Below, piece by piece: positions 1 through 51,939 of a stretch of DNA of 51,939 nt. How positions within the stretch are numbered: position 1 is the first letter of the stretch; every line of letters begins with the position of its first letter. The stretch covers positions 1-51,939 of the IMG/VR virus record IMGVR_UViG_3300044998_001165, one strand, 5' to 3'. The translations under genes were made by a program, and so were the position numbers. This stretch comes from a virus (lineage: Duplodnaviria > Caudoviricetes). The notes below the pieces were generated by a model. The model was given only the letters and a program-made list of their open reading frames with translations, made no database searches and was not told the origin of the DNA.

Positions 1-127
1 TACACTTTTCCGTCTCTGCTTGCAGGACTTCGATCTCATCATGTAATCTTTTACGCAAAGACTTAATGAGCATCACATATCCCTCATTTGGAGGGCAGTT
101 GCTTTCTGAAATAGATTTTTGCTGATC
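1..127. repeat. 127-bp terminal direct repeat (copy 1), circular-assembly overlap
   Basis: Exact match of 1-127 to 51813-51939; an ORF reads continuously across the junction. Confidence 0.95.
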
Positions 128-130
128 CAT
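1..130 (-). CDS. 5' part of a 52-aa hypothetical protein spanning the circular junction (MDQQKSISESN...GACAGYH; stop at 51784-51786)
   Basis: ATG at 130 preceded by an AT-rich leader; frame stays open across the junction; stop is immediately followed by the next ATG at 51782. Confidence 0.6.
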   Translation of the reverse strand, partial: MDQQKSISESNCPPNEGYVMLIKSLRKRLHDEIEVLQAETEKC

Positions 131-151
131 AAAAAATAAAAATATGTTAAG

Positions 152-224
152 TGGTAACAGCAGGACTCGAACCTGCGACCTTCTGCGTATCAGGCAGATG
201 CTCTACCAACTGAGCTATGTTACC
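152..224 (-). tRNA. trnI: tRNA-Ile(GAT)
   Basis: Canonical cloverleaf: GGTAACA/TGTTACC acceptor, GCTC/GAGC D-stem, TCTGC-CTGATAC-GCAGA anticodon arm, GCAGG-TTCGAGT-CCTGC T-arm; CCA not encoded. Confidence 0.93.
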
Positions 225-267
225 ATTACTCGTCTTTCCGAATCGCCAGCCCCAAATCTCAGCTATA

Positions 268-373
268 AAGGGCGGATAGGTTCTGATCCTACGTTTATTA
301 TTGCCAGTAATAAACGCTCATTCATTCAAAACTGTTACGGAACAAAAATATTAGGCATCTCAGCCCCGCACTT
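268..373 (-). ncRNA. tRNA-like structured element (non-canonical)
   Basis: Closing stem AAGTGCGGG/TCCGCCCTT, 9-bp hairpin CGTTTATTA-CTGGCAA-TAATAAACG, T-arm-like TAGG-ATCAGAA-CCTA; no canonical D-arm. Confidence 0.4.
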
Positions 374-443
374 GCATACTCTTAGTAACTACGTTGTTTC
401 AGAGGTGCGTTAGTTTGTTGTTTGGTATCCCGAGGGTTGCTAC

Positions 444-572
444 TCACTACAATTACATTACTGACTATGTGATGCAGTCAACGGGGTTCAAACCCGACAA
501 TCAGCATGGTAAACTGACATGCTCTTGATGTAGTGATTCAGCGAAGCCCGTTTTCGATACGGGTTATCGAAA
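444..572 (-). ncRNA. Multibranch structured RNA candidate
   Basis: Long-range TCACTACA/TGTAGTGA stem enclosing TGACT/AGTCA, CGGG/CCCG and TCAG/CTGA hairpins, plus an adjacent hairpin; lies between two tRNAs; strand assumed from neighbours. Confidence 0.45.
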
Positions 573-613
573 GAGTGATAAAAAGGACAAATTAGTCTAC
601 CCACAAGACTCAG

Positions 614-685
614 CACCTCCTACAGGACTCGAACCTATACTAACGATTTTGGAAACCGTCGTGCTACCATTACAACTAAAGAGGT
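614..685 (-). tRNA. trnW: tRNA-Trp(CCA)
   Basis: ACCTCTT/AGGAGGT acceptor with G discriminator, ACGGT-TTCCAAA-ATCGT anticodon arm, ATAGG-TTCGAGT-CCTGT T-arm. Confidence 0.9.
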
Positions 686-830
686 TTTATAAGATGCCCG
701 TCCACTGCCGGGCTGTGCATCTGTTTCGTAGCGTGCAAGTACGGATAGCCAAATCATTTTACAGACGTTTACCATCTTTATCAACTGTTGATCTCCTCTG
801 TTTAGGGAAGACTCAAAAACCTTTGGCTTG

Positions 831-910
831 TCCCGGGAGCAGGAGTCGAACCTGCCTCACTGTATTAGCGACTTTGAAGCGATACGCAACAGTGATACCA
901 CGCCCCGAGA
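831..910 (-). ncRNA. tRNA-like RNA with intact acceptor/T arm, no D-stem, long central stem with CTTCAAA apical segment
   Basis: TCTCGGGG/TCCCGGGA acceptor-like stem, GCAGG-TTCGACT-CCTGC T-arm, TCACTGT/ACAGTGA stem. Confidence 0.6.
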
Positions 911-917
911 TATATTA

Positions 918-1187
918 TTATTTTCCTTGATTAGACAAACGTTTCAATTCATCTACCTTTTCGGAGATACTTTTCCTGATTTGCTCATCGCTCAAAGCTA
1001 ATAAGGCTAATAACCTCATGTATGCGCGATCAACATCCATCGCGGCGTGATGAAGCTGGGTGGAAATGTCATTATCCCAATCATCGGCAACTTCCTCAAA
1101 GATTGTTACTAAGTTAGACTTACATTGCTCAGTAACATCTAAGGCGCGTGCGACCAACCTTAACTCTGTTCTTTCTCTTTCTGTCAT
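918..1187 (-). CDS. Hypothetical helical protein (start re-assigned to ATG 1187)
   Basis: ORF; the TTG start in the ORF track lies inside a promoter -7 box. Confidence 0.7.
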   Translation of the reverse strand: MTERERTELRLVARALDVTEQCKSNLVTIFEEVADDWDNDISTQLHHAAMDVDRAYMRLLALLALSDEQIRKSISEKVDELKRLSNQGK

Positions 1188-1190
1188 GTG

Positions 1191-1198
1191 CAAAAGTA
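1191..1198 (-). promoter_or_regulatory. Bacteroidota sigma-A -7 box (TACTTTTG)
   Basis: Exact TAnnTTTG match 3 nt upstream of ATG 1187. Confidence 0.65.
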
Positions 1199-1227
1199 TA
1201 TCCGTTTTTTAGCCCGGACGCTTTGTG

Positions 1228-1476
1228 TCAACTGTTTAATTTTACTTGACACAAAGCATTATCACTATAATAGCCGTTCTTTTGTTGCTCTAAGAAAGCC
1301 ATCAAATCATCTTTCTTCCACAGCCATTTTTTGCCCAGCTTAATAGCCGGAATGCGCCCTTCCCGCGCCCAACGGGTCAGCTTTTGACCGTTCATGTTTG
1401 GTAAAATCGCCTGCACACCGACAATATCGAGGTACTCGGTCTCCTGCTTGGGGGGTATTCGCTTGTTTACACTCAT
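1228..1476 (-). CDS. Excisionase-like/MerR-type HTH DNA-binding protein
   Basis: YLDI...LTRWAREGRIPAIKLGKKWLWKKDDL is a typical HTH_17 signature; ATGA overlap with the tape measure stop. Confidence 0.8.
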   Translation of the reverse strand: MSVNKRIPPKQETEYLDIVGVQAILPNMNGQKLTRWAREGRIPAIKLGKKWLWKKDDLMAFLEQQKNGYYSDNALCQVKLNS

Positions 1477-4400
1477 GGAATCCGGGTACTTTTCTTTCTG
1501 ATGAAGGCTTCTCTTTTCATGCTCTTGGTCGTGATGGAGGCGATGCCCCGTTCGTCTATTTTCTGCTCCACGCGGATGTCCTGACTTTCAATGGCATCCG
1601 TCAGATCAGATAGCTTTTGACTGATCTCCGTTAATCGGTGGTCGTGGAGGACTACCTGATGCTCGATTTCCTTTTCTTTATAAAGGTTGTTTTGGTGAAT
1701 GATGTGCCGGTTGAGCGTGCGTACATCTTCGTATCGCTCTGATACCGCCTTCCAATTGGTATCAGGTAGGAATGCCTCAACGGGAGGCATCTTAGGCAGT
1801 TCGATTACAGCCCCCTTGTGGATCGCTTCGAGTACCGGACGGTTTTTATCTACGTGCTTTGCCTGCGTTACCCATTCGCCCTTATGCACCACCCCCGCAA
1901 TTTCGTGCGGATTGCCATAGCCCGTAAAGCCCCCTTTATAAAAACCGATCGCCGCTTCCGCCTGCGATTTGGCTGCTGCCAAGCCAGCTCCCAGAGCAAT
2001 CAAGGTCGCCGCGATCGTAATTGGTGCCGCGATACCGCCCTCTGCTGCTGCCTTGGCAATGGCAACAAGGGACTGGGCGACCAACTGGGCAACGGCTAAA
2101 GCCTGCTCCTGACGAACGGCATCTTCCTTCATCTTTTGAATGTCATCTAACCGCTTTTCCTCTAACTGCAACTCATCCGCGTTGTACTTCTCTTTAGCCT
2201 TCGTCCCTTGGTCTAAGAAACCTTTGATTTTTTCGATTTGCTCTTGTTGACGTTGCTCTAATAAGGAAAGCTGATTGATCGTTGCCTCTATGCCGGCACT
2301 GATTGCCGAAGCGATCGAATCCGCCAAAGTCTCAAAAAAACCGATAATGGCTTTGGCTTTCGCACCGCGTGCCTGACGATCTAATTCGTCCAACTTCCCC
2401 TTTCCCTCCTCGATCTTCTTATCAATGTCTTTCAACGCATCATTATTTGCCTGCAAATCTGCTGATGCTTTTTTCTTTTCTTCCGGTGAGGCGGTATCCG
2501 AAGTCAAAATGTCTTTATTTTTAGCAATTTGATCTTCAATCGCTGTTCGCTGTTTTAGGAACTTATCTAAATCTCTATTTGCGGCATCCAATTGCTTTTG
2601 CTGATCGGCACGCAGTTTCTTAAAGTCTGCAAACTGCCCCAATGCCCGCCCAATCGCCTGTGATCCCGCAGAGATTTGCGCCGCCAAGGCATCCGTATTC
2701 TTGCCCTCACCAATTTTGACTGTCTGCCCAATTTTATTTAGCGTGTTTTGGAGCAGTGTGGCTTGGGACTCCAACCGTTCCGCCGCTTTAAGGTTGATTT
2801 CATAAACCTTTTGCGCCCGCGCCTCCTCAACCTTGGCGACCTCTTCCGTGAATTTGAACTGAAGGGCAAGGTTCTCATTGTTGTATTTACGTATGATATT
2901 AGCCTTTTCTTCGGCTGTTAAACCCTCAACTTTGAGGCTCTTATCAAGATTTTCTTGCAGAATACGCTGTTCTTCGGCATAATATTCTATCAATAAAGTC
3001 TTGCGCCGTTCAAAATCATCTGTCCCACTGGCTAATTGAATGATGAGATCGCGTTGCGTTTTGCGGATTTCGCGTTCCTGCTGGAGCAGCTGCTCTAAGA
3101 GCTTTTTCTGAATAGCCGTCTCCTGTACCGTCCGCTTCTTGAAGTATTCATCCCGCAAGACGAGTTCTTCCTGCTGGAAACGCTCGACCATCTCTAACGT
3201 ATCGCGCTCGGAGGCTTCATCTATCTTGGCGATTTCTCCGATAAATAACTCCTCTATTTGTTTCAACTTTTGCGCTTTTACCCCTGCCGATAGCTCCGAT
3301 TCCTTCACCGCCTTGATGTTATCCAACCGTTGCTGTTGCAGGTTGGCAAGGGCTTCGGCTTTTCGGTTATCCAAATCCTTCTGGGCATTCCGCTTGGATG
3401 CCGCCAACTGCACCTGCGCCAGCCGTTCTTGCAGGTTGGTAGCACGGCGGGTAGCTTCGGCTTCAGTGAAGTCAAAACCCGCAGTTTGGTAGTCAAATTC
3501 AAATTGAATGAGGTTGGTCTGTTTCTTGTCGGCAAGTGCTTGGATGTCCGACTCCGCTTTTTGGATCGCCGTCTCAAAAGGTTTAAGGTCGGCTTTGATT
3601 TTGATCTCGACGTCGGCGGGTTTAGAGCCGGATTGGGGGGCATTAAATTGCGCTCGAAGTGCTGTAAAATTGTCTTTGGAGTCTTGTAAAACTTGGCTTT
3701 GGGTCTTTTTTTGGTCATCCAAGACCCGATTAAACCCGTTTTTGGCTAATTTTCCGTAATCCGTTAGGTCTTTGCGGAAATTATCCAAACTTAATTTAGG
3801 GTCAATATCAAGATTAGTATCAAGCAGTGTGTTAGATGCCTGCTTAATCAGATTAATCAAGGTTGCATAGCCTTTTGCCGCCAAGGCTAAAGTATTTGTA
3901 AAAGCACGCAACGGTAAAAGAGCCACATCAAGCGCACGGGAAAGGAGCGAAACGATCGTCGTTGTTGCATTGGCTTGGCTATTGAATGCGGGAAAGACTA
4001 CCGAAACAGCCGTTCCTATGGCATTAAAAAGATCGGAAAAGGATAAATAAATCTGCCGAAATATGTCTTGAATCGGTTGGGATTTAGCAATCAAATCCGC
4101 CAGAAAGTTACCGATAGATGCTACTGCCGGCGCAATCGCATTGATAATCGTTAATCCAAAAGTCTTTAATTGAATACCTATCAATTGGAAAGCGGAGGCA
4201 GTTCCTTTAGTTGTATCATTAAATACAGCGTATTGCTCATTTAAGGCTTTGTTCGCTTCCACCAGATTCAGTTGCGATTGCTGAACTGCTGTTAGTGGTT
4301 CGCGTGCTTGATTGAGTCCGGCATTAAAGTCAAGTATGAATTTTAAGAGTTTATCGCGCCCCGCATCCTCTCCGGGTGATCCACCCAAAGCATCGGCAAT

Positions 4401-5627
4401 TAGCAACTGCGTCTGCTGGGTTGTTAACCCGACTTTTTTAGCCTGTTCAGCAATACTGACAAAAGTCTGAAAAGCCGTCTTTGAGCCTGTCTTTAATCCT
4501 TTTTCAAGCTCTTGATTAAATTTGGGTCCCAACGGTTTGAGTGCATCCTGAGTAGCCTGCGAAAATTCAGATATTTTGATCTGTGCTTCTTTCAAGGCAT
4601 CAACCGCTTTATCATCATAAAAACCTTCCACCCGTGCTTTTCTGATGAAATCCCCCGTCTGGACAGCAGTAAGTCCGATTTCTTTTAACTGAACATCATA
4701 TTCATTTAATTGCCTTAAAAATTCGTCATCAAAAGCCCCACCGCGTACTAATTGATCTTGGACAATATTTGTTGCTTGGTCGAATGATATTTTTCTATTT
4801 TTGGATATAGTATTGATCGTATTGATTAGTTTTTCACTATCTATTCCAAAAGTATCACTAATAGATTTTATGTTAATAGATGCGGAACGCAACTCATTTC
4901 CCGTCAATCCTGCAAAACCTGCAATTTCATTCTGTAATGAGGCAATTTCTTTCGCACCCTCTTGTGCATCCGCTCCCAATGCAATGATTGCGCCCCCTAC
5001 CGCCGCTACTCCTACAGCAGCAGCCGTAGCCGGATTTGCCAATGAAGTCAACGATCCTGCCAAATTGCCTAAGCCACCCGTTGCCTGTTCCACACCCGGT
5101 AAATTGTTAGCCTGTTCCTGCGCACCCGAGAAAAACGATTTCGCCCTTGAGATCAGTCCGCCCCCACCGGATTCCTTGCTTTTTTGACCAACCTCCTGTC
5201 CCTTATTCGCCTCCGCATTGATTTTCTCCTGTTGCTCCTTAATCTTCTTCTGCACCTCAGCCAACTCCTGTGCCTCCCTAACGGCATCGGCAAAATGGTT
5301 GGTCATATACGCCAACTGGTCGTTTGCCTTTTTAATGTCATCCGCTTTGCTGAATTTCGATAACGCTTCGCTACCCGCTTGTGCCGTCTTTCCCACCTGC
5401 GCCATCTGTTTATTCAGCCCCGCCGTAGCCACCGAAGCCGTCCCCAGCTTTTTGCCGATCGCATCAAAGGCGTTGCCACTATCTTTTTTCGCATCATTGA
5501 CCGCCTTTTGCAGGTCATCAAAACGGCTGTTCAGTACCTCAACCGCCTGATGTGCCGTTTTCAAATTCTTGATCTCAACCGCGTTGAAATTAAGTTCAAA
5601 TGCAACCTCATAAGCAAGTTCCGCCAT
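1473..5627 (-). CDS. Tail tape measure protein
   Basis: 1384 aa, Ala/Gln/Lys-rich coiled coil, hydrophobic patches, C-terminal GFYKGGFTG...AGVVHKGEWV motif of TMPs; downstream of the tail chaperone. Confidence 0.9.
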   Translation of the reverse strand: MAELAYEVAFELNFNAVEIKNLKTAHQAVEVLNSRFDDLQKAVNDAKKDSGNAFDAIGKKLGTASVATAGLNKQMAQVGKTAQAGSEALSKFSKADDIKKANDQLAYMTNHFADAVREAQELAEVQKKIKEQQEKINAEANKGQEVGQKSKESGGGGLISRAKSFFSGAQEQANNLPGVEQATGGLGNLAGSLTSLANPATAAAVGVAAVGGAIIALGADAQEGAKEIASLQNEIAGFAGLTGNELRSASINIKSISDTFGIDSEKLINTINTISKNRKISFDQATNIVQDQLVRGGAFDDEFLRQLNEYDVQLKEIGLTAVQTGDFIRKARVEGFYDDKAVDALKEAQIKISEFSQATQDALKPLGPKFNQELEKGLKTGSKTAFQTFVSIAEQAKKVGLTTQQTQLLIADALGGSPGEDAGRDKLLKFILDFNAGLNQAREPLTAVQQSQLNLVEANKALNEQYAVFNDTTKGTASAFQLIGIQLKTFGLTIINAIAPAVASIGNFLADLIAKSQPIQDIFRQIYLSFSDLFNAIGTAVSVVFPAFNSQANATTTIVSLLSRALDVALLPLRAFTNTLALAAKGYATLINLIKQASNTLLDTNLDIDPKLSLDNFRKDLTDYGKLAKNGFNRVLDDQKKTQSQVLQDSKDNFTALRAQFNAPQSGSKPADVEIKIKADLKPFETAIQKAESDIQALADKKQTNLIQFEFDYQTAGFDFTEAEATRRATNLQERLAQVQLAASKRNAQKDLDNRKAEALANLQQQRLDNIKAVKESELSAGVKAQKLKQIEELFIGEIAKIDEASERDTLEMVERFQQEELVLRDEYFKKRTVQETAIQKKLLEQLLQQEREIRKTQRDLIIQLASGTDDFERRKTLLIEYYAEEQRILQENLDKSLKVEGLTAEEKANIIRKYNNENLALQFKFTEEVAKVEEARAQKVYEINLKAAERLESQATLLQNTLNKIGQTVKIGEGKNTDALAAQISAGSQAIGRALGQFADFKKLRADQQKQLDAANRDLDKFLKQRTAIEDQIAKNKDILTSDTASPEEKKKASADLQANNDALKDIDKKIEEGKGKLDELDRQARGAKAKAIIGFFETLADSIASAISAGIEATINQLSLLEQRQQEQIEKIKGFLDQGTKAKEKYNADELQLEEKRLDDIQKMKEDAVRQEQALAVAQLVAQSLVAIAKAAAEGGIAAPITIAATLIALGAGLAAAKSQAEAAIGFYKGGFTGYGNPHEIAGVVHKGEWVTQAKHVDKNRPVLEAIHKGAVIELPKMPPVEAFLPDTNWKAVSERYEDVRTLNRHIIHQNNLYKEKEIEHQVVLHDHRLTEISQKLSDLTDAIESQDIRVEQKIDERGIASITTKSMKREAFIRKKSTRIP

Positions 5628-5861
5628 GATTCATTGTAAAATACTCAAAGGTAGATAGGTATAATAAAAAAAGGTGCTACGGTGTCAATGGTATTTATTT
5701 AATTAGTTAACAAATCGTAAATTGATAATCAAAATTTAGTAGATCAAATACTTGAGTTTCCAAATATTTGCAGGGATCGCCTTGTATTGGCTTCTACGCG
5801 CCCCAACCTTACCCGCCATTTCAAATGCAATCTTTATCATATCTACGGTACAGATATTGCA

Positions 5862-6026
5862 ATGGAAGATGAGGGTTATGTAAAAATCCTTGTTGAATAC
5901 ACCTATAGTGATAGTGAATTTTATTTCTTCGCGTATGTTAAAACAAATATGCTGAAGAATCATGATGGCTTGCGTGAACTTCCTATTTTCCTGACACAAC
6001 AAGAACCCCTGTTCCATGCGAGCTAA
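5862..6026 (+). CDS. Small hypothetical protein (moron-like insert)
   Basis: ORF overlapping the start of the next + strand gene; ATG at 5862 chosen as start. Confidence 0.45.
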   Translation: MEDEGYVKILVEYTYSDSEFYFFAYVKTNMLKNHDGLRELPIFLTQQEPLFHAS

Positions 6027-6219
6027 GTCTAACTTTCATAGCGTTCTCCTTTCCTGCATTGCGCAGGAAGGGGGGACTGAGAAATTTGCTCGGGCAAACG
6101 ATTTATCATATCAAACCGTCCAGCGCGCCCGCAGACCGGATACTAAACCGACCATGACACTCATTTATATTCTTGTGTCAAAATATAAACAAAAGATTAT
6201 TTTTGAGTCTTCGGAATAA
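6016..6219 (+). CDS. Small XRE/Cro-like HTH protein
   Basis: EKFARANDLSYQTVQR...KPTMTLI resembles an XRE HTH; followed by a terminator. Confidence 0.6.
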   Translation: MRAKSNFHSVLLSCIAQEGGTEKFARANDLSYQTVQRARRPDTKPTMTLIYILVSKYKQKIIFESSE

Positions 6220-6223
6220 TAAT

Positions 6224-6246
6224 AAAGCCGGCATAGTCCGGCTTTT
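6224..6246 (+). terminator. Intrinsic terminator (possibly bidirectional)
   Basis: AAAGCCGG-catagt-CCGGCTTTT right after the 6219 stop. Confidence 0.7.
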
Positions 6247-6350
6247 AAGTTTCCCATTGGGTACGATTAAACTAATAATAACACTTCTCCTCCCGCACGG
6301 CAGTCCAATTTCAATTCCTTAAGAATACGATTACTGATGCAAATAACCAA

Positions 6351-6533
6351 TTATTTAGACAAAATAGCAATCGCTTCATCTGCCACCCGCTTAGTCAAGC
6401 CAAATCCCCAAAGTGCGTCATCATCGGTTTGATCGGAGCATTGAATAAAAAAAGGCAACTGATGCTCCAGCATGTCTGTATCATCATCCAAGATTACATA
6501 ACTTTCGACCGGATTTTTAGGAGGTTTTGACAT
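6351..6533 (-). CDS. Small acidic hypothetical protein
   Basis: 60-aa ORF with AT-rich leader. Confidence 0.5.
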   Translation of the reverse strand: MSKPPKNPVESYVILDDDTDMLEHQLPFFIQCSDQTDDDALWGFGLTKRVADEAIAILSK

Positions 6534-6665
6534 ATTTATATGTAATTTTTTTACAAAAAGTGTAAAGTCTTTTCGTTCGATTTGTCTGCTACAAATTGTA
6601 TATCACAAACACCTTTTAAGGCTTATACAAATCGTAAGCGTTTACGAGCGGAAAAGGGTTAAGGC

Positions 6666-6974
6666 TTACCGCTTCTTTTTTCTTGCCTCCTCCATCTGCT
6701 TTGTCCGCTCTTTTTGCATTCGCATCACGGCTTGCATGGTCGCATAGAAATTGTCTACACTACCTTTTATCAAACGTTCCTTATTAAAGGTGTTGCCGTC
6801 GGCGATCATCATGGCGAGGTACTCGGCTTCGGCATATTGGGCGAGAATTTCACCACCGACGCTCGGCTTACTTTGCTGAGCATCGACTGGCTTTGCTGTA
6901 AATAAGTCAGGAAATCGTGTTCGGAGATATCCTTCAAATGCGGTAACATACTGATTGCAATGCGTAAAAAAAAA
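6666..6974 (-). CDS. Tail assembly chaperone -1 frameshift extension (gpGT-like)
   Basis: -1 frame from the T9 run is open for about 100 codons (FTHCNQYVTAFEGYLRTRFPDLF...EEARKKKR*). Confidence 0.75.
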   Translation of the reverse strand, partial: FFFTHCNQYVTAFEGYLRTRFPDLFTAKPVDAQQSKPSVGGEILAQYAEAEYLAMMIADGNTFNKERLIKGSVDNFYATMQAVMRMQKERTKQMEEARKKKR

Positions 6975-7441
6975 TCTTGTGCCTCCCGATCCTCACGGAG
7001 TTTCTTTACTTTTAAGGCATAGAAGGCATCGTTGAACTCATATGGGTTTTCATCTTCCAAGATGGCAAAACAGGCACAGAGGTTAAGCATAGCATCGAGT
7101 TCAAACAACAGTTTTCTCCGCAACATCAGTTCATCCCAAAGGGCAAACACTTTCGTAAAGTCAATCTTACCACCACTGCGAACATTTCGCACCTCATTCA
7201 TGTAAGCATCCATCTCATCAAGAAAGGCAGGCGACAATCCCATACCCGCCAATTTGATAGCCTCATCAATCTTTAGTTTGGATTCATAAGGTATGATGGA
7301 CGATTCGGCAATGACGTACCACTGCTCCCCCGTGTTTGGATTTCGGTAAGCCGGCAACAAGTGCGGGTTCTTAGAATTAGACAACTGCCCGATCTGCTGT
7401 TGCCTTTGAAAACGTTTGAATATATTTTTTAACCAACCCAT
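6809..7441 (-). CDS. Tail assembly chaperone (gpG-like)
   Basis: Slippery GAT TTT TTT TTA near the 3' end with open -1 frame; upstream of the tape measure gene. Confidence 0.7.
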   Translation of the reverse strand: MGWLKNIFKRFQRQQQIGQLSNSKNPHLLPAYRNPNTGEQWYVIAESSIIPYESKLKIDEAIKLAGMGLSPAFLDEMDAYMNEVRNVRSGGKIDFTKVFALWDELMLRRKLLFELDAMLNLCACFAILEDENPYEFNDAFYALKVKKLREDREAQDFFLRIAISMLPHLKDISEHDFLTYLQQSQSMLSKVSRASVVKFSPNMPKPSTSP

Positions 7442-8736
7442 GGTTTTTGATAACTAATAAAGTCTGATAGCCAAGCATTCACCGCGTAACGAAAACAGTC
7501 TAACAAGTGTCCGCGCTTGAGGTCGGATTTGTCAATACTGTTGCCTTTCATCTGAATACTCGACAAGTCCTCAATCAAGCCTTTGCACTGTGAATCTATT
7601 TTAATATTTCTATGATTTTGTAAAACTGAATTGACCAATATTTGTGAACTTCTGTGTTCAGGATTTCGGGGCGATACTTCCAACAGACTATCCGACACAC
7701 CCAGCGTTCGTGTGATCTGATCGTAATGCGAACCCAAGCTAAGGGATAGGCTCGACCGGTTGCGTCCGCTGGCATCGCCCGTGATCCCAACGATCCGCCG
7801 ATTGTATTTTGATAGAATGCGCCGGCACAATTCCGCCACATCAGCATTCTCGACTGCAAATTCATCCACCACATAGAATTCTGCCATGCCTTTGTGTTGA
7901 ATGACGATACAAGTCATCGGATTAACATTAAAGTCAAAGGACAAATACAAAGGCAAACCCGGCACATACAGCCCACTCGAAACATGTTTCGTAGAATTAA
8001 AGGCATAAGCAAACAAGGTATCGGTCGGCACCAGCAGTTCACCTAATATCTCGCGTCGGTACGTCCGATCATCATACATATTTTTTAGTGAATCCAAGTA
8101 ATCCTTGGGCAAATTGCCTTTGTTGGCATAACTTGTCCCAAAGACGAACTTGATTTCAGGATCGTTACTTTCATGAATTGACCTAAGAAACAAGATGTCT
8201 TTGGCGGTGCGGGGCGGGGTGAAAGCATAGTTGATCCGGTGCTTCATGCCCAATTTCTTAAAAGTATTTCCCCGTAACCGTCCGAGCAAAACGTTGCGTG
8301 CCTCCTGCTGAACGTCTTGAAATTCGTCAATGAATATCCGGTCGAACTCCGTCCCCCGCTGAGAATCAAAATTTTCCAAACCATCCAATACCATATAACT
8401 GCCCCAGCACGTTGTTAATATCTTGTTGTTATTTACATTTGAATAGGCAGGCACGCCCCAACTTTGAGGCGGTATTTGATTCACTACGTAATGAACATTT
8501 TTAATAAAACCCATACGTTCCCAAACCGCCTGCACTTGTACGATGGTTGAATTTTTTAACATCTTAACAGTTGGCGCAAACAAGCCCGATACTGAGCGCG
8601 GAATGACCAAGGTCTGATAACTGGATGCGCCGAGAAAAAAAGACTTACCCATCCCCACACCGCCGACCAGAAAAGTCTCCCGGGCTTGGGAGCGCATCGC
8701 ATCAGCTTGCGGGCGATTCAGTTGCAGGGTTATCAT
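7429..8736 (-). CDS. terL: Terminase large subunit
   Basis: Walker A GGVGMGKS, Walker B IFIDE, coupling motif FTPP, nuclease domain SFDFNVNP...GDASG...HLLDCFRY. Confidence 0.93.
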   Translation of the reverse strand: MITLQLNRPQADAMRSQARETFLVGGVGMGKSFFLGASSYQTLVIPRSVSGLFAPTVKMLKNSTIVQVQAVWERMGFIKNVHYVVNQIPPQSWGVPAYSNVNNNKILTTCWGSYMVLDGLENFDSQRGTEFDRIFIDEFQDVQQEARNVLLGRLRGNTFKKLGMKHRINYAFTPPRTAKDILFLRSIHESNDPEIKFVFGTSYANKGNLPKDYLDSLKNMYDDRTYRREILGELLVPTDTLFAYAFNSTKHVSSGLYVPGLPLYLSFDFNVNPMTCIVIQHKGMAEFYVVDEFAVENADVAELCRRILSKYNRRIVGITGDASGRNRSSLSLSLGSHYDQITRTLGVSDSLLEVSPRNPEHRSSQILVNSVLQNHRNIKIDSQCKGLIEDLSSIQMKGNSIDKSDLKRGHLLDCFRYAVNAWLSDFISYQKPWVG

Positions 8737-9127
8737 CGGGGGCTAATAGGTTAACGTTCGGCGGAGTAGCAATCGGTTGGGTAAAGGTTATCACTTGGCG
8801 ATCCAATCCCAAGATTTTGATCCGGCGATCCAACACTGCCAAACAATCCTTCACATCGCCTTTCTCACGACTGATCTTATATAAATCATTGAGTTTTTCT
8901 AATATAATAGATGCTTCATAAGTTGCGTTTTTTTCATATTCACTTCTCAACAACTTAAATACCTTTCGTACTAAATTGCCTGCCTGTGGTTTACCTAAAC
9001 CAAAATTAGATATACTAAATTCAACCAATGAATTGAATTGCATACCTTCGGCAATTTTATTCCGTAAAATGGAAAATCTGCGCTCCATTTCTAATTGACT
9101 TGCTCTGGTCGGATATTCTTTTTCCAT
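8702..9127 (-). CDS. Probable terminase small subunit (start ATG 9127)
   Basis: Helical 141-aa ORF overlapping the terL start; KILGLD motif; the upstream extension in the track is origin repeat DNA. Confidence 0.65.
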   Translation of the reverse strand: MEKEYPTRASQLEMERRFSILRNKIAEGMQFNSLVEFSISNFGLGKPQAGNLVRKVFKLLRSEYEKNATYEASIILEKLNDLYKISREKGDVKDCLAVLDRRIKILGLDRQVITFTQPIATPPNVNLLAPDDNPATESPAS

Positions 9128-9208
9128 AATTAAGACGATTAGGACAAGTGGAGACAAATAAACACAGAACCCTAATCCGGCAGGCTTTGGTGTCAAACGA
9201 TTTTTCTC

Positions 9209-9640
9209 TTGCCCCGAGTTGCCCCGAGTTGCCCCACGCGTTAACTTATGAATGCCCCGAGTTGCCCCAGCTTGCCCCACGCGTTAAGAATGGGTAAATT
9301 CTATTAATTCAAACGTTAAACAGCCTCATTATCAGCGCGTTTTTTTAGTTAAAATATGTTTGCCCCGAGTGCCCCAGCCGAATTTGCACTATTTCTATAT
9401 AGAGAGCAGAGATATATAGGCTTAAGATAGACGATTAAGTCCTATACTATTTTTTTTTCTACAGCCTGTCAATTACTTTTTAGCTGGGGCACTCGGGGCA
9501 AACATATTTTAACCTTTTTAGTTCATTGATTATCAAGCACTTTAACAAATTCTATAACATAATTTACCCATTTTTGGGGGCTGGGGCAAGCTGGGGCAAC
9601 TCGGGGCATTCATAAGTTAATAGATGTTTATGCTGGGGCA
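9209..9640. repeat. Iteron-rich nested inverted repeat, probable replication origin
   Basis: Perfect 39-bp IR (9241-9279/9582-9620), 31-bp IR (9348-9378/9483-9513), 12-bp IR (9289-9300/9561-9572); TGCCCC iterons flip orientation around an AT-rich centre; directly downstream of the primase-helicase. Confidence 0.85.
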
Positions 9641-9651
9641 TAATTGAGCAT

Positions 9652-9681
9652 AAAAAAAAATCCACTTTAGGCGGATTTTTT
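9652..9681 (-). terminator. Intrinsic terminator after primase-helicase
   Basis: AAAAATCC...GGATTTTT hairpin with A/T tracts on both sides. Confidence 0.6.
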
Positions 9682-9704
9682 ATGAATAGATTAATCTAAA
9701 ATAA

Positions 9705-12215
9705 TCATAAAGCCTCTATCTTATATTCACGAGGTTCTTTTTTGCCGGTCATGGGGTCTCTTTTACGAGGCTGTTCGGTCAGTTTCCATTTATTCATCTT
9801 ACAGAAATAGGTCAACCGTAATTTCATGGTTTCGCTACGCATGGAAAAATGTTTATTAACGGCATTGGTATACTTTACGATAAAACCATGTAAAGTATCC
9901 ATACATCCAACCGTTAGATTAGTGTCCGCCCATTCCAAAAATTCTGCACCACAAACCTGACGGGCTTTCCGGCTTTCCATATTGATCTTATTGTATTGCA
10001 TGAATCCGTTTGAAAGGAATTTCTCCAAACAATGAAGCATGTAGTTATCAAATAAAGCCCACTGATGGTCGTTCCAGTCATCGAAAAGCAGGTGTCCGAA
10101 CTCATCTAAGGGCGTGTAGTCCGGCGTATAGTAGGGGGCAAATTCCAAGAGGAAAGTACGTCGTTCATAAGATTTGCCCTCACCGGTCAGGACAAAATTG
10201 GTGGCGATGCAGAATTTCGGAGAAGCCTCAAAAGGAATATCAAACGATTGTTTATTTTTCTTTTCGACCTCTAAATTCTCGGTGATGGAGGAAAATAACC
10301 CGTTAAAATCGAACCGTTTGGGTACGTCGGAATAGAATAGAACGCGGGTATCGTGGGTGTATTTTTGAAAATTAAACTGCCCTCGAGAGTCGTAATCTTT
10401 GAGGTTGAGTACCTTGGTCATGTGTTGAATACCCTGCATAAACAAGCCCTTTCCGGTACCTCCGTTTGCCTCATTAGTATTCTCCGCATCCTGCTCATCC
10501 ATGAGTACGACCGCCTTAGCCACCGCCTTATTTTTGTATTGGTGGATCAGGTAACCGATGGCGGTTTCAAAAGCATTTAAGCGGGCAACGGAGGCTTGAT
10601 TAACGGTTTGTCCCTCCCGGACTCTGTTGCCCGAAATGGTGTAAATAAAATAAGAAAATTCATTAGATTTATCATATAATTTGGTTTCTTTAGGGCTAAT
10701 TTCCTGATAATCACGGGGCAAAATACTTGATTTCCAAACCAAACCGTCTAAGGATTCATAGGGCTTAAACGTCCTGTCTGTCGTGGTCTCCGTGAGTATT
10801 TCATTAGGGATAAATTCAAAGGTTTCTGTTTTAGAATGAATGTGTACATATCCGTTTTTGTAAAAAACATAGGCGTTAAAACGATCATCTTTTTTGATAC
10901 TTGATAGGTCATTTTTCTCGATTTCCTGCAAAAGATAGTCGGAATAAAGCTCCTTGAGCATCTTGCAATAAGTGCCGTACACTGCTTCGGACTTGACCTC
11001 TTGCAGGATATAATCAGACACAATGTCCTGTATTTGTTTTTTACTGACCTGCTCCACAATGTTGTTGACAATCCGAACAAAAACGGGTTCATCGGGGCTA
11101 ATGAACCATTTTCGGAAGCCAATTTCGTTCAGAAAATAGATAAAACGGGGGCGTTCAATCACTGCTTTACGCCTGCCATTATCGTCCTCTTCGTAATGCC
11201 AAAAGACTAATGGGTTGCGTTTCGGGGGCGTAAAACCAACCGCTTTGGCATAGTGGACAATCGTCCCAAAGGTGTATTTTTTATCATTCGGGGGTGGGTT
11301 TTGGACGTAGTTTTTAAGATATTTACAAATTTCAGCAAACTCCTTGGGTTTGAATTTGCCCTCATCTAACATGGATAATTGCCGATACCAATATTCCGCG
11401 ACTTCAGGCTCAAACGTGCGAAAGAGTGCAATCCCTACCGCATTCCACTGTTCATATTCAAAAGTTATGGAAAGGTTATTTTTAGTCAGGTATTCGGTGA
11501 TCTGCTCAATCCGCAGTAGATTATGTTTCAGATCGCCTGCTTTTTTACTTTCGGCGGATTCCTTTTCCGATTTTTTAGCGGGGGCTTTCGGCTCTGCCTT
11601 TACTTCCGGCGGATTTTTGACCACAAAGGGGAGCGCATCTCTATTGATGTAGATTTCGGGATCGCAAGACAGGAAGCAATTGCGGGTGATGTCTTTATTC
11701 TTCTGATCTGAGGATGTGAATTGGGAGGCAAAATATTTTTCTACCTGCATCCAAGCCCTTGTTTCGTGGAAATCCGTCCACTTTTCGGCAGTGGAGGCAA
11801 CGGGGCTGTCCGGCTCAACTTTTACCAATACCTTAACGCCCTTGCCGGATGGTGAGATAAAACAAGCCCAAACATAGGGGTTGTTAGCCAAACGGCTTTT
11901 AAGTTCGTCCGGCGTGATGCCCAGCGTTGCAAGCTGATCCGCATCGTAATCCAAGCCGACGACAAAATTGTATTCGGTGATCTTATCTTTTTGCCGAATG
12001 CCCTCATAACATCCGCTGATGGTTATGTAGGGCAATTCGGTGGTTTTGATCCGGTTTTGGTCTTCCTTTTTGACTTTCGAGCGAATGCGCCCGCATATTT
12101 CATCCAAGGTGTCGGAGGTTTCTATCATCTCAAACACCTGTTCATAATCTATCTGCTCAAAACGAACCGGAGGCTTGCGAAAGACCCCCGGTTCCCATAA
12201 TGTTACCTTTGTCAT
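9705..12215 (-). CDS. Primase-helicase: BT4734/VirE-N-like N-terminus, PriCT-2, C-terminal P-loop NTPase
   Basis: KTTELPYITISG, GLDYD, FISPSGKGVKV; YEQWNAVGIAL (PriCT-2); ANGGTGKG Walker A and ATNF motif C. Confidence 0.85.
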   Translation of the reverse strand: MTKVTLWEPGVFRKPPVRFEQIDYEQVFEMIETSDTLDEICGRIRSKVKKEDQNRIKTTELPYITISGCYEGIRQKDKITEYNFVVGLDYDADQLATLGITPDELKSRLANNPYVWACFISPSGKGVKVLVKVEPDSPVASTAEKWTDFHETRAWMQVEKYFASQFTSSDQKNKDITRNCFLSCDPEIYINRDALPFVVKNPPEVKAEPKAPAKKSEKESAESKKAGDLKHNLLRIEQITEYLTKNNLSITFEYEQWNAVGIALFRTFEPEVAEYWYRQLSMLDEGKFKPKEFAEICKYLKNYVQNPPPNDKKYTFGTIVHYAKAVGFTPPKRNPLVFWHYEEDDNGRRKAVIERPRFIYFLNEIGFRKWFISPDEPVFVRIVNNIVEQVSKKQIQDIVSDYILQEVKSEAVYGTYCKMLKELYSDYLLQEIEKNDLSSIKKDDRFNAYVFYKNGYVHIHSKTETFEFIPNEILTETTTDRTFKPYESLDGLVWKSSILPRDYQEISPKETKLYDKSNEFSYFIYTISGNRVREGQTVNQASVARLNAFETAIGYLIHQYKNKAVAKAVVLMDEQDAENTNEANGGTGKGLFMQGIQHMTKVLNLKDYDSRGQFNFQKYTHDTRVLFYSDVPKRFDFNGLFSSITENLEVEKKNKQSFDIPFEASPKFCIATNFVLTGEGKSYERRTFLLEFAPYYTPDYTPLDEFGHLLFDDWNDHQWALFDNYMLHCLEKFLSNGFMQYNKINMESRKARQVCGAEFLEWADTNLTVGCMDTLHGFIVKYTNAVNKHFSMRSETMKLRLTYFCKMNKWKLTEQPRKRDPMTGKKEPREYKIEAL

Positions 12216-12511
12216 GGATGACCATTTCTGTTTGTTTTGAAATAATGGTTAGCGTCCACCAACCATTTCGCCCCTTGTTTTTTCGCTTTGATCCGACCAT
12301 CTCGGCACGCCGTTCGGATGGTGATTGGCGATACTGCGTTATTCATTCGGCTAACCAATGTGTCCACGTCTACCCAATCTTCCTCGTTGCTTAGGGCTAT
12401 TTCCCTTCCGATCCGCACCCCCTCCGCTATCGCCGCCGTCAGTATTTCGGGAGTAATGAGGAGGTAAGTGTTTTGCGGTAAACCCTGTAAAAGTTGTTGA
12501 AAATCACTCAT
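12212..12511 (-). CDS. Excisionase-like HTH DNA-binding protein (start ATG 12511)
   Basis: VSPITIRTACRDGRIKAKKQGAKWLV HTH_17-like signature. Confidence 0.75.
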   Translation of the reverse strand: MSDFQQLLQGLPQNTYLLITPEILTAAIAEGVRIGREIALSNEEDWVDVDTLVSRMNNAVSPITIRTACRDGRIKAKKQGAKWLVDANHYFKTNRNGHP

Positions 12512-12872
12512 ACAGCAACGAATCTGGTAAATGGTTGGCATCAAAAGCGATCTTAGTGATGAACGTTCTCCGCACCGCATCCGCAGCGGGCAGGTAGTAC
12601 GGATAAGTGTTATCGGCAAGACAATTGATGAAATTCTCATGCGCCCGAATCCGCCGTTCGGCTCTGGCTAAATGGAGTCGAAATTCCACTTCTTTCTGCC
12701 GAATTAAGCTACTGTGTCCAAGCAAATCGAAGTATTGCTCCTGCCAAAATTCCACTTTAGCAGTGAGTTCTCGATGCTCCCTGCTTTGCTCGTAATACCT
12801 GCCAAACTGAACGCAGGCGAACGCCAAAGCACTGAGTAAAATAGCTCGCAAAATATGTTTATTAGTTTTCAT
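12504..12872 (-). CDS. Hypothetical protein with N-terminal membrane anchor and coiled coil
   Basis: ILRAILLSALAFACVQF hydrophobic N-terminus. Confidence 0.7.
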   Translation of the reverse strand: MKTNKHILRAILLSALAFACVQFGRYYEQSREHRELTAKVEFWQEQYFDLLGHSSLIRQKEVEFRLHLARAERRIRAHENFINCLADNTYPYYLPAADAVRRTFITKIAFDANHLPDSLLYE

Positions 12873-12944
12873 TTTAGTAAGTCAAAAAAATGGGGTACTC
12901 AAAAGCCTTCTTAAAGACCCCATTTGAATCAAAAATCAACTACA

Positions 12945-13472
12945 TTAAGCCACTTTTAGTCGTGTGGTTTGGATCAGGCGACAGAGTACCACGCCGTCAT
13001 CCGTTTTCAATTCCGTTTCTCCTTGCTCGGTCAGATATTGTTTAAGTGCGGTCTTGGGAACGTCCCGCGTGATGCGGACAAATTCGGCGGGGAAGTGGGA
13101 AATATGTTGCTCATAGACCTCAACGGAAACGGGATTTTTTTGAATGCTGAAGGTGTAGACACCGGCATTTACCTTTTGCTTATCCATCCTCTCGAGAATG
13201 AGTTTGATCCGATCACGCAATACGTCAGCAGAGCGTCCGTAGCGGGCTTTCTTTGCCTGCAATTTTTTGATCGCTTCTGCTAAGAGCTTCTCTTGTCCCT
13301 CTAAACCGTCAAGGACGTGTCCGCACGCCTCTAATTTGGCTGAAAGGTCTTTTTCCCAATCCGCGAACAGCTCCTCAAAAACCGCCTCCTGTCCGGTGAT
13401 GTCGCCCTCTGCCTCTTCAATCAGTTCAAAGAGGGCGAAATAATCCTGTTGAAGTTCAAATAATGTTTTCAT
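12945..13472 (-). CDS. Siphovirus Gp157 family protein
   Basis: MKTLFELQQDY..., KLEACG, coiled coil, TFSIQKNPVSV, KTALKQYL pattern; next to the recombinase. Confidence 0.85.
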   Translation of the reverse strand: MKTLFELQQDYFALFELIEEAEGDITGQEAVFEELFADWEKDLSAKLEACGHVLDGLEGQEKLLAEAIKKLQAKKARYGRSADVLRDRIKLILERMDKQKVNAGVYTFSIQKNPVSVEVYEQHISHFPAEFVRITRDVPKTALKQYLTEQGETELKTDDGVVLCRLIQTTRLKVA

Positions 13473-13475
13473 GTT

Positions 13476-15212
13476 TTAGGCGCGTAAGGCGTTTTTAAGT
13501 TGTTGACGTTTATCCATGTAATACTTCTTGAGAGCGTTGTTTTGGTGATGCTTCCGGTCAAGCGAATCCCAATAGGCGACCAGTTTAGCCTCATCGTTCA
13601 TGCCTGCGATCTTGTCCTTAATTTCCTGCTGAAAACGGACATCATCGGGCGTGAGTTTGGGCGTTTGGGAGGCTTTCTTTGCCTTGATTTTGGCTAAATC
13701 ATCATCGGTAGGCTTCCAAGACGGATCATAACCCAACTGCTCGCGGGCGACCTTCATCAGGCTATTCCAACGGGTATTAAAACCGCCCCAAGCCTCCCCT
13801 TTACTGACCTTTTCGTCATACATCTTGTCAAAGTTGCTTTGGAAATTATCCGGGTTGAGGCAGGAAGGATACATCTCTTTGGCGAAGTTGCAGGCATCTT
13901 CCGGTTCTAACTCATTCATCAGCGCGGAGCAGACCTTCATCCAAATGATGTAGTTACTTTTATCGGTGTCCGGAATCCACTCTACGCTTTTTGCCTGCAT
14001 GAAAAGCAAGATGTTATGAATCCGACCTAACTTATCGGCGTACTCATCCTGTGAAGGCGGTGCGGGGGTAGGGGCAGGATTGCGTTTTTCATGGACACGT
14101 TCAAGGGCTTTATTCAAGTAAGCCAATGCTCCTGTTGCATCTTGATTGCTCAGCTTGGTCAACGTCGTTTGCTTTATTGTTTGGAATTGCTCAGCGTTTA
14201 GGCAATCGGTTGATGCCTCCAAAGTGTCCAAAAGCGACTGCATTTCGGGCGTTAACAGGGGTGTTGCAAGCAGTTGTTCAGATTCAGTCAAGTCGCTTTC
14301 GGGGGGCATTCGGGCATCCGTGCGACTTTTCAGATTAGCTAATGCCTGTGTTCTTTCAACTTTATCTAAAGCCTTTTTCAGGTAATCCAAGCAAGCAATA
14401 CTCCCTTCTTGCTCCCATTTGCTTCGAGCGATTCGTTTTAGGTCTCGGAATGCGTCAAGAGTTAGGTGGTTTGATTGCTGTATTTTGTCAAGGATTATCT
14501 GCATTTCGCTATCCCAATCCGTCTCAAGCTCTTCTTCCCACGGAACTTGCGATTTTTGCGCCGTAGCAGGCTGTAGAGCGACTTTTTCGGGTGCGGTGGC
14601 AGTTTGGGATAGGGCAAGGGCTTTGGCGGTCTCAGCGGGGACGGTGATGTGCTGAGCAGGCACGTTTAGTACCGGGTAGGCAGGATGTAAAAACTTACCC
14701 ATCACATTCCGAAGCAATTTCATGCGTAATGATTGCTCGCTCATCGCCAAGGGGTAGTTTTGCCAAGCTGTTTTTACGAATCCCTTTTTATCTTTCGGAA
14801 AGGTATTCGGATCAATCTCGCGGATCAAATAAAAAACAGGTCTGCCCTTCATGCGGATACCTATTTTGATGAATCGGGGTAATTTCCCCTTTGTGGAATC
14901 CGGGACATCCGCCCACGCATCATGCGGACTGTATTTGTAGAGGGTTTCGGTGAACCCATCGAAAAGCGGGTGCCGTTCGGCGATGGCAAACCATCCTTGT
15001 TTACTCAACTCCCATTTAATCACCCAACGATCATTCTCTTTAGCATTGGTTTGATAAAAACCTCCTGTGAAAATGCTGATCTGCATCAGATCACAAAGCA
15101 TGGACAGAAATTCTAAGTGCTTATTCGCCTCATCCCGGGGGAATTTTTGCAGGTCATAGATTGACAGCAGGTAATCCACCTCCGACGGCGTGTATCTGGC
15201 TAAGTAGCTCAT
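13476..15212 (-). CDS. RecT/Bet-like single-strand annealing protein with long repeat-containing C-terminus
   Basis: LSKQGWFAIAERHPLFDGF and AWQNYPLAM...LLRN motifs resemble RecT/Redbeta; adjacent to Gp157. Confidence 0.6.
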   Translation of the reverse strand: MSYLARYTPSEVDYLLSIYDLQKFPRDEANKHLEFLSMLCDLMQISIFTGGFYQTNAKENDRWVIKWELSKQGWFAIAERHPLFDGFTETLYKYSPHDAWADVPDSTKGKLPRFIKIGIRMKGRPVFYLIREIDPNTFPKDKKGFVKTAWQNYPLAMSEQSLRMKLLRNVMGKFLHPAYPVLNVPAQHITVPAETAKALALSQTATAPEKVALQPATAQKSQVPWEEELETDWDSEMQIILDKIQQSNHLTLDAFRDLKRIARSKWEQEGSIACLDYLKKALDKVERTQALANLKSRTDARMPPESDLTESEQLLATPLLTPEMQSLLDTLEASTDCLNAEQFQTIKQTTLTKLSNQDATGALAYLNKALERVHEKRNPAPTPAPPSQDEYADKLGRIHNILLFMQAKSVEWIPDTDKSNYIIWMKVCSALMNELEPEDACNFAKEMYPSCLNPDNFQSNFDKMYDEKVSKGEAWGGFNTRWNSLMKVAREQLGYDPSWKPTDDDLAKIKAKKASQTPKLTPDDVRFQQEIKDKIAGMNDEAKLVAYWDSLDRKHHQNNALKKYYMDKRQQLKNALRA

Positions 15213-15817
15213 CGCGTAACTTTTTGAAGGGATTGATAGTTGATTTGGCGGTTGCGGGTAAAAAGGAGCGTAATGCCGACATCACGGCGGACGAGTGAAT
15301 AAGTGTCGGAAAACATGCGGTCTTTCTCGACGGAATACCAATCCTGCAAATGGTTTGCCTTGATGGCGTTATGGACATACGGTACAAAATCCTCCAAGAT
15401 GGCGATGTAATTGTTCTCCATCGCGCTTTTGCAGGCTAAAAACACGGCATTTTCAAAGATGGAAGCGTGTAGCCGAAGCGGGCAAATGCCAAATTGCTTA
15501 TGCCAAAAAGGCGTTTTTTCGGATACTTTCAGGCGTTCACTGAATTTGTTTAAGACGAACTCCTCAAAGCGAAACCAATTCAGTTCCGAATGACTGCGGG
15601 GATCACCTTTGCCGGCAATAACTGCGAATTTCTTCTTGTGAGGCATTTCGGCAGGGGCTATCCGAAAGAACTCATGCGGAAGGCAAGCCGGGGTGATGAC
15701 TAAACTCCAGTTGAAGAGTTCGCGGCGTAAAAGCGAACCGGGGGCAAGGAGGCTTTGCTGATAATCGCTCAGGGCAACCTCGACGTTAAGGATTTGGGTT
15801 AAGGGTGTGTGAATCAT
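15209..15817 (-). CDS. Hypothetical protein
   Basis: 202-aa ORF with ATGA overlaps on both sides. Confidence 0.75.
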   Translation of the reverse strand: MIHTPLTQILNVEVALSDYQQSLLAPGSLLRRELFNWSLVITPACLPHEFFRIAPAEMPHKKKFAVIAGKGDPRSHSELNWFRFEEFVLNKFSERLKVSEKTPFWHKQFGICPLRLHASIFENAVFLACKSAMENNYIAILEDFVPYVHNAIKANHLQDWYSVEKDRMFSDTYSLVRRDVGITLLFTRNRQINYQSLQKVTR

Positions 15818-16149
15818 AGGGGTAAATCAAAAAGGGTGGCTTGGTGTTGAAAACATTTGAACTTGCGTTTGTAGTGGACGTAGGCGGTATTGTACTTGAT
15901 ACCGAGTTTGAGCGCGATCTGCCCGAAAGTTTTGCCTGCCAGTCGCATCTGCACAATCGTCTGCGAAATCTGGGGCGTGATGATCCGCTTTTCGAGGTAA
16001 AGCCCGATCCGATAGGCTTTATTCTTAATCGAGCAGACCGTCCGCTTGATCTTCTTAGTGAGCCATGCTGCCCCTTTTCTCAGGTAAAATCGCTTCAGAT
16101 CAGCGATCTCGGCAGATGACCATTTGCGTGGAGGGGTGGTGGATTGCAT
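15814..16149 (-). CDS. Basic DNA-binding protein with two HTH-like motifs
   Basis: WSSAEIADLKRFY...RTVCSIKNKAYRIGL and GKTFGQIALKLGIKYNTAY. Confidence 0.7.
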   Translation of the reverse strand: MQSTTPPRKWSSAEIADLKRFYLRKGAAWLTKKIKRTVCSIKNKAYRIGLYLEKRIITPQISQTIVQMRLAGKTFGQIALKLGIKYNTAYVHYKRKFKCFQHQATLFDLPL

Positions 16150-16163
16150 ATTATTCAGTAAGG

Positions 16164-16469
16164 TTAGAAAGCGATTTGAGATTGCAGAAAAGCCAAATCC
16201 TTGGTGTAAAAGGCGATCATGTGAGTGCAGTTGTCGATGGCTTGTGCGTAAGCCTCATTTTTTTCATCGTAAATGATAAGCGGGCGCAAAGAGTGGGGGT
16301 GCTGTTCCTCACCGTTGAGCGACCAGAGCCAACCGTCTCTGCCTCGATTTCCGTCTGCCCCGACCGGTGGTATTTGATGAAAGACGACTTGATGCACCTT
16401 GCTTGCATCCACGAGCCAGTACGGCGTTTCGGGGAGCAAATCGGTGGAATTGTCTAAATAGTGTGTCAT
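16164..16469 (-). CDS. Hypothetical protein
   Basis: 101-aa ORF in operon context. Confidence 0.65.
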   Translation of the reverse strand: MTHYLDNSTDLLPETPYWLVDASKVHQVVFHQIPPVGADGNRGRDGWLWSLNGEEQHPHSLRPLIIYDEKNEAYAQAIDNCTHMIAFYTKDLAFLQSQIAF

Positions 16470-16572
16470 TTTGAGATAAGTTTGGGTGTGTTTTTGGAAA
16501 AATGGTTGCGTTAAGGGCGTAAAAGGTCAGGCACGCCTTTCGGGTGCTTTTTTTGACTCATATAAACTTGTT

Positions 16573-17040
16573 TTAGCGGAGGGTTATAGGTAGGGTATCG
16601 CCGATGCCTTTCAGATATTCATCGCTCACGATAGCCCTAAATTTGTCTAAGGCATCAAAAAAATCCTTGATTTCAGGTTTTTTGAGCAGGAGCAAGACCA
16701 GCGAAATACGAGCATGAATAGAACAGGTTAATTTTTTCATGTTTCGCTCCACAACCGAAGGGTGTAACCAAATCGAACCGTCTGTTGTAGATTTCAAATA
16801 AGGCTTTTTAAGTACCGTCAGGTGGTCGTAATCCTCGGTAAGCACATAGTCGGGTGAGTCTAATTCATACATAAAGGCACTTTCACGAAAGGCGATGGAT
16901 TCAGGCAATACATTAAAGAAATAATCCGCCTTAAAGTAGCCCCATTGGGATACGATCACCTCATCACCTAACATAGGAAAGTGGATTGCCCTTTCAAACT
17001 GAAGGTCGTAATCACTCTTGTTTTTGTCTCTCGGATTCAT
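16573..17040 (-). CDS. Hypothetical protein (start ATG 17040)
   Basis: MNPRDK start removes the overlap with the upstream gene. Confidence 0.7.
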   Translation of the reverse strand: MNPRDKNKSDYDLQFERAIHFPMLGDEVIVSQWGYFKADYFFNVLPESIAFRESAFMYELDSPDYVLTEDYDHLTVLKKPYLKSTTDGSIWLHPSVVERNMKKLTCSIHARISLVLLLLKKPEIKDFFDALDKFRAIVSDEYLKGIGDTLPITLR

Positions 17041-17062
17041 TGTGTGGTAAAGTGTTTGAAGG

Positions 17063-17656
17063 TTAAATCTCACTGTAGAACTCACTGTAGTAGCCGTCAT
17101 CGTCCGATGCGCCCTGCACCACAAAGCCCGTATCTTCCACGATCTCCGGCAGGGAGTCCTCAATCTCGGATTCTAACCGGCGAAGCATCGCCTTGGTGAT
17201 CTTGTCCGTAAACTGAATCAGGGGCGCGTAGCCGTTTTTTTCCAAGCCTCGCCACTTTTCGCGTTTCATCACCAAGCGATCTTTGGAAGGCTTACCATCC
17301 AAACCGATTGCCGGCTCAAAGTCCGCCTCGGTCAAGATCACAGGCTTGTAGGTCGGAAACTTTTTGTAGCCCTCCCCGTCCTGCATATTCGGAACGGATT
17401 GCCTCGGACGACCCTCCGTAACCGGTGGTGTGGGTGGTGGTGTTGCCGGATAAGCCGTGCCATTGATCGGACGCGGTGCCGACGTTTGTAAGTGCGCCGG
17501 CAGGTAGTCTTGGTGGTTGAGGATGAACTCCTCAATGGCGCGGGCGTAGAGTGCTGCCTTAGATAACTTCATACCACTTGCGACAATGTCTGCCTTATGA
17601 GATAAATCAGTAGGGCAATCAATAGTCAATCGACTTAAAGTTTTTTCTTTAACCAT
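17063..17656 (-). CDS. Ribbon-helix-helix (CopG/Arc-like) regulator, first gene of the leftward operon
   Basis: SRLTIDCPTDLSHKADIVASGMKLSKAALYARAIEEFI N-terminus; Pro-rich linker; divergent from the repressor. Confidence 0.7.
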   Translation of the reverse strand: MVKEKTLSRLTIDCPTDLSHKADIVASGMKLSKAALYARAIEEFILNHQDYLPAHLQTSAPRPINGTAYPATPPPTPPVTEGRPRQSVPNMQDGEGYKKFPTYKPVILTEADFEPAIGLDGKPSKDRLVMKREKWRGLEKNGYAPLIQFTDKITKAMLRRLESEIEDSLPEIVEDTGFVVQGASDDDGYYSEFYSEI

Positions 17657-17665
17657 TTGCGTAAT

Positions 17666-17746
17666 TAACTTGATTCGCGTTGCGTTACGCTACTCGCGTT
17701 GAGTAACTTGATTCGCGTTGCGTTACGCTACTCGCGTTGAGTAACT
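17666..17746. repeat. 38-bp perfect tandem duplication in the switch region
   Basis: TAACTTGATTCGCGTTGCGTTACGCTACTCGCGTTGAG x2 plus a partial third copy. Confidence 0.95.
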
Positions 17747-17751
17747 CAATA

Positions 17752-17759
17752 CAAAGATA
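17752..17759 (-). promoter_or_regulatory. Bacteroidota -7 box (TATCTTTG) for the leftward replication operon
   Basis: Exact TAnnTTTG match. Confidence 0.65.
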
Positions 17760-17813
17760 CTGCGTATAATCATTAAGTCAACTGCCTATAGCAGTATTAA
17801 GAATCATTAACTT

Positions 17814-18119
17814 ATGCAAGATATTGGTCATATATTACGAGAACTAAGAGAATCTCGCCAAATCTCTCAAAATTCTTTGGGAGAACTCTTGGGTATGACT
17901 CAAAGTGCCATTTATCGTATTGAGTCTGGAAATAGCTCTCCTACGATAGAAACGATAACAAAGATCGCCGACTATTTTCATGTCTCGGTAGATTATCTTC
18001 TGGGGCGTGTTCCGTCCGGCGACACCATTTCCCAGCACGGCTCTGACATTAACAATAGCACGGTTCTCGTGGGTAAAAGTATCAGCAATGGTTTTGATGC
18101 TGAATGTCGGGAAAACTAA
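17814..18119 (+). CDS. XRE-family (CI-like) repressor, apparently frameshift-truncated
   Basis: LRELRESRQISQNSLGELLGMTQSAIYRIESGNSSPTIETITKIADYFHVSVDYLLGR is a canonical HTH_3; coiled coil continues in the -1 frame to 18226. Confidence 0.9.
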   Translation: MQDIGHILRELRESRQISQNSLGELLGMTQSAIYRIESGNSSPTIETITKIADYFHVSVDYLLGRVPSGDTISQHGSDINNSTVLVGKSISNGFDAECREN

Positions 18120-18222
18120 AAGTCGCGCAGGATCGCATCGTCTCTTTAGAAGCGGAACGCGATCGTCTTTTTCAAATTGTACTTAACTTATCCGGTTCAC
18201 CATCTAATGAACAACAAGCTGT

Positions 18223-18345
18223 ATGAATAAGAAAGGGTGCTTAAAATGGTTTTTGATCTTGTTTATAGCTGTTCCTATGGGATTCGGGCTTGCTTTCTCT
18301 GAGGCTCTATCCTTTAACTCGGAAGATGAATCAGTATTAGAATAA
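18223..18345 (+). CDS. 40-aa membrane-anchored peptide
   Basis: MNKKGCLKWFLILFIAVPMGFGLAFSE...; ATGA overlap with the stop of the repressor's alternative frame. Confidence 0.5.
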   Translation: MNKKGCLKWFLILFIAVPMGFGLAFSEALSFNSEDESVLE

Positions 18346-18363
18346 AGCACTTATAGCAATATT

Positions 18364-21300
18364 TCACCCACACCCTTCTATAATCTCACAGAACGCCTTT
18401 TTCTTAACCTTAATGTCAATCCACCAATTATACCCAAACTCTGAATTTTGATCGATTGTCCCATCAAATGTATATTCGACGTTATCAATCAAAAAGGAAG
18501 GGGCGGTAAGGATGTTTAAGAACCGTTTAACTACGTAGGGAGGCATTCCATCCAAAACTAACCGGTAAACCTCCTGACCCGTACTCGAAATTACCCGCCC
18601 GTTTTCCTCCTGCCGGGTAACTTCGTAAGAATCGAATAGTAGATACCCATTCATGCGTAACCGCTCAATATGTTTGAATGGCGTTCCGATAAATTGATCT
18701 ACTAAGCCGTAAAAATGACCACTGCAATCCGAGTCCGTTAGTGCCTCAAAAACCATCGTTTGCTCACAACAACCATTCGTTTTACGATAGAGCGGACTAT
18801 AAATGACTGTTTCACGGGGCAAGGTTCGGAAAGTGAACCGCAAAAAGAAACAATTAGGCAGAAATTCGGTATTGACTTCGATGCCTTGGTAAGTCCGTTC
18901 CGTTTTGCGATCACGCCCAACATAGTAACGCAATGCCAAACTGCTTAAAGGAACTATGATGTTACCGTCAGGATCAATCGCCTCGACTGTGGCAAACCAA
19001 TTCCCGCTTTTCGTTTCCTGCCAACCCGCTGTCGGTGCGGTATCATAATCATTGATTCGATCAGGGATGTTAAATTGAAAGTACAGTTTTTCGGGTTCTG
19101 TGCCGCAACATAGATCATAAACTTTCGGAGGTGGCGGGTCTATAATATCCGGGCAATCAGCCGGGGGGGAACAGCATTCATTAGAAATTATCTCCCAGTC
19201 CAAACCCGAATAGTTAGCAACATTTGGGCAAAAACGGATGCCGTCCTTACATATGTCAGAATTAAAAACACGTTGCCAAGCTGAACGGGATGTTGTGATT
19301 GTAAGTATCCCTTCATTGGCATTAACAGATTCATAAACCAACTGTCCTCCGTAATTGGTAGGCCAGAAATTAAGATTATGGATTGCTACGAAATTGTTAA
19401 AATAGGTTGTAAAATCAGTATTGCGATAATCATCTATCCGGATTTGCCACCAAAAAGAATTATACCCCGCCTCACCTGTTGCCACACAGGGACGATTCGT
19501 AGCCTCTAAAGGTAAACCAACATGATCCCCGCCCGTGCCAAATACCATCCCATTATTTCTTACCCGAATTTTGATGACGTTCTTATCAGGATCGGGGCAG
19601 GGTTTGCCACAATCTTCTCCGCAACAAAGCGGTTGTTGCGTGATCTCTATCGTCGCATTTCCAACCAAATCCGACACGATTCCTACGCTACACACTTTGA
19701 AGGTCAAAGTACAGAAATCAACTCCTTTTTGTGCTAACCACCAAGCCCGAGAAACGCGAATACGCATTCGGTTACCGGTTACAGTTACTACTTGATTAGG
19801 CGCATCGTTCATCGTGCCTACAAAAGACTGTAAGACGGAATTAAGTGAGGGGAATGTTGAATAATCCTCAACCGAAAAAACAAAATAAGGGTCTCCCGGA
19901 GAAGGCGTTAAGGAAACGGGACAAGTCGTATTAAACGGCACTAAAGCCCATGCCACGTTATCATTTTCATCGGGGACTAAATTACGTAATTCAAACTCTA
20001 AATCCGCGTAAGCACAGCCTTCCGGCGGACAGCATTCGGGTTGCTTGGAAACGTTAAGGTCTAAGGTTTGGACGGGTAACGGACTACTCTCGGATATAAA
20101 CGGACAACACCAATCCGATATGATTTCAACCGGAACAGTCTGCGCGTCCGGCGTGGTTGTGCCAAAATCGGTTAGATTGTTATAGTTTAAATAGTTTGAT
20201 CCTGAACTACTCTCCACTGCTATTTGAACCACCGGTGTGCAGGGCAATTCAGAACAGGGCAGATAAAAGAACAACTCCGTAGGGTCTCCAATACTTTGGG
20301 TAACGTAGTGTAGGGGAGAAAGAGCCTCCCAAGCGGTTATCAAATTTGTAATAAACTCGTCAATATCTGCCCCCGAATCAACCGTTATTGTTTCATAAGT
20401 AACGGGCATTGTAGCAGAGCAGGTAGCCTTAAAGTTCACGGTAACACTTTCCGATGCCAATCCAAACACAACATTAACCCTTGTGTAAAACATACAAACA
20501 GGGGTAGCCGATTGCGTGCAAGCAATCCATGATGCTAAACAGAGGTTATAACCAAAAAGCGTTTGAAAATTGGCAACATTGTAAGTTAAACAAAAGATGT
20601 TTCCGTTTTGGCTAATACTTGAACCTCCGCCTATCGTCGTAGCTAAGTCTGAAAAAAACGATGCGACTATAACTTTGTATTCATCAAAATCAGCAACCGA
20701 CGCAATGCTTAACTCCGGGATAATCGGTGGATCACAAGGCAGTGAATCCGGTTGTAAAAAAAATGACGCGTCGGTATTGGGGTTTCCATATTCAAAATTT
20801 GCACCAACCTTGAAACATAGTTGTGCCATACCCGCACCAATACTTTGGCAATTACCCGGACAGCATTCCGTTTCTGCCGTAAATAAATAAGGATCGCCTG
20901 TGCCTGTTAATTGCAAAGTAGCCGTTTCGCCGCAACAAGTTGCCGGCATAGGCATTTGAATCGTGATAACGTTCGTTCCATTGGTATGTATTGATGTAAT
21001 GCCATTATCGGTGTATGTGGTGCTTTGTAGTGCTAAATGGAGTTCATCTGCATAATCAATACCGGAAGGTTGTAATTCAACGATTGCATCTAAATCTAAA
21101 GAAAAACATGGTGAAAACGGATCGCCGATATACATATAAAAACCGTTTAGCGTATCGCCAACATCTGGGTCTCCGATCGTAAACGTAAAACGCGCATAAC
21201 CGTCAGGAACGGAGGTACAAGGTTCGGCAGGACAGCATTCTACCACCCCAAACGCAGTATACATCCCCTCGTAAGATTCTACAGTAAAACTACTTCCACA

Positions 21301-23367
21301 ACAATCCCCATCCCATTCAATATATAACAATTTACCGTTTGTTGATGCAATTAAATTAACAGATTCTTTGACTGCAATGATTGTCGCATCAAAACAATTA
21401 TTTATCCAATCTGCAATATTTTGAGCTAATGTAAATGGATTTGAATCATAATTGGGAAAACAAAGGGTTGATGCACTCATATCTAACGCCAAGCATCCAA
21501 AAACGTTAAATATTGCCGGCAGATCGTTTACATTTACATAATCCTGCATATCTAAAACAAGGCGCATTCTGTCTGAAGGCACCGCGCATTCGTTGGTATG
21601 ATAACCCGCTTGGCACAGCGAAAAAGTCCGCGTACAAAGATCAATCCCCAGATTTTGGATAAAGTATTCCGCATCCAAAAAGAAATAGATCGTCCCGAGA
21701 GCTTCATTCAGCACCAGATAAGAATTACCTAAGACTTCATAAATACTACGTAGGTAGTTGTAAACATTTGCCAAGTATTCACTAAAATTACCCGCTTCTG
21801 ACATCCGCATTTGGGTCGGAATATCATTCCAATTTACACCTCCGCAAGTCAGGTTATCAATCAGTCCCCGAATGACAAAACCCGCATCGTTAAAAGGATT
21901 ATTCCAAACGTAATCCGGGTCATTTTTAATGGTGATTTGAGCCTTTGCGAAGCCCACCGGACAGGCATCTGTATCCGTTGACTGCCCCTCAACCGGACAG
22001 CAATAGAGTTCTGTCGAAACCGTGAATCCCGATAAATCGCCCGAGCATTCGCAGACTTTCCAAGTGTCTCGACACCAATCCCGCTTACTTAAATCAAGGT
22101 AGATATAAAAGCCTTGCGTCGGATCAGATGGGTTGACGTACTCGATGTATGAACTCCCGAAATGTTGCGGGAAAGCGGGAAATAATTCGGCTTCCAACCA
22201 TTGCTTTAAGCGATTATTGGTATCTAAATGCGTTGGGGGCTGAACGCAGGGCAACTCGCTTAGGGCATCGCAATCCAGAAAACCCGGAATAAAACGATAT
22301 GTACCCAATCCCCCGGGGTATGGTGGGAACGTCTGCACTTTTAGCCGAGCGTACCCGTCGGGGAGGATGCAGGGTGCATTGACTTCCGCCCGATTACCGC
22401 ACTGCATAAAATCTTCGGGGTTTACCTCAAAGCAAAAAAACGGCTGGGTGATCGTTGGCGGGAAGCCTGAGAATCCGGTAAAGGAGATGCTCGTACCATT
22501 CGCACAAGAACATCCCGGGAAGTCTGTTGGCGAAAGGTAAAAGGCTATTTCCCGCTCATTGGCTCCGTTTTTGAAGTAAACCAAGTCCGAATTCACATAC
22601 AGCGACCGAAAGTAGCCTTGTAAAGCTCCGAAAAAGAAATCAACGTCATGCGGACCCGCCCCCCAAAGGTCGAGCATCATTTCGCCCAAGTCAATAGTGA
22701 TACCGCACCCTAAGTCTATGCGAATCGGTTGGGAAGTAATGTCATCAAATTGATAATTGCCTGCACCGATTTTGAAGGAGAAAACGTTAGTTGCCGGACG
22801 CGAAACAGGGGGAACAACGCCTGTAATACAATCACAATTAAAAACGGCATCAGGCGTACCAATACCCGATCGCACCATAGAAACGGTTTGAAGCGTACAA
22901 TCACATTCATCCAACCAACGTTTATTCAAATAAAATTTAATCGTCGTATCGTCCGCAACCGCAAAAGAAGGAAAGAACCGACGATTGAACTTGGTGATGA
23001 TGTCTAATTGCAGTTCTTCGGTGGTATTGCCTGACGCATTGATGTAAAATGTTCTGCCACAGGGATTAAGGGTAATGCTATTCAAAACGCCCACTTCGCC
23101 CCTGCCTACCGAAACCCCTAAAGTCAGCACTTGATAACAGCAATCCACTGCACCCAAACCGGGGGCAACAAAGCAAGGCGCGCAAACCGGAATCGCAAAC
23201 AACTCGCCTCCGTTACAATCGCCCGTGAGGATTTCTTCTAAGGTCAATCCCTGCTGAATCGCGCCATTATTGCAGTCAATTTTTAAGGGCAGTAGTTTGA
23301 TGGCTGTATCCGAACCGTTGCTTACAACCGTATTCGGAAGCGGATATTTATAGGTATTGGTAGGCAT
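18364..23367 (-). CDS. Giant Cys-rich repeat-containing tail protein (possible evolved distal-tail/receptor-binding protein)
   Basis: 1667 aa, last gene of the tail-tip operon, recurring C..PDGYA / ECC motifs. Confidence 0.65.
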   Translation of the reverse strand: MPTNTYKYPLPNTVVSNGSDTAIKLLPLKIDCNNGAIQQGLTLEEILTGDCNGGELFAIPVCAPCFVAPGLGAVDCCYQVLTLGVSVGRGEVGVLNSITLNPCGRTFYINASGNTTEELQLDIITKFNRRFFPSFAVADDTTIKFYLNKRWLDECDCTLQTVSMVRSGIGTPDAVFNCDCITGVVPPVSRPATNVFSFKIGAGNYQFDDITSQPIRIDLGCGITIDLGEMMLDLWGAGPHDVDFFFGALQGYFRSLYVNSDLVYFKNGANEREIAFYLSPTDFPGCSCANGTSISFTGFSGFPPTITQPFFCFEVNPEDFMQCGNRAEVNAPCILPDGYARLKVQTFPPYPGGLGTYRFIPGFLDCDALSELPCVQPPTHLDTNNRLKQWLEAELFPAFPQHFGSSYIEYVNPSDPTQGFYIYLDLSKRDWCRDTWKVCECSGDLSGFTVSTELYCCPVEGQSTDTDACPVGFAKAQITIKNDPDYVWNNPFNDAGFVIRGLIDNLTCGGVNWNDIPTQMRMSEAGNFSEYLANVYNYLRSIYEVLGNSYLVLNEALGTIYFFLDAEYFIQNLGIDLCTRTFSLCQAGYHTNECAVPSDRMRLVLDMQDYVNVNDLPAIFNVFGCLALDMSASTLCFPNYDSNPFTLAQNIADWINNCFDATIIAVKESVNLIASTNGKLLYIEWDGDCCGSSFTVESYEGMYTAFGVVECCPAEPCTSVPDGYARFTFTIGDPDVGDTLNGFYMYIGDPFSPCFSLDLDAIVELQPSGIDYADELHLALQSTTYTDNGITSIHTNGTNVITIQMPMPATCCGETATLQLTGTGDPYLFTAETECCPGNCQSIGAGMAQLCFKVGANFEYGNPNTDASFFLQPDSLPCDPPIIPELSIASVADFDEYKVIVASFFSDLATTIGGGSSISQNGNIFCLTYNVANFQTLFGYNLCLASWIACTQSATPVCMFYTRVNVVFGLASESVTVNFKATCSATMPVTYETITVDSGADIDEFITNLITAWEALSPLHYVTQSIGDPTELFFYLPCSELPCTPVVQIAVESSSGSNYLNYNNLTDFGTTTPDAQTVPVEIISDWCCPFISESSPLPVQTLDLNVSKQPECCPPEGCAYADLEFELRNLVPDENDNVAWALVPFNTTCPVSLTPSPGDPYFVFSVEDYSTFPSLNSVLQSFVGTMNDAPNQVVTVTGNRMRIRVSRAWWLAQKGVDFCTLTFKVCSVGIVSDLVGNATIEITQQPLCCGEDCGKPCPDPDKNVIKIRVRNNGMVFGTGGDHVGLPLEATNRPCVATGEAGYNSFWWQIRIDDYRNTDFTTYFNNFVAIHNLNFWPTNYGGQLVYESVNANEGILTITTSRSAWQRVFNSDICKDGIRFCPNVANYSGLDWEIISNECCSPPADCPDIIDPPPPKVYDLCCGTEPEKLYFQFNIPDRINDYDTAPTAGWQETKSGNWFATVEAIDPDGNIIVPLSSLALRYYVGRDRKTERTYQGIEVNTEFLPNCFFLRFTFRTLPRETVIYSPLYRKTNGCCEQTMVFEALTDSDCSGHFYGLVDQFIGTPFKHIERLRMNGYLLFDSYEVTRQEENGRVISSTGQEVYRLVLDGMPPYVVKRFLNILTAPSFLIDNVEYTFDGTIDQNSEFGYNWWIDIKVKKKAFCEIIEGCG

Positions 23368-23396
23368 GGTATTTTATAAATTACGGCGAATACGCT

Positions 23397-23621
23397 TTAA
23401 TTATTTTTTGCTAAATGTGCGTGCAAACGATTAACCATATTTTTAAGACATAAATCAATAAAGACAGCATTAGGTGGCTGATAGACAATCATGTCGGTAG
23501 CATATTGATTGTTTGCTATTTTTTCGGGTGGTTTGCCAATGTTGAAACTGACCAAATAGCCTTCTTGCTCAATCTCTTTTACGACATCAGCCAATTTATC
23601 AATCAATTTATCAGAAAGCAT
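23397..23621 (-). CDS. Hypothetical protein
   Basis: 74-aa ORF in operon. Confidence 0.6.
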   Translation of the reverse strand: MLSDKLIDKLADVVKEIEQEGYLVSFNIGKPPEKIANNQYATDMIVYQPPNAVFIDLCLKNMVNRLHAHLAKNN

Positions 23622-23639
23622 ATAATTGCTATTAGAAGG

Positions 23640-24113
23640 TTAGGTGGTTTCATAAACTTGTTCTAAAGCCAACTTTTTTCGGACGTTTGGCGGAGTGTAG
23701 CACATGGAAACACTCGCTTTCCGGGTCTCTTCAAAGCCTAATTTTTTGAAAATGGGATAGGATGTTTCTAAAATAGCAATACATCTTAGCTGTGTTTGCA
23801 TCACCTCAGCTACCCCTTTAGCATGCTCTACCAATGCAGAGAAGTAGCCTTTCTTTCGCTGATCCGGAGCGGTGAAACAATCACTGATTTCAACCCCCCA
23901 TCGTTCAAACTCGTTCGGATTCATGTAAACGACAATAGAGCAGACTGCGCAGATGTTTCCGGCATCGTCCTTCACTGCCCAAAGGGTGATATTCCCCAAT
24001 TCTCCTTCTTCATATCGCATACCGAATATTTCCTCCACCTCATCAGGAAATTGGCGCATGAAGTCCAGAAAATCGGTTTCGGTAATGCGGGTGATGATAA
24101 TATTTTCTTTCAT
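23640..24113 (-). CDS. GNAT-family acetyltransferase
   Basis: Motif A CFTAPDQRKKGYFSALV and C-terminal YPIFKKLGFE. Confidence 0.85.
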   Translation of the reverse strand: MKENIIITRITETDFLDFMRQFPDEVEEIFGMRYEEGELGNITLWAVKDDAGNICAVCSIVVYMNPNEFERWGVEISDCFTAPDQRKKGYFSALVEHAKGVAEVMQTQLRCIAILETSYPIFKKLGFEETRKASVSMCYTPPNVRKKLALEQVYETT

Positions 24114-24125
24114 ATAGATATTGAA

Positions 24126-27100
24126 TTAATGATTTACCCATGCCGGCAACGTGCCGACCGGAAAAGTTGCTTTGGGACGAATCCCGAAATTATGTAGTTG
24201 AGCGGGGTTGTTGTAAGGTGAGGTATCCGGCGCAATGATTCGACCTTCCGAGCCATTCGCACTACCAAATAAACTACCATTATCCACCCCGTTTTCATTC
24301 AGTCGCCAACGTCCAACCAAGTTCCCTGCCGGCGGAATACCGCCTAAGTTGTAGTTGTATAGTCCAAATACCTCGGAGGCACTCAAAGCCTTGTTATATA
24401 AGAGGATTTCGTCCAACATACCCCACAAACTCAAGTTCTTTGCCGAAACGGGACATTCAGAGAACCTCCCCTTGTTTTGATTACCTGCCCAAATCGGAAA
24501 ACCATAGTTCAAATTTTGGCTATCTGTGCCACCACTACCGGTGGTGTCGGACGTAGTCGTCGTCAAAAGACAGCCATTGGCATACAGTTTCCATTTTGTA
24601 TTGATAGTTCCCGGATCACGAACGGCGCAGAAGTGATACCACTGCCCATAATTCAGCCTCAAATTACCGGAAGTGATTTCTAATGCTTGCCCGGTATTTT
24701 TATGAATGACAAATTTCAATGCCCAAATATTGGCTGATATGTATCTCAAATAAAGCCCCCAACCCCGCCAAGAGGTACACCCCCCCGGCAACGCCGATGC
24801 AAAGCCCATCGAGCCGATTAGCCACTGCTCCTCCACCAAATCGAAAGCGTCTTTTTTACCTGACAACTTGGCAAAAAGAGCAACGGAAAAGGGATTTGTG
24901 CCGAAATTATAGGCAGAAATGGGCGGGATAACTAACGTATTATTGTCGGGATAATCCTCTTTATCAAGGTATTGCGGAATAAAAAATAAGGCATTGCCCA
25001 GCGGTTCGTTAGGAAAGGGAATCGCATTATTACACAACTCAACCGATTTACGAATTAACCTGTCGGACGCATCCTTAACCTCCACTGTATAAACATTATT
25101 CGGCGGTAAAGCCCCGGCATAAGCCGTTAATGATTGTGGCATATTATTCCATTTGTAAGTATAGGGAGGTGTTCCACCGGACGGTACGGCTACGATTTGC
25201 CCGTTAAATGGACATGCGGTAGCGGTGTTACAAGTTACATTCAAGGCAACCTGAAAGCCCTGTGCTTTCCGAATTGCGCCTACTCGATACCGACGATCGG
25301 TTATCAAAGCGGGTGCTGAAATCTTTGCTTTGGCAATATGGGTAGCATTATCAAACTGCAAATCGGCACTGACTAAGGGCGATTCGGAAAGGCGGGCTAA
25401 TAAGCCGGAGTAACTTTCGTATTCCTTAACATTAGGAAGAGAGAATATCTCTTTGTCGGTTATGGCTATAAAATTCGCATCGGTAGAATTATTTAAGTCA
25501 GTGACCTTGACATAACAATCCGTTCCGCCGGAGCAAAAAACACGTAACGGATCGCCGTTTTGTTCCTGTAATTCAATCGTCATCGTGGTTTCATCAAAAG
25601 CCTTAACCGCAACCACTTGCGTAAAGATTAATTCATCTTGAAACGAAATAGGGTTTTGATAATCCAAAATGAATTTATATTCCACGTAAATTGTCTTACC
25701 TGTCCAATCTTGATTCCCATTTGCCGGAGCTACGGGCGTTTGGGATGACTCAATTAGCGTTACGACATTAGCAGTATTCTGTTCCGAACGAATGCGAAAC
25801 GGGTATTTCATCTGCATTTCATAGGAATAGGGGTCTATATTGACCTCACCCTTACCGTTGGCATTCCAAGTTCCGTTCCCGTTCCCGTTTCGGGTAAAGG
25901 AGTGCTTTTCAACTACCTGCCGATAAATGCTTTCCAGATAGTATAACGATACCTCAATCCGTTGCAAAGCGGCAAACCATCCGCCCGAAAAAGCTATCCT
26001 TTTGGCATCATAAACATTGTAATTAACGCTCAATTCAGATTCTAAACGCTCGTAAGGGGCGCATTGAATTGCGTTACCGTATTCGGAATTGTAGTCCCGA
26101 AGCATTCCGGTAATCAATGGCGGGATAAGCGGTGGTGGAGTGTCGGCGGTAAGTGATGAAGAGATGAACGAATAGGATGCCAGTTTGTTTACCGCTTGCT
26201 CATAATTAACGACTACAATTACCCTATAACTTGCGCCCGGGGTTAACTGTGAGGCTTTTATGATAAACTGGGTGCGCCAAAGGTCTCCGACAACATTAAA
26301 AAGCTGAAAAGAAGGCGAATACAATACCGTCCCCCCGCCCCATTGGGTATAAAGTCCATAAGGTACTGGTAAAGGGACATTACTGCCCGAATTGGGTACA
26401 GTAGCGATGTCGGCTTTAATTGCCTGCAAAAAAGGCTGACCGTTCACTGCTCCCTCTTGAATGATCCAAACTACGACATGGGGGTTCGATTGTGTAGTAC
26501 GGCATTCAAAACGGAGTGCCGTATCTTCAAAAGCAGATATGCCCGTAACCGGCTGATTGTTTCGCAAAAGCGTAAAAGACGGATTGGCAACCAAGGTGGC
26601 TACCCCACCGTATTCATCTGAATTATACCAGCGTTCCGTTACGGTCTGATCGGCTTTACCATAACTCCAAACGGGGCGCGTTGCGGGCGGAATCGGGGCT
26701 TCTTTGAAGTAAAGCGACAGTCTAAGCACCCGATTGGTGTTGAAAACAGCTGTGCCGTTATTTTCTAACAGATCAACAGCATTAATGCTATTAAATAATA
26801 ACCGCCTGCTATTCCGCACAGACGATAGATAACCGTCCACATCCTCCAATAATGCAAAAGTGCCAACAACCTTAATCCGCAGGTTGCCCGCCTGCTCCTC
26901 AAATATAATAGACCAAATGCCCGGACGGGCTTCCTGTTGCCCAACGTAATCCAGTTGATAGGCGGTATTCAGCGTTTTACCCGTTGATTCTGCATAAAAA
27001 TAATTCCCCGACGGTGAGGACGGGTTTTCTAAAGCAAAGCCGGGCGGAAGAAACAGCCCGAAATTGAGGAAAAACTCTCCATCAGGGGCGGGATCAAGCG

Positions 27101-27233
27101 GGGCTTGGGCTTTGTCGGTATCAAAAACAGCCTCAAAACGGCATAAATTACCGATAGAAAGCATCCGAACACCCGCAACGGGCGTGCTTTCGGAAATTTG
27201 ATAAACGGCTAATGAAGTTGCGGTATATAACAT
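24126..27233 (-). CDS. Tail protein with SprB-type repeat and C-terminal LamG/ConA-like lectin domain
   Basis: GQIVAVPSGGTPPYTYKWN...YTVEVKDA; GQWYHFCAVRD...KLYANG...GMLDEILLYNKALSASEV. Confidence 0.8.
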   Translation of the reverse strand: MLYTATSLAVYQISESTPVAGVRMLSIGNLCRFEAVFDTDKAQAPLDPAPDGEFFLNFGLFLPPGFALENPSSPSGNYFYAESTGKTLNTAYQLDYVGQQEARPGIWSIIFEEQAGNLRIKVVGTFALLEDVDGYLSSVRNSRRLLFNSINAVDLLENNGTAVFNTNRVLRLSLYFKEAPIPPATRPVWSYGKADQTVTERWYNSDEYGGVATLVANPSFTLLRNNQPVTGISAFEDTALRFECRTTQSNPHVVVWIIQEGAVNGQPFLQAIKADIATVPNSGSNVPLPVPYGLYTQWGGGTVLYSPSFQLFNVVGDLWRTQFIIKASQLTPGASYRVIVVVNYEQAVNKLASYSFISSSLTADTPPPLIPPLITGMLRDYNSEYGNAIQCAPYERLESELSVNYNVYDAKRIAFSGGWFAALQRIEVSLYYLESIYRQVVEKHSFTRNGNGNGTWNANGKGEVNIDPYSYEMQMKYPFRIRSEQNTANVVTLIESSQTPVAPANGNQDWTGKTIYVEYKFILDYQNPISFQDELIFTQVVAVKAFDETTMTIELQEQNGDPLRVFCSGGTDCYVKVTDLNNSTDANFIAITDKEIFSLPNVKEYESYSGLLARLSESPLVSADLQFDNATHIAKAKISAPALITDRRYRVGAIRKAQGFQVALNVTCNTATACPFNGQIVAVPSGGTPPYTYKWNNMPQSLTAYAGALPPNNVYTVEVKDASDRLIRKSVELCNNAIPFPNEPLGNALFFIPQYLDKEDYPDNNTLVIPPISAYNFGTNPFSVALFAKLSGKKDAFDLVEEQWLIGSMGFASALPGGCTSWRGWGLYLRYISANIWALKFVIHKNTGQALEITSGNLRLNYGQWYHFCAVRDPGTINTKWKLYANGCLLTTTTSDTTGSGGTDSQNLNYGFPIWAGNQNKGRFSECPVSAKNLSLWGMLDEILLYNKALSASEVFGLYNYNLGGIPPAGNLVGRWRLNENGVDNGSLFGSANGSEGRIIAPDTSPYNNPAQLHNFGIRPKATFPVGTLPAWVNH

Positions 27234-27234
27234 G

Positions 27235-28935
27235 CTAAACGGTTCCTTTTATGGTAATGACATTTGATTTAACAGTCAACTCATTAATCCGAGCTAAGTA
27301 TTCGCCATTTCCAATCTTAAATTTTATACGCTTATCTAAGTCTATGGATTTGAGTAACTCGCAAGTCTTAACAACCGTCATGGTGAAATCCCAACCGACA
27401 AAAGGCGAATTCGGATTATTGGGTTCTTCGCCAAAATAGAAACGATCATACAGATTTTCGTCCTGAAAATAGAATTTATTGAGGCTTGGTGGGTTATTTC
27501 GGTCGCCATACCAATAATCGTAGTTGTAATGGAAGTCTTCACTGCCCGGATTGCGATTTCGGCGTAGGATTTTTGCGTTATCATGTGCAGAGTTGCCATC
27601 CCAAATGAGGAGTTTAGGATTCAAACAAACCCCCGAATTTAGGAGCAGGTTGTTATCGTCCCGCGATTCAATATTTAGGATGGTATCGCTGATGAAGGGT
27701 ATCTCCTGCCATCCCGAAAGCACATCCCGTTCGATCCCGTCGCGACGATAACGGGAAGGGGCGAATTTCAGTGCATACACTTTTTCACCCTCAAGGCGCG
27801 GATCAACGACGTTTCGATCAAAATCGATCTTTTCATTATATAAAAAAGAGGCTTCATTGCCTACGAAATCGCGGGGGTCTTTGGCATAATCGAATGTATA
27901 ATAACGAGGCAAACCATCCGTAAACGTAAAACAGGGCTTTTCGATGATGTTCTTATCCTCCAAACTACTCGCATCATACCAGATTGAATTATCCGAAATA
28001 TCCCGCGTCCGCTCGAATTTGACGACTCCGTTTTTGATGCGATAATCGGCATTAAACACAGGCTTTAAGTCATCCAAAAGGCGTGCTCCGTTGATGTTGG
28101 GATCGTTTTCTTCTCGGTAGGAATGATAATCAAAAGTACCTTCCTTGACCGGTGCAACAAAGTAAAGGGTATTGTAATAAGGCGAATTCGGGTTGTTAAA
28201 GATGGACGAATCGAACGTTAATCCACACTGATCGCAGGCGTTTTGCATCATTTCACGCACCAAGAACGCAGGATGCCCTTGCCCACAACCCACCACGTAG
28301 TTTTGAATGAGGTTTATCAGATTATTAACCTCATTATTCAGCGAAAAGGTAATCTCTAAACCATCCAGCCCCAAAAATGAGGTTATCGCATTAATGATAG
28401 CTATGATAGCCTCAATAACCAAAGCCAGCGGTTTCAATACCAAAACGACTGTAATAACCAACAGCATTCCAAATACCAAATACATATCGTGCATCGTATT
28501 GGAGCGCATCTCGTTGCAATAGCGAACGAACTTGTGTTGTCTGGAGCGAAAGCCGTTATAATCCGCCGTCGTCGAAACCCGCGCCAAACACCCCCAATCG
28601 GGGTCATTTTCCGTCAAACTACCTGTTACATAGCATTCTCCGGCACACCATTCCAAACTACCCAAGTCCAATTTGCCGGCAAAAAGCAGATGCCCATCGC
28701 AACAATCATCATAGATATTGACTAAGAGTATTTTCGTCTTTCCGTTTCGCAAATCATAGATAATCTCATCATAGATCAGATTATAAGCCTCACCATAAAA
28801 CTTTAATTCCGAGCCAAACCCCACCGCACGAAGTCCCGTTTCGTCGGAAATGCGATACGTAAACTCAGCCGATTGCAAGCCCTGAACGTCGGAGGCTTTG
28901 ATCGGTTGATTGTTGATGGTGATGCGGTAAGCCAT
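27235..28935 (-). CDS. Putative tail tip/hub protein with internal hydrophobic segment
   Basis: First long gene of the tail-tip operon; MMQNACDQCGLTFDSS and DDLKPVFNADYRIKNG resemble hub proteins; ends VITIKG. Confidence 0.55.
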   Translation of the reverse strand: MAYRITINNQPIKASDVQGLQSAEFTYRISDETGLRAVGFGSELKFYGEAYNLIYDEIIYDLRNGKTKILLVNIYDDCCDGHLLFAGKLDLGSLEWCAGECYVTGSLTENDPDWGCLARVSTTADYNGFRSRQHKFVRYCNEMRSNTMHDMYLVFGMLLVITVVLVLKPLALVIEAIIAIINAITSFLGLDGLEITFSLNNEVNNLINLIQNYVVGCGQGHPAFLVREMMQNACDQCGLTFDSSIFNNPNSPYYNTLYFVAPVKEGTFDYHSYREENDPNINGARLLDDLKPVFNADYRIKNGVVKFERTRDISDNSIWYDASSLEDKNIIEKPCFTFTDGLPRYYTFDYAKDPRDFVGNEASFLYNEKIDFDRNVVDPRLEGEKVYALKFAPSRYRRDGIERDVLSGWQEIPFISDTILNIESRDDNNLLLNSGVCLNPKLLIWDGNSAHDNAKILRRNRNPGSEDFHYNYDYWYGDRNNPPSLNKFYFQDENLYDRFYFGEEPNNPNSPFVGWDFTMTVVKTCELLKSIDLDKRIKFKIGNGEYLARINELTVKSNVITIKGTV

Positions 28936-28972
28936 ATGAATAGATATCGCAATTTAAGATTACCATTCACCG

Positions 28973-29155
28973 CTATTCGCTATCTGTCAACGCTTTATTT
29001 TCAACTTCCGTACCACACAATACCGTACTCCCCTCCACATTTTGGGCAATGGAGATGGTGTTTCCTACCAGTATAACAACCGTAATCCCTTGTTCTGTCG
29101 TAACGACTTCCTGTAAGGCTTGTGTTATAATCTTAGTGGCATTCTCTATATTCAT
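28973..29155 (-). CDS. Hypothetical protein
   Basis: 60-aa ORF downstream of a -7 box. Confidence 0.5.
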   Translation of the reverse strand: MNIENATKIITQALQEVVTTEQGITVVILVGNTISIAQNVEGSTVLCGTEVENKALTDSE

Positions 29156-29174
29156 GCGAATAAAATTAATTTTA

Positions 29175-29182
29175 CAAATATA
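29175..29182 (-). promoter_or_regulatory. Bacteroidota -7 box (TATATTTG) for the tail-tip operon
   Basis: Exact TAnnTTTG match. Confidence 0.55.
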
Positions 29183-29218
29183 ACATAGAGAACAATACCT
29201 TGCCTATACCCCTATTAA

Positions 29219-29250
29219 TAAAAAAATCCTTTAGCTGTTAACTAAAGGAT
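29219..29250 (-). terminator. Intrinsic terminator of the putative sRNA
   Basis: 9-bp perfect stem followed by a T run on the minus strand. Confidence 0.75.
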
Positions 29251-29291
29251 CGGCATAGATATAATCTTTCACTGCCTTGCGACAGCGCAAC
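29219..29291 (-). ncRNA. Putative antisense small RNA
   Basis: TACTTTTG box at 29295-29302, CTGTC-GCAA-GGCAG hairpin, AGTGAAAGATTAT antisense to two early leaders, terminator ATCCTTTAG/CTAAAGGAT plus T-tract. Confidence 0.65.
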
Positions 29292-29328
29292 GCACAAAAG
29301 TAACGATATTGCCATAAAATCCAAGCCT

Positions 29329-29429
29329 TAACATTTTTTATACACCTTAATATTGTGTAGTTCAAAATTTTGCCGTTACTTTGTACCATAATCTTTCACT
29401 CAAACAAACAGCAACAATGACAGCAACAA
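29329..29429 (+). promoter_or_regulatory. Early promoter/leader cassette copy 1
   Basis: Near-duplicate of 30485-30585; TACAC-N9-GTGTA palindrome, TTACTTTG near-consensus -7 box, shared leader and first codons. Confidence 0.8.
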
Positions 29430-29941
29430 TCAACCGCTCGCAAATCTTCAAAAACGCTTGGAACTTCGTTCGCACCTTAGCGTTGAGTATCTCTGAAGCC
29501 CTCAAGAGGGCATGGGCAGAGGCGAAAAACGGAATCGGCGCAATGGCAGTAATTGCGGAAGAGGTAAAAACGGTAACTTTTGAAGTTACGACGCGTTCGC
29601 TCGGTAAAGTTACGGCAATTGTCGAAGTTACGGAAAAAGGAATAAAAAACGGCGCACCGGTAGGAAAAATCATGAAGGACGGGAAAGAGGTGTGTGCTAT
29701 AAAATCAGTAGAACGCTTTACTTATTTTATCAAAGACCACTCCGCATCGTTGAAAGTAACGATCAACGGGGTTGATGGCAAAATTTTGATAAGCAAAGAG
29801 CAAGGCGATTCTTGCTTTTTTTCCCCGCGAGTTGACGCGGTAACTGAGCGAAAATGGAGCGAAAGCGAAGGATGCTACGTAGATATTACGACGGAATACA
29901 TAAACGGCAAAAAAATTGTAAGAAAATCTTTTGATTATTAA
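29417..29941 (+). CDS. Early hypothetical protein (start ATG 29417)
   Basis: IFKNAW...SEALKRAWAEAK N-terminal motif common in small phage proteins. Confidence 0.8.
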   Translation: MTATINRSQIFKNAWNFVRTLALSISEALKRAWAEAKNGIGAMAVIAEEVKTVTFEVTTRSLGKVTAIVEVTEKGIKNGAPVGKIMKDGKEVCAIKSVERFTYFIKDHSASLKVTINGVDGKILISKEQGDSCFFSPRVDAVTERKWSESEGCYVDITTEYINGKKIVRKSFDY

Positions 29942-29964
29942 TTCACCCTTAAACTCTTAAAGCA

Positions 29965-30285
29965 ATGACAGCAACACAGATGACCACGAGCCATATTGCA
30001 CGCATAACCGAAATGACTCAAAAAATCGAGGCTATCGGGGAACTTAGAGCATCTAAATTTCATGCCCTTGCAAATACTGACAAAATCAGGGCAAGGGGTA
30101 TGATGGAGTTGGAAAAAGATTTAGCGCAAGACTTTGATGTGTTTGTAACGAAAACTATCAAGGATGCAGAGGAGGCTTTATCATTCATTTTGCCCCTCTG
30201 CCAAGCCGACCCAATATGGGAAGAATTTAGCTCTGGGGAGTGGCTTGACTGGATTAATTCTCACCATGATTATAAAAAACAATGA
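29965..30285 (+). CDS. Early hypothetical protein
   Basis: 106-aa ORF starting MTAT like its neighbours. Confidence 0.75.
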   Translation: MTATQMTTSHIARITEMTQKIEAIGELRASKFHALANTDKIRARGMMELEKDLAQDFDVFVTKTIKDAEEALSFILPLCQADPIWEEFSSGEWLDWINSHHDYKKQ

Positions 30286-30506
30286 AGCACCCCGCAACCA
30301 AAGAAACGATAACCCGCCTCCTAAAAGAAGCGGGTTATGTTAATGAAAACAGACGAATTCAACGCGCCCGCTTCTGTAATGATACCGGAACGAATCCTTG
30401 TACATTTGATAAGTGGATCAACGGACAAGTCGCTATATCATTAACTACGCTCGAATCCTTAGCCCAAAAACTATCCATAAACATTAACATTTTTTACACA
30501 CCTTAA
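30282..30506 (+). CDS. XRE-like HTH protein, paralog 1
   Basis: FCNDTGTNPCTFDKWINGQVAISLTTL; similar to 31800-32018. Confidence 0.75.
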   Translation: MKHPATKETITRLLKEAGYVNENRRIQRARFCNDTGTNPCTFDKWINGQVAISLTTLESLAQKLSININIFYTP

Positions 30507-30585
30507 TATTGTGTATTCCAAACCAGTCTGCTATCTTTGTAGCATAATCTTTCACTCAAACAAACAGCAACAATGACAGCAACAA
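30485..30585 (+). promoter_or_regulatory. Early promoter/leader cassette copy 2
   Basis: TACACA-N9-TGTGTA palindrome (30495-30515), TATCTTTG -7 box (30532-30539), leader identical to copy 1. Confidence 0.8.
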
Positions 30586-30932
30586 CATTATCCCGCGTTA
30601 TTTTTGGCAATTTCGCCTTAAATTACAGCGACCGCAAGGATACGCCTTACTTTTATGTCAGCAAGGCTGACGGAACTTTGGTAGGCGATTGTCAATATTC
30701 GATAGAGATTCACAATCTCTACGAGATTCAACGCTGGGCTATTTTGGATAGCTTAAAAGATGTTGAAGAAATTACTGATCCCGAAATCGCGCTTGATTAT
30801 TTGAGAAATACACTAAGCCTACCTGATTTCGATAGCTACATTCCAGAGGCTTTCAATCAATTAAGCGAAGACGATAAGCAGTATTGCTACCTAATTTGCT
30901 TTGAATTTGCACTCAATAAACTCTATGCTTAA
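30573..30932 (+). CDS. Early acidic hypothetical protein
   Basis: ORF directly after cassette 2. Confidence 0.75.
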   Translation: MTATTLSRVIFGNFALNYSDRKDTPYFYVSKADGTLVGDCQYSIEIHNLYEIQRWAILDSLKDVEEITDPEIALDYLRNTLSLPDFDSYIPEAFNQLSEDDKQYCYLICFEFALNKLYA

Positions 30933-31233
30933 TTCACCGATCATCTGCCTCCGTTTCATCGCAGTTTTTTGCGATGAAACGGGCTTAAATTTTGGGGCTA
31001 AAGATTTAGAATTTAACCCCGATACCAAAGAAATTACCGGATGGTTAACGGTTGGTAAAGGAGACTTTTCGACTTTTTGTAGTCTGCTAACGACCGAATG
31101 CCACGCTTTAGGACTTTTGTCGGAAATGCTCCGAATCGAAATAAAAGGTTTATCCTTAGCAGAAACGGACTTGTTATTTAGTGAATTAGAGCAGAAAGCA
31201 ATCGAAAATAATATCGTGTGCTTTGCCGAATAA
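30925..31233 (+). CDS. Early hypothetical protein (start ATG 30925)
   Basis: ORF overlapping the upstream stop by 8 nt. Confidence 0.65.
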   Translation: MLNSPIICLRFIAVFCDETGLNFGAKDLEFNPDTKEITGWLTVGKGDFSTFCSLLTTECHALGLLSEMLRIEIKGLSLAETDLLFSELEQKAIENNIVCFAE

Positions 31234-31302
31234 GAGCCCTTTCGTTAAGACACCTAACCCGCTCCGGCGGGGACTTATTCAAACCATTAAACTTATAAAG
31301 CA

Positions 31303-31800
31303 ATGAATATAGTTAACTGTACGCCGCACCCCATTACCCTTTTGGGTGTGGACGGTGAAATGGTAGCCGAAATTCAACCATCGGGCATTGTCCCACGCGC
31401 AACCAAAACCACAGAAACGGTTGCACATGTTGAAATAAACGGGAATCAAATCCCCGTTATCGTTCCAAAATTTGGGGGGGTATCCAACCTTCCCGAGCCA
31501 GAAGAAGGAACTATGTTTATAGTGTCGCTTATCGTACAGCAAGCCTGCCCCGAGCGTACCGATCTTCTCATCGTCGAGGATGTAGTGCGGGACGGCAGTG
31601 TAATCGTAGGCTGTAAAGCCTTTGGCGCGCCCACACCTTCTGAAGAAGCGAAGGTTCTTGCTGAGAACTTGCGCATGATGTACGACGGATGGGCGTACGT
31701 AGCTTGGTGCGGAGGTGATAATCCACATAATACCCCGCACAGTGTTTCGCAAGTGGTGCAAGAGTTGATGATTAAACATACAGGCAAAACATTATATTAA
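31303..31800 (+). CDS. Conserved viral protein of unknown function (N.TPH family)
   Basis: NCTPHPITL...PSGIVPR...LPEPEEGTMFIVS...RTDLL...VRDG..VGC pattern recurrent in phage proteins. Confidence 0.8.
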   Translation: MNIVNCTPHPITLLGVDGEMVAEIQPSGIVPRATKTTETVAHVEINGNQIPVIVPKFGGVSNLPEPEEGTMFIVSLIVQQACPERTDLLIVEDVVRDGSVIVGCKAFGAPTPSEEAKVLAENLRMMYDGWAYVAWCGGDNPHNTPHSVSQVVQELMIKHTGKTLY

Positions 31801-32018
31801 TGAAGCACCCCGACACGCAACTCATTACAACTCGCCTTATGATCGAGGCGGGTTTCCGTAATAAAAACTGGACATATGACCAAAAGGTGTTCTGTGAAGC
31901 AACGGGGCTTAAACCCCGAACACTTGCAGGCTACTTGGATGGTAAATCATCTATCAGCGTGCAGAAAGTACGCAAGTTATTAGAAACCCTAAACCTCAAA
32001 ACGTTTGATATTGTATGA
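31800..32018 (+). CDS. XRE-like HTH protein, paralog 2
   Basis: MKHP start; FCEATGLKPRTLAGYLDGKSSISV. Confidence 0.75.
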   Translation: MKHPDTQLITTRLMIEAGFRNKNWTYDQKVFCEATGLKPRTLAGYLDGKSSISVQKVRKLLETLNLKTFDIV

Positions 32019-32197
32019 CGTACCACACCCCCATCCAACTCGGATTAACACCTAAACATTTCGACACGCCTGCGGATTGCCTGCGGGCGTGCGAACTTAT
32101 AAGGCAATATATGCAACGCAAGGTCATCCGTGTACCGATTGGCAAGCGTGCGATTCAGGCTTTAGAGATTAAGGCGCATCGGTTAACCATTACCTAA
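32015..32197 (+). CDS. Small basic hypothetical protein
   Basis: ATGA overlap; ends at the terminator. Confidence 0.6.
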   Translation: MTYHTPIQLGLTPKHFDTPADCLRACELIRQYMQRKVIRVPIGKRAIQALEIKAHRLTIT

Positions 32198-32220
32198 CCC
32201 GCTTCGGCGGGTTTTCTTTT
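32196..32220 (+). terminator. Intrinsic terminator ending the early island
   Basis: AACCCGC-TTCG-GCGGGTT plus T-tract. Confidence 0.85.
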
Positions 32221-32329
32221 ACCTGCTACATAACAAAGCGATCGAAAATGACTATCCCAATAAGGATAATTCCACGAACAATATCGCATTTCAATTAAGT
32301 CTATGAAAGTAAAAGCCTGCATAAATATA

Positions 32330-33469
32330 TTACCCCTCAATACTCTCACTAATCACGATCGGCATCAGTAACATCAGCAACTCCTCATTGCTTTGATTGT
32401 ATTCCGGCAAGACCACGGCTGCGCGGGAAGGGGTATCCAATTCCAAGGTTACCTCTTCGGAATCAATGTTGTTCAGCACCTCCGTCATCAGTGAAATATT
32501 GAACCCGATTTCAATTGCCTGCCCTTCATAGATACAAGAGATTCTTTCACGACCTTTGTTACCATCCAAATTATCAGAAGAGACCAACACTTCCGATTTA
32601 TGAAACGCAAATTTTGCCAAGCGATCTCCCGCATTAGCATAGTTTTTCAAGCGTTTTATGGTGGATAGCAAAAATCCTTTTCCAATCATTGCTTGGTTCG
32701 GACTGGATTTCGGGATGACGCTTTCATAATCCGGGAAAGTAGCGTCAATCAGTCGGCACACTAATAGTGTACTGTCAATATAAAAGAAGGCATTCCGGTC
32801 GGTGTATTGTAAAATGATGTCTTCATTTGCGTTGGTGCAGGCGTTTTTGACCAACTTCAAAGCCTTGGCTGGCAAAATAAAATTGGCGGGTTCATTCGCC
32901 TTAATATCCGTGCGCCGACATCGCACTAAGCGGTGCGCATCTGTAGCAACAAAGTCCGCATACTCCATTCCGAATTGAAAATATACCCCGGTTAAGGCGA
33001 GCTTCATTTCATCAGTTGAAACCGCAAAAATCGTTCGATCAATAATAGCATTCATTACATCGGGATTGATGGTAATGGAATGCGTCTCATCCGCTTTGGT
33101 GAACCGCGGGAAGTCCGCTCCATCCCTGCCGGTAATGTCATACTCCCCGTTATTGGTGATGATTTTGACAATCGGCGAAATGCTGTCCGGTAATAATTGA
33201 AATGTTAGCTCCTGCTCCGGTAATGCCTTAAGGGTATCAAGAATGATTTTGCCGGGCAAGGCTATGTTAAATATGGATTTCGGATCACATTCCACCGATA
33301 GCACGGTTTGCATCATGATCTCCATATCGGTAGCTGTCAGGAATAATTGTCCTTCCTGTACCTCAAAAAGAATATTGGCAACGATCGGCAAGACGGGCTT
33401 GGAAGGCACTGTTCCCAAAATTATGCCGAGGCGTTTTTGTAATTCGGATGACGAAACAGTGAATTTCAT
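32330..33469 (-). CDS. dnaN: DNA polymerase III beta subunit (sliding clamp)
   Basis: MKFTVSS...PVLPIVANILF...TATDME, ATDAHRL, CRLIDATFPDYESVIP, IGFN, LLMPI; full three-domain length. Confidence 0.95.
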   Translation of the reverse strand: MKFTVSSSELQKRLGIILGTVPSKPVLPIVANILFEVQEGQLFLTATDMEIMMQTVLSVECDPKSIFNIALPGKIILDTLKALPEQELTFQLLPDSISPIVKIITNNGEYDITGRDGADFPRFTKADETHSITINPDVMNAIIDRTIFAVSTDEMKLALTGVYFQFGMEYADFVATDAHRLVRCRRTDIKANEPANFILPAKALKLVKNACTNANEDIILQYTDRNAFFYIDSTLLVCRLIDATFPDYESVIPKSSPNQAMIGKGFLLSTIKRLKNYANAGDRLAKFAFHKSEVLVSSDNLDGNKGRERISCIYEGQAIEIGFNISLMTEVLNNIDSEEVTLELDTPSRAAVVLPEYNQSNEELLMLLMPIVISESIEG

Positions 33470-34002
33470 GTGTTGGAAGTATTTAAGTACCAATCAATTA
33501 GGGTTCTAAAATCATCATACTTGCGTATGACTTTAACAAGGTAGTTTTGAGCAGTGAGCAAGGCGTGTACCTTACGCTGTTCCGCATCAGGATAATTGCC
33601 GGGCATCTTAAACTCAACAAATAATCCTCCGTAGCTATGGGAAGCCACATTGACAGCGAGGTCGGGATACCCATCTGTGTACCCCGATTCTTTCGCTTTA
33701 TAATTTCCGTATCGAGAACTTTGGTTTCTAGTATGACAAATGACTACATCTGGATAAGTGTTGCGAAGCCATTTGACGCACTGGGTATGCAAAGCGTGTT
33801 CATCTGACATTGACTTTTGTGCCGCTAAGTCGTGATCTACGTTCGTATAAAGTTCTCTTTGTTCTGACGTAATAACAACAGGGGAATCCGATATAGGCAT
33901 ATCAAACAGGGCATGAAACTCCTTTTTAGTCAGGCGTTTCGTTGATGAGGATTTCTTTTTACCCCCCGAATATGCGTGAATGTAGCCCTTTCTTTTAGCC
34001 AT
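33466..34002 (-). CDS. VRR-NUC domain nuclease
   Basis: EHALHTQCVKWL...GYPDL...GLFVEFK...EQRKVHALL PD-(D/E)XK pattern. Confidence 0.85.
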   Translation of the reverse strand: MAKRKGYIHAYSGGKKKSSSTKRLTKKEFHALFDMPISDSPVVITSEQRELYTNVDHDLAAQKSMSDEHALHTQCVKWLRNTYPDVVICHTRNQSSRYGNYKAKESGYTDGYPDLAVNVASHSYGGLFVEFKMPGNYPDAEQRKVHALLTAQNYLVKVIRKYDDFRTLIDWYLNTSNT

Positions 34003-34259
34003 TAAGCAACTTCATTATAGGTCTCGATAAAAATATCGGGCTTACAGGGATAGAATTCCCCTTTAAGTCCTTTGATTACGTAGTCCCCTTTAGAGACTGT
34101 CATTTCGCCCTCAAGGGTTCGGATCGTTAACCGCCCATTCACGTTAATAAATGCCTGCCCTTTGCAGAAATCGAGGATTTCATCCGTATTCCTGCCTTCG
34201 CCGGTGTATTCTATCGCCTCGATGACGATTGGATTTTTGATATACTTTTTTACTGACAT
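34002..34259 (-). CDS. Conserved small phage protein (TLEG...GDY...GEFYPCKPDIF family)
   Basis: KNPIVIEAI, IRTLEGEM, GDYVIKGLKGEFYPCKPDIFIETY. Confidence 0.85.
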   Translation of the reverse strand: MSVKKYIKNPIVIEAIEYTGEGRNTDEILDFCKGQAFINVNGRLTIRTLEGEMTVSKGDYVIKGLKGEFYPCKPDIFIETYNEVA

Positions 34260-34261
34260 AG

Positions 34262-34366
34262 TTATTTATTACTGATTAATTCGCGTAAACAATAGATGAG
34301 CAAGAACAAGGTGAAAGAGCCGAAGGGCAGGGTGATTAGGAGTAAGAGTAGTTCTTTAGGAAACAT
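34262..34366 (-). CDS. 34-aa single-TM peptide (not in ORF track)
   Basis: MFPKELLLLLITLPFGSFTLFLLIYCLRELISNK; TAATG coupling to the upstream gene and fills the gap exactly. Confidence 0.6.
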   Translation of the reverse strand: MFPKELLLLLITLPFGSFTLFLLIYCLRELISNK

Positions 34367-34773
34367 TATTTGACCAACTTAAGTTTGCCGTTCTCGAATC
34401 TTTCCTTTGAACGTTGCTCAACACACGAACGCGCGGCGTATAAATGAGAAAGAGCCAAATTGTTTGACGGATCGGGGAATTGACCATTCAGTTTAGCAAT
34501 CCGGTCAATGAGTACATCAAGAACTTGTATATCAATCACACCACTAACCATTTCTTTATCGTCAATACGATGAAAAAACGTAAGTTCCTGTAAAGACTCA
34601 CTTTCCACCCAATGACCGTCTTCATCACGTCCGTTAAGATTTGAAATGACATACCGATGTGCGCCACCATATTCATCAGTGGCAACCTGTACGGTATTTT
34701 GCAGGAATCCATTTACCACCGGAGCAGTATAATTACGGGACTCGACCGCTAAATTGTTTTTAATCAATTTCAT
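34366..34773 (-). CDS. Tad1-like anti-defence (cyclic nucleotide/gcADPR sponge) protein
   Basis: GGAHRY...F...GV...QVLDVLIDRI..LN..FP...N..AL..L..A......R..ER..NG follows the Tad1 pattern as recalled; several positions diverged. Confidence 0.6.
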   Translation of the reverse strand: MKLIKNNLAVESRNYTAPVVNGFLQNTVQVATDEYGGAHRYVISNLNGRDEDGHWVESESLQELTFFHRIDDKEMVSGVIDIQVLDVLIDRIAKLNGQFPDPSNNLALSHLYAARSCVEQRSKERFENGKLKLVK

Positions 34774-34785
34774 ATATTTAGGTAA

Positions 34786-35052
34786 TTATTTGAAAGTATT
34801 AACTATTTTCCACTTCTTCTTAAATTCAGCCAAAGGAACTACCGATAGATTTCGATGTTCGTCTATCAAGATATAATCTCCATAATGCGCCCCTTGCTCA
34901 CCTTTATTAGTTTGAACCATCAATGTATAATCTCCTGCTAAATGAAGTGGAACTCGAGCCTTGCCTTGACAAAACTCTAAAACTTGGTTTAGGTTTTCAT
35001 AGCGAAATTCAAGGCACATATGTGTAAATGTTTTCCTCCTACTTGCCATCAA
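34786..35052 (-). CDS. Divergent paralog of 34002-34259
   Basis: Shared EFCQGKA/DFCKGQA, L.V.T..GE....GDYI/V, F...W/Y pattern. Confidence 0.7.
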   Translation of the reverse strand: MMASRRKTFTHMCLEFRYENLNQVLEFCQGKARVPLHLAGDYTLMVQTNKGEQGAHYGDYILIDEHRNLSVVPLAEFKKKWKIVNTFK

Positions 35053-35532
35053 TTATCTCCTCATTACAATAAAAAATATGACCAACACCAACAAAAAACC
35101 AAGTATCCCTATCGTAACCCAAGCCCAAATCGGAACGCGAACAGCCTCCTTGATAATCAGTTTTGGCGGGCGTAATTCAGTGCTGAAGATGGTCGCAATA
35201 CCTTTGGGAACATAAACCGTTTTTGTTTCGGAGGGGCAAATCGCCTCCACCCGAAAAGTTGAATCGGTTAGTGGATGGATATAGATATTCTTATTCGCAA
35301 TCAATTTGGGTCTGTAATACGCCTTATTGGTCAACGTGTCAACCACTTTTTGAATAATCAGCGAATCAAATAAGCTACGCTCTTTGATCAATACTTCTAA
35401 CGTAGTGTCGCGGTATTCGATCCGCTTGGTCGTATCAGCTTGCCACAAACCCTCATAGAGATCATTACACCTTTCGAGGGAAGGGCGACAGGATGCTATA
35501 ACCAATACTGAAAGTATAATTAGGTATTTCAT
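35053..35532 (-). CDS. Putative unimolecular spanin
   Basis: N-terminal lipobox (LVIAS-C15) plus C-terminal TM helix ending in RR, the T1 gp11 topology. Confidence 0.7.
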   Translation of the reverse strand: MKYLIILSVLVIASCRPSLERCNDLYEGLWQADTTKRIEYRDTTLEVLIKERSLFDSLIIQKVVDTLTNKAYYRPKLIANKNIYIHPLTDSTFRVEAICPSETKTVYVPKGIATIFSTELRPPKLIIKEAVRVPIWAWVTIGILGFLLVLVIFFIVMRR

Positions 35533-35544
35533 ATTGATTGTTGT

Positions 35545-35682
35545 TTAAGGTTTAGGATTCGGTCTTGCCAACTGCCCGATTAAGCCCTGTTTGGTAATCC
35601 CAGCCGAGTTGACCGGGATTACTATTATGTTGGCTTTGGGATCGTCGAAGATGTTACCCTTCTTTTGGATTATTGTTCCCAT
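35545..35682 (-). pseudogene. Truncated macrodomain remnant
   Basis: MGTIIQKKGNIFDDPKANIIVIPVNSAGITKQGLIGQL matches the macrodomain N-terminus, then stops at 45 aa. Confidence 0.6.
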
Positions 35683-36404
35683 ACCTGCATTCCACTTAAT
35701 CGTTGATAGCATTTCATCGTTGCGATTACGTCCTGCTCGCAATAGGCTGCGATTACGTCCTGCTCGCAATAGGCTGCGATTTCCTCGATCCGTCCATCCC
35801 AATAAGCCTGCCCAACCTGAGAGCCGTCCATATTGGTTTTAGGCGATTCAATGCCTAAGTTATAGCACAATTGATCGAGCGTAACAAACGAGTCTCGTAT
35901 GTTACCGAATGCCCACATGTCTTGTGTATCCAACACTTTTACCGTCCAAGGTTTATCATCTTGTTTCGGTGTTTGTGGAAGACGGGGCATATTAAGGATA
36001 AACGAACGCCGAGAGAGGTAGGGTAGATCAAATCCCTTCATATTGTGTCCCAATAGCCAAACGCCTGTCGGATCGTCTTTTTTACCCTGCATCAGCCGTT
36101 TTACTATGCTGACCAACTCACGCACAATATCAGCTTCACTTCCGACTATCTTTTTGGTATGATATTTTGCGTTTTTCTCATCCATGAAGCCGGTAACTGC
36201 ACAAACAATCTGCCCAAAACCACGATCAGCAAAAAGAGCTGATCTGTCAGTATAGCTTTCTTCGGGTGAAGCATAATCCTCTGCGAAACACTGTTCATGT
36301 TTCCGAGTCCACAACTCCTGCACTTTTTGCGGTGCTTCAGATAGGGATGGATACGCAGGAGCTGTTTCGAGGTCAAAACAAATAATGTTTGAATAAGGAA
36401 TCAT
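35670..36404 (-). CDS. PolB-related DEDDy 3'-5' exonuclease (start ATG 36404)
   Basis: ExoI CFDLET, ExoII GHNMKGFDLPYL, ExoIII YCEQDV (duplicated). Confidence 0.9.
   Translation of the reverse strand: MIPYSNIICFDLETAPAYPSLSEAPQKVQELWTRKHEQCFAEDYASPEESYTDRSALFADRGFGQIVCAVTGFMDEKNAKYHTKKIVGSEADIVRELVSIVKRLMQGKKDDPTGVWLLGHNMKGFDLPYLSRRSFILNMPRLPQTPKQDDKPWTVKVLDTQDMWAFGNIRDSFVTLDQLCYNLGIESPKTNMDGSQVGQAYWDGRIEEIAAYCEQDVIAAYCEQDVIATMKCYQRLSGMQVWEQ
35721..35781. repeat. 27-bp in-frame tandem duplication
   Basis: TGCGATTACGTCCTGCTCGCAATAGGC x2 plus a partial copy; encodes IAAYCEQDV twice. Confidence 0.95.
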
Positions 36405-36434
36405 AATTAAGGCACTAATTTTGATTTGAAAACT

Positions 36435-36442
36435 CAAAAATA
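36435..36442 (-). promoter_or_regulatory. Bacteroidota -7 box (TATTTTTG)
   Basis: Exact TAnnTTTG about 30 nt upstream of the exonuclease ATG. Confidence 0.55.
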
Positions 36443-36541
36443 TAGCAGATTTCGGCAGAGTTTGCTACTTGTCATATAAATAAGATGCGTCTACCGTGCC
36501 TGATAGACGCATTCCACACCCTCAAACTGATCGGTAATCTT

Positions 36542-37267
36542 TTATAGCGTTTGTAACCATGCCCGCTGATTGAACGGGTCTCGGGTCTCAATATTTTTCA
36601 AAGAGATGCCAATCTTTGCGCAGAAGTCCGGCACCCAAAACGAAGGGCAGGCTTTGTTGTGTACCTGATTATGACCGACAACTTTGATGTCGGGACACTG
36701 GCGGATCACTTCCTTGATGATCTTTGCAAAAGATGCCTCCTGTTCGGTTGTCATGGTATTTTTCGGATTCTTATACGCCGCATCCATGCCACCGATGTAG
36801 CAAATATGAACGGAAATAGGATTCCACTCCGCCGCGCCGTAGGTAATTTCAAAGGGTTGGAAACCGTCCGTCAAGTTCACATCCCACGTGTTCACAATGC
36901 GCCCATCGTATTCTACGATTTTGCTGTAACCCGGTCTGCCCCATTTGAGCGTCTCCATATGATAGCGAACGATCTGATCTGCATTCACCCCAGCCGATCG
37001 CTCCGGTGTGGCAGAGCAATGGAGCATCAGGTATTTCGGCATCGTCTTGGGGGCAAGAGCTATCAAGCCCAACGCCTGCAAAGTCTGTGATCCGACGATT
37101 CCGTCTTGTGCCAAGCCTTTTTCGCGTTGAAAGGCTAAAACGACGGTACGGGTTTCCTCGCCAAACCATCCGTCCACCGACAGTGCGTAGCCCCGCTTGC
37201 GAAGCTCGTTTTGGAGTGCGCGAACTTGATCGCCCACTGATCCGAATTTTAAGATTCCAAAGGTCAT
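36542..37267 (-). CDS. Endolysin: PG-binding domain plus N-acetylmuramoyl-L-alanine amidase (Amidase_2)
   Basis: VRALQNEL..VDGWFGEET..FQREKGLAQDGIVG; LHCSAT, ICYIGG, VGHN, KACPSF zinc ligands. Confidence 0.93.
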   Translation of the reverse strand: MTFGILKFGSVGDQVRALQNELRKRGYALSVDGWFGEETRTVVLAFQREKGLAQDGIVGSQTLQALGLIALAPKTMPKYLMLHCSATPERSAGVNADQIVRYHMETLKWGRPGYSKIVEYDGRIVNTWDVNLTDGFQPFEITYGAAEWNPISVHICYIGGMDAAYKNPKNTMTTEQEASFAKIIKEVIRQCPDIKVVGHNQVHNKACPSFWVPDFCAKIGISLKNIETRDPFNQRAWLQTL

Positions 37268-37277
37268 ATTTCATTTA

Positions 37278-38795
37278 TCATAAAGCGACAATACTCATTT
37301 TACTACTTTTAATTTCAACCGTTACGGGATCAGCATTCGTATTGTTACTAATGTACAATTCAAACGAGTCAGGAAGAGCGGGTGGTGAATTATAAGAACA
37401 GGTCGTTTCTGTCATACAGACTGCCAATGCACCCTTATCCGTTGTGTAAACCCGACACTCCGAATTCGGAATCACAACCCCGTTTTTAGCGATGAATAAT
37501 GACACGGATGTTGTACTGCCGTCGGTTGGGGTGAGGTAAGCAACTGCCGTTATCTGTACACGGATAGGCGTGCGAACGTTGTAAGTTAGCTGGTTATCGT
37601 TATGTATAAAACCACGGGAACTGATAAGGGTTGTTTGCCCATTGGCTTTTACAGGACTTTCCGGGGGCAATGGCATCGGAGCAGGTGCGGAATCTAAGAA
37701 ATTGGTCGGTGAAGAGGTGGTGAAGTAATAAGAAGCAGAAGCCCTACTATCTTCAACACCATGATTTGCCCGGTTGAAGATAATCGGGTTATCAAAAGTA
37801 ACCCCGTCAAACACAAGCCCGCCACCGTCAAAATCACATCCAATTATTTTGAACTTATGATCCCCTGATGGTAATATGTTAAACGCATTAAATTGTGTAG
37901 CAGGATCAAGGTAAATACCCGTCGTCCCTGCGGGAAATAAACCTTTACAGCCTGCAAAATCCATCCACAACCCAATTGAGGTGGTGGAGGTGGTATAGAT
38001 GTATTGAGGTGCGCTGTTAAAGTTAACTAACCCAATACGGTCAAATAGAACCGTTCCGCAAAAACCGTCTATTTCCAACCCGACTGAAAAACCTACAAGT
38101 GATCCCAATAAACCAAAACGCGTGGTATTGATATTTGCAATCCTACCCAAGTCTCCTCCCGGAGCTATGAAAAAACAGCCCGTTATGAGTAATTGCTCTA
38201 ATCCGTCCACATCAAACAATGTGAAATTGGTATCATTAAAATTTACTTGGATGTTATCGATATGCAACACCCCGCCGGTATTGGTCGAAGTGATAAAAGT
38301 ATCTCCGTCTGTTACACTACTTTGGAAAGTCGTAATAAACGTCCCCTGTCCGCGTAACGCACAAAATTGCGGACAGACCAATACATTATTACCTAAGTTA
38401 AGCGGTCCGGGCGCGAACTCATACAGCGTTTGATTCTGAAGGGTGATAACATTTCCCACAGGTTCGGGCAAATCTGCTAAACTATTCACATGAACCACGT
38501 AATTTAACGGAACGTCGTTTATGTTCGGCATCGTTACAAAAGGCACAGCTCCTGTCCAAGCTGTTAACAATGCCACATCCGCATCCCGCGCCGTATTGTC
38601 TGCATAATCCTCTAATTGAAACTGCCCCTGTGAATTGCTGAAAATTAACACATTGTCATAAAACGTAATAATTTCCGGCACATCGGCTTTATCAAAAGTA
38701 TGCAGGCTAACAACCGCCGGACTGGTCTGCCGAAGGGAAAACGTGGTCGGCGATTCGTCGTGTAGATCGTGTGTAAGCCGTGAATAAACAAGCAT
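37278..38795 (-). CDS. Putative structural fibre/decoration protein, beta-rich
   Basis: 505 aa; VNSLADLPEP..NVITL then a beta-helix-like region and a jelly-roll-like C-terminus; located in the virion operon. Confidence 0.5.
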   Translation of the reverse strand: MLVYSRLTHDLHDESPTTFSLRQTSPAVVSLHTFDKADVPEIITFYDNVLIFSNSQGQFQLEDYADNTARDADVALLTAWTGAVPFVTMPNINDVPLNYVVHVNSLADLPEPVGNVITLQNQTLYEFAPGPLNLGNNVLVCPQFCALRGQGTFITTFQSSVTDGDTFITSTNTGGVLHIDNIQVNFNDTNFTLFDVDGLEQLLITGCFFIAPGGDLGRIANINTTRFGLLGSLVGFSVGLEIDGFCGTVLFDRIGLVNFNSAPQYIYTTSTTSIGLWMDFAGCKGLFPAGTTGIYLDPATQFNAFNILPSGDHKFKIIGCDFDGGGLVFDGVTFDNPIIFNRANHGVEDSRASASYYFTTSSPTNFLDSAPAPMPLPPESPVKANGQTTLISSRGFIHNDNQLTYNVRTPIRVQITAVAYLTPTDGSTTSVSLFIAKNGVVIPNSECRVYTTDKGALAVCMTETTCSYNSPPALPDSFELYISNNTNADPVTVEIKSSKMSIVAL

Positions 38796-38807
38796 GGTTC
38801 TTTGTAA

Positions 38808-39086
38808 TTAAAAATAGGCTGCAATTAAGTTTCGCATGGCGATCATCTGGGTTTCATTAGAAAAACCTGAGATCACAATCATGCCTTGGATGTGCAATAT
38901 TGATAAAGTTTTATTCTTTAGATCAATGATATAACCCACCCTAAACTGAATGTTATTGCGGGCTAACTGTACTTCGACATGTTCGATGGCATCAATATTA
39001 GTCGAGCGGAAGCGGATATTTTTTGCCCCATCCAAGGTGGAACTGATCTGCACTTGCCCGTTTTGGAATGTTGCTAATCTATTCAT
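38808..39086 (-). CDS. Hypothetical protein
   Basis: ATGA overlap with the holin. Confidence 0.7.
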   Translation of the reverse strand: MNRLATFQNGQVQISSTLDGAKNIRFRSTNIDAIEHVEVQLARNNIQFRVGYIIDLKNKTLSILHIQGMIVISGFSNETQMIAMRNLIAAYF

Positions 39087-39583
39087 GATTCTTTTTTGAG
39101 TGCTTTATAAATACCGTTTTCGTCAAATTCTTTTAGCTTACTGACAAGCCATTTGGGGAAGACGCTCTTCTTGAAATACAGCTGACTAACCGCCTCTATA
39201 TTTTCAATCAATGAAAGAAACTCCGTTAATAATATAGCCGAATAGATGCCCCCTTTGATATAAAAAGCAAAATCGGCAGATATGGTAGCGATGTAGAAAG
39301 AGAAAGCAGTCGTCCCCCAAAAAGCACAACCATACATCAATACCTTAAGAATCGTCCTACCCATTTTTCGGGAAAAAATATTTCCTAAAGCCCAGCCCCT
39401 AACCAAACCACCCACAAAATCGGCGATCATTAACACGCTAAGGGCAAGGATAAAAGACAGTTCGTTCTCAAAGCCCCAGCCTTTAACCAGCTCCCAGCCG
39501 GGCAAGGTGGCAATACTTCCGAGCAAAACCATTGCGGAACGTGCCGGGGACTCAAACATTTTTATTACGGGTAGTGAATTCAT
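39083..39583 (-). CDS. Holin (Phage_holin_4_1-like)
   Basis: Several TM helices; ADFVGGL, SRKMGRTILK, EFLSLIENI motifs. Confidence 0.8.
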   Translation of the reverse strand: MNSLPVIKMFESPARSAMVLLGSIATLPGWELVKGWGFENELSFILALSVLMIADFVGGLVRGWALGNIFSRKMGRTILKVLMYGCAFWGTTAFSFYIATISADFAFYIKGGIYSAILLTEFLSLIENIEAVSQLYFKKSVFPKWLVSKLKEFDENGIYKALKKES

Positions 39584-39986
39584 AAATGATTGTGTTTAGA
39601 TGTTTAATATAATTAAGCAGTAAAGCCCGATCATCATATTTGCTGGTGGCATTGACGATCCAATACCAAAAAACCTTATTAGCCACTGCCAACGATATGG
39701 GAAGCATGAGCCAATACCAAACCGCATCAATAAGCCCCAGAAATAAGCCCCAAATCGGATAAAGCAAGATGCAAATCCAAATATTCATACAAACTGAACA
39801 GCCCCCCATGGGTTTGTACCACCATCCGAACGCCTCTTTGTTTCGCTCTAACCATCGTTTGTAAGCATGAAATATCTGCCCCTCCCTAATCAGGGAATAA
39901 AAGAATGATGAACAGCAAGCCCCGATTCCTCCAAGGAAGACTATCAAAGCTATTTTCAAAAGCTGTTCTACTATCGTTAAGGTCAT
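39552..39986 (-). CDS. Membrane protein with CxxC (DUF1360-like)
   Basis: TM helices and KPMGGCSVCMNIW. Confidence 0.55.
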   Translation of the reverse strand: MTLTIVEQLLKIALIVFLGGIGACCSSFFYSLIREGQIFHAYKRWLERNKEAFGWWYKPMGGCSVCMNIWICILLYPIWGLFLGLIDAVWYWLMLPISLAVANKVFWYWIVNATSKYDDRALLLNYIKHLNTIIYEFTTRNKNV

Positions 39987-40594
39987 GGCACAATAATATC
40001 AAAGGTAAAAGGGTCAATCACACAATTATATGCCTTCGGAGTAACCGTTACGGTATGCGTTCCGGGATCAGTGATTTGCACCAAAAATACTGCGTCTTGC
40101 CCGCTCAATGTGCTATTCTGTCCATCCCATTTTACGGTATATTCGTAAATATCTGCGGAGCAACCCGGCTCAGGGGTGATGCTGTAAGCATAGATGGGAG
40201 GAGTCGTCTGCTCAAGAATAGGGGTGATATAAAAAATACAGGAACAGACCGCCGGCTCCGGTGTTTTGCAATCGGAATATGTACCTTTTTCATGATGCAC
40301 ATGGATTTCAAAAACAAAACAATCCTTATCCAAGTAAGTGTAACGACTGTCATCCGGGCGGAAGATGTTTACGGTTACTCGGTTGTCCTCATTGAATTGT
40401 CCCGGAATGCTTAATGGGTCGTCTAAGTCAAAGGTACGCGAAACGATGAATGTCCCCGAAGTCGGGTAGCTATACTCAAAACGCCATTCACCCGCCATAT
40501 CTGCCGTCAATGCACCCAAAATGACGCATTCGCAGGGTGAAAAACAGCCTAAAAAGTAATTATTTTCACATCCACACATGATTAACAACCGCAA
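39983..40594 (-). CDS. Cys-rich putative virion protein
   Basis: In the structural operon; beta-rich; true start may be MCGC at 40579. Confidence 0.55.
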   Translation of the reverse strand: MRLLIMCGCENNYFLGCFSPCECVILGALTADMAGEWRFEYSYPTSGTFIVSRTFDLDDPLSIPGQFNEDNRVTVNIFRPDDSRYTYLDKDCFVFEIHVHHEKGTYSDCKTPEPAVCSCIFYITPILEQTTPPIYAYSITPEPGCSADIYEYTVKWDGQNSTLSGQDAVFLVQITDPGTHTVTVTPKAYNCVIDPFTFDIIVP

Positions 40595-41103
40595 TTAAGT
40601 TTAATCTCACAGGTTTTGGGAAGTGCAACCGCCATTCTACCACGAAAATAAAGGGCTACCAATGCGATCTTATCCAAGTTTTTAATATCCGTTACACCCG
40701 TTTCATCCACAAACACTTGCCACTTGTTGACCTCCGAACTGAGTAGCTCCCATTCATTAGAATAGTTAGCGAACCACCACCGCATCAAAAGCTCAACCTC
40801 CCACACATTTCTTTTGGGCGCAAAGATGACCAACCGCGACTTATAGGTAACAATGTTTTGATAAGTATTCGGGGAAGGTCGCTGACTGTTGTCGTATGCT
40901 ACGGAATCGGGTAGGACTAAATAAAAATAAGCCCCTTCCGTATCCGTGAAGTTGAGTTTTTTGCCGTTTTCGTCTAAAAGTTTGAATAACTCCCGCTCTT
41001 GTACGATATGCCCTTTCTCAAACAGTTGCTTGAGGTCGGGCGAGCTGAGTAGCTTATCCTTAAGTTTCGGAAGGTGCTGTTCAATCGTTATCATCTGCGC
41101 CAA
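40582..41103 (-). CDS. Putative tail terminator/completion protein
   Basis: Size and position after the neck genes only. Confidence 0.4.
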   Translation of the reverse strand: MAQMITIEQHLPKLKDKLLSSPDLKQLFEKGHIVQERELFKLLDENGKKLNFTDTEGAYFYLVLPDSVAYDNSQRPSPNTYQNIVTYKSRLVIFAPKRNVWEVELLMRWWFANYSNEWELLSSEVNKWQVFVDETGVTDIKNLDKIALVALYFRGRMAVALPKTCEIKLNCGC

Positions 41104-41702
41104 GGGGGAGTAGGTTCACGTGAGCCGGGCGGGAGTGTGCCTTGATTACGCATGATGAGAAAGGCAATGAAATCATACGTTTGCGCGGCGGGCTTGAGGA
41201 AGACCCCGAAGCGTTGTTCCAAGCCTTGCAGTTTGCCTTCCGCACTTTTGTAGCTGATGATGAGTTTGTTACCACGAACGACGATCGTCATTGAATTCAT
41301 CAACTCCCCGCTCCGAAAACGGTAGGGATGGCGTTTGATTTCGCCCTCTGAAGCATAATCCGCTTCAAATTGAGTCCTTTTTTTACCGATACTAATGCCT
41401 AAAATTTTCTTACCTCTGACAGTTACCCTGCGTCCGGCGCGTGTTTGTCCGGCGGTTAACTTGCCCCTTCGTTCAAAGTCCCGTCGCCAACGTGCTTGAG
41501 GCATCTGTTGCCCATCAGACCGGATACCTTCCTCAAAGATTCGTTCTGTCTCAAACTCCTTTATTGAGTTCAGATCGCGGGCAGATAGGGGCAACTTATC
41601 CAAGCCCAAGGCATCTTTCACCCGCGAGAACAAGCCTTGCGGAGTGAGTGCGTTGCGGAGTTCGTTTCTGCTTATTTGGTACGTTCTAACGCCTGTTGCC
41701 AT
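41091..41702 (-). CDS. Putative neck/tail-completion protein (basic)
   Basis: RIFEEG..SDG, RFRSGELMNSM, LEQRFGVF resemble virion morphogenesis proteins; position. Confidence 0.5.
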   Translation of the reverse strand: MATGVRTYQISRNELRNALTPQGLFSRVKDALGLDKLPLSARDLNSIKEFETERIFEEGIRSDGQQMPQARWRRDFERRGKLTAGQTRAGRRVTVRGKKILGISIGKKRTQFEADYASEGEIKRHPYRFRSGELMNSMTIVVRGNKLIISYKSAEGKLQGLEQRFGVFLKPAAQTYDFIAFLIMRNQGTLPPGSREPTPPWRR

Positions 41703-41705
41703 ATT

Positions 41706-41867
41706 TTATTTAGGACAAGTGGAACAAGGAGTTGTGGCTGATTTCCCGCCTTTTTTACTGTTTGGGCTATCGTAAACAACTTTACCCTTTAGCTTTTCGC
41801 CTTCGCTTTCTCCCGTTAAGCGGAAAAGCCGTACTGATTTAGTTACCATTTCTTTGAAGTTGCCCAT
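41706..41867 (-). CDS. 53-aa basic protein ending in CxxC (not in ORF track)
   Basis: MGNFKEMV...TTPCSTCPK*; fills the intergenic gap exactly. Confidence 0.6.
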   Translation of the reverse strand: MGNFKEMVTKSVRLFRLTGESEGEKLKGKVVYDSPNSKKGGKSATTPCSTCPK

Positions 41868-41868
41868 T

Positions 41869-42837
41869 TTATAAAGCTCTCTCAATTAGTGTGTTTCCGA
41901 TACAATGGATGCAGTGTTTGTCAAATTGCTTGAGCAAATATTGACTTTGTTCGATTGCCGACCGAACCGCCTCAACAAACCGTTTCCTGACCTTATTGAT
42001 TTGAATGGTGAGTTGATCTTGGTTGAGGGTGGTGCTATTCAACCGATCCGAACCCTGTGCCTCCAAGATCAATTCTTCCTGAAGTTTATACATTAAGGCT
42101 TCCGATAGCATATTTCGCATTTCACAAAGCAGAACGTCCATATTGCAAACCATTTGCACATCCGGCACGATTCCCCATGAATACCCGCTTGAATTTCCGC
42201 CGTCTACTCCCGTCAACCGCAAATGATGATCCTCGTAACTGAAACCGCCACAACACGCCGTTGATCCAAACGTGGATTGATTCATACGAACGTTGGCATT
42301 GTTAATGGTCAGGCTAACTTTTTTGGTTTTGGCGAAATAATAAACCCCTACCTCTTGCTCGATATTCGCTTCCAAATTGACGGGTACTTGTTGCTCAAAA
42401 GCCCCGTCCTTGATGATTAACGACGCATTCGGATAATCATCATGGCAAAGGATACGCACGCGGGGAATATAAACTTGAGCCATTCGGCTAAATTCACATC
42501 TCCGCTCAATAACCAAGCCCCGAAAAACAGGGCTTGGTGTGGCGATGAGCGAATCCGAAAAGTTACCGATTTGCGACGTGTGCATGATACGATTCAATCT
42601 AAACCCGCTTTCGGACAACTGGTTGACCAATTCGGTGCGGATATTGGCAAAAGCAAGGTTTAGCTTATTTTCAAATAACTGCTGTGCTGTTTCGGATGTC
42701 TCTAAATCGGCGATCTCGGCTAATCGGCTAACGTTGAAATATTCAAAGTCCTCCAAATAGTAGCCCGAAAAGGGCGGAACGCTATTACCACAGCCTTTCC
42801 GCGTAAACCCGATCAAATCACGATAACAGTTCAGCAC
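41869..42837 (-). CDS. Putative head-tail adaptor/head completion protein
   Basis: Directly after the capsid gene; helical ends with a beta insert; Cys-rich. Confidence 0.5.
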   Translation of the reverse strand: MLNCYRDLIGFTRKGCGNSVPPFSGYYLEDFEYFNVSRLAEIADLETSETAQQLFENKLNLAFANIRTELVNQLSESGFRLNRIMHTSQIGNFSDSLIATPSPVFRGLVIERRCEFSRMAQVYIPRVRILCHDDYPNASLIIKDGAFEQQVPVNLEANIEQEVGVYYFAKTKKVSLTINNANVRMNQSTFGSTACCGGFSYEDHHLRLTGVDGGNSSGYSWGIVPDVQMVCNMDVLLCEMRNMLSEALMYKLQEELILEAQGSDRLNSTTLNQDQLTIQINKVRKRFVEAVRSAIEQSQYLLKQFDKHCIHCIGNTLIERAL

Positions 42838-42848
42838 AAGGCAAAAGA

Positions 42849-43901
42849 TTAAGGAGTGGTGGTAATGACTGCGATACCGTTTACGTCTTGTAATTCATCT
42901 CCCGCACCGAAAGAATCGGAAGGGATCGCATACGGTTGGTAATGTTTTTCAATGACGATCGTTACGCTGTTATCTTTATCGCAGTCATCGTATTTAACGA
43001 ACATATCGAAACTGATGCCGGTAACAAGATCACGATAACGCCCCTTTTCCTGTGAACCGATTTGAACCGCCACCAATGGGTTACGATTCCACTCGAACAT
43101 TTGAAACGCGCCGGGTTTTAAGCCGATGATACAACGGTTGTTAGGAGTTAATAAAGTATCGGTAAAATCATCCCGGTACTCCGTTACGTTGTCAAAGATT
43201 GCAGGCATGTTGATACCGGTGTTAGTATTCATGCCACCCATTGTTGATCTAAAAATACGAAGGGTCGTTAACTCTGCCTCGCCGATTAGCATCACGTTGT
43301 TATCAACGCCCGTATCGTTCAAGTCTTTTAACATCGAAGCCCACTGCGAAGCTTTGATGCGTTCGTTGGTCGTATCGTACAAGTCGTAAGGTGTGGCAGA
43401 AAATAACGTCCCGCCTTTCTTTTTGTTTGGTAAGGCAGCGATGTAGCTAATAAGGGTTTGGTCAATATCAGCACAAAGTTTGTGCATGATATGCTCAATA
43501 GAGGTAGCGATCAAGTAATCCCGCCCTTCGCAAAACTCTTTTAACTGTCCGAAATCCAATTTAATGCTGTCGGAAGATACCCTTGTAATTTCGATAAGAT
43601 CACTTTTCCAGATCGGATCGGCGGCGGGATCACACAAGTTCTTCTCCGTATTGGTCGGCGTTCCTTTCGGTCGGCGTTGCATGTACTTGAATTCTACTTT
43701 TCGTAATTTGCCATCACCGCCACCGCCGGTAAAATCCGGAGCCTGTACATAACTACGGTTTAGCTGGCTGGTTGTCGCCATCACTACCCCATAGTTTCCA
43801 CGCCTATTTTGAGGCGCAAATTGTCCATTGAGGTAGTATTCTGCCATCCGTTGCTGGATGTTCACACATACTCCCTCAATGTAGTTAGAAGTTAAAGACA
43901 T
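42849..43901 (-). CDS. Major capsid protein
   Basis: 350 aa following portal and scaffold; HK97-like layout (E-loop region, backbone helix IEHIMHKLCADIDQTLI). Confidence 0.75.
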   Translation of the reverse strand: MSLTSNYIEGVCVNIQQRMAEYYLNGQFAPQNRRGNYGVVMATTSQLNRSYVQAPDFTGGGGDGKLRKVEFKYMQRRPKGTPTNTEKNLCDPAADPIWKSDLIEITRVSSDSIKLDFGQLKEFCEGRDYLIATSIEHIMHKLCADIDQTLISYIAALPNKKKGGTLFSATPYDLYDTTNERIKASQWASMLKDLNDTGVDNNVMLIGEAELTTLRIFRSTMGGMNTNTGINMPAIFDNVTEYRDDFTDTLLTPNNRCIIGLKPGAFQMFEWNRNPLVAVQIGSQEKGRYRDLVTGISFDMFVKYDDCDKDNSVTIVIEKHYQPYAIPSDSFGAGDELQDVNGIAVITTTP

Positions 43902-43957
43902 TCTTAGTTAGTGTTAGTTAGTTTATTGAAAGTACGTTGTGCTTTTGATAAAAGCAT

Positions 43958-44809
43958 TTACTTAATTGTAACGCCTTGCGCTTGCAAGTCTCGCAATACC
44001 GCATCCATGCCTGCCGGTAAAGGGCGTTGAGCTGCGTTGGGTAATTGCTGTTGATTCGGGTTATTTTGCGGAGTTTCAAGCGTCCTATTTTGTGAATTAC
44101 CCGATGCGGAGTTTTTCTTTAAGAAACCACCCACTTCGTCGAGGTATCTTTTGACCAAGTCTTGGGTAGGGATTTCTTTATGTGTACCGTCAACCGTAAT
44201 GGCTTGATTATCCTTTTTCAAAAAGCGGATCGGAAACGTTGCATCGCCTTTGACGATATTCCATCCCATCCCTTCCGTAGCCCAAGAGATAAGGCTCTTG
44301 ACGATTTCATCCGGGTTGCCAATCACATCAAATTTTTTAATAGCCTTGACTACTTCGGAACGGATTTCAACCGCATTCAGCTTTGCCTGCCAAGTCCTGT
44401 CTTTTTCTGCAAGCTGTTGCTCCATGGATTTCAATGTCAATTCATACTCCTGATTCTTTTTCAGCAAGTCCTGTTTGTCGGTTGATGCCTTACTTGCTTG
44501 CTTTTCGACCAGTAGCGTAATCAATGACTCAGGATCGGCGTTTTGGATGGTTTCCGCCGGAAGTTGCGATAAATGCTTTCCAATACATTCCTTCCAAGCG
44601 GTGTTAACCCGAGATTCGGCATCTAACTTAATCGGCTTTACAAACTCTTCATTTTGTAACAAGCGATTCCCAACAGTGTTGATGACCTTTTGGGAAAATT
44701 CAACGGAGTCGAGTGCCTGCACGGAAAGTTCGTCTTTGAAAGTTGTAGCAGCATCTTCCAACCCTAAATTTTGGAAAATATCAATGCTTTTGTTTAGGAT
44801 ATTGCTCAT
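43958..44809 (-). CDS. Capsid scaffolding protein
   Basis: Coiled coil, N/Q-rich disordered C-terminus; between portal and MCP. Confidence 0.65.
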   Translation of the reverse strand: MSNILNKSIDIFQNLGLEDAATTFKDELSVQALDSVEFSQKVINTVGNRLLQNEEFVKPIKLDAESRVNTAWKECIGKHLSQLPAETIQNADPESLITLLVEKQASKASTDKQDLLKKNQEYELTLKSMEQQLAEKDRTWQAKLNAVEIRSEVVKAIKKFDVIGNPDEIVKSLISWATEGMGWNIVKGDATFPIRFLKKDNQAITVDGTHKEIPTQDLVKRYLDEVGGFLKKNSASGNSQNRTLETPQNNPNQQQLPNAAQRPLPAGMDAVLRDLQAQGVTIK

Positions 44810-44837
44810 AATAGTTAGCGTTTATAGGTTAGTGTAT

Positions 44838-45071
44838 TTAGGCTTTAGGTTTGGCTTTGGCGGAGTTCTTTTCGTCGGTTGGTTCACTTAAATCGGACAA
44901 ACTTGCACTTTTCTCCTCCCTGATTTGCGCCTGAAATTCCTGCAAGCTGACGGTTGGATTAATGCGGACAAATTCTTTAGGCGAAGCCAACAAAATTTCA
45001 GCAACTACCGCCGTAACAGTTTTTTCTGTATTCGTTTTTAGATTACGAACAGTAACAAGGTCTTGGCTCAT
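44838..45071 (-). CDS. Hypothetical protein
   Basis: ATGA overlap with the portal. Confidence 0.7.
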   Translation of the reverse strand: MSQDLVTVRNLKTNTEKTVTAVVAEILLASPKEFVRINPTVSLQEFQAQIREEKSASLSDLSEPTDEKNSAKAKPKA

Positions 45072-46843
45072 GATAAAATAGATTGATTTATGTTAGTGTT
45101 TAAGCGGACTTCTTCATTTAGTTTATCGGTCAAATTGAGTTCAATGCGCTGATTAATCAGCACATCTAAATCGTTTTTGATCGTCATGTAATCGGCATTC
45201 ATAAACCACTCTTTACCATCCCTTTGTTTTCCGTTTGGATCAAGGTCTTGGTTAATTAAGTAGTCTAAAGATGAATAAGCATAAATGGAACGAATGGCAT
45301 CGTTTAACGAAATCACGTTTTGACTGATCGCAAAATTGAGTTCGTCCCATTTCATCCCGCAAAGCGCGTCGTAATTTATCAGGAATTGGGCTATTTTCTT
45401 TTGAATGGGGTCTCCGTTGAATCGTTTGTCGGCTAATGCGAGATAGGTTTGCTTACTCATTTGATCGTAAGCCCCGCCTAATTGTTGGTATTGCAACAAC
45501 TCATCGGCTAATTCCGACTCTCCTTTGATATGGAAAGACATGGGTTTGATGATCTTAGGCAGTTGGGCATTGCGTCCCGAACGGTATAGCTCAATGATGT
45601 ACAGTGAATTATACATCACATTATCAAAAATATTATTTGAGACCCGGGTCAATAAGGTAAAAAATTCGTCTTTATCTTCTCGCTTGGCTGCTGCGCTCTG
45701 TGCTTCCCATGTGTAACGAACGTTTACCGCTCGTTCCGCTTGCTCTAAAAGCGACTCGTAAGCCTCCTTCAGCATGGTAATCGGCTCAAAGGGCGGAGTG
45801 TAATATTTAATGGAATCAAAATCATTCGGACCATTAATGCCCCCCTTATCTGTTTTAACAATCACAGAAGAAGGATTTAGTCGAATATGCTTACCCGTCC
45901 CATTACATTTAGGGCATTCTGTCGTTTGCCCCGTTTCATTAGTTACGTATCCATTTGTACATCCCTGATAATCACAATCCAACGGACGAATCTGCATAAT
46001 CGGATAGGAATTATGCGTTAGCGCAAATTGATAATCCGAAAAGCAAGAAATAGCTTGATTCGCAAACCCGCAAAAAGCATCAAAGAACGACTTGTAAATA
46101 CCCTTAGTGTTTAATTTCCCGCCCAGCGTTAATGCAGGTAATCGCAGTAGATTGTGATTGAAATACCCTAAAGCGATGGAGCGGGAGTTGTTATCATACT
46201 GGCTTTTAGTAAATGAATACCAATATTCATCCGTCAAGACATGATAGATCGGTTGATCTATTCCGTCCGAAGTGCGATAACAAGCCTCGTCTTTCCAAAT
46301 CCTTACATTTTTATCATCATAAATTTGATGATCAGAGGTTACAACCATCGGCTCAACGTCTACGCCGATATTTTCCGGCAATGTCCCGTTGCTCTGCATC
46401 GAAATCATTTCAGCCGTTGGCAACCATACCACCCAAGCGTTAGGGTCTTCCAACATCAATGCAAGGCAGAACTGCTGGACAAATAGCCAAAAGTCCAAAC
46501 CTTCATAACTAAAGGTTTGTAGGTAGGTTTCCAACTCATCCGATAGCTCTGTGGAATATTGCGAATCTTGAAATATCCGAAACATTCCATCACAAGCCCG
46601 CTCATAAACCGACTGCGTAATAGGTTCGTAGTTATCGCACCGCCATTTGAATGTTGCTTCTGATTCAGACAACCGCCTGCTGATAATCCGATTTAAGTCT
46701 GTACCCTTTTGCTCACGTGGTCGAATACCCTGCGAATGAATAATCATTCGGTTACGAATTTTTATTCGCTCCGTGATGATCCCGTTCCGCTTTGCCATCA
46801 GGACGGGTAGTTGATTCACATAGTATTGCGGGTCGAGAGCCAT
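45068..46843 (-). CDS. Portal protein with zinc-finger-like insert
   Basis: 591 aa upstream of scaffold/MCP; helical C-half with AQSAAAKRED motif; C-x4-C...CPKCNGTG insert. Confidence 0.75.
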   Translation of the reverse strand: MALDPQYYVNQLPVLMAKRNGIITERIKIRNRMIIHSQGIRPREQKGTDLNRIISRRLSESEATFKWRCDNYEPITQSVYERACDGMFRIFQDSQYSTELSDELETYLQTFSYEGLDFWLFVQQFCLALMLEDPNAWVVWLPTAEMISMQSNGTLPENIGVDVEPMVVTSDHQIYDDKNVRIWKDEACYRTSDGIDQPIYHVLTDEYWYSFTKSQYDNNSRSIALGYFNHNLLRLPALTLGGKLNTKGIYKSFFDAFCGFANQAISCFSDYQFALTHNSYPIMQIRPLDCDYQGCTNGYVTNETGQTTECPKCNGTGKHIRLNPSSVIVKTDKGGINGPNDFDSIKYYTPPFEPITMLKEAYESLLEQAERAVNVRYTWEAQSAAAKREDKDEFFTLLTRVSNNIFDNVMYNSLYIIELYRSGRNAQLPKIIKPMSFHIKGESELADELLQYQQLGGAYDQMSKQTYLALADKRFNGDPIQKKIAQFLINYDALCGMKWDELNFAISQNVISLNDAIRSIYAYSSLDYLINQDLDPNGKQRDGKEWFMNADYMTIKNDLDVLINQRIELNLTDKLNEEVRLNTNINQSILS

Positions 46844-47547
46844 TAGGGTTTGATAAAGTAAAAGGACTCTTGTTTGGGGGAAACGTGGTATTCAAAATCA
46901 GCCGGCACGTCCAACGTCTTAACGAATTTATGTACCTCCGCGCAAAGGTCGCGCGCCCAACCCAAATCCGGCGAATAGTCGTGTCCGGCTATGATGCCAC
47001 CGCTTTTTACTTTTGGATACCAAGCCCGAAGGTCGAAAGCAACATTTTCGGCATCATGCGCCCCGTCAATAAAGACCGCATCTAAGGTATTGTCTTCAAA
47101 TTGCCTAACCGCCCCCTCTGAATAATCCGCCAGTAAAAAGACCTCTTGTTGATACCCCGCCTCCCGAATGTGTTTTTCAAAAAGGGCATGGGCATCGGGT
47201 TTGTAACTATTGCTTACCTCCCCAAACTGCCAGAGCTGTCCGTCAAAGACAGGCTGAACTACGAACGGATCAACCGTTACAAAATGAATTTTTTTTCCCG
47301 ACTGTTCGATCAATTCTGCCATCAGTACCGCCGACTTACCGAGCCATGCGCCAATTTCTACGATTTTACCGCCTTTTTTAGGACAAGCCTCCACGATCCT
47401 ACGGTACAATGCCTCAAAATTGGTAAAGCTATCCGGTACGGGGATTGCTTTATACTTAGACACGACCTGCAAGGGTGCGGGTTGACTTTCCGTATTTGGA
47501 GAAGTTACTGTATTGGAATTGAGGGAAGTTGAACTGGTGGTATCCAT
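46843..47547 (-). CDS. Class I SAM-dependent methyltransferase (Methyltransf_24-like)
   Basis: IVEIGAWLGKSA, TVDPF, VFIDGAHD, KVKSGGIIAGHDY. Confidence 0.9.
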   Translation of the reverse strand: MDTTSSTSLNSNTVTSPNTESQPAPLQVVSKYKAIPVPDSFTNFEALYRRIVEACPKKGGKIVEIGAWLGKSAVLMAELIEQSGKKIHFVTVDPFVVQPVFDGQLWQFGEVSNSYKPDAHALFEKHIREAGYQQEVFLLADYSEGAVRQFEDNTLDAVFIDGAHDAENVAFDLRAWYPKVKSGGIIAGHDYSPDLGWARDLCAEVHKFVKTLDVPADFEYHVSPKQESFYFIKP

Positions 47548-48451
47548 GAAAATAGTTTAATAAATCGTTATAAACGTCAATGTCTTGTTGGTTACTTCTT
47601 TCGCCCATCATCGTTATACCCATGTATCTCGATACGATATAATCGCGATAGGATAGTTTAGAAGTGGCGTATGAGTAAGGATCGTATTTCGCATCATAAA
47701 ACGGCACAAACGGCACAGTAGCCGGCTGTATGCCCGTTCGCGCAGAGGCGATGTTGAAATAGTATTCGTCGGGTGCTTCGTTTCGGAAGTCGTGATAATT
47801 CTGGTTAGGCTCGTCATACAAACGAATCATCTCATCAAATAAAGGCTTACTACCTTCTTTCTTGAAATAGACAAACGAGCTATTTGTTTGCGGAATCTTT
47901 GTCTGCTGTAAACCATAACGATTAACGACCGACTCAACCCTACCATCCCGCGACCAAACTCCATAAGCCGGCTTATCAGGAACGGTGAGCTTCATCGTTG
48001 CTACGTCATACGAATTATAAACCATCGGTTGGTAAATAATCGAATCAGCCGGAATCCTATTCCCCTCCGAATCGGTTACGGTTGGCTTTACGAGGCGTTC
48101 AACAATCTGCGGAAATATGCCGTTATGGATGAGTAACGAGTCGCTGTCAAGCCAGAAGGTATGCTCAAACGGTGATAACTCATGTAAGTATAACTTAGAC
48201 TTGAAATAAACAACCTTGTCGTTGGATACATAACACTCCTTGGGCATCGGAATCATCCGATCAAAATAGGCTGTATGCTTGGGCGACAAATCCGCCACCG
48301 CCGAGTCATCATAAAAAAGCCACACCGGCAACTGCGGGGAATCTTTTTTATATTGACCCTTGATACTCAATGCACAATTAAAAGCCATCCGCCCGTAGGC
48401 TTTGGCTCCTAATGCAATAAGAATACACCCTACTTTGAAATCCGCCATCAT
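47456..48451 (-). CDS. GT-A fold glycosyltransferase (GT8-like)
   Basis: KLYLHELSPFEHTFWLDSD (DxD), NSSFVYFKK, PDEYYFNIA. Confidence 0.75.
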   Translation of the reverse strand: MMADFKVGCILIALGAKAYGRMAFNCALSIKGQYKKDSPQLPVWLFYDDSAVADLSPKHTAYFDRMIPMPKECYVSNDKVVYFKSKLYLHELSPFEHTFWLDSDSLLIHNGIFPQIVERLVKPTVTDSEGNRIPADSIIYQPMVYNSYDVATMKLTVPDKPAYGVWSRDGRVESVVNRYGLQQTKIPQTNSSFVYFKKEGSKPLFDEMIRLYDEPNQNYHDFRNEAPDEYYFNIASARTGIQPATVPFVPFYDAKYDPYSYATSKLSYRDYIVSRYMGITMMGERSNQQDIDVYNDLLNYFHGYHQFNFPQFQYSNFSKYGKSTRTLAGRV

Positions 48452-49125
48452 TAATTGTCTAAGAGGTAAGCCAAATCATAAGGAGAATCATCTTTATACC
48501 CTTGCCCGCATTCCCAAGCCTGATAATTGTCCAACAATTCTATCAAGCCATAAACATAGTCCGGCACCAATAATTGCAAACTACTCTGCGCAGAAAGCGT
48601 ACCCGTAAACAGTTTTTTCTGCTGACTATCCGCCTCAAATGTCATGTCCACATTGAAAGTCCCCTTGTAAAAACCGTACACTTGACCGGTACACATCACA
48701 ACGGCAAAATATAACCCGCCGTTTTTGGAGAGTTCCGCAGCATAGTTGTATAGCTTTTCAAGTGAGTTATCATACCGGGCATTAATCCGATCTTCAAATT
48801 GAAAGACGTGCGTGCGCCCAATCACAACCTCGGGCTGACACGGCGAAACCCTTGCGGTTACATCCGTTGAGGCTTGCTTACTTCCGTTAACCACCCCTGT
48901 AATCCGCAGTTTACAAGCGGCAATAAGCGGTTCAACTACCGCCGGATCAATCGTTTGCCCATCCTCCAAAAAAACGCTGGGATTTCTCAAGGTCTGCATT
49001 GCCTCACAGTTAGCAAAAATCACCCGATCAAAACCTGCTTCGTTGCCATACGGATCGTTGCAATCAATGCGCGAAAGGGCTGGAAAGCCTGCGTTGTTAG
49101 TACATAATTGCGGACATGCTGCCAT
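48451..49125 (-). CDS. Probable major tail (tube) protein
   Basis: 224 aa, first gene after a -7 box; beta-rich C-terminus (TFNVDMTFE...LFTGTLS); no other tube candidate in the genome. Confidence 0.5.
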   Translation of the reverse strand: MAACPQLCTNNAGFPALSRIDCNDPYGNEAGFDRVIFANCEAMQTLRNPSVFLEDGQTIDPAVVEPLIAACKLRITGVVNGSKQASTDVTARVSPCQPEVVIGRTHVFQFEDRINARYDNSLEKLYNYAAELSKNGGLYFAVVMCTGQVYGFYKGTFNVDMTFEADSQQKKLFTGTLSAQSSLQLLVPDYVYGLIELLDNYQAWECGQGYKDDSPYDLAYLLDN

Positions 49126-49163
49126 TTTTTTAAGGTTTTAGGTAACGAAAGAAACGTAAAGTG

Positions 49164-49171
49164 CAAAATTA
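49164..49171 (-). promoter_or_regulatory. Bacteroidota -7 box (TAATTTTG) for the virion operon
   Basis: Exact TAnnTTTG in an AT-rich intergenic region. Confidence 0.6.
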
Positions 49172-49266
49172 TACATACGTATTAATCAATAAAATCAAAT
49201 AATTATCATACATATAATTAAAACAAGCAAATAAATGTTATTTTATGCTATTTATTTTTTATTGCT

Positions 49267-49959
49267 TTATATGATACCTATTTGATTTGCTAAAGCAATC
49301 AGTGCGGGAATTTCGCGGGGTGTTGATTGTGGTGCGGGAAGTGAAATTGGAGTTCTCGGATCAATCAAGTCAAGGTTTTTGAGGACGGTGTAGAGCACTT
49401 TGCGAATCGTGGGCAGGTCTTCCTGTGATATTTCGCAACCCAGAAAAGCGACTGACTCAAATTTGTCTTGCAGTGATGCTTTGCGTTTATTGATCTCTGT
49501 CGGACTAAGATGCGTTAGTAAGTGCCAGTAAAGGTTCACGCTCCAACTGTCATACCCTAATTGAAGATACCCGTTTAGCTTTTTTCGCCCCGTGCAAAAG
49601 GAAGAATGATCGTGATTGCAATAGTGCGCAAACTTCTTTATATCAAAATTCTTGTTTTCATGTAAAATCTTAGTGAAAACGTGCCTGATTTCAGGGAGAG
49701 GCATTAGCCGACTGCTTCCCGTAATGGCTTTTCTAAACTTCTCCTCAGATGCCTGTACTTCTGCGTGAGCAGCAAGGAAACGGGTATAGGTAGGCGGAGA
49801 TTCTTTTAAGTATCGGTATGACCATTTTGTCAAGAGTCGGAAACATTCTCCCAAATCGCCACTGGCTAAGAATGCTTCACAATCCACCCGGTCGGTGTTG
49901 TATTGCAAAACATCTGCGCACAGCCGTTTGAAATGCCCTTTGAAGTGCTTGGTACTCAC
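49267..49959 (-). CDS. Hypothetical protein
   Basis: 230-aa ORF with GTGA overlap. Confidence 0.7.
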   Translation of the reverse strand: MSTKHFKGHFKRLCADVLQYNTDRVDCEAFLASGDLGECFRLLTKWSYRYLKESPPTYTRFLAAHAEVQASEEKFRKAITGSSRLMPLPEIRHVFTKILHENKNFDIKKFAHYCNHDHSSFCTGRKKLNGYLQLGYDSWSVNLYWHLLTHLSPTEINKRKASLQDKFESVAFLGCEISQEDLPTIRKVLYTVLKNLDLIDPRTPISLPAPQSTPREIPALIALANQIGII

Positions 49960-50192
49960 TGTTTGCCTCCTTTCTTTGCTTTTTGGGCGAAGCCAAAAAA
50001 TACGGCACTAATGATACAGCCGCTCATAGATAAGAATACTCCGAAAAACACCACCATATAAAATTGCCAATCCACTCCGTCCCAATGCCAAAGATCAATG
50101 ATCGCTTTACCGATGGCAACGATCAAAAAAATGGCAAAGGTTGTGGCGAAAACAAGGATCACCCATGATAGGGATCGTTCTAAGCGTGTCAT
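49956..50192 (-). CDS. Two-TM membrane protein
   Basis: Two hydrophobic helices and a basic C-terminus. Confidence 0.7.
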   Translation of the reverse strand: MTRLERSLSWVILVFATTFAIFLIVAIGKAIIDLWHWDGVDWQFYMVVFFGVFLSMSGCIISAVFFGFAQKAKKGGKQ

Positions 50193-50854
50193 GTGATTAT
50201 AACGTCTTTAATAAGTTTGAAGTAATGTATGTATTTACGATGAGCGTATTTTTCTCTGTGATAGCCAATAAATTCCTTAAGCATGTCTTCTTCCGTTTCG
50301 CCTTCAAAACCGCTTAATCGAGCTAATTCATATACTCCACAAGGGTAGGCAGTTCGGCGTAAGGTTACCTGTTTTTCTTCAATCAGAATTTTATCTACGA
50401 ACCGTTTTTCATAAACGAATGAGCCTACCGGATCAAGGATATTTAGCTCAAAAAACAGGTCGGCTCGGCTAACATTTTCGACGATAATAATCGTTTCGAT
50501 AGCCGTATTGGCTCGTGCTTCCAATGAGTCCGCATCGTTAAAAGCTATTAAGTTAGGAATAGATACCCTGTAAGTATCTCCATATTGCTTCTTATAACGC
50601 CTCGCGTAGCATTCACCATCGGGTCTTGTGTGATCGAGTCTATATTCAAGACCATGTTGATAACAACAGCGCAGTTCTACTTTTGGAAGCATTGAGAGGT
50701 ATGCTTTCATTTGGTCGAAAGTGATCGGATACTTTTCAAGATCAAATAGGTCTTGAAAACCTTCAAAACTACCCAAAGGATTATATCTATCCGTTTGTAT
50801 ATGTGCAATTTCAAGTTTCGCTTTATCTGATAAGGGCGGTATTAATGATGCCAT
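50189..50854 (-). CDS. Hypothetical protein (start likely ATG 50854); weak ASCH-like C-terminus
   Basis: FVDKILIEEKQVTLRR...ARLSGF loosely resembles ASCH. Confidence 0.6.
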   Translation of the reverse strand: MASLIPPLSDKAKLEIAHIQTDRYNPLGSFEGFQDLFDLEKYPITFDQMKAYLSMLPKVELRCCYQHGLEYRLDHTRPDGECYARRYKKQYGDTYRVSIPNLIAFNDADSLEARANTAIETIIIVENVSRADLFFELNILDPVGSFVYEKRFVDKILIEEKQVTLRRTAYPCGVYELARLSGFEGETEEDMLKEFIGYHREKYAHRKYIHYFKLIKDVIIT

Positions 50855-50865
50855 TTGGTTATATG

Positions 50866-51642
50866 TTAAAATAAAGTCAAGGTTTCTTTTACGGATTCGG
50901 GCTTTTTCCATACCTTGGGATACTGTCTCCATGTCCGACCATCCAAAAACGGTTCTTTATTCCCGCCTTTCCATCCGCCGGTCTGCTTGTAGAAAAACGG
51001 AACGTCATGGGCAACACATTGATCTTTGATGTTACGTACCCATTCTTCTTGCATTGGGCGCGGTGTAGTACCGGATTCCCCGCCGACAATGACCCAATGG
51101 ATACCACCCAAATCAATTGCGCCTAAGTCCTCCAAAAGCGGTTCGATACTCAAAAACCTAATGTGAGCCGAACAAAAGTCTAATGTCCGCTTTCGATCTA
51201 ATTGCGCCCGGTTTTCAATAGAGACTCCCATCCAAATGTTAGGTGTCCATGAAAGGTCATAATTCAGTTCAAACAAACGCCCCACCCGCTTGGTCAGGAT
51301 TTGAAAGGTATGTCGGCTTGCCTTATTCATCACCCCAAAGACCTCTTTCAAAAACGATTCGGGGATGTGTTCGTGGAACATATCCGACATGCTGTTGACG
51401 AAATACAGGGTCGGATCACGCCGGGACAGTGGTTGCTTGAGCCGGTCGGGATGGCAAACCACCTGAGTGAACGGTACTTGAAATTGCTTAGGCACGGTCG
51501 GATCACCGCTACTTTTCCAATGTTCGTAGTAACGGGTGTGCAGTTCCTCAGCATAGCAAAACTTACATCCCGCCGATATTTTGGTACATCCGGTTACGGG
51601 GTTCCAAGTCCTTTCAGTCCATTCGATACTCGATTTGCCCAT
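50866..51642 (-). CDS. DUF5131 / phage Gp37-Gp68 family protein
   Basis: SSIEWTERTWNPVTGCTKISAGCKFCYA, FVNSMSDMFH, FQILTKR, FLSIEPLL, WVIVGGESG, PFFYKQ. Confidence 0.93.
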   Translation of the reverse strand: MGKSSIEWTERTWNPVTGCTKISAGCKFCYAEELHTRYYEHWKSSGDPTVPKQFQVPFTQVVCHPDRLKQPLSRRDPTLYFVNSMSDMFHEHIPESFLKEVFGVMNKASRHTFQILTKRVGRLFELNYDLSWTPNIWMGVSIENRAQLDRKRTLDFCSAHIRFLSIEPLLEDLGAIDLGGIHWVIVGGESGTTPRPMQEEWVRNIKDQCVAHDVPFFYKQTGGWKGGNKEPFLDGRTWRQYPKVWKKPESVKETLTLF

Positions 51643-51782
51643 TACTGCATCTCCTGTAAGCTTCTTTTGTAGTAATATTCCCGATTCAAACTATCCAACT
51701 GCATAGATTGCACTTGGATTTTGAGGCGGTTGATTTCAAGGTCTTGCTTTGTTTCGTCTCCCTGCTGAAGGAAAAAACTCAT
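51642..51782 (-). CDS. 46-aa coiled-coil protein (start ATG 51782)
   Basis: TAATG coupling to DUF5131; ATG follows the upstream stop. Confidence 0.55.
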   Translation of the reverse strand: MSFFLQQGDETKQDLEINRLKIQVQSMQLDSLNREYYYKRSLQEMQ

Positions 51783-51812
51783 CTTAGTGATAGCCAGCGC
51801 ACGCTCCCTTCC

Positions 51813-51939
51813 TACACTTTTCCGTCTCTGCTTGCAGGACTTCGATCTCATCATGTAATCTTTTACGCAAAGACTTAATGAGCATCACATATCCCTCATT
51901 TGGAGGGCAGTTGCTTTCTGAAATAGATTTTTGCTGATC
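51813..51939. repeat. 127-bp terminal direct repeat (copy 2)
   Basis: Exact match to 1-127. Confidence 0.95.

What the first reader, a model, noticed from the sequence alone, without database searches (positions are those of the whole stretch)
29219..30556. Putative trans-acting small RNA antisense to the 5' ends of two duplicated early transcripts
Seen: on the minus strand, a perfect Bacteroidota -7 box (29295-29302) precedes a ~70-nt non-coding unit made of a GCAA-tetraloop hairpin, the stretch AGTGAAAGATTAT (29261-29273) and a 9-bp terminator with T-tract. The exact complement ATAATCTTTCACT lies 4 nt after the -7 box of both plus-strand early cassettes (29388-29400, 30544-30556), i.e. at the predicted mRNA 5' ends. 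Known precedent: P1/P7 C4 and P4 CI antisense RNAs repress phage early genes. Inference: a self-contained RNA immunity/timing switch that silences several early operons at once, possibly compensating for the damaged CI-like repressor. The alternative is a triplicated DNA operator.
Basis: partly seen in the sequence, partly recalled or inferred. Interest (0 to 1): 0.85.

Follow-up and report, generated by a model that had tools for sequence, protein, structure and literature searches.

The report
Candidate phage antisense small RNA
A small promoter-to-terminator unit in an uncultivated Bacteroidota-type phage carries 13 bases that exactly match, in antisense, the first 13 bases of two duplicated early messages, so it may be a small regulatory RNA, but this is seen in only one genome and no expression data exist.

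Summary
ATAATCTTTCACT occurs exactly three times, all on the + strand: 29261, 29388 and 30544. Two copies begin at the predicted +1 of duplicated promoter/leader cassettes. The third lies on the opposite strand inside a unit made of a -7 box (29302-29295), two hairpins and a 12-pair terminator with a T-tract.

A chance origin is unlikely only because of where the third copy sits: 22 of 20,000 shuffles of the adjacent intergenic stretch gave a match. Genome-wide, 74 of 300 simulated genomes gave one.

Three related phage records keep the cassette with +1..+14 invariant. None has a third copy.

One relative, G002, has the same arrangement at the same place: minus-strand promoter, short RNA, terminator, second promoter, late operon. 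Its RNA body shows only weak, gapped likeness to the leader.

So a small minus-strand transcription unit is supported by anatomy and position. Its action as an antisense regulator rests on this genome alone. No RNA data, no seed-target covariation, no Rfam family and no sign of lysogeny or "immunity" were found.

My odds are about 0.35 for an antisense sRNA. The rivals are a non-functional remnant, a late-operon leader and a DNA site.

The parts
29295..29302 (-). P1: perfect Bacteroidota-type -7 box TACTTTTG. The predicted start of the small RNA is about 29290.
   Evidence: It is one of only two perfect boxes on the minus strand in 28500-33000. The box position of -12..-5 comes from PMC9723704. 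A box at the same place in G002 reads TACCTTTG.
29277..29290 (-). 5' hairpin SL1 (UUGCG-CUGU-CGCAA) of the predicted RNA.
   Evidence: minimum-free-energy and centroid structures.
29252..29276 (-). SL2: a 4-bp stem GGCA/UGCC closing a 17-nt loop that holds 12 of the 13 seed bases.
   Evidence: The mean unpaired probability of the 13-mer is 0.62 and its opening energy is 4.8 kcal/mol.
29261..29273 (+). Third copy of ATAATCTTTCACT. It reads AGUGAAAGAUUAU in the minus-strand RNA.
   Evidence: The 13-bp duplex with either cassette is -14.8 kcal/mol.
29219..29251 (-). Intrinsic terminator with a 12-pair stem (29251-29225) and a T7 tract.
   Evidence: The base of the stem and the tail (GATCC...GGATTTTTTTATTA) are shared with G002, while the inner stem differs on both sides.
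29175..29182 (-). P2: perfect -7 box TATATTTG, 19 nt upstream of the ATG (29155) of the minus-strand structural operon.
   Evidence: G002 has TATTTTTG at the same place.
29323..29429 (+). Cassette 1: upstream element, -7 box TTACTTTG (29376-29383), 13-mer at +1..+13 (29388-29400), A/C-rich leader, and ATG at 29417 followed by the first codons (MTAT).
   Evidence: (repeat families D3 and D6).
30479..30585 (+). Cassette 2: the same elements, with -7 box TATCTTTG (30532-30539), 13-mer 30544-30556, and ATG at 30573. Its upstream element overlaps the 3' end of the HTH1 gene.
30282..30506 (+). HTH1, an intact 74-aa Cro/CI-type protein.
   Evidence: (PF13443, E = 3e-5).
31800..32018 (+). HTH2, an intact 72-aa Cro/CI-type protein. 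It is 49-52% identical to the HTH that lies between the cassettes of G001 and G002.

Best explanation
The window is a complete ~51.8-kb phage genome with Bacteroidota-type signals.

Inferred: host RNA polymerase starts at promoter P1 (box 29302-29295, start about 29290) and stops at the terminator (about 29221). This would give a ~70-nt non-coding RNA with a 5' hairpin, a second hairpin whose 17-nt loop displays AGUGAAAGAUUAU, and the terminator hairpin.

Shown: those 13 bases are perfectly complementary to the 13 bases that start 4 nt after the -7 box of both cassettes.

Inferred: those 13 bases are +1..+13 of the two duplicated + strand messages, 17 nt upstream of their AUG. Pairing would put a duplex on the 5' edge of the A/C-rich, Shine-Dalgarno-less leader. 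That would hinder ribosome loading and expose the message to decay or Rho-type polarity. One RNA would then damp both small-gene operons, acting as a delayed negative control made alongside them.

Shown and not shown: the sequence, the fold and the complementarity are shown. Transcription, pairing in the cell and the direction of the effect are all inferred.
For: - The exact 13-mer occurs three times, and none of 100 shuffles gave a match.
- Only 22 of 20,000 shuffles of the adjacent 167-nt intergenic stretch gave a cassette word.
- P1 is a perfect -7 box, one of only two on the minus strand in 28500-33000.
- -7 boxes are enriched in intergenic DNA: 13 in 5,001 nt against 43 in the coding rest.
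- 3 of 50 genes have a Shine-Dalgarno-like core, which fits a Bacteroidota-type host.
- The terminator has 12 pairs and a T7 tract.
- The fold has z = -2.67. The seed lies in a loop, with 0.62 unpaired probability and 4.8 kcal/mol to open. The targets are open, at 0.08 and 0.02 kcal/mol.
- The duplex is -14.8 kcal/mol. It ranks first for the 13-mer and 3-7 of 5,182 windows for the 19-nt unpaired stretch.
- The left edge of the match coincides with the predicted +1.
- In 7 of 7 aligned cassettes, -2 and -1 vary while +1..+14 is invariant. The conserved element therefore starts where the transcript starts.
- P1, the terminator and P2 sit at the same places in G002, although the rest of that intergenic region is barely alignable.
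- The G002 body aligns, with gaps, to the cassette leader. The score is 18. 27-29 of 2,000 shuffles reach it, and 67 of 6,482 genome windows are as good.
- In Bacteroides, intergenic sRNAs with their own start and an intrinsic terminator are the validated class, and they use long unpaired seeds (PMC7366714, passages).
Against: - No expression data of any kind exist.
- 0 of 3 cassette-bearing relatives (G001, G002, G003) has a third copy at up to 1 mismatch, and none has a sub-word of 9-10 nt in a suggestive place.
- The G002 RNA gives only -9.1 kcal/mol with its cassettes, and 22.8% of genome windows are as good.
- With the whole leader as query, the G002 unit is not among the top 14 windows. 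Other A/C-rich gene leaders score 24-30, so its likeness may be generic.
- +1..+14 is invariant without any antisense partner in relatives, so the sRNA does not explain that conservation.
- The duplex is AU-rich. It nets roughly -10 kcal/mol after opening (my subtraction) and ends 17 nt before the AUG.
- With a 25-nt query the cassettes rank only 103-274 of 5,182 windows.
- P1 has no clear -33 element (my reading).
- The evidence comes from a single genome.
Confidence: 0.35

Rival explanations
1. Remnant without a pairing role. The third copy is left over from local duplication or recombination among the mobile promoter/leader cassettes. The P1-terminator unit may be real, but its function does not use the 13-mer.
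For: - Cassettes behave as mosaic modules. They are almost the only DNA alignable between the window and G001-G003.
- In G003 the same promoter and +1..+14 are joined to a different leader.
- The G002 body looks like a decayed leader copy with mismatches and a 9-nt deletion.
- The window body after the 13-mer shows only a weak echo of the start-codon region: 73 of 2,000 shuffles and 442 of 6,901 windows are as good.
- At the roughly 2-11% divergence seen between the two cassettes, a 13-nt piece can stay intact by chance.
- Exact 13-mer repeats are common: 243 distinct words recur.
Against: - An island of 13 nt needs two breakpoints. One falls exactly at the predicted +1, and the island fills the space between a terminator and a promoter on the other strand in both the window and G002.
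- There is no significant likeness of 29200-29322 to the HTH1 gene that precedes cassette 2: 45 of 300 shuffles are as good.
Confidence: 0.27
2. Leader or attenuator of the late operon. P1 is a promoter of the minus-strand structural operon, and the terminator is a regulated stop, in the manner of lambdoid PR'-tR' (recalled). The ~70-nt RNA is the terminated leader. The 13-mer may then be incidental, or it may let early messages talk to the leader.
For: - The unit sits directly upstream of the structural operon in the window and in G002.
- Six distant relatives carry a different ~95-nt unit at the head of their structural operon. It has a promoter, a covarying closing stem, an invariant core and a terminator.
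- The arrangement 'promoter, short RNA, terminator, late genes' therefore recurs in 8 genomes.
Against: - A second perfect -7 box (P2) lies between the terminator and the ATG in both the window and G002, so the operon does not need P1.
- No alternative anti-terminator pairing was evident (my reading).
- No antiterminator protein was recognised, although most ORFs have no family.
- The covariance model of the relatives' RNA finds nothing in the window or in G001-G003.
Confidence: 0.15
3. DNA site. The 13-mer is bound as double-stranded DNA by a protein, either one of the HTH proteins or an RNA-polymerase-associated factor. It would be bound at both early starts for repression, and at a third site between P1 and P2.
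For: - There are three direct copies in 1.3 kb.
- +1..+14 is invariant in relatives that lack an antisense copy, so some reader other than this sRNA exists.
- HTH genes accompany the cassettes in the window, G001 and G002.
Against: - The site has no dyad symmetry (my reading), unlike usual Cro/CI operators.
- The cassette upstream element holds ACAC-N9-GTGT, which is a better operator candidate.
- The first 8 nt (ATAATCTT) follow TATCTTTGTAnC in otherwise unlike contigs with other leaders: L051, L088, and seven loci that share one sequence. They also appear in X9 and X10. This points to an initially transcribed or promoter-escape element rather than a repressor site.
- G003 keeps the 13-mer but has no HTH homologue at E <= 0.01. 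Its contig does start at the cassette, so a gene just upstream could be cut off.
- Conservation starts exactly at +1.
Confidence: 0.13
4. Pure chance match.
For: 74 of 300 simulated genomes contain at least one 13-nt cassette word somewhere.
Against: Only 22 of 20,000 shuffles place one in the adjacent intergenic stretch. It also lies on the right strand, in the loop of a promoter-terminator unit.
Confidence: 0.05

Closest known systems
Satellite phage P4 CI RNA (with P1/P7 C4 RNA)
   Same: A small phage RNA whose one recognition stretch is complementary to two repeated target sequences in phage early transcripts, and which shuts them down. The P4 case is CI pairing with seqA and seqC, described in PMC4825925 (passage).
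   Different: - CI and C4 are processed out of the very transcript they control, and they serve prophage immunity. The P1/P7 C4 details are recalled.
- Here the RNA would have its own promoter and terminator on the opposite strand, and it would pair with the extreme 5' ends of messages from two duplicated promoters.
- No lysogeny genes were recognised.
- No Rfam family matched.
Bacteroides intergenic trans-acting sRNAs such as GibS
   Same: Own sigma-A-type start, an intrinsic terminator, an unpaired AU-rich seed, pairing with 5' regions of several mRNAs, and no Hfq or ProQ in the host phylum (PMC7366714, passages).
   Different: GibS is chromosomal, is conserved within a genus, and pairs around start codons. 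This candidate is phage-borne, is seen in one genome, and pairs at +1..+13, which is 17 nt before the AUG.
Lambda OOP and P22 sar antisense RNAs (recalled)
   Same: Short phage RNAs with their own promoter and terminator that act against phage messages.
   Different: Those RNAs are cis-encoded and overlap their target gene. This unit does not overlap either target and would act in trans at about 100 nt and 1.25 kb.
Lambdoid PR'-tR' short terminated late leader (6S RNA; recalled)
   Same: A promoter followed within about 70 nt by a strong terminator, directly upstream of the late structural operon.
   Different: A second promoter lies after the terminator here, and no Q-like factor was recognised.

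Membership tests
Trans-encoded base-pairing sRNA (Bacteroidota intergenic class) | Own promoter and transcription start in an intergenic region | tested here: inconclusive
   There is a perfect -7 box at 29302-29295, and one at the same place in G002. This is a prediction only. No start-site data exist.
Trans-encoded base-pairing sRNA (Bacteroidota intergenic class) | Intrinsic terminator at the 3' end | tested here: met
   A 12-pair stem plus T7 lies at 29251-29219. It is kept in G002 with changed inner stem bases.
Trans-encoded base-pairing sRNA (Bacteroidota intergenic class) | Accessible seed complementary to target mRNA 5' regions | tested here: met
   13 of 13 bases pair with both cassettes at -14.8 kcal/mol. 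The seed is in a 17-nt loop and costs 4.8 kcal/mol to open. The targets are open.
Trans-encoded base-pairing sRNA (Bacteroidota intergenic class) | Seed conserved, or covarying with targets, in relatives | tested here: not met
   0 of 3 cassette-bearing relatives has an antisense copy. The G002 unit pairs poorly and shows only gapped likeness at p of about 0.01.
Trans-encoded base-pairing sRNA (Bacteroidota intergenic class) | The RNA is expressed and changes target levels | not testable with these tools
   No RNA run holds the stretch. The laid runs were contigs only.
P1/P7 C4 - P4 CI immunity RNA | Sequence and structure homology to the family | tested here: not met
   An Rfam scan of the whole window found only 2 tRNAs. 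A permissive scan of 29100-29450 gave 5 weak, unrelated hits with E of 0.69-7.8. That Rfam holds a C4 model is recalled.
P1/P7 C4 - P4 CI immunity RNA | Processed from the leader of the operon it controls, with targets in that same transcript | tested here: not met
   The unit lies on the opposite strand with its own box and terminator. The targets are in separate transcripts.
P1/P7 C4 - P4 CI immunity RNA | Temperate or satellite life style (prophage immunity) | tested here: inconclusive
   None of 50 ORFs matched an integrase, recombinase or excisionase in PHROGs, but most ORFs match nothing.
Cro/CI-type operator set | Dyad-symmetric site | tested here: not met
   The 13-mer and its flanks have no inverted symmetry (my reading).
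Cro/CI-type operator set | Site co-occurs with the cognate HTH gene | tested here: inconclusive
   An HTH gene is present with the cassettes in the window, G001 and G002. None was found in G003, whose contig begins at the cassette.
Lambdoid late leader (PR'-tR' with Q) | Sole late promoter followed by a terminator, with a Q-type antiterminator | tested here: not met
   A second perfect box (P2) lies after the terminator. No antiterminator family was matched.

The most novel reading that the evidence does not exclude
The ~70-nt RNA is a weapon as well as a brake. It targets the 14-nt 5' end that is invariant across a family of otherwise unalignable phages (7 of 7 cassettes), and only this phage carries the exact antisense copy. 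It could therefore silence the early messages of co-infecting relatives as well as time its own. That would be an RNA-based superinfection interference in a Bacteroidota phage, working without Hfq through a loop-displayed 13-nt seed on the extreme 5' end of mRNAs.
Probability: 0.1. Interest if true: 0.75.

Novelty: new variant of a known kind. Interest (0 to 1): 0.45.

Why it matters
Two literature searches surfaced no paper on a phage-encoded sRNA in Bacteroidota (search listings only). Riboregulation in this Hfq-less phylum is only starting to be mapped (PMC7366714).

If real, this would be a compact case that is easy to test with compensatory mutations. One phage RNA would control two duplicated early operons by pairing with the first 13 nt of their messages.

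Two results stand independently of the sRNA question:
- A family of hot-spring and mat phages shares a promoter/leader cassette whose transcribed +1..+14 is invariant while the genomes are otherwise unalignable.
- Short promoter-RNA-terminator units precede the structural operon in 8 related genomes. Both are leads on early/late control in Bacteroidota phages.

Tried and rejected
Searches for relatives
- GenBank phages: no match to 28900-31300, to cassette 2, or to HTH2.
- IMG/VR, exact 27-nt stretch of the unit: 0 hits.
- IMG/VR, single-protein searches with the 566-aa neighbour, the clamp and the 174-aa gene: no relatives.
- IMG/VR, HTH alignment: only G001 and G002 again.
- IMG/VR, leader 21-mer: only G001 and G002.
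- Metagenome contigs: the 174-aa protein found nothing. The promoter+13-mer pattern gave 5 stretches, all chance matches in unlike contexts.
- Genome contigs: the same pattern gave 4 chance matches. The G003 CRISPR-like repeat gave 0.
- The 34 loci found with the 566-aa alignment have another gene order and no cassette.

Expression
- No RNA holder was listed.
- Laying X6, X7, X9 and X10 gave only short contigs covering parts of 29413-30522. The stretch 29207-29408 had no cover.

Rejected ideas
- A minus-strand 52-aa ORF at 29231-29389 would start upstream of P1 inside cassette 1. I treated it as spurious and did not test it further.
- A sigma-70-like + strand promoter (TTAACT-16-TATAAT, 29238-29265) is set aside because the genome's signals are of the Bacteroidota type.
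- An anti-terminator role of the seed: only a weak, bulged alternative pairing was seen by eye.
- Homology of 29200-29322 to the HTH1 gene is not significant.

Tools not available
- Supplements of the papers were not seen. The start-site tables of PMC9723704 and PMC7366714 might refine the box-to-start distance.
Full report
WHAT THE WINDOW IS

The window is a complete virus record with a 127-nt direct terminal repeat. Nearly all genes lie on the minus strand. These include the large terminase, a primase/helicase, a Mu Gam-like protein, the sliding clamp, an exonuclease and an endolysin. The one exception is a 2.8-kb + strand block (29417-32197) of eight small genes. Two of them are intact Cro/CI-type HTH proteins.

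The signals are of the Bacteroidota type:
- TAnnTTTG boxes are enriched in intergenic DNA, with 13 in 5,001 nt against 43 in the coding rest.
- Only 3 of 50 genes have a Shine-Dalgarno-like core, and leaders are A-rich.

None of the 50 ORFs scanned against PHROGs matched an integrase, recombinase or excisionase. Nothing therefore points to lysogeny.

THE OBSERVATION

ATAATCTTTCACT occurs exactly three times, all on the + strand: 29261, 29388 and 30544 (none of 100 shuffles gave a match).

Two copies belong to a duplicated cassette, at 29323-29429 and 30479-30585. Its two blocks are 44 nt at 89% identity and 51 nt at 98% identity. Each cassette holds an upstream element, a -7 box, the 13-mer 4 nt later, an A/C-rich leader, and an ATG followed by MTAT.

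In Flavobacterium the sigma-A box lies at -12..-5 (PMC9723704, passage). On that rule the 13-mer is +1..+13 of both messages.

The third copy lies 127 nt upstream of cassette 1 in the divergent intergenic region. On the minus strand it is preceded by a perfect box (TACTTTTG, 29302-29295). It is followed by a 12-pair terminator with T7 (29251-29219).

The predicted 70-nt RNA folds into three parts:
- a 5' hairpin with a CUGU loop, not a GCAA tetraloop;
- a 4-bp stem closing a 17-nt loop that holds 12 of the 13 bases;
- the terminator.

For an 86-nt stretch, z = -2.67 and 2 of 200 shuffles fold as well.

IS IT MORE THAN CHANCE?

As a bare repeat, it is not. 243 distinct 13-mers recur in this genome. 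74 of 300 simulated genomes contain some 13-nt word of the cassette somewhere.

As a repeat in the adjacent 167-nt intergenic stretch, it is: 22 of 20,000 shuffles. The significance therefore rests on place, strand and setting.

RELATIVES

The phage is isolated:
- GenBank phages gave nothing.
- The neighbouring 566-aa protein has homologues at only about 24-38% identity.
- Those loci have another gene order and no cassette.

A pattern over the -7 box and the start of the 13-mer found 72 IMG/VR stretches. Most are chance hits in coding DNA. Three records carry the true cassette: G001 (2 copies), G002 (2) and G003 (1).

By blastn the cassettes are almost the only DNA these genomes share with the window. 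The other shared pieces are part of HTH2 and the start of the first gene.

In an alignment of all 7 cassettes, three things stand out:
- CTTTGTA is invariant.
- The two bases before the 13-mer vary.
- ATAATCTTTCACTC (+1..+14) is invariant. This holds even in G003, where a different leader follows.

So a discrete element begins exactly at the predicted start.

Its first 8 nt also follow TATCTTTGTAnC in unlike contigs with other leaders. These are L051, L088, and seven loci that share one sequence. The same 8 nt appear in loose ends of contigs from runs X9 and X10, which are about 90% identical to the first gene. I read ATAATCTT as an initially transcribed or promoter-escape element. This is inference.

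DOES THE ANTISENSE COPY TRAVEL WITH ITS TARGETS?

It does not. At up to 1 mismatch, G001, G002 and G003 have the 13-mer only in their cassettes. No 9-10-nt sub-word sits in a suggestive place. G001 is a fragment and G003 begins at its cassette. G002 has terminal repeats, although CheckV rates it 64% complete.

G002 does have the same architecture at the same place. Upstream of its first cassette, on the minus strand, it has in order:
- a box (TACCTTTG);
- a 23-nt body;
- a terminator whose base and tail (GATCC...GGATTTTTTTATTA) match the window's, while the inner stem differs on both sides;
- a second box;
- the ATG of the minus-strand structural operon.

Its RNA has no notable duplex with its own cassettes: -9.1 kcal/mol, with 22.8% of genome windows as good.

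A gapped alignment of its body to the leader is modestly better than chance. The alignment is AATATTTTAGCTCAA, then a 9-nt gap, then AACAATG, and it scores 18. 27-29 of 2,000 shuffles reach that score, while the reverse-complement control is reached by 1,293-1,308 of 2,000 shuffles. 67 of 6,482 genome windows are as good.

With the whole leader as query, however, other A/C-rich gene leaders score higher. This can be read two ways: as a decayed antisense gene, or as a decayed cassette remnant.

WIDER PATTERN

Six of the distant relatives carry a different, conserved ~95-nt unit at the head of their structural operon. It consists of:
- a -7 box;
- a covarying closing stem (GCGGA/UCCGC, changing to GCAG/CUGC);
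- an invariant core, CCAAGGTT(T)AAGGTTGTCA;
- a terminator.

It has no Rfam family. Its covariance model finds nothing in the window or in G001-G003. 'Promoter, short RNA, terminator, late genes' therefore recurs in 8 genomes with three unrelated RNA bodies.

WEIGHING THE READINGS

For an antisense sRNA:
- a complete gene anatomy;
- a loop-displayed seed and open targets;
- a perfect 13-bp match that starts at +1 of both messages;
- a promoter and a terminator conserved in position.

Against it:
- no expression data;
- a single genome;
- no conserved or covarying seed;
- an invariant target element that must have another reader;
- a modest AU-rich duplex that ends 17 nt before the AUG.

The energetics are as follows. 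The duplex is -14.8 kcal/mol, and opening the seed costs 4.8. The cassettes rank first for the 13-mer alone, 3-7 for the 19-nt unpaired stretch, and only 103-274 of 5,182 windows for a 25-nt query.

My odds:
- antisense sRNA acting on both cassettes: 0.35;
- remnant with no pairing role: 0.27;
- late-operon leader or attenuator: 0.15;
- DNA site: 0.13;
- chance: 0.05;
- the rest unassigned.

COMPARISON WITH KNOWN SYSTEMS

In logic it is closest to P4 CI RNA, which has one antisense stretch and two repeated targets (PMC4825925, passage). It also resembles the P1/P7 C4 RNA (recalled). It fails their defining features:
- It is not processed from the controlled transcript.
- It has no homology to them.
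- There is no sign of a temperate life style.

In form it matches the Bacteroides intergenic sRNA class, with its own start, an intrinsic terminator and a long unpaired seed (PMC7366714, passages).

I file it as a new variant of a known kind, still unproven.

Noticed in passing
L003:1151-1250, L007:1123-1215, L009:2922-3023, L013:3488-3580, L014:1681-1779, L018:3703-3801 (+ strand): A conserved ~95-nt promoter-RNA-terminator unit sits at the head of the structural operon in six distant relatives. It has a closing stem with compensatory changes (GCGGA/UCCGC to GCAG/CUGC) and an invariant core CCAAGGTT(T)AAGGTTGTCA. No Rfam family matched. Covariance model R1 finds only these six. It is possibly an undescribed phage RNA, such as a leader, an antitermination element or an sRNA.
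   Followed up: partly
G003 = L120, record coordinates about 42940-43470: A CRISPR-like array sits at the end of a phage contig. It has at least 8 copies of a ~30-nt repeat with ~36-nt spacers. The repeat has no exact match in genome contigs.
   Followed up: partly
G002 = L114, record coordinates 23219-23300 (minus strand): This is a third promoter of the cassette type (CTATTGCAC ... TATCTTTG). It drives only about 75 nt before a terminator, so it is another candidate small transcription unit.
   Followed up: no
window 29417, 29965, 30573; G003 (L118) 56: Unrelated small proteins all begin MTAT, with the same ATGACAGCAACA. This includes the second gene of the first operon and the G003 gene. 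The translation start region is conserved as a module, independent of the protein.
   Followed up: partly
window 9210-9620: A large inverted repeat has 94-nt arms at 79% complementarity and a perfect 31-nt pair. It carries two identical divergent -7 boxes (TATGTTTG) and tandem TGCCCCGAGT-like repeats. It could be an origin or a divergent promoter region.
   Followed up: no
window 30309-30338 (minus strand) and 29799-29816 (+ strand): Strong terminator-like hairpins lie inside + block genes. One is a 13-pair stem antisense to the start of HTH1. The other lies in sense inside the 174-aa gene.
   Followed up: no
window 29342-29359 and 30498-30515: An identical 18-nt element, ACACCTTAATATTGTGTA (ACAC-N9-GTGT), covers the -33 region of both cassettes. 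It is replaced by ACCGTCTAACTATTGCACA in G001 and G002, whose HTH is about 50% identical to HTH2. It is a candidate operator that may covary with the HTH.
   Followed up: partly
window 152-224 and 614-685 (minus strand): Two tRNA genes lie near the genome end.
   Followed up: no

Follow-up and report, generated by a model that had tools for sequence, protein, structure and literature searches.

A repeated-promoter island with a Crn4-type ring nuclease gene as a probable anti-defence region of a 52-kb phage

The window, i.e., the whole stretch of 51,939 bp that was analysed, is a complete phage record with a closed genome and 127-bp terminal repeats, and at ~29.3-32.2 kb it carries an island of small genes in which two copies of a promoter-plus-leader cassette, two paralogous HTH genes and the gene of a Crn4-type ring nuclease are found together. 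We regard this island as probably a hypervariable, shufflable anti-defence region with Aca-like feedback, borne by a phage that is probably virulent and probably infects Bacteroidota. The initial annotation of this DNA had inferred a shufflable array of anti-defence cassettes, which is supported by the cargo swaps and the Crn4 cargo described below.

The island is the sole multi-gene plus-strand block in the window, and to that extent its earlier description as the only long plus-strand block holds; lone plus-strand genes are also present at 17814-18119 (HTH_3, 6e-17) and perhaps at 6016-6219. Replication genes, for a clamp and a nuclease, adjoin it. All eight ORFs of the island score as coding in their own frames with margins of 0.07-0.22, the references being seven control small genes (-0.005 to 0.30) and shadow ORFs (-0.07 to 0.10). 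The two promoter-cargo-HTH modules that had been proposed stand as two cassettes and two operons, the second of which is composite and consists of P2-gD-gE followed by a gF-HTH2-gH unit; of the HTH genes, both of which had been placed near an operon end, HTH1 is the last gene and HTH2 the last but one. The genes gA, gB and gD share their first 12 nt, as had been noted for three genes starting with MTAT: ATGACAGCAACA is found three times in the window (at 29417, 29965 and 30573; 0.04 expected), and every copy is the start of an ORF. The products of gB, gD, gE and gF are acidic (pI 4.2-5.1). A blastn search with the island gave zero matches among 50,697 phage records, locus searches of viral contigs with single proteins (the clamp and a 566-aa tail protein) gave none that was confirmed, an NCBIfam search with 14 island proteins found nothing better than chance and Rfam returned one chance-level row only (E 0.6) for 28900-32400. 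No integrase was found in the phage, so a prophage lifestyle is not indicated. The source of the phage is a hot spring.

The cassette is a 107-bp promoter-plus-leader element with two plus-strand copies, P1 (29323..29429), which runs through the leader into the ATG and first codons of gA, and P2 (30479..30585), which repeats the palindrome and the leader and includes the ATG of gD. The copies are spaced 1156 nt apart and are alike in two parts, 29323-29366 with 30479-30522 (44 nt, 89%) and 29379-29429 with 30535-30585 (51 nt, 98%), which are separated by a 12-nt unlike stretch; a 42-mer taken from them has exactly two occurrences in the window versus 0.00 expected. The duplicated ~100-bp cassettes of the initial annotation are thereby confirmed, with the repeat starting at 29323 rather than at 29329. 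P2 contains TTG-N20-TATCTTTG at 30509-30539, an exact match to the Bacteroidota sigma-ABfr-type promoter, the consensus of which is given as TTG-N20-TAnnTTTG (PMC7366714). P1 possesses an AT-rich TTAACATT element, a -33-like TTG at 29353-29355 and a -7-like TTACTTTG at 29376-29383. Full matches to the promoter motif number seven on the plus strand and six on the minus strand of the window versus ~1.7 per strand in shuffles. In both cassettes the palindrome ACAC-N9-GTGT overlaps the -33-like TTG (29342-29358 in P1 and 30498-30514 in P2), and that of P2 is perfect as TACACA-N9-TGTGTA. The candidate operator ACACCTTAATATTGTGT is found exactly in both cassettes, and the only other site in the window with three or fewer mismatches to it has three. 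Besides ATG ACA, the cassette contains a leader of ~30 nt that is A/C-rich, lacks a Shine-Dalgarno sequence and is predicted to be unstructured (z +1.2, with -1.5 kcal/mol over 75 nt); an exact 26-mer of this leader was found zero times in metagenome contigs and zero times in genome contigs. P1 and P2 presumably serve as active, early promoters. A remnant HTH gene end upstream of P1 was considered and rejected, as the similarity there is the repeat itself.

The gene gF (31303..31800, plus strand) encodes 165 aa; its ring-nuclease domain, which is Crn4b-like, spans residues 1-110 and includes T7, H9 and R96. By phmmer against the PDB, gF matches Crn4a (9sma, 6.7e-9) and Crn4b (9r7b, 3.8e-8), both over residues 2-109, and Crn4 H15A (9qs9, 8.9e-8) over residues 47-109. 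Its T7/H9 (NCTPH) and R96 (VVRD) align with T13/H15 and R112 of Crn4a, respectively, and among 11 relatives of gF R96 is almost invariant and T7 and H9 are completely so. For Crn4, H15 and R112 are described as essential for catalysis and R92 as stacking on adenine (PMC12830947); the position of Crn4a R92 is occupied by Leu76 in gF. In the AF2 model, block-mean pLDDT is 87-95 over residues 1-110, and the C-terminal extension (110-165) is poorly modelled, with pLDDT below 50 over 119-156. All seven PDB matches of the model at E<=0.001 by Foldseek are Crn4 chains (TMt 0.59-0.71; best 5.8e-10, with TMt 0.71), the first non-Crn4 match having an E of 0.31, and the Crn4 fold is reported as unique by its authors (PMC12830947). 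The homodimer model of gF scores 0.76 (best of three controls, 0.00), a mark attained by 20 of 30 proteins with same-chain pairs as solved structures and by 1 of 23 with single-chain structures, and this score may reflect memory, as Crn4 dimers have already been solved. At least 97% of contacts are common to the dimer runs, with a partner pLDDT of at least 90, and the interface, which includes residues 37-55 and 105-112, is predicted to be arm-swapped with a beta-hairpin arm around the partner. By sequence, modelled fold and catalytic His and Arg, gF is a ring nuclease of the Crn4 family and is predicted to cleave accordingly. The initial annotation had viewed the cargo genes as candidate new inhibitors; gF is identified by sequence and fold as Crn4 and, being of a known family, is not a new one.

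Relatives of gF are encoded in 147 viral-contig stretches, and 11 phage genomes were counted in the Crn4 paper (PMC12830947), so viral ring nucleases of the Crn4 fold may be commoner than reported; the phage and plasmid Crn4b orthologues are proposed there as anti-CRISPRs, with confirmation outstanding. A survey of 80 other viral loci with gF relatives, in which neighbours were picked crudely, found no credible Pfam HTH in any same-strand neighbour, of which 66 lay downstream and 72 upstream; for one upstream neighbour HTH_55 was listed at 4e-4, without a matched stretch. Crn4 genes are not generally linked to an HTH gene.

The plus-strand genes HTH1 (30282..30506; 74 aa), the last codons of which lie inside P2, and HTH2 (31800..32018; 72 aa), which is in an Aca-like position, both encode Cro/XRE-type HTH proteins. 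That they are paralogues beginning with MKHP, as first annotated, is borne out by identity at 24 of 66 positions (E 2e-15) and by scores above the Pfam cut-offs for both (HTH_26, 24.6 bits versus 22; HTH_3, 26.1 bits versus 23). The start of HTH1 overlaps the stop of gB (ATGA), while that of HTH2 overlaps the stop of gF (TAATG) in the classic acr-aca layout. HTH1 and HTH2 are unlike in the presumed recognition helix and the palindrome is identical in P1 and P2, so at most one of them fits that site. Their family is tiny: a search of 5.8 billion proteins gave 11 clusters at E<=1e-6, the window's own two included, and no relative was found in representative bacterial and archaeal genomes. The HTH profile matched only two viral contigs (G001 and G002), only one 1,070-bp fragment (L007) among metagenome contigs and nothing in genome contigs, so no host can be named from these relatives. 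The best of its eight PDB matches at E<=1, which include no solved Aca, are PezA, a LexA-like HTH and a HigA-like antidote (E 0.01-0.024). A separate, stronger HTH_3 gene with a divergent partner is found at 17.1-18.1 kb and looks like the main switch of the phage.

Informative matches were found for none of five of the six non-HTH cargo genes. The product of gA (29417..29941, plus strand; 174 aa) is basic (pI 9.2) and consists of a conserved N-terminal module (residues 1-50) and a variable C-terminal part; it shares 41% identity with the product of the first cargo gene in G001. An exhaustive HMMER search with gA yielded 44 proteins at E<=0.001, its own representative included, 38 of which are confined to about the first 107 residues and nearly all of these to the first 80; five matched proteins are long repeat proteins that align to other parts. 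Three relatives are 88-94% identical to gA over residues 1-52 and differ in length. All gA relatives are uncharacterised, Pfam searches with 42 of them were uninformative and tblastn against the phage records gave two weak N-terminal matches. The other plus-strand cargo genes are gB (29965..30285; 106 aa, pI 5.1), gD (30573..30932; 119 aa, pI 4.2), gE (30925..31233; 102 aa, pI 4.4), which has a coding margin of 0.22 and in its 5' part a strong hairpin (30950-30983, -26 kcal/mol, z -5.9), and gH (32015..32197; 60 aa, pI 10.0). No relative of gB was found in Pfam, PHROGs, NCBIfam, PDB sequences or phage records, tblastn with gB, gD and gE gave zero matches in the phage records, the ESM Atlas gave no usable lead for gA and gD, and PDB sequence searches with gA, gB, gD, gE, gH and two G001 cargo genes returned nothing significant, those with gE giving repeat-type rows only with zero matched stretches. 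The model of gH is a confident two-helix hairpin (pLDDT 94) for which the fold search found nothing at E<=0.001; gH is conserved in L007 (60% identity), and no homologue of gH or of the clamp was found in G001 and G002. The occurrence of TTAATTCACC after both gA and gD was rejected as meaningful, since chance alone is expected to repeat a 10-mer within 3 kb. Cargo genes other than gF may also have an anti-defence role.

The gF-HTH2-gH unit is flanked by a 20-nt direct stem-loop repeat on the plus strand. Its upstream copy, ACCTAACCCGCTYCGGCGGG (31252..31271), has no T-run after it and forms the left boundary of the unit, while the downstream copy (32192-32211) is followed by TTTTCTTTT and forms with it an intrinsic-terminator-like end of the island (32192..32219). 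P1 and P2 adjoin the end of an HTH gene or intergenic sequence rather than the stem-loop. The exact 30-nt leader was found in two other viral contigs, G001 and G002, with two copies in each (spacings of 1229 and 546 nt), and the six cassette copies of the three phage records share a run of 43 columns, two of which are variable and the rest invariant. At the position of the palindrome these two relatives have other sequence and no comparable palindrome. The HTH gene of the relatives is retained at 47-50% identity to HTH2. G002 and the window share 18 other proteins that are just 20-47% identical, yet G002 keeps the cassette pair and the HTH gene beside the same nuclease-like gene, so the island is ancestral to the lineage. 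In contigs from runs of the same sample, gF is found behind a different upstream gene, or the N-terminal part of gA is joined to the HTH via 779 other letters. The variant contigs are alike from exactly 31258, in the stem-loop, onward, and other edges of likeness are near 30517-30586 in the cassette and at 31838 in the conserved N-terminal part of the HTH. Comparison of relatives thus confirms the cargo swaps predicted earlier, in that the cassette and HTH are retained and the cargo is unlike in G001, G002 and L007; the cargo is also different in the same-sample variant contigs. Recombination at the repeats is the exchange mechanism that we infer.

In the proposed mechanism, transcription from each cassette would run rightward through an operon whose accessory genes are small and code mostly for acidic proteins. 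The gF homodimer would cut the cyclic oligoadenylates cA3 and cA4, the alarm signals of type III CRISPR and some CBASS systems, and would so blunt those defences. The HTH proteins, one per operon and translationally coupled to the preceding gene, would act as repressors of the cassettes: most likely they would bind the palindrome over the -33 element and shut the operons after an initial burst, an Aca-like negative feedback. The cassette and stem-loop repeats would serve as patches of homology for cargo exchange between related phages.

A less likely, though by no means negligible, explanation is that the island is a general early or host-takeover region, in which the HTH proteins are Cro-like lytic timers of an early-to-middle switch and the ring nuclease is a mere passenger. 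The tiny, lineage-confined HTH family, the Crn4 homologues that elsewhere lack HTH neighbours, the adjoining clamp and nuclease genes and the mostly unexplained cargo are all consistent with it. The separate and stronger HTH_3 gene at 17.1-18.1 kb, however, looks like the main switch, and the palindrome is restricted to the two cassettes, so any regulon is the island itself. Cargo that is dispensable and swapped among relatives is also not expected of core timing genes.

Much less probable is that the island consists of toxin-antitoxin or superinfection-exclusion modules, with the Xre-type HTH proteins as antitoxins that control their own operons and small neighbours (gB, gH and others) as toxins. 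The gene pairs do overlap tightly, and the HTH profile is closest to antitoxin-type PDB entries (PezA, 0.01; HigA-like antidote, 0.024), but such values are weak and of a kind that HTH domains give generally. Searches of Pfam, PHROGs, NCBIfam and PDB sequences placed none of the cargo genes in a toxin family, the product of gF belongs to the ring nucleases and the prophage lifestyle that favours such modules is not indicated. We likewise consider it very improbable that the repeats are a neutral by-product, left by a recent tandem duplication or by faulty assembly and without any function in regulation or recombination. Short-read contigs do break at the cassette repeat, on which a 43-nt collapsed contig is found, but the genome is closed with terminal repeats, the genes behind P1 and P2 are unrelated, and the cassette pair is present in three phage records with shared proteins of just 20-47% identity and with only two variable columns in the 43-column run.

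Besides the island itself, a leftward unit lies back-to-back with P1 (29218..29324, minus strand). It has a match to the Bacteroidota-type promoter (29324->29295) and a hairpin resembling a terminator (29251->29225), which is followed by a T7 run. The ~70-nt stretch between them contains a 13-nt antisense match to the leader (plus-strand 13-mer at 29261-29273), and this 13-mer is found in the window only at 29261, 29388 and 30544. The predicted leader/antisense duplex has -25.9 kcal/mol versus -13.1 +/- 2.9 in shuffles, none of 300 being as good, and the ~70-nt stretch folds with z -4.3 into two or three predicted hairpins. On these predictions it is conceivable, if doubtful, that the ~70-nt leftward RNA is a trans-acting antisense RNA which pairs with the 13 nt at the start of the mRNAs of both operons and shuts them off or stabilises them, with the leader as a regulatory RNA target; it would then parallel Aca at the post-transcriptional level, in a phylum without Shine-Dalgarno-based initiation. 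In G002 the promoter-terminator layout is the same, but the complementarity is not significant, as 41 and 115 of 300 shuffles do equally well. The third copy of the 13-mer may instead be a decayed cassette, and the leftward unit may be a terminator-controlled leader of leftward late genes.

To our knowledge, few anti-defence genes are known for Bacteroidota phages. The island provides a concrete example of a Crn4b-like gene that a phage carries in an acr-aca-like setting, and the cassette with its HTH family offers a guilt-by-association handle by which at least 10 further small genes in four related elements become anti-defence candidates. The compact and highly conserved promoter-plus-leader part may also drive strong expression in Bacteroidota.

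In comparison with known systems, gF is like Crn4b (9r7b; Chi et al., Nat Commun 2025, PMC12830947) in sequence, fold, predicted dimer and Thr/His/Arg, and like the Crn4b forms described for phages and plasmids it is without the ~10-residue insertion of Crn4a (PMC12830947). It differs in its 55-residue C-terminal extension, the phage and plasmid Crn4 orthologues being described with N-terminal extensions instead (PMC12830947), and, unlike the Crn4b reference, it directly precedes an HTH gene in a repeated-promoter island. As in the acr-aca systems (Aca1-Aca14; csx20-aca14, NAR 2026, PMC13551039), the gene of a small, putatively DNA-binding regulator follows right after a probable anti-defence gene in one operon, variable cargo precedes a conserved regulator and a palindromic site, here a candidate operator that the relatives do not share, is common to the promoters of two neighbouring operons; a Csx20 ring nuclease and Aca14 are reported in one operon, with the same Aca inverted repeat in neighbouring promoters (PMC13551039). 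Unlike HTH2, HTH1 follows a gene without an anti-defence identification. Two divergent HTH paralogues with one palindrome and a Bacteroidota-type promoter also set the island apart from acr-aca, and its 5' UTR lacks structure, whereas Aca1 and Aca2 bind hairpin RNA motifs.

The island resembles the PeSL of T4-type phages, as these are described (PMC2839356, PMC4122927), in its short regulatory repeats within a region rich in relative-less genes and in that the repeats bound the insertions and replacements that distinguish relatives. Compared with the PeSL of those descriptions, the promoter and stem-loop repeats are separate rather than a single composite, the promoter is not sigma-70-like and the repeat runs through the leader into the first codons; the host virus is an unrelated 52-kb phage, not a T4-type one. 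The earlier comparison with T4-like early promoters is only an analogy, because the promoter is Bacteroidota-type. While acr-aca operons and PeSL-type shuffling are already known kinds, a Crn4 in an island of repeated cassettes is new here.

The plus-strand island contains eight open reading frames, each with a coding signal in its own frame: gA (29417-29941), gB (29965-30285), HTH1 (30282-30506), gD (30573-30932), gE (30925-31233), gF (31303-31800), HTH2 (31800-32018) and gH (32015-32197), where HTH1 and HTH2 are paralogous Cro/XRE-type helix-turn-helix (HTH) genes. Two plus-strand copies of a promoter-plus-leader cassette, P1 (29323-29429) and P2 (30479-30585), extend into the starts of gA and gD, respectively. 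The duplication reported in the initial annotation was confirmed: the copies share 44 nt at 89% identity and, after 12 unlike nt, 51 nt at 98% identity. Also borne out were the common gene starts, as gA, gB and gD begin with the same first 12 nt (3 sites vs. 0.04 expected), and the HTH pair, whose members are 36% identical and each score above a Pfam HTH cut-off. The island is indeed the only multi-gene plus-strand block, although single plus-strand genes are also found at 17814-18119 (a strong HTH_3 match) and perhaps at 6016-6219. The description of two promoter-cargo-HTH modules stands for the two cassettes, but the second module is composite, with a gF-HTH2-gH unit that is flanked by a 20-nt direct repeat, ACCTAACCCGCTYCGGCGGG (2 sites vs. 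0.01 expected). This repeat forms a plus-strand stem-loop at 31252-31271 and, together with a T-run, at 32192-32219. Because the T-run is present at the downstream copy and absent at the upstream copy, the sequence suggests that an old terminator was the insertion site of the unit and now permits read-through from P2. A 24-nt repeat, ACCMTTAAACTYWTAAAGCAATGA (88% identity), is also found at 29945-29968 and 31283-31306, upstream of and including the start codons of gB and gF, and may mark either an old junction or a second region of translation start that genes share. Just past the gD stop, in the 5' coding part of gE, a perfect hairpin of 14-15 bp (30950-30983; -26 kcal/mol, z -5.9) may serve as an attenuator or RNA-stability element within the P2 operon.

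The window, 51,939 bp and the whole virus record, ends in direct terminal repeats of 127 bp each, and nearly all of its genes are on the minus strand. The minus-strand genes identified with PHROGs and Pfam include those encoding the large terminase subunit, a sliding clamp, an exonuclease, a Gam-like protein, a primase with a BT4734-like N-terminal domain, an amidase endolysin, a holin and a tail-region protein with an SprB repeat, while no integrase was found in the window with the same databases. BT4734-like and SprB domains are typical of Bacteroidota. The Bacteroidota promoter consensus TTG-N17-21-TAnnTTTG, taken from PMC7366714, matches the window 7 times on the plus strand and 6 times on the minus strand, compared with ~1.7 per strand in 50 shuffles. 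The two domains and the excess of this promoter pattern are three pointers to a host among the Bacteroidota, none of which names it. Five sequencing runs labeled as hot-spring or microbial-mat metagenomes each contain at least 95% of the island words sampled, and three of these runs are possibly the source of the window DNA. Two minus-strand tRNA genes, Ile-GAT (151-224) and Trp-CCA (613-685), are located close to the record's left end. A second regulatory locus (17063-18119) consists of a plus-strand HTH_3 gene of 101 aa (17814-18119; E 6e-17) and a divergent minus-strand gene of 197 aa (17063-17656) with a leftward promoter match (17781 to 17752). The locus resembles a CI/Cro-type switch, although an integrase was not found in the window.

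P2 matches the Bacteroidota promoter pattern exactly, as TTG-N20-TATCTTTG at 30509-30539, while direct reading of P1 gives TTACTTTG at the same spacing with one mismatch. Downstream of the promoter element lies a G-poor and A/C-rich leader of ~30 nt that is essentially unstructured in both cassettes (P1, -1.5 kcal/mol over 75 nt, z +1.2; P2, -5.6 kcal/mol, z +0.15). According to PMC7366714, Bacteroidota are without Shine-Dalgarno sequences and adenine favors translation at seven positions; the leader adenines, read directly at -3, -11, -13, -14 and -15 relative to ATG, occupy five of the seven positions given there. A palindrome, ACAC-N9-GTGT, overlaps the -33 TTG in P1 and P2 and is extended to TACACA-N9-TGTGTA in P2; elsewhere in the genome, only one site, with three mismatches, falls within three mismatches of it. 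The minus strand at 29218-29324 has a Bacteroidota-type promoter match that points leftward, back-to-back with P1; no more than ~45 nt further on come a strong terminator-like hairpin and a T7 run. This unit lies ahead of the tail-region genes and of the first gene read leftward (28973-29155). It has a 13-nt antisense match to the island leader and may represent either a small RNA or a leader of the late genes under terminator control (antitermination type). The same promoter-terminator-gene layout is found in the island region of a related viral record, G002 (L010, ~7245-7330).

HTH1 and HTH2 overlap the stops of their preceding genes (ATGA and TAATG, respectively) and encode small, basic proteins with pI of 9.4 and 9.7. 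In position and kind, they are like an anti-CRISPR-associated (Aca) regulator. PMC13551039 describes a Csx20 ring nuclease in an operon with Aca14, as well as one Aca site common to neighboring promoters. The presumed recognition helix differs between HTH1 and HTH2, and the palindrome is the same in P1 and P2. Searching the PDB with the HTH profile returned only generic HTH regulators (E 0.01 or worse). The family is very small, with 11 clusters among 5.8 billion proteins and no member in representative bacterial and archaeal genomes.

The island is anchored by gF, which is homologous to the Crn4 ring nucleases, with matches to Crn4a (9sma, E 6.7e-9), Crn4b (9r7b, E 3.8e-8) and Crn4 H15A (9qs9, E 8.9e-8). 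T7 and H9 (NCTPH) and R96 (VVRD) of gF align with T13, H15 and R112 of Crn4a, where H15 and R112 are essential (PMC12830947). The alignment with Crn4b is almost gap-free, whereas Crn4a contains an insertion that is absent from gF. The AF2 model of gF is confident for residues 1-110, and all seven Foldseek matches at E<=0.001 are Crn4 chains, with the next match at E 0.31. Modeled as a homodimer, gF scored 0.76 vs. 0.00 for the best of three controls, a mark that 20 of 30 proteins solved as one-chain pairs attained, as did 1 of 23 solved as single chains; the runs shared at least 97% of their contacts and partner pLDDT was at least 90. Since Crn4 dimers have already been solved, this modeled score shows likeness to Crn4 and is not proof of binding. 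Unlike Crn4a, whose R92 stacks on adenine, gF has Leu76 at that position, and it differs from the solved Crn4 proteins by a poorly modeled C-terminal extension of 55 residues. PMC13577387 reports that Crn4 expression can trigger a type II Panoptes guard system; a Crn4 gene therefore carries a cost, and this would explain why it should be tightly regulated.

The generality of the Crn4-HTH arrangement was assessed in 147 stretches confirmed to encode gF relatives, 80 loci of which were kept. Among the same-strand neighbors at these 80 other viral loci, none of 66 downstream and none of 72 upstream had a credible HTH, and thus the coupling is lineage-specific rather than general to Crn4. As the 147 stretches illustrate, Crn4-like genes are frequent in viral contigs; in the 80 loci (L013-L092) they usually lie among small relative-less genes and replication genes (SSB, DnaB-like and ERCC4), and several have N-terminal extensions of 60-290 residues.

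Of the remaining cargo proteins, gB, gD and gE are acidic (pI 4.2-5.1) and had no match in Pfam, PHROGs, NCBIfam, PDB sequences or phage records, while gA has only uncharacterized relatives. gH is basic, conserved in the 1,070-bp metagenome fragment L007 and confidently modeled as a helical hairpin, for which no fold match was found. From gene company, we infer a possible anti-defense role for gA, gB, gD, gE and gH.

The exact 30-nt leader was found in two other viral records, G001, a fragment of 27 kb, and G002, which has terminal repeats and is 48.8 kb long; the two copies in each are spaced by 1229 and 546 nt, respectively. G002 is a distant relative, as its 18 matches to non-island proteins of the window are only 20-47% identical; its island, like that of the window, is located upstream of the same nuclease-like gene. 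Within the stretch running from CTTTGTA to ATGACA, only two columns vary among the cassette copies of the window, G001 and G002 (six in all), and the HTH gene is retained in the relatives at 47-50% identity to HTH2. The cargo varies. Ahead of its HTH gene, G001 has a gA-like gene (41% identity) and one of 108 aa, and its P2 is followed by genes of 102 and 84 aa; G002 has one 79-aa gene before the HTH gene, followed by the same P2 genes as G001; and L007 contains the end of a 79-aa-type gene, an HTH gene, a cassette whose leader differs, a gene of 72 aa, a gH homolog and an 84-aa-type gene. The cassettes themselves are mosaics: in the window, the spacer and -7 box are L007-like in P1, whereas in P2 they resemble those in the P1 cassettes of G001 and G002. 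The operator-like segment is uniform within a genome and different between genomes, a pattern consistent with either gene conversion or co-evolution with the resident HTH. The G002 island is followed by two opposite-strand DNA methyltransferase-like genes (L008, 301-2250), which may be further counter-restriction functions adjoining the island.

Co-occurring variants were compared in contigs only, aligned at 80% likeness. Contigs of 641 and 638 nt, from two runs of the possible source sample, cover 31258-31838 (gF and the first HTH codons) and differ at 8 of 581 nt. Upstream of 31258, the exact start of the stem-loop, they have instead the 3' end of a 79-aa-type gene; past 31838 they are unlike the window, with 9-12 visible letters consistent with an L007-type HTH. 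These contigs give gF other neighbors, and the Crn4 gene therefore moves between contexts. Another contig joins 29551 (gA codon 45) to 31807 via 779 other letters; the shorter side of the joint is 32 letters and joints at 80% likeness often stem from other organisms, and we read this contig as coming from a related phage. Around P2, a minor contig in the main run has an operator and cargo of the G001 type. The breakpoints thus lie at the stem-loop repeat, the cassette, the end of the conserved N-terminal module of gA and the conserved N-terminal part of the HTH gene. An exhaustive search with gA agrees with this. It gave 44 proteins at E<=0.001, one being the representative of the query itself. 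In 38, the match is confined to roughly residues 1-107 (in nearly all of these, to residues 1-80); the other five are long repeat proteins aligning to other parts. Residues 1-52 are found at 88-94% identity in three proteins of other lengths.

The initial picture of a shufflable accessory-gene island behind duplicated cassettes with Aca-like HTH genes is therefore supported, with an anti-CRISPR-type enzyme, gF, as its anchor. Its distinctive features are a Bacteroidota-type promoter-leader cassette that is nearly invariant across very divergent phages, the linkage of Crn4 to an HTH gene, and cargo exchange evidenced at the population level. Rather than a new category, the island is a variant of what is already known from acr-aca operons, from viral ring nucleases and from modular shuffling like that of the promoter-early stem-loop (PeSL) cassettes of T4-type phages.

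Follow-up and report, generated by a model that had tools for sequence, protein, structure and literature searches.

A divergent Tad1 homologue encoded between two paralogous members of a widespread, sponge-associated domain family: a candidate counter-defence cassette in an uncultured tailed phage

The window analysed here is the whole of a 51,939-nucleotide stretch of DNA from an uncultured tailed phage (Duplodnaviria; Caudoviricetes; IMG/VR record IMGVR_UViG_3300044998_001165). Between positions 34002 and 35052 it carries four tightly packed open reading frames (ORFs), all on the minus strand, and we confirm the four-gene arrangement and the coordinates that an original prediction, made from the sequence alone, had assigned to them:

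A, 34002..34259, minus strand: 85 aa, with the C-terminus ...GEFYPCKPDIFIETYNEVA; canonical member of the GEFYPCKPDIF / phrog_419 (PGDYG-like) family.
34-aa ORF, 34262..34366, minus strand: a single hydrophobic, transmembrane-like stretch with the core LLLLLITLPFGSFTLFLLIYCL; exactly fills the gap between T and A.
T, 34366..34773, minus strand: 135 aa; divergent Tad1 homologue.
C, 34786..35052, minus strand: 88 aa; strongly diverged paralogue of A.

The stop codon of T overlaps the ATG of the 34-aa ORF in the sequence TAATG, two bases lie between the stop of that ORF and the ATG of A, and the ORF of C begins one base beyond the stop of the upstream 159-aa gene. It is from this packing that we infer the 34-aa ORF to be a gene and its peptide to be expressed; it has no family match in Pfam or PHROGs, and a related locus (L082, described below) has no equivalent directly after its Tad1 gene. 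An alternative ATG at 35049 would shorten C to 87 aa and the gene caller of the protein collection took a 77-aa form, but the homology of C to its family, as aligned by hhalign, starts upstream of the 77-aa start and the 88-aa or 87-aa form is therefore favoured. In the window the ORFs lie between VRR-NUC/DnaN and a 3'-5' exonuclease. A scan of positions 33300-37500 for promoters and terminators gave counts equal to those of shuffled sequences, and 10 kb of the window found no match among phage records by megablast.

The 135-aa protein T is a genuine but divergent member of the Tad1 family, and the Tad1 motif pattern that had been read from 34366-34773 is borne out by both sequence and fold. 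A phmmer search of 177,635 PDB sequences matched residues 26-129 of T (104 residues) to five sequences of CbTad1 with E values of 9.2e-6 to 1.2e-5, amongst them entries 7uav, 8kbe and 8kbg, the next match after the Tad1 set standing at E 0.54; amongst the PHROGs, T matches phrog_2428 (E 1.8e-7). The model of T (pLDDT 83.5) consists of a beta-sheet, with strands within residues 28-66, and after it two long helices that span 81-98 and 102-127; a beta-sheet plus two C-terminal helices is also the Tad1 fold described in 10.1101/2023.11.15.567273. With this model Foldseek gives 15 matches in the PDB at E <= 0.001, every one of them to CbTad1 or CmTad1 (TM 0.55-0.69; best E 1.8e-7; identity to CbTad1 21-25%), and a structural match to Tad1, to which the original prediction had tied its fate, is thus present. 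The family motifs YGGAH, LIDR..KLN..FP and R...R can all be found in T. Its relatives number 94 among 1.84 billion representative sequences, and T belongs to a subclade of five members that carries an invariant N-terminal motif of its own, AVESR..T.P. No match to T was found in 50,697 phage records by tblastn, and scanning viral contigs and metagenome contigs with a single protein brought up no close relatives with flanking DNA; a search of contigs with the subclade alignment found one related lineage (L082, identical to L084) and, weakly, one further locus (L083).

To consider which signals T might bind, we mapped its pocket residues by eye, using the phmmer alignment to CbTad1 and the residues named in 10.1101/2023.11.15.567273. 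In CbTad1, according to that source, the pocket for gcADPR and cyclic dinucleotides is made by F82, N92, R109 and R113. Three of these four are identical in T (N92 = N104, R109 = R121 and R113 = R125) and are invariant across the five-member subclade, while F82 is replaced by L95, a residue that is nearly invariant in the Tad1 family and hence typical of it. The residues R90 and T97, which the same text assigns to the cyclic-trinucleotide pocket and to the building of the hexamer (a trimer of dimers), correspond to P102 and S109 in T, and P102 is invariant in the subclade. Since a minority of Tad1 homologues are reported there to be substituted at the cyclic-trinucleotide residues, these changes do not exclude T from the family; because R90 and T97 also build the hexamer, however, the assembly of T may differ from that of CbTad1. 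On this mapping T looks to have kept the gcADPR/cyclic-dinucleotide pocket and to have lost the cyclic-trinucleotide site. The proposal that the diverged Tad1 binds other signals is upheld insofar as an altered ligand range is suggested, but a new ligand is not what the pocket residues point to; they point to a narrower range.

The proteins on either side of T had been described as paralogues, one canonical and one highly diverged, and the alignments agree: A and C match one another directly (BLASTP E 5e-7) and the family profile aligns to C with a probability of 91.6% (hhalign, E 8.4e-7). When all six-frame ORFs of the window were searched with the family profile (hmmsearch), only A (E 2.4e-39) and C (E 4.7e-5) were found. 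In PHROGs, A falls in phrog_419 (E 2.1e-30), and C matches phrog_10664 (E 9.5e-5), phrog_4159 (E 5.8e-4) and phrog_419 (E 2.1e-3). The block of residues that is invariant in the family comprises, in the numbering of A, E50, G51, D59, I62, G64, G67, E68, Y70, P71, K73 and F77, with D75 nearly so; by eye, C keeps 3 of 13 invariant positions and has no GEFYPCKPDIF motif, and a search for its homologues in a collection of 5.8 billion sequences returned only C itself.

The family is also as widespread as had been supposed. It occurs in 853 of 50,697 phage records, and all 1712 candidate homologues of A score at E <= 0.001; phages of Bacillus, Gordonia, Streptococcus, Escherichia and Cellulophaga carry members that are 50-60% identical to one another, and Mycobacterium phages and the BASEL coliphages are also amongst the carriers. 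Neither A nor C has a Pfam family at E <= 1, though 56 of 101 family members show a weak match, at best E 0.0022, to PF14083 (PGDYG). In Gordonia phage DatBoi, the label 'MazG-like' on gp51 is an annotation carried over onto a bare 84-aa domain. A full-text search of the literature found neither 'PGDYG' nor 'phrog_419' in any paper.

The AlphaFold2 model of A is of high confidence (pLDDT 92.6) and has a beta-alpha-beta5-alpha order, with strands at 14-17, 36-38, 44-48, 51-54, 60-63 and 69-72 and helices at 24-31 and 74-80. It has no match in the PDB at E <= 0.001 by Foldseek, and VIA-align, run against 48,161 chains, reached a Z of 3.8 at most, with no chain at 5 or more, so that neither search matched its fold to that of any solved sponge; a search of PDB sequences with the family profile is likewise empty at E <= 10. 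The 66 matches of the model in BFVD at E <= 0.001 are solely uncharacterised or 'PGDYG' proteins. A is predicted to form a homodimer, with a score of 0.54 against 0.00 for the best control, an agreement of contacts between runs of at least 95% and a partner pLDDT of at least 87; among proteins of solved structure, 20 of 30 that are pairs of one chain attained the mark set for this score, as did 1 of 23 that are single chains. The predicted interface is formed by residues 1-17, 24, 27, 31 and 79-85, and the invariant block lies outside it.

A link between this family and the known sponges is found in its fusions and its neighbours. Four of the 94 Tad1 representatives (P0138, P0175, P0203 and P0207) carry the domain at the N-terminus of Tad1, with profile E values of 2.3e-15 to 6.6e-34, and among the 31 Tad1 N-terminal extensions of at least 60 aa the domain ties as the largest BLAST cluster. 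We also examined the neighbourhoods of the domain in the best-scoring 80 of 554 IMG/VR loci, near-duplicates included, in a scan that covered the selected neighbours save for 13 of 299. In one of these 80 (L019) the domain is fused to PF21825, or Sequestin (E 2.9e-22); in two (L024 and L042) a Tad1 gene lies directly upstream of it with a gap of 6-8 bp; in another (L050) the gene directly upstream encodes an Acb2-type hairpin protein (E 2.6e-24); and PF21825 (L023, L038, L074) or Tad2 (PF11195; L054) stands no more than two ORFs away. Counted in this way, a known sponge is fused to the domain or lies within two genes of it in 8 of the best 80 of 554 loci, as a raw count, and no known sponge lies within two ORFs in the other 72; Lar (PF14354) is nearby in 4 of the 80. 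Beyond this set, the family fold is joined to PF24729 in an Atlas cluster that has 55 members, and the related locus L082 encodes a Tad1 that is 49% identical to T and, at a distance of 1.1 kb from that Tad1, a domain copy that is itself diverged (A1 profile E 1.4e-6). Neither Lockin nor any other known partner was found in 12 long domain-bearing ORFs searched against PHROGs, or in those of L066, L053 and L015 searched against PDB sequences, and the 18 ORFs around the domain in Bacillus phage SIOphi are all hypothetical and without a sponge Pfam. The fusions of the domain to Tad1 (4 of 94) and to Sequestin (1 of the best 80 of 554 loci) are new here; a literature search for Tad1 fused to domains of unknown function showed, among the papers listed, none that describes this family.

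There is a precedent for reading such fusions as a sign of function. Tal et al. (10.1101/2025.07.12.664507) came upon the sponge Sequestin (PF21825, related to crAss001_48) because it occurs fused to Tad2 and Acb4; a short length, homo-oligomerisation and fusion to sponges already known were the traits that predicted it. Known sponges are described there as binding at the interfaces between protomers, where a positively charged pocket lies. The methods of PMC12393519, the only text we found that joins '6E3C' and 'sponge', record the removal of sponge proteins that bear 'PF21825 or PDB 6E3C' as recurring extra domains; as 6e3c is a weak match of both the model of A and the family profile (scores below), the 6E3C domain meant there may be the flanking family. 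By analogy, a sponge role of the flanking family is plausible. The earlier suggestion that these proteins are anti-defence sponges as well gains support from association (fusions to Tad1, Sequestin and the Acb2/Tad1-hairpin; Tad2, Acb2, Tad1 and Sequestin as neighbours) and from the predicted dimer.

We consider it rather probable that the locus is a small counter-defence unit, composed of Tad1 and two copies of a widespread sponge-associated domain. Such a cassette would sit amid the replication genes of the phage, in one operon with them. From its homology and its pocket residues we infer that T would most likely be a homo-oligomer that hides the Thoeris signals 1''-2' and 1''-3' gcADPR in a pocket at the dimer interface, and might also bind 2',3'- and 3',2'-cGAMP, so that the host effector would never be switched on; cyclic trinucleotides it would probably no longer bind. 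The flanking domain would be an independent module that phages have repeatedly placed beside, or fused to, several unrelated sponge families, and it would most likely serve as one more means of anti-defence, in which a homodimer acts on a small molecule that is conserved, or on another invariant target in the host, the specificity of the diverged copy C having probably been changed or lost. A bolder version, in which the GEFYPCKPDIF/PGDYG-like domain is an eighth sponge family or an enzyme that destroys signals, and the cassette a three-part silencer of several signals with C retuned to another of them, is possible but, in our view, doubtful.

The first alternative, which we hold to be unlikely, is that anti-defence activity belongs to Tad1 alone. 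The flanking family would then serve promiscuously as a structural piece or an adaptor: small, rich in beta-strands and able to dimerise, it would tether or oligomerise its partners, or attach to a protein of the phage or the host, and would not itself bind immune signals. The partners of the domain are indeed many and unrelated: besides Tad1 and Sequestin they include a pyrophosphohydrolase of the PRA-PH/MazG type (Microbacterium phage Pajaza gp41, E 4.4e-17), WDGH (L062), DUF551 and a Lar-like domain. By our reading, about 13 of the best 80 of 554 loci place it in a head-morphogenesis module, with portal, MuF or minor-capsid genes on one side and scaffold genes on the other, and the position of the invariant block, off the predicted dimer interface, would also suit such a module. 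The domain may moreover be kin to the OB-like domain of the Dec protein of phage L (6e3c), which residues 9-84 of the model of A resemble over chain residues 17-90 (Z 3.0, rmsd 4.0, 59 aligned; Foldseek E 1.4) and which the family profile aligns with in a register consistent with the structure (A 53-85 with Dec 58-92; hhalign E 0.055). This likeness, however, lies below any mark of significance, the probability of the profile alignment being about 1%. Against the adaptor role stands the fact that a stand-alone form of 80-100 aa is by far the commonest, with 66 of the best 80 of 554 loci encoding it in an ORF of less than 125 aa, which argues that the domain has a function of its own; furthermore, an identity of 50-60% between phages of different host genera is easier to reconcile with a ligand that does not vary than with a protein partner that evolves fast.

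The second alternative, a distinctly unlikely one, places the flanking family in nucleotide metabolism and not in immunity, either as a small enzyme or as a regulatory subunit, in partnership with MazG-type pyrophosphohydrolases, dUTPase, ThyX and similar enzymes, its adjacency to Tad1 reflecting a shared placement in accessory or early regions. The Pajaza fusion would be accounted for in this way, as would the annotation of phrog_4159 as 'nucleotide pyrophosphohydrolase', the dUTPase (L019, L059), the ThyX and UDG (L039, L058, L043) and the RusA encoded nearby in the best 80 of 554 loci, and the position of the cassette between VRR-NUC/DnaN and the 3'-5' exonuclease; the invariant E50, D59, E68 and K73, with the near-invariant D75, could form a catalytic or metal site. 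Left unexplained, however, are the direct fusions to three sponge families and the two independent pairs in which Tad1 precedes the domain by 6-8 bp, and at least one 'MazG-like' label, that of DatBoi gp51, is a carry-over.

It is, finally, highly improbable that the flanking proteins are distant sponges of the Acb4 family (PF13876), a relationship that had been put forward for testing and that the comparison speaks against, for though their size is similar (85-88 aa against 96 aa) and Acb4, too, is phage-borne, widespread and found fused to sponges, PF13876 is absent at E <= 1 from the matches of A, of C and of 101 family members, the family profile found no PDB sequence, and the beta-alpha-beta5-alpha order of A differs from that of Acb4, in which N-terminal helices, three antiparallel strands and two C-terminal helices make up a dsRBD-like core. 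The matches listed in the fold searches of A hold no Acb4 entry, which does not by itself exclude an unlisted family.

If the flanking domain is anti-defence, as the preferred reading of the cassette as a counter-defence unit would have it, the consequences extend well beyond this phage. A review of October 2026 (PMC13712596) counts seven characterised sponge families; two of the newest came to light by their fusion to families already known. This signature of fusion is seen in the flanking family too, which is amongst the commonest unannotated small domains of phages; because it has no Pfam model, fusion screens based on Pfam are blind to it. An inhibitor would then have gone unrecognised in hundreds of model phages (those of Bacillus, Mycobacterium, Gordonia and Streptococcus, and the BASEL coliphages), affecting both the prediction of host range and the reading of defence assays. 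We regard the domain as a promising new candidate among counter-defence proteins. T, for its part, extends Tad1 into a divergent subclade that appears to be without the trinucleotide site and would offer a natural test of separating the two Tad1 pockets.

Set against known systems, the flanking family resembles phrog_419 and, weakly, the PGDYG family (PF14083), both of unknown function; A has no match to PF14083 at E <= 1 and so none above its gathering score, and the flanking family is likely a sister group of PF14083, outside the curated model. With the N-terminal OB-like domain of Dec it shares a weak likeness in a consistent register, all scores being below significance, and Dec has a C-terminal trimer spike where A has none. 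Acb4 is likewise small, phage-borne, widespread and found in sponge fusions, without likeness in sequence, profile or topology. Sequestin, as Tal et al. describe it, offers a parallel in habit, the flanking family being likewise short, mostly stand-alone, phage-borne, recurrently fused to sponges and a predicted homodimer, but Sequestin is alpha-helical and the family mostly beta, and their sequences and folds are unrelated. Of the traits set out there for sponges, the family has three (it is short, a predicted homo-oligomer and sponge-fused), whereas an invariant block that lies off the interface counts against a pocket at the interface. T itself can be aligned with Tad1 (CbTad1, PDB 7UAV/7UAW/8KBE-8KBH; CmTad1, 8KBB-8KBD) over the whole domain and has the same fold and motifs; it differs in its low identity to CbTad1 and in its membership of a small subclade, and, by eye, it keeps N92, R109 and R113 of CbTad1, with R90 replaced by proline in all five members of that subclade.

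We find that the small domain encoded on both sides of a Tad1-like gene in this phage is linked, through its fusions and its gene neighbourhoods, to the sponges, phage proteins that sequester immune signals, and this link is the main new result of the analysis. The window spans a complete contig (51.9 kb) from an uncultured tailed phage, on which PHROGs matches identify a large terminase, a primase/helicase, a Mu Gam-like protein, a DnaN-type clamp, a 3'-5' exonuclease and an endolysin. No isolate phage has a large terminase more than 25% identical to this one, and the 10 kb surrounding the cassette gave no megablast match in phage records. Three very large minus-strand ORFs (1473-5627, 18364-23367 and 24126-27233; 1384, 1667 and 1035 aa) are scarcely annotated by PHROGs: the 1384-aa ORF alone matches a family, phrog_37298, of unknown function.

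Genes of the cassette and its surroundings
36542-37267, endolysin with PG-binding domain and amidase (phrog_822, E 3.3e-32)
35670-36437, minus strand, 3'-5' exonuclease gene
35053-35532, minus strand, 159-aa protein directly upstream of the cassette
34786-35052, minus strand, C, 88 aa, diverged copy of the small domain
34366-34773, minus strand, T, 135 aa, Tad1-like
34262-34366, minus strand, hydrophobic 34-aa ORF
34002-34259, minus strand, A, 85 aa, canonical copy of the small domain
33466-34002, VRR-NUC-like gene abutting the stop of A

The four cassette ORFs, all on the minus strand, are arranged end to end without spare room: C starts one base past the stop of the 159-aa gene, the stop of T overlaps the ATG of the 34-aa ORF in the sequence TAATG, and A follows that ORF after two bases. 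A promoter and terminator scan of the cassette region returned no more than shuffled sequence did. A 34-aa peptide translationally coupled between T and A had been proposed, and the case for it as a gene consists of how exactly it fills the gap and of these coupling signals; it matches no family, and the Tad1-bearing locus L082 has no conserved counterpart of it. At its N terminus the 159-aa protein has a lipoprotein-like signal (MKYLIILSVLVIASC, lipobox by eye) and at its C terminus a transmembrane stretch, the arrangement of a unimolecular spanin. In the 3' part of the exonuclease gene lies a perfect 27-bp tandem duplication (35721-35781; 2.3 copies, 100% matches), which repeats the peptide AAYCEQDVI in frame.

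T belongs to the Tad1 family as a new and divergent member. A phmmer search of all PDB sequences matched five CbTad1 sequences over query residues 26-129 (E 9.2e-6 to 1.2e-5), the next match lying at E 0.54, and T contains the motifs YGGAH, LIDR..KLN..FP and R...R found in an alignment of 51 short relatives. An AlphaFold2 model built from that alignment (pLDDT 83.5) consists of a beta-sheet followed by two long helices, and all 15 of its Foldseek PDB matches at E ≤ 0.001 are CbTad1 or CmTad1 (best E 1.8e-7; TM 0.55-0.69). The original prediction had named a Tad1-like middle gene and proposed a structural comparison, to be decided against it by the lack of a match; since Foldseek returns Tad1 alone at this threshold, both searches bear it out. 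An exhaustive phmmer search of 1.84 billion representatives found 94 relatives at E ≤ 0.001 and four at E ≤ 1e-10, a word-based search found three, and tblastn found none in 50,697 phage records, which places T on a sparsely sampled branch.

In CbTad1 the pocket for gcADPR and 2',3'-cGAMP is formed by F82, N92, R109 and R113, and that for cA3/cAAG by R90 and T97, which also build the hexamer (10.1101/2023.11.15.567273). By eye, from the phmmer alignment, T retains the N, R and R of the first pocket (N104, R121, R125) and has at F82 the family-typical, nearly invariant L95; it differs from CbTad1 at the second, where R90 is lost to P102 and T97 is conservatively changed to S109. Within a five-member subclade P102, N104, R121 and R125 are invariant, as is an N-terminal motif of its own (V10, E11, S12, R13, T16, P18). 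Our reading of this alignment is that the gcADPR/dinucleotide pocket would be retained and the trinucleotide site lost, T being most likely a gcADPR, and perhaps also dinucleotide, sponge.

A and C are members of a widespread, uncharacterised domain. A falls in phrog_419 (E 2.1e-30), without any Pfam match at E ≤ 1; it has homologues in 1712 cluster representatives at E ≤ 0.001, none carrying a functional name, and tblastn finds the family in 853 of 50,697 phage records, with hosts including Mycobacterium, Bacillus, Staphylococcus, Gordonia, Streptococcus, Escherichia and Cellulophaga (identity up to 56% among the 40 records listed). Thirteen columns are invariant in an alignment of 101 members (A15, E50, G51, D59, I62, G64, G67, E68, Y70, P71, K73, F77, Y81). 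PF14083 'PGDYG' is matched weakly by 56 of the 101 (best E 0.0022), and BFVD structural neighbours of A bear the same name. C is joined to A by hhalign against the family profile (91.6%, E 8.4e-7, 55 columns), by BLASTP (E 5e-7) and through PHROGs matches, as expected of the canonical and strongly diverged paralogues that had been predicted; a local profile search of every window ORF found these two copies and no other. By eye, C keeps three of the 13 invariant positions (G51, D59, F77) and has GEFYPCKPDIF replaced; a search of 5.8 billion clusters turned up no homologue of C. The family alignment begins at residue 7 of C, ahead of the 77-aa start chosen by the gene caller. A literature search found no paper characterising the family.

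The family may repeatedly occur as several paralogues in one phage genome, as in the window and in Arthrobacter phage Qui, which has four separate proteins with the A fold among the top 50 BFVD matches, one annotated 'nicotinate ribosyltransferase'. Gordonia phage DatBoi gp51 (MN908691.1, 1486-1740; L086) is labelled 'MazG-like nucleotide pyrophosphohydrolase', yet is a bare 84-aa PGDYG-like domain, and its label looks inherited from genuine fusions, for example Microbacterium phage Pajaza gp41, in which the domain is joined to a PRA-PH/MazG-type pyrophosphohydrolase (E 4.4e-17).

The A-family profile places the domain N-terminal to Tad1 in four of 94 Tad1 representatives (P0203, P0175, P0138, P0207; E 6.6e-34 to 2.3e-15). 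Among the 31 representatives with N-terminal extensions of at least 60 aa, mostly singletons without a family, these four tie for the largest BLAST cluster. Other Pfam partners on 53 long Tad1 representatives are YopX, RyR (two), an Rv2179c-like exonuclease and DUF6364; the RyR domains (PF02026, E about 1e-10) are N-terminal in P0188 and P0194. A 55-member ESM Atlas cluster unites the A fold with PF24729, the Acb2/Tad1 hairpin. The domain is promiscuous in its partners, which counts against the sponge link: besides Pajaza gp41, it is fused to WDGH at L062 and, by a weak match, to a Lar-like domain in P0105 (26.8 bits, below the cutoff of 28.6), and further ESM Atlas clusters pair the fold with DUF551 and with WDGH. 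No fusion to Lockin turned up among the domain-bearing ORFs searched for one.

Of 554 IMG/VR loci confirmed to have the domain, the 80 best supplied the gene neighbourhoods, near-duplicates included (for instance, L002/L003/L052 give near-identical rows, as do L039/L058). Pfam was scanned at E ≤ 1e-4 over 14 long ORFs that carry the domain and over the nearest neighbours on the same strand, at most two per side (286 of 299), and all ORFs were additionally searched with a Tad1 profile made here.

Sponge and Lar domains near the A-family domain
L019, Sequestin (PF21825, E 2.9e-22), fused to the domain
L024 and L042, Tad1, directly upstream of the domain gene with gaps of 6-8 bp
L050, 69-aa Acb2-type hairpin protein (E 2.6e-24), directly upstream
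L023, L038 and L074, PF21825, at most two ORFs away
L054, Tad2 (PF11195), at most two ORFs away
L033, L038, L047 and L074, Lar restriction alleviation (PF14354), at most two ORFs away

A known sponge domain thus occurs at eight of 80 loci, a raw, uncontrolled count from a sample that is not dereplicated, and Lar occurs at four. Against the sponge link, no known sponge is nearby at the other 72 loci, and head-morphogenesis modules house the domain at about 13, by reading of neighbour annotations. L082 and L084, the same phage in two collections, encode a Tad1 49% identical to T and, 1.1 kb away, a 178-aa protein with a diverged copy of the domain (E 1.4e-6). About 730 bp of L082 (4414-5145), between its Tad1 gene and the next genes, hold no convincing ORF.

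The A model (pLDDT 92.6; beta-alpha-beta5-alpha) has no Foldseek PDB match at E ≤ 0.001; VIA-align against 48,161 chains peaked at Z 3.8, with no chain reaching 5, and the family profile found no PDB sequence at E ≤ 10, nor did it match TadIV-1 as represented there. Kinship of the flanking family to Acb4, raised in the original prediction, is not borne out: PF13876 is matched by neither A nor C nor any of the 101 aligned family members, the order of secondary-structure elements in A is unlike that of Acb4, and the domain is distinct from it. The phage L Dec protein (6e3c) matches weakly by structure (Z 3.0, rmsd 4.0, 59 aligned; Foldseek E 1.4) and, in the same register, by hhalign (E 0.055, probability about 1%). 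The methods of one study state that sponge proteins also bearing 'PF21825 or PDB 6E3C' domains were removed (PMC12393519), and on these matches the '6E3C domain' named there may be the A family.

Sequestin is described as having been discovered via fusions to Tad2 and Acb4, and sponges as short homo-oligomers (Tal et al., 10.1101/2025.07.12.664507); the seven sponge families listed in an October 2026 review do not include that of A and C (PMC13712596). The domain shows the fusion and neighbourhood signature by which sponges have been discovered before, and a homodimer is predicted for it. Some part in anti-defence seems to us somewhat probable, and that the domain is itself a signal sponge or signal-degrading enzyme is a distinctly more doubtful proposal. 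The two-copy prediction for A scored 0.54 against 0.00 for the best control, passing a mark that 20 of 30 proteins solved as same-chain pairs attained, as did one of 23 solved as single chains, with at least 95% contact agreement between runs and partner pLDDT of at least 87. Its predicted interface is formed by residues 1-17, 24, 27, 31 and 79-85, so that the conserved K8, K9, P10 and Y81 fall inside it; against the sponge reading, the pockets of known sponges lie at protomer interfaces, whereas the invariant 50-77 block of A would lie off its predicted dimer interface.
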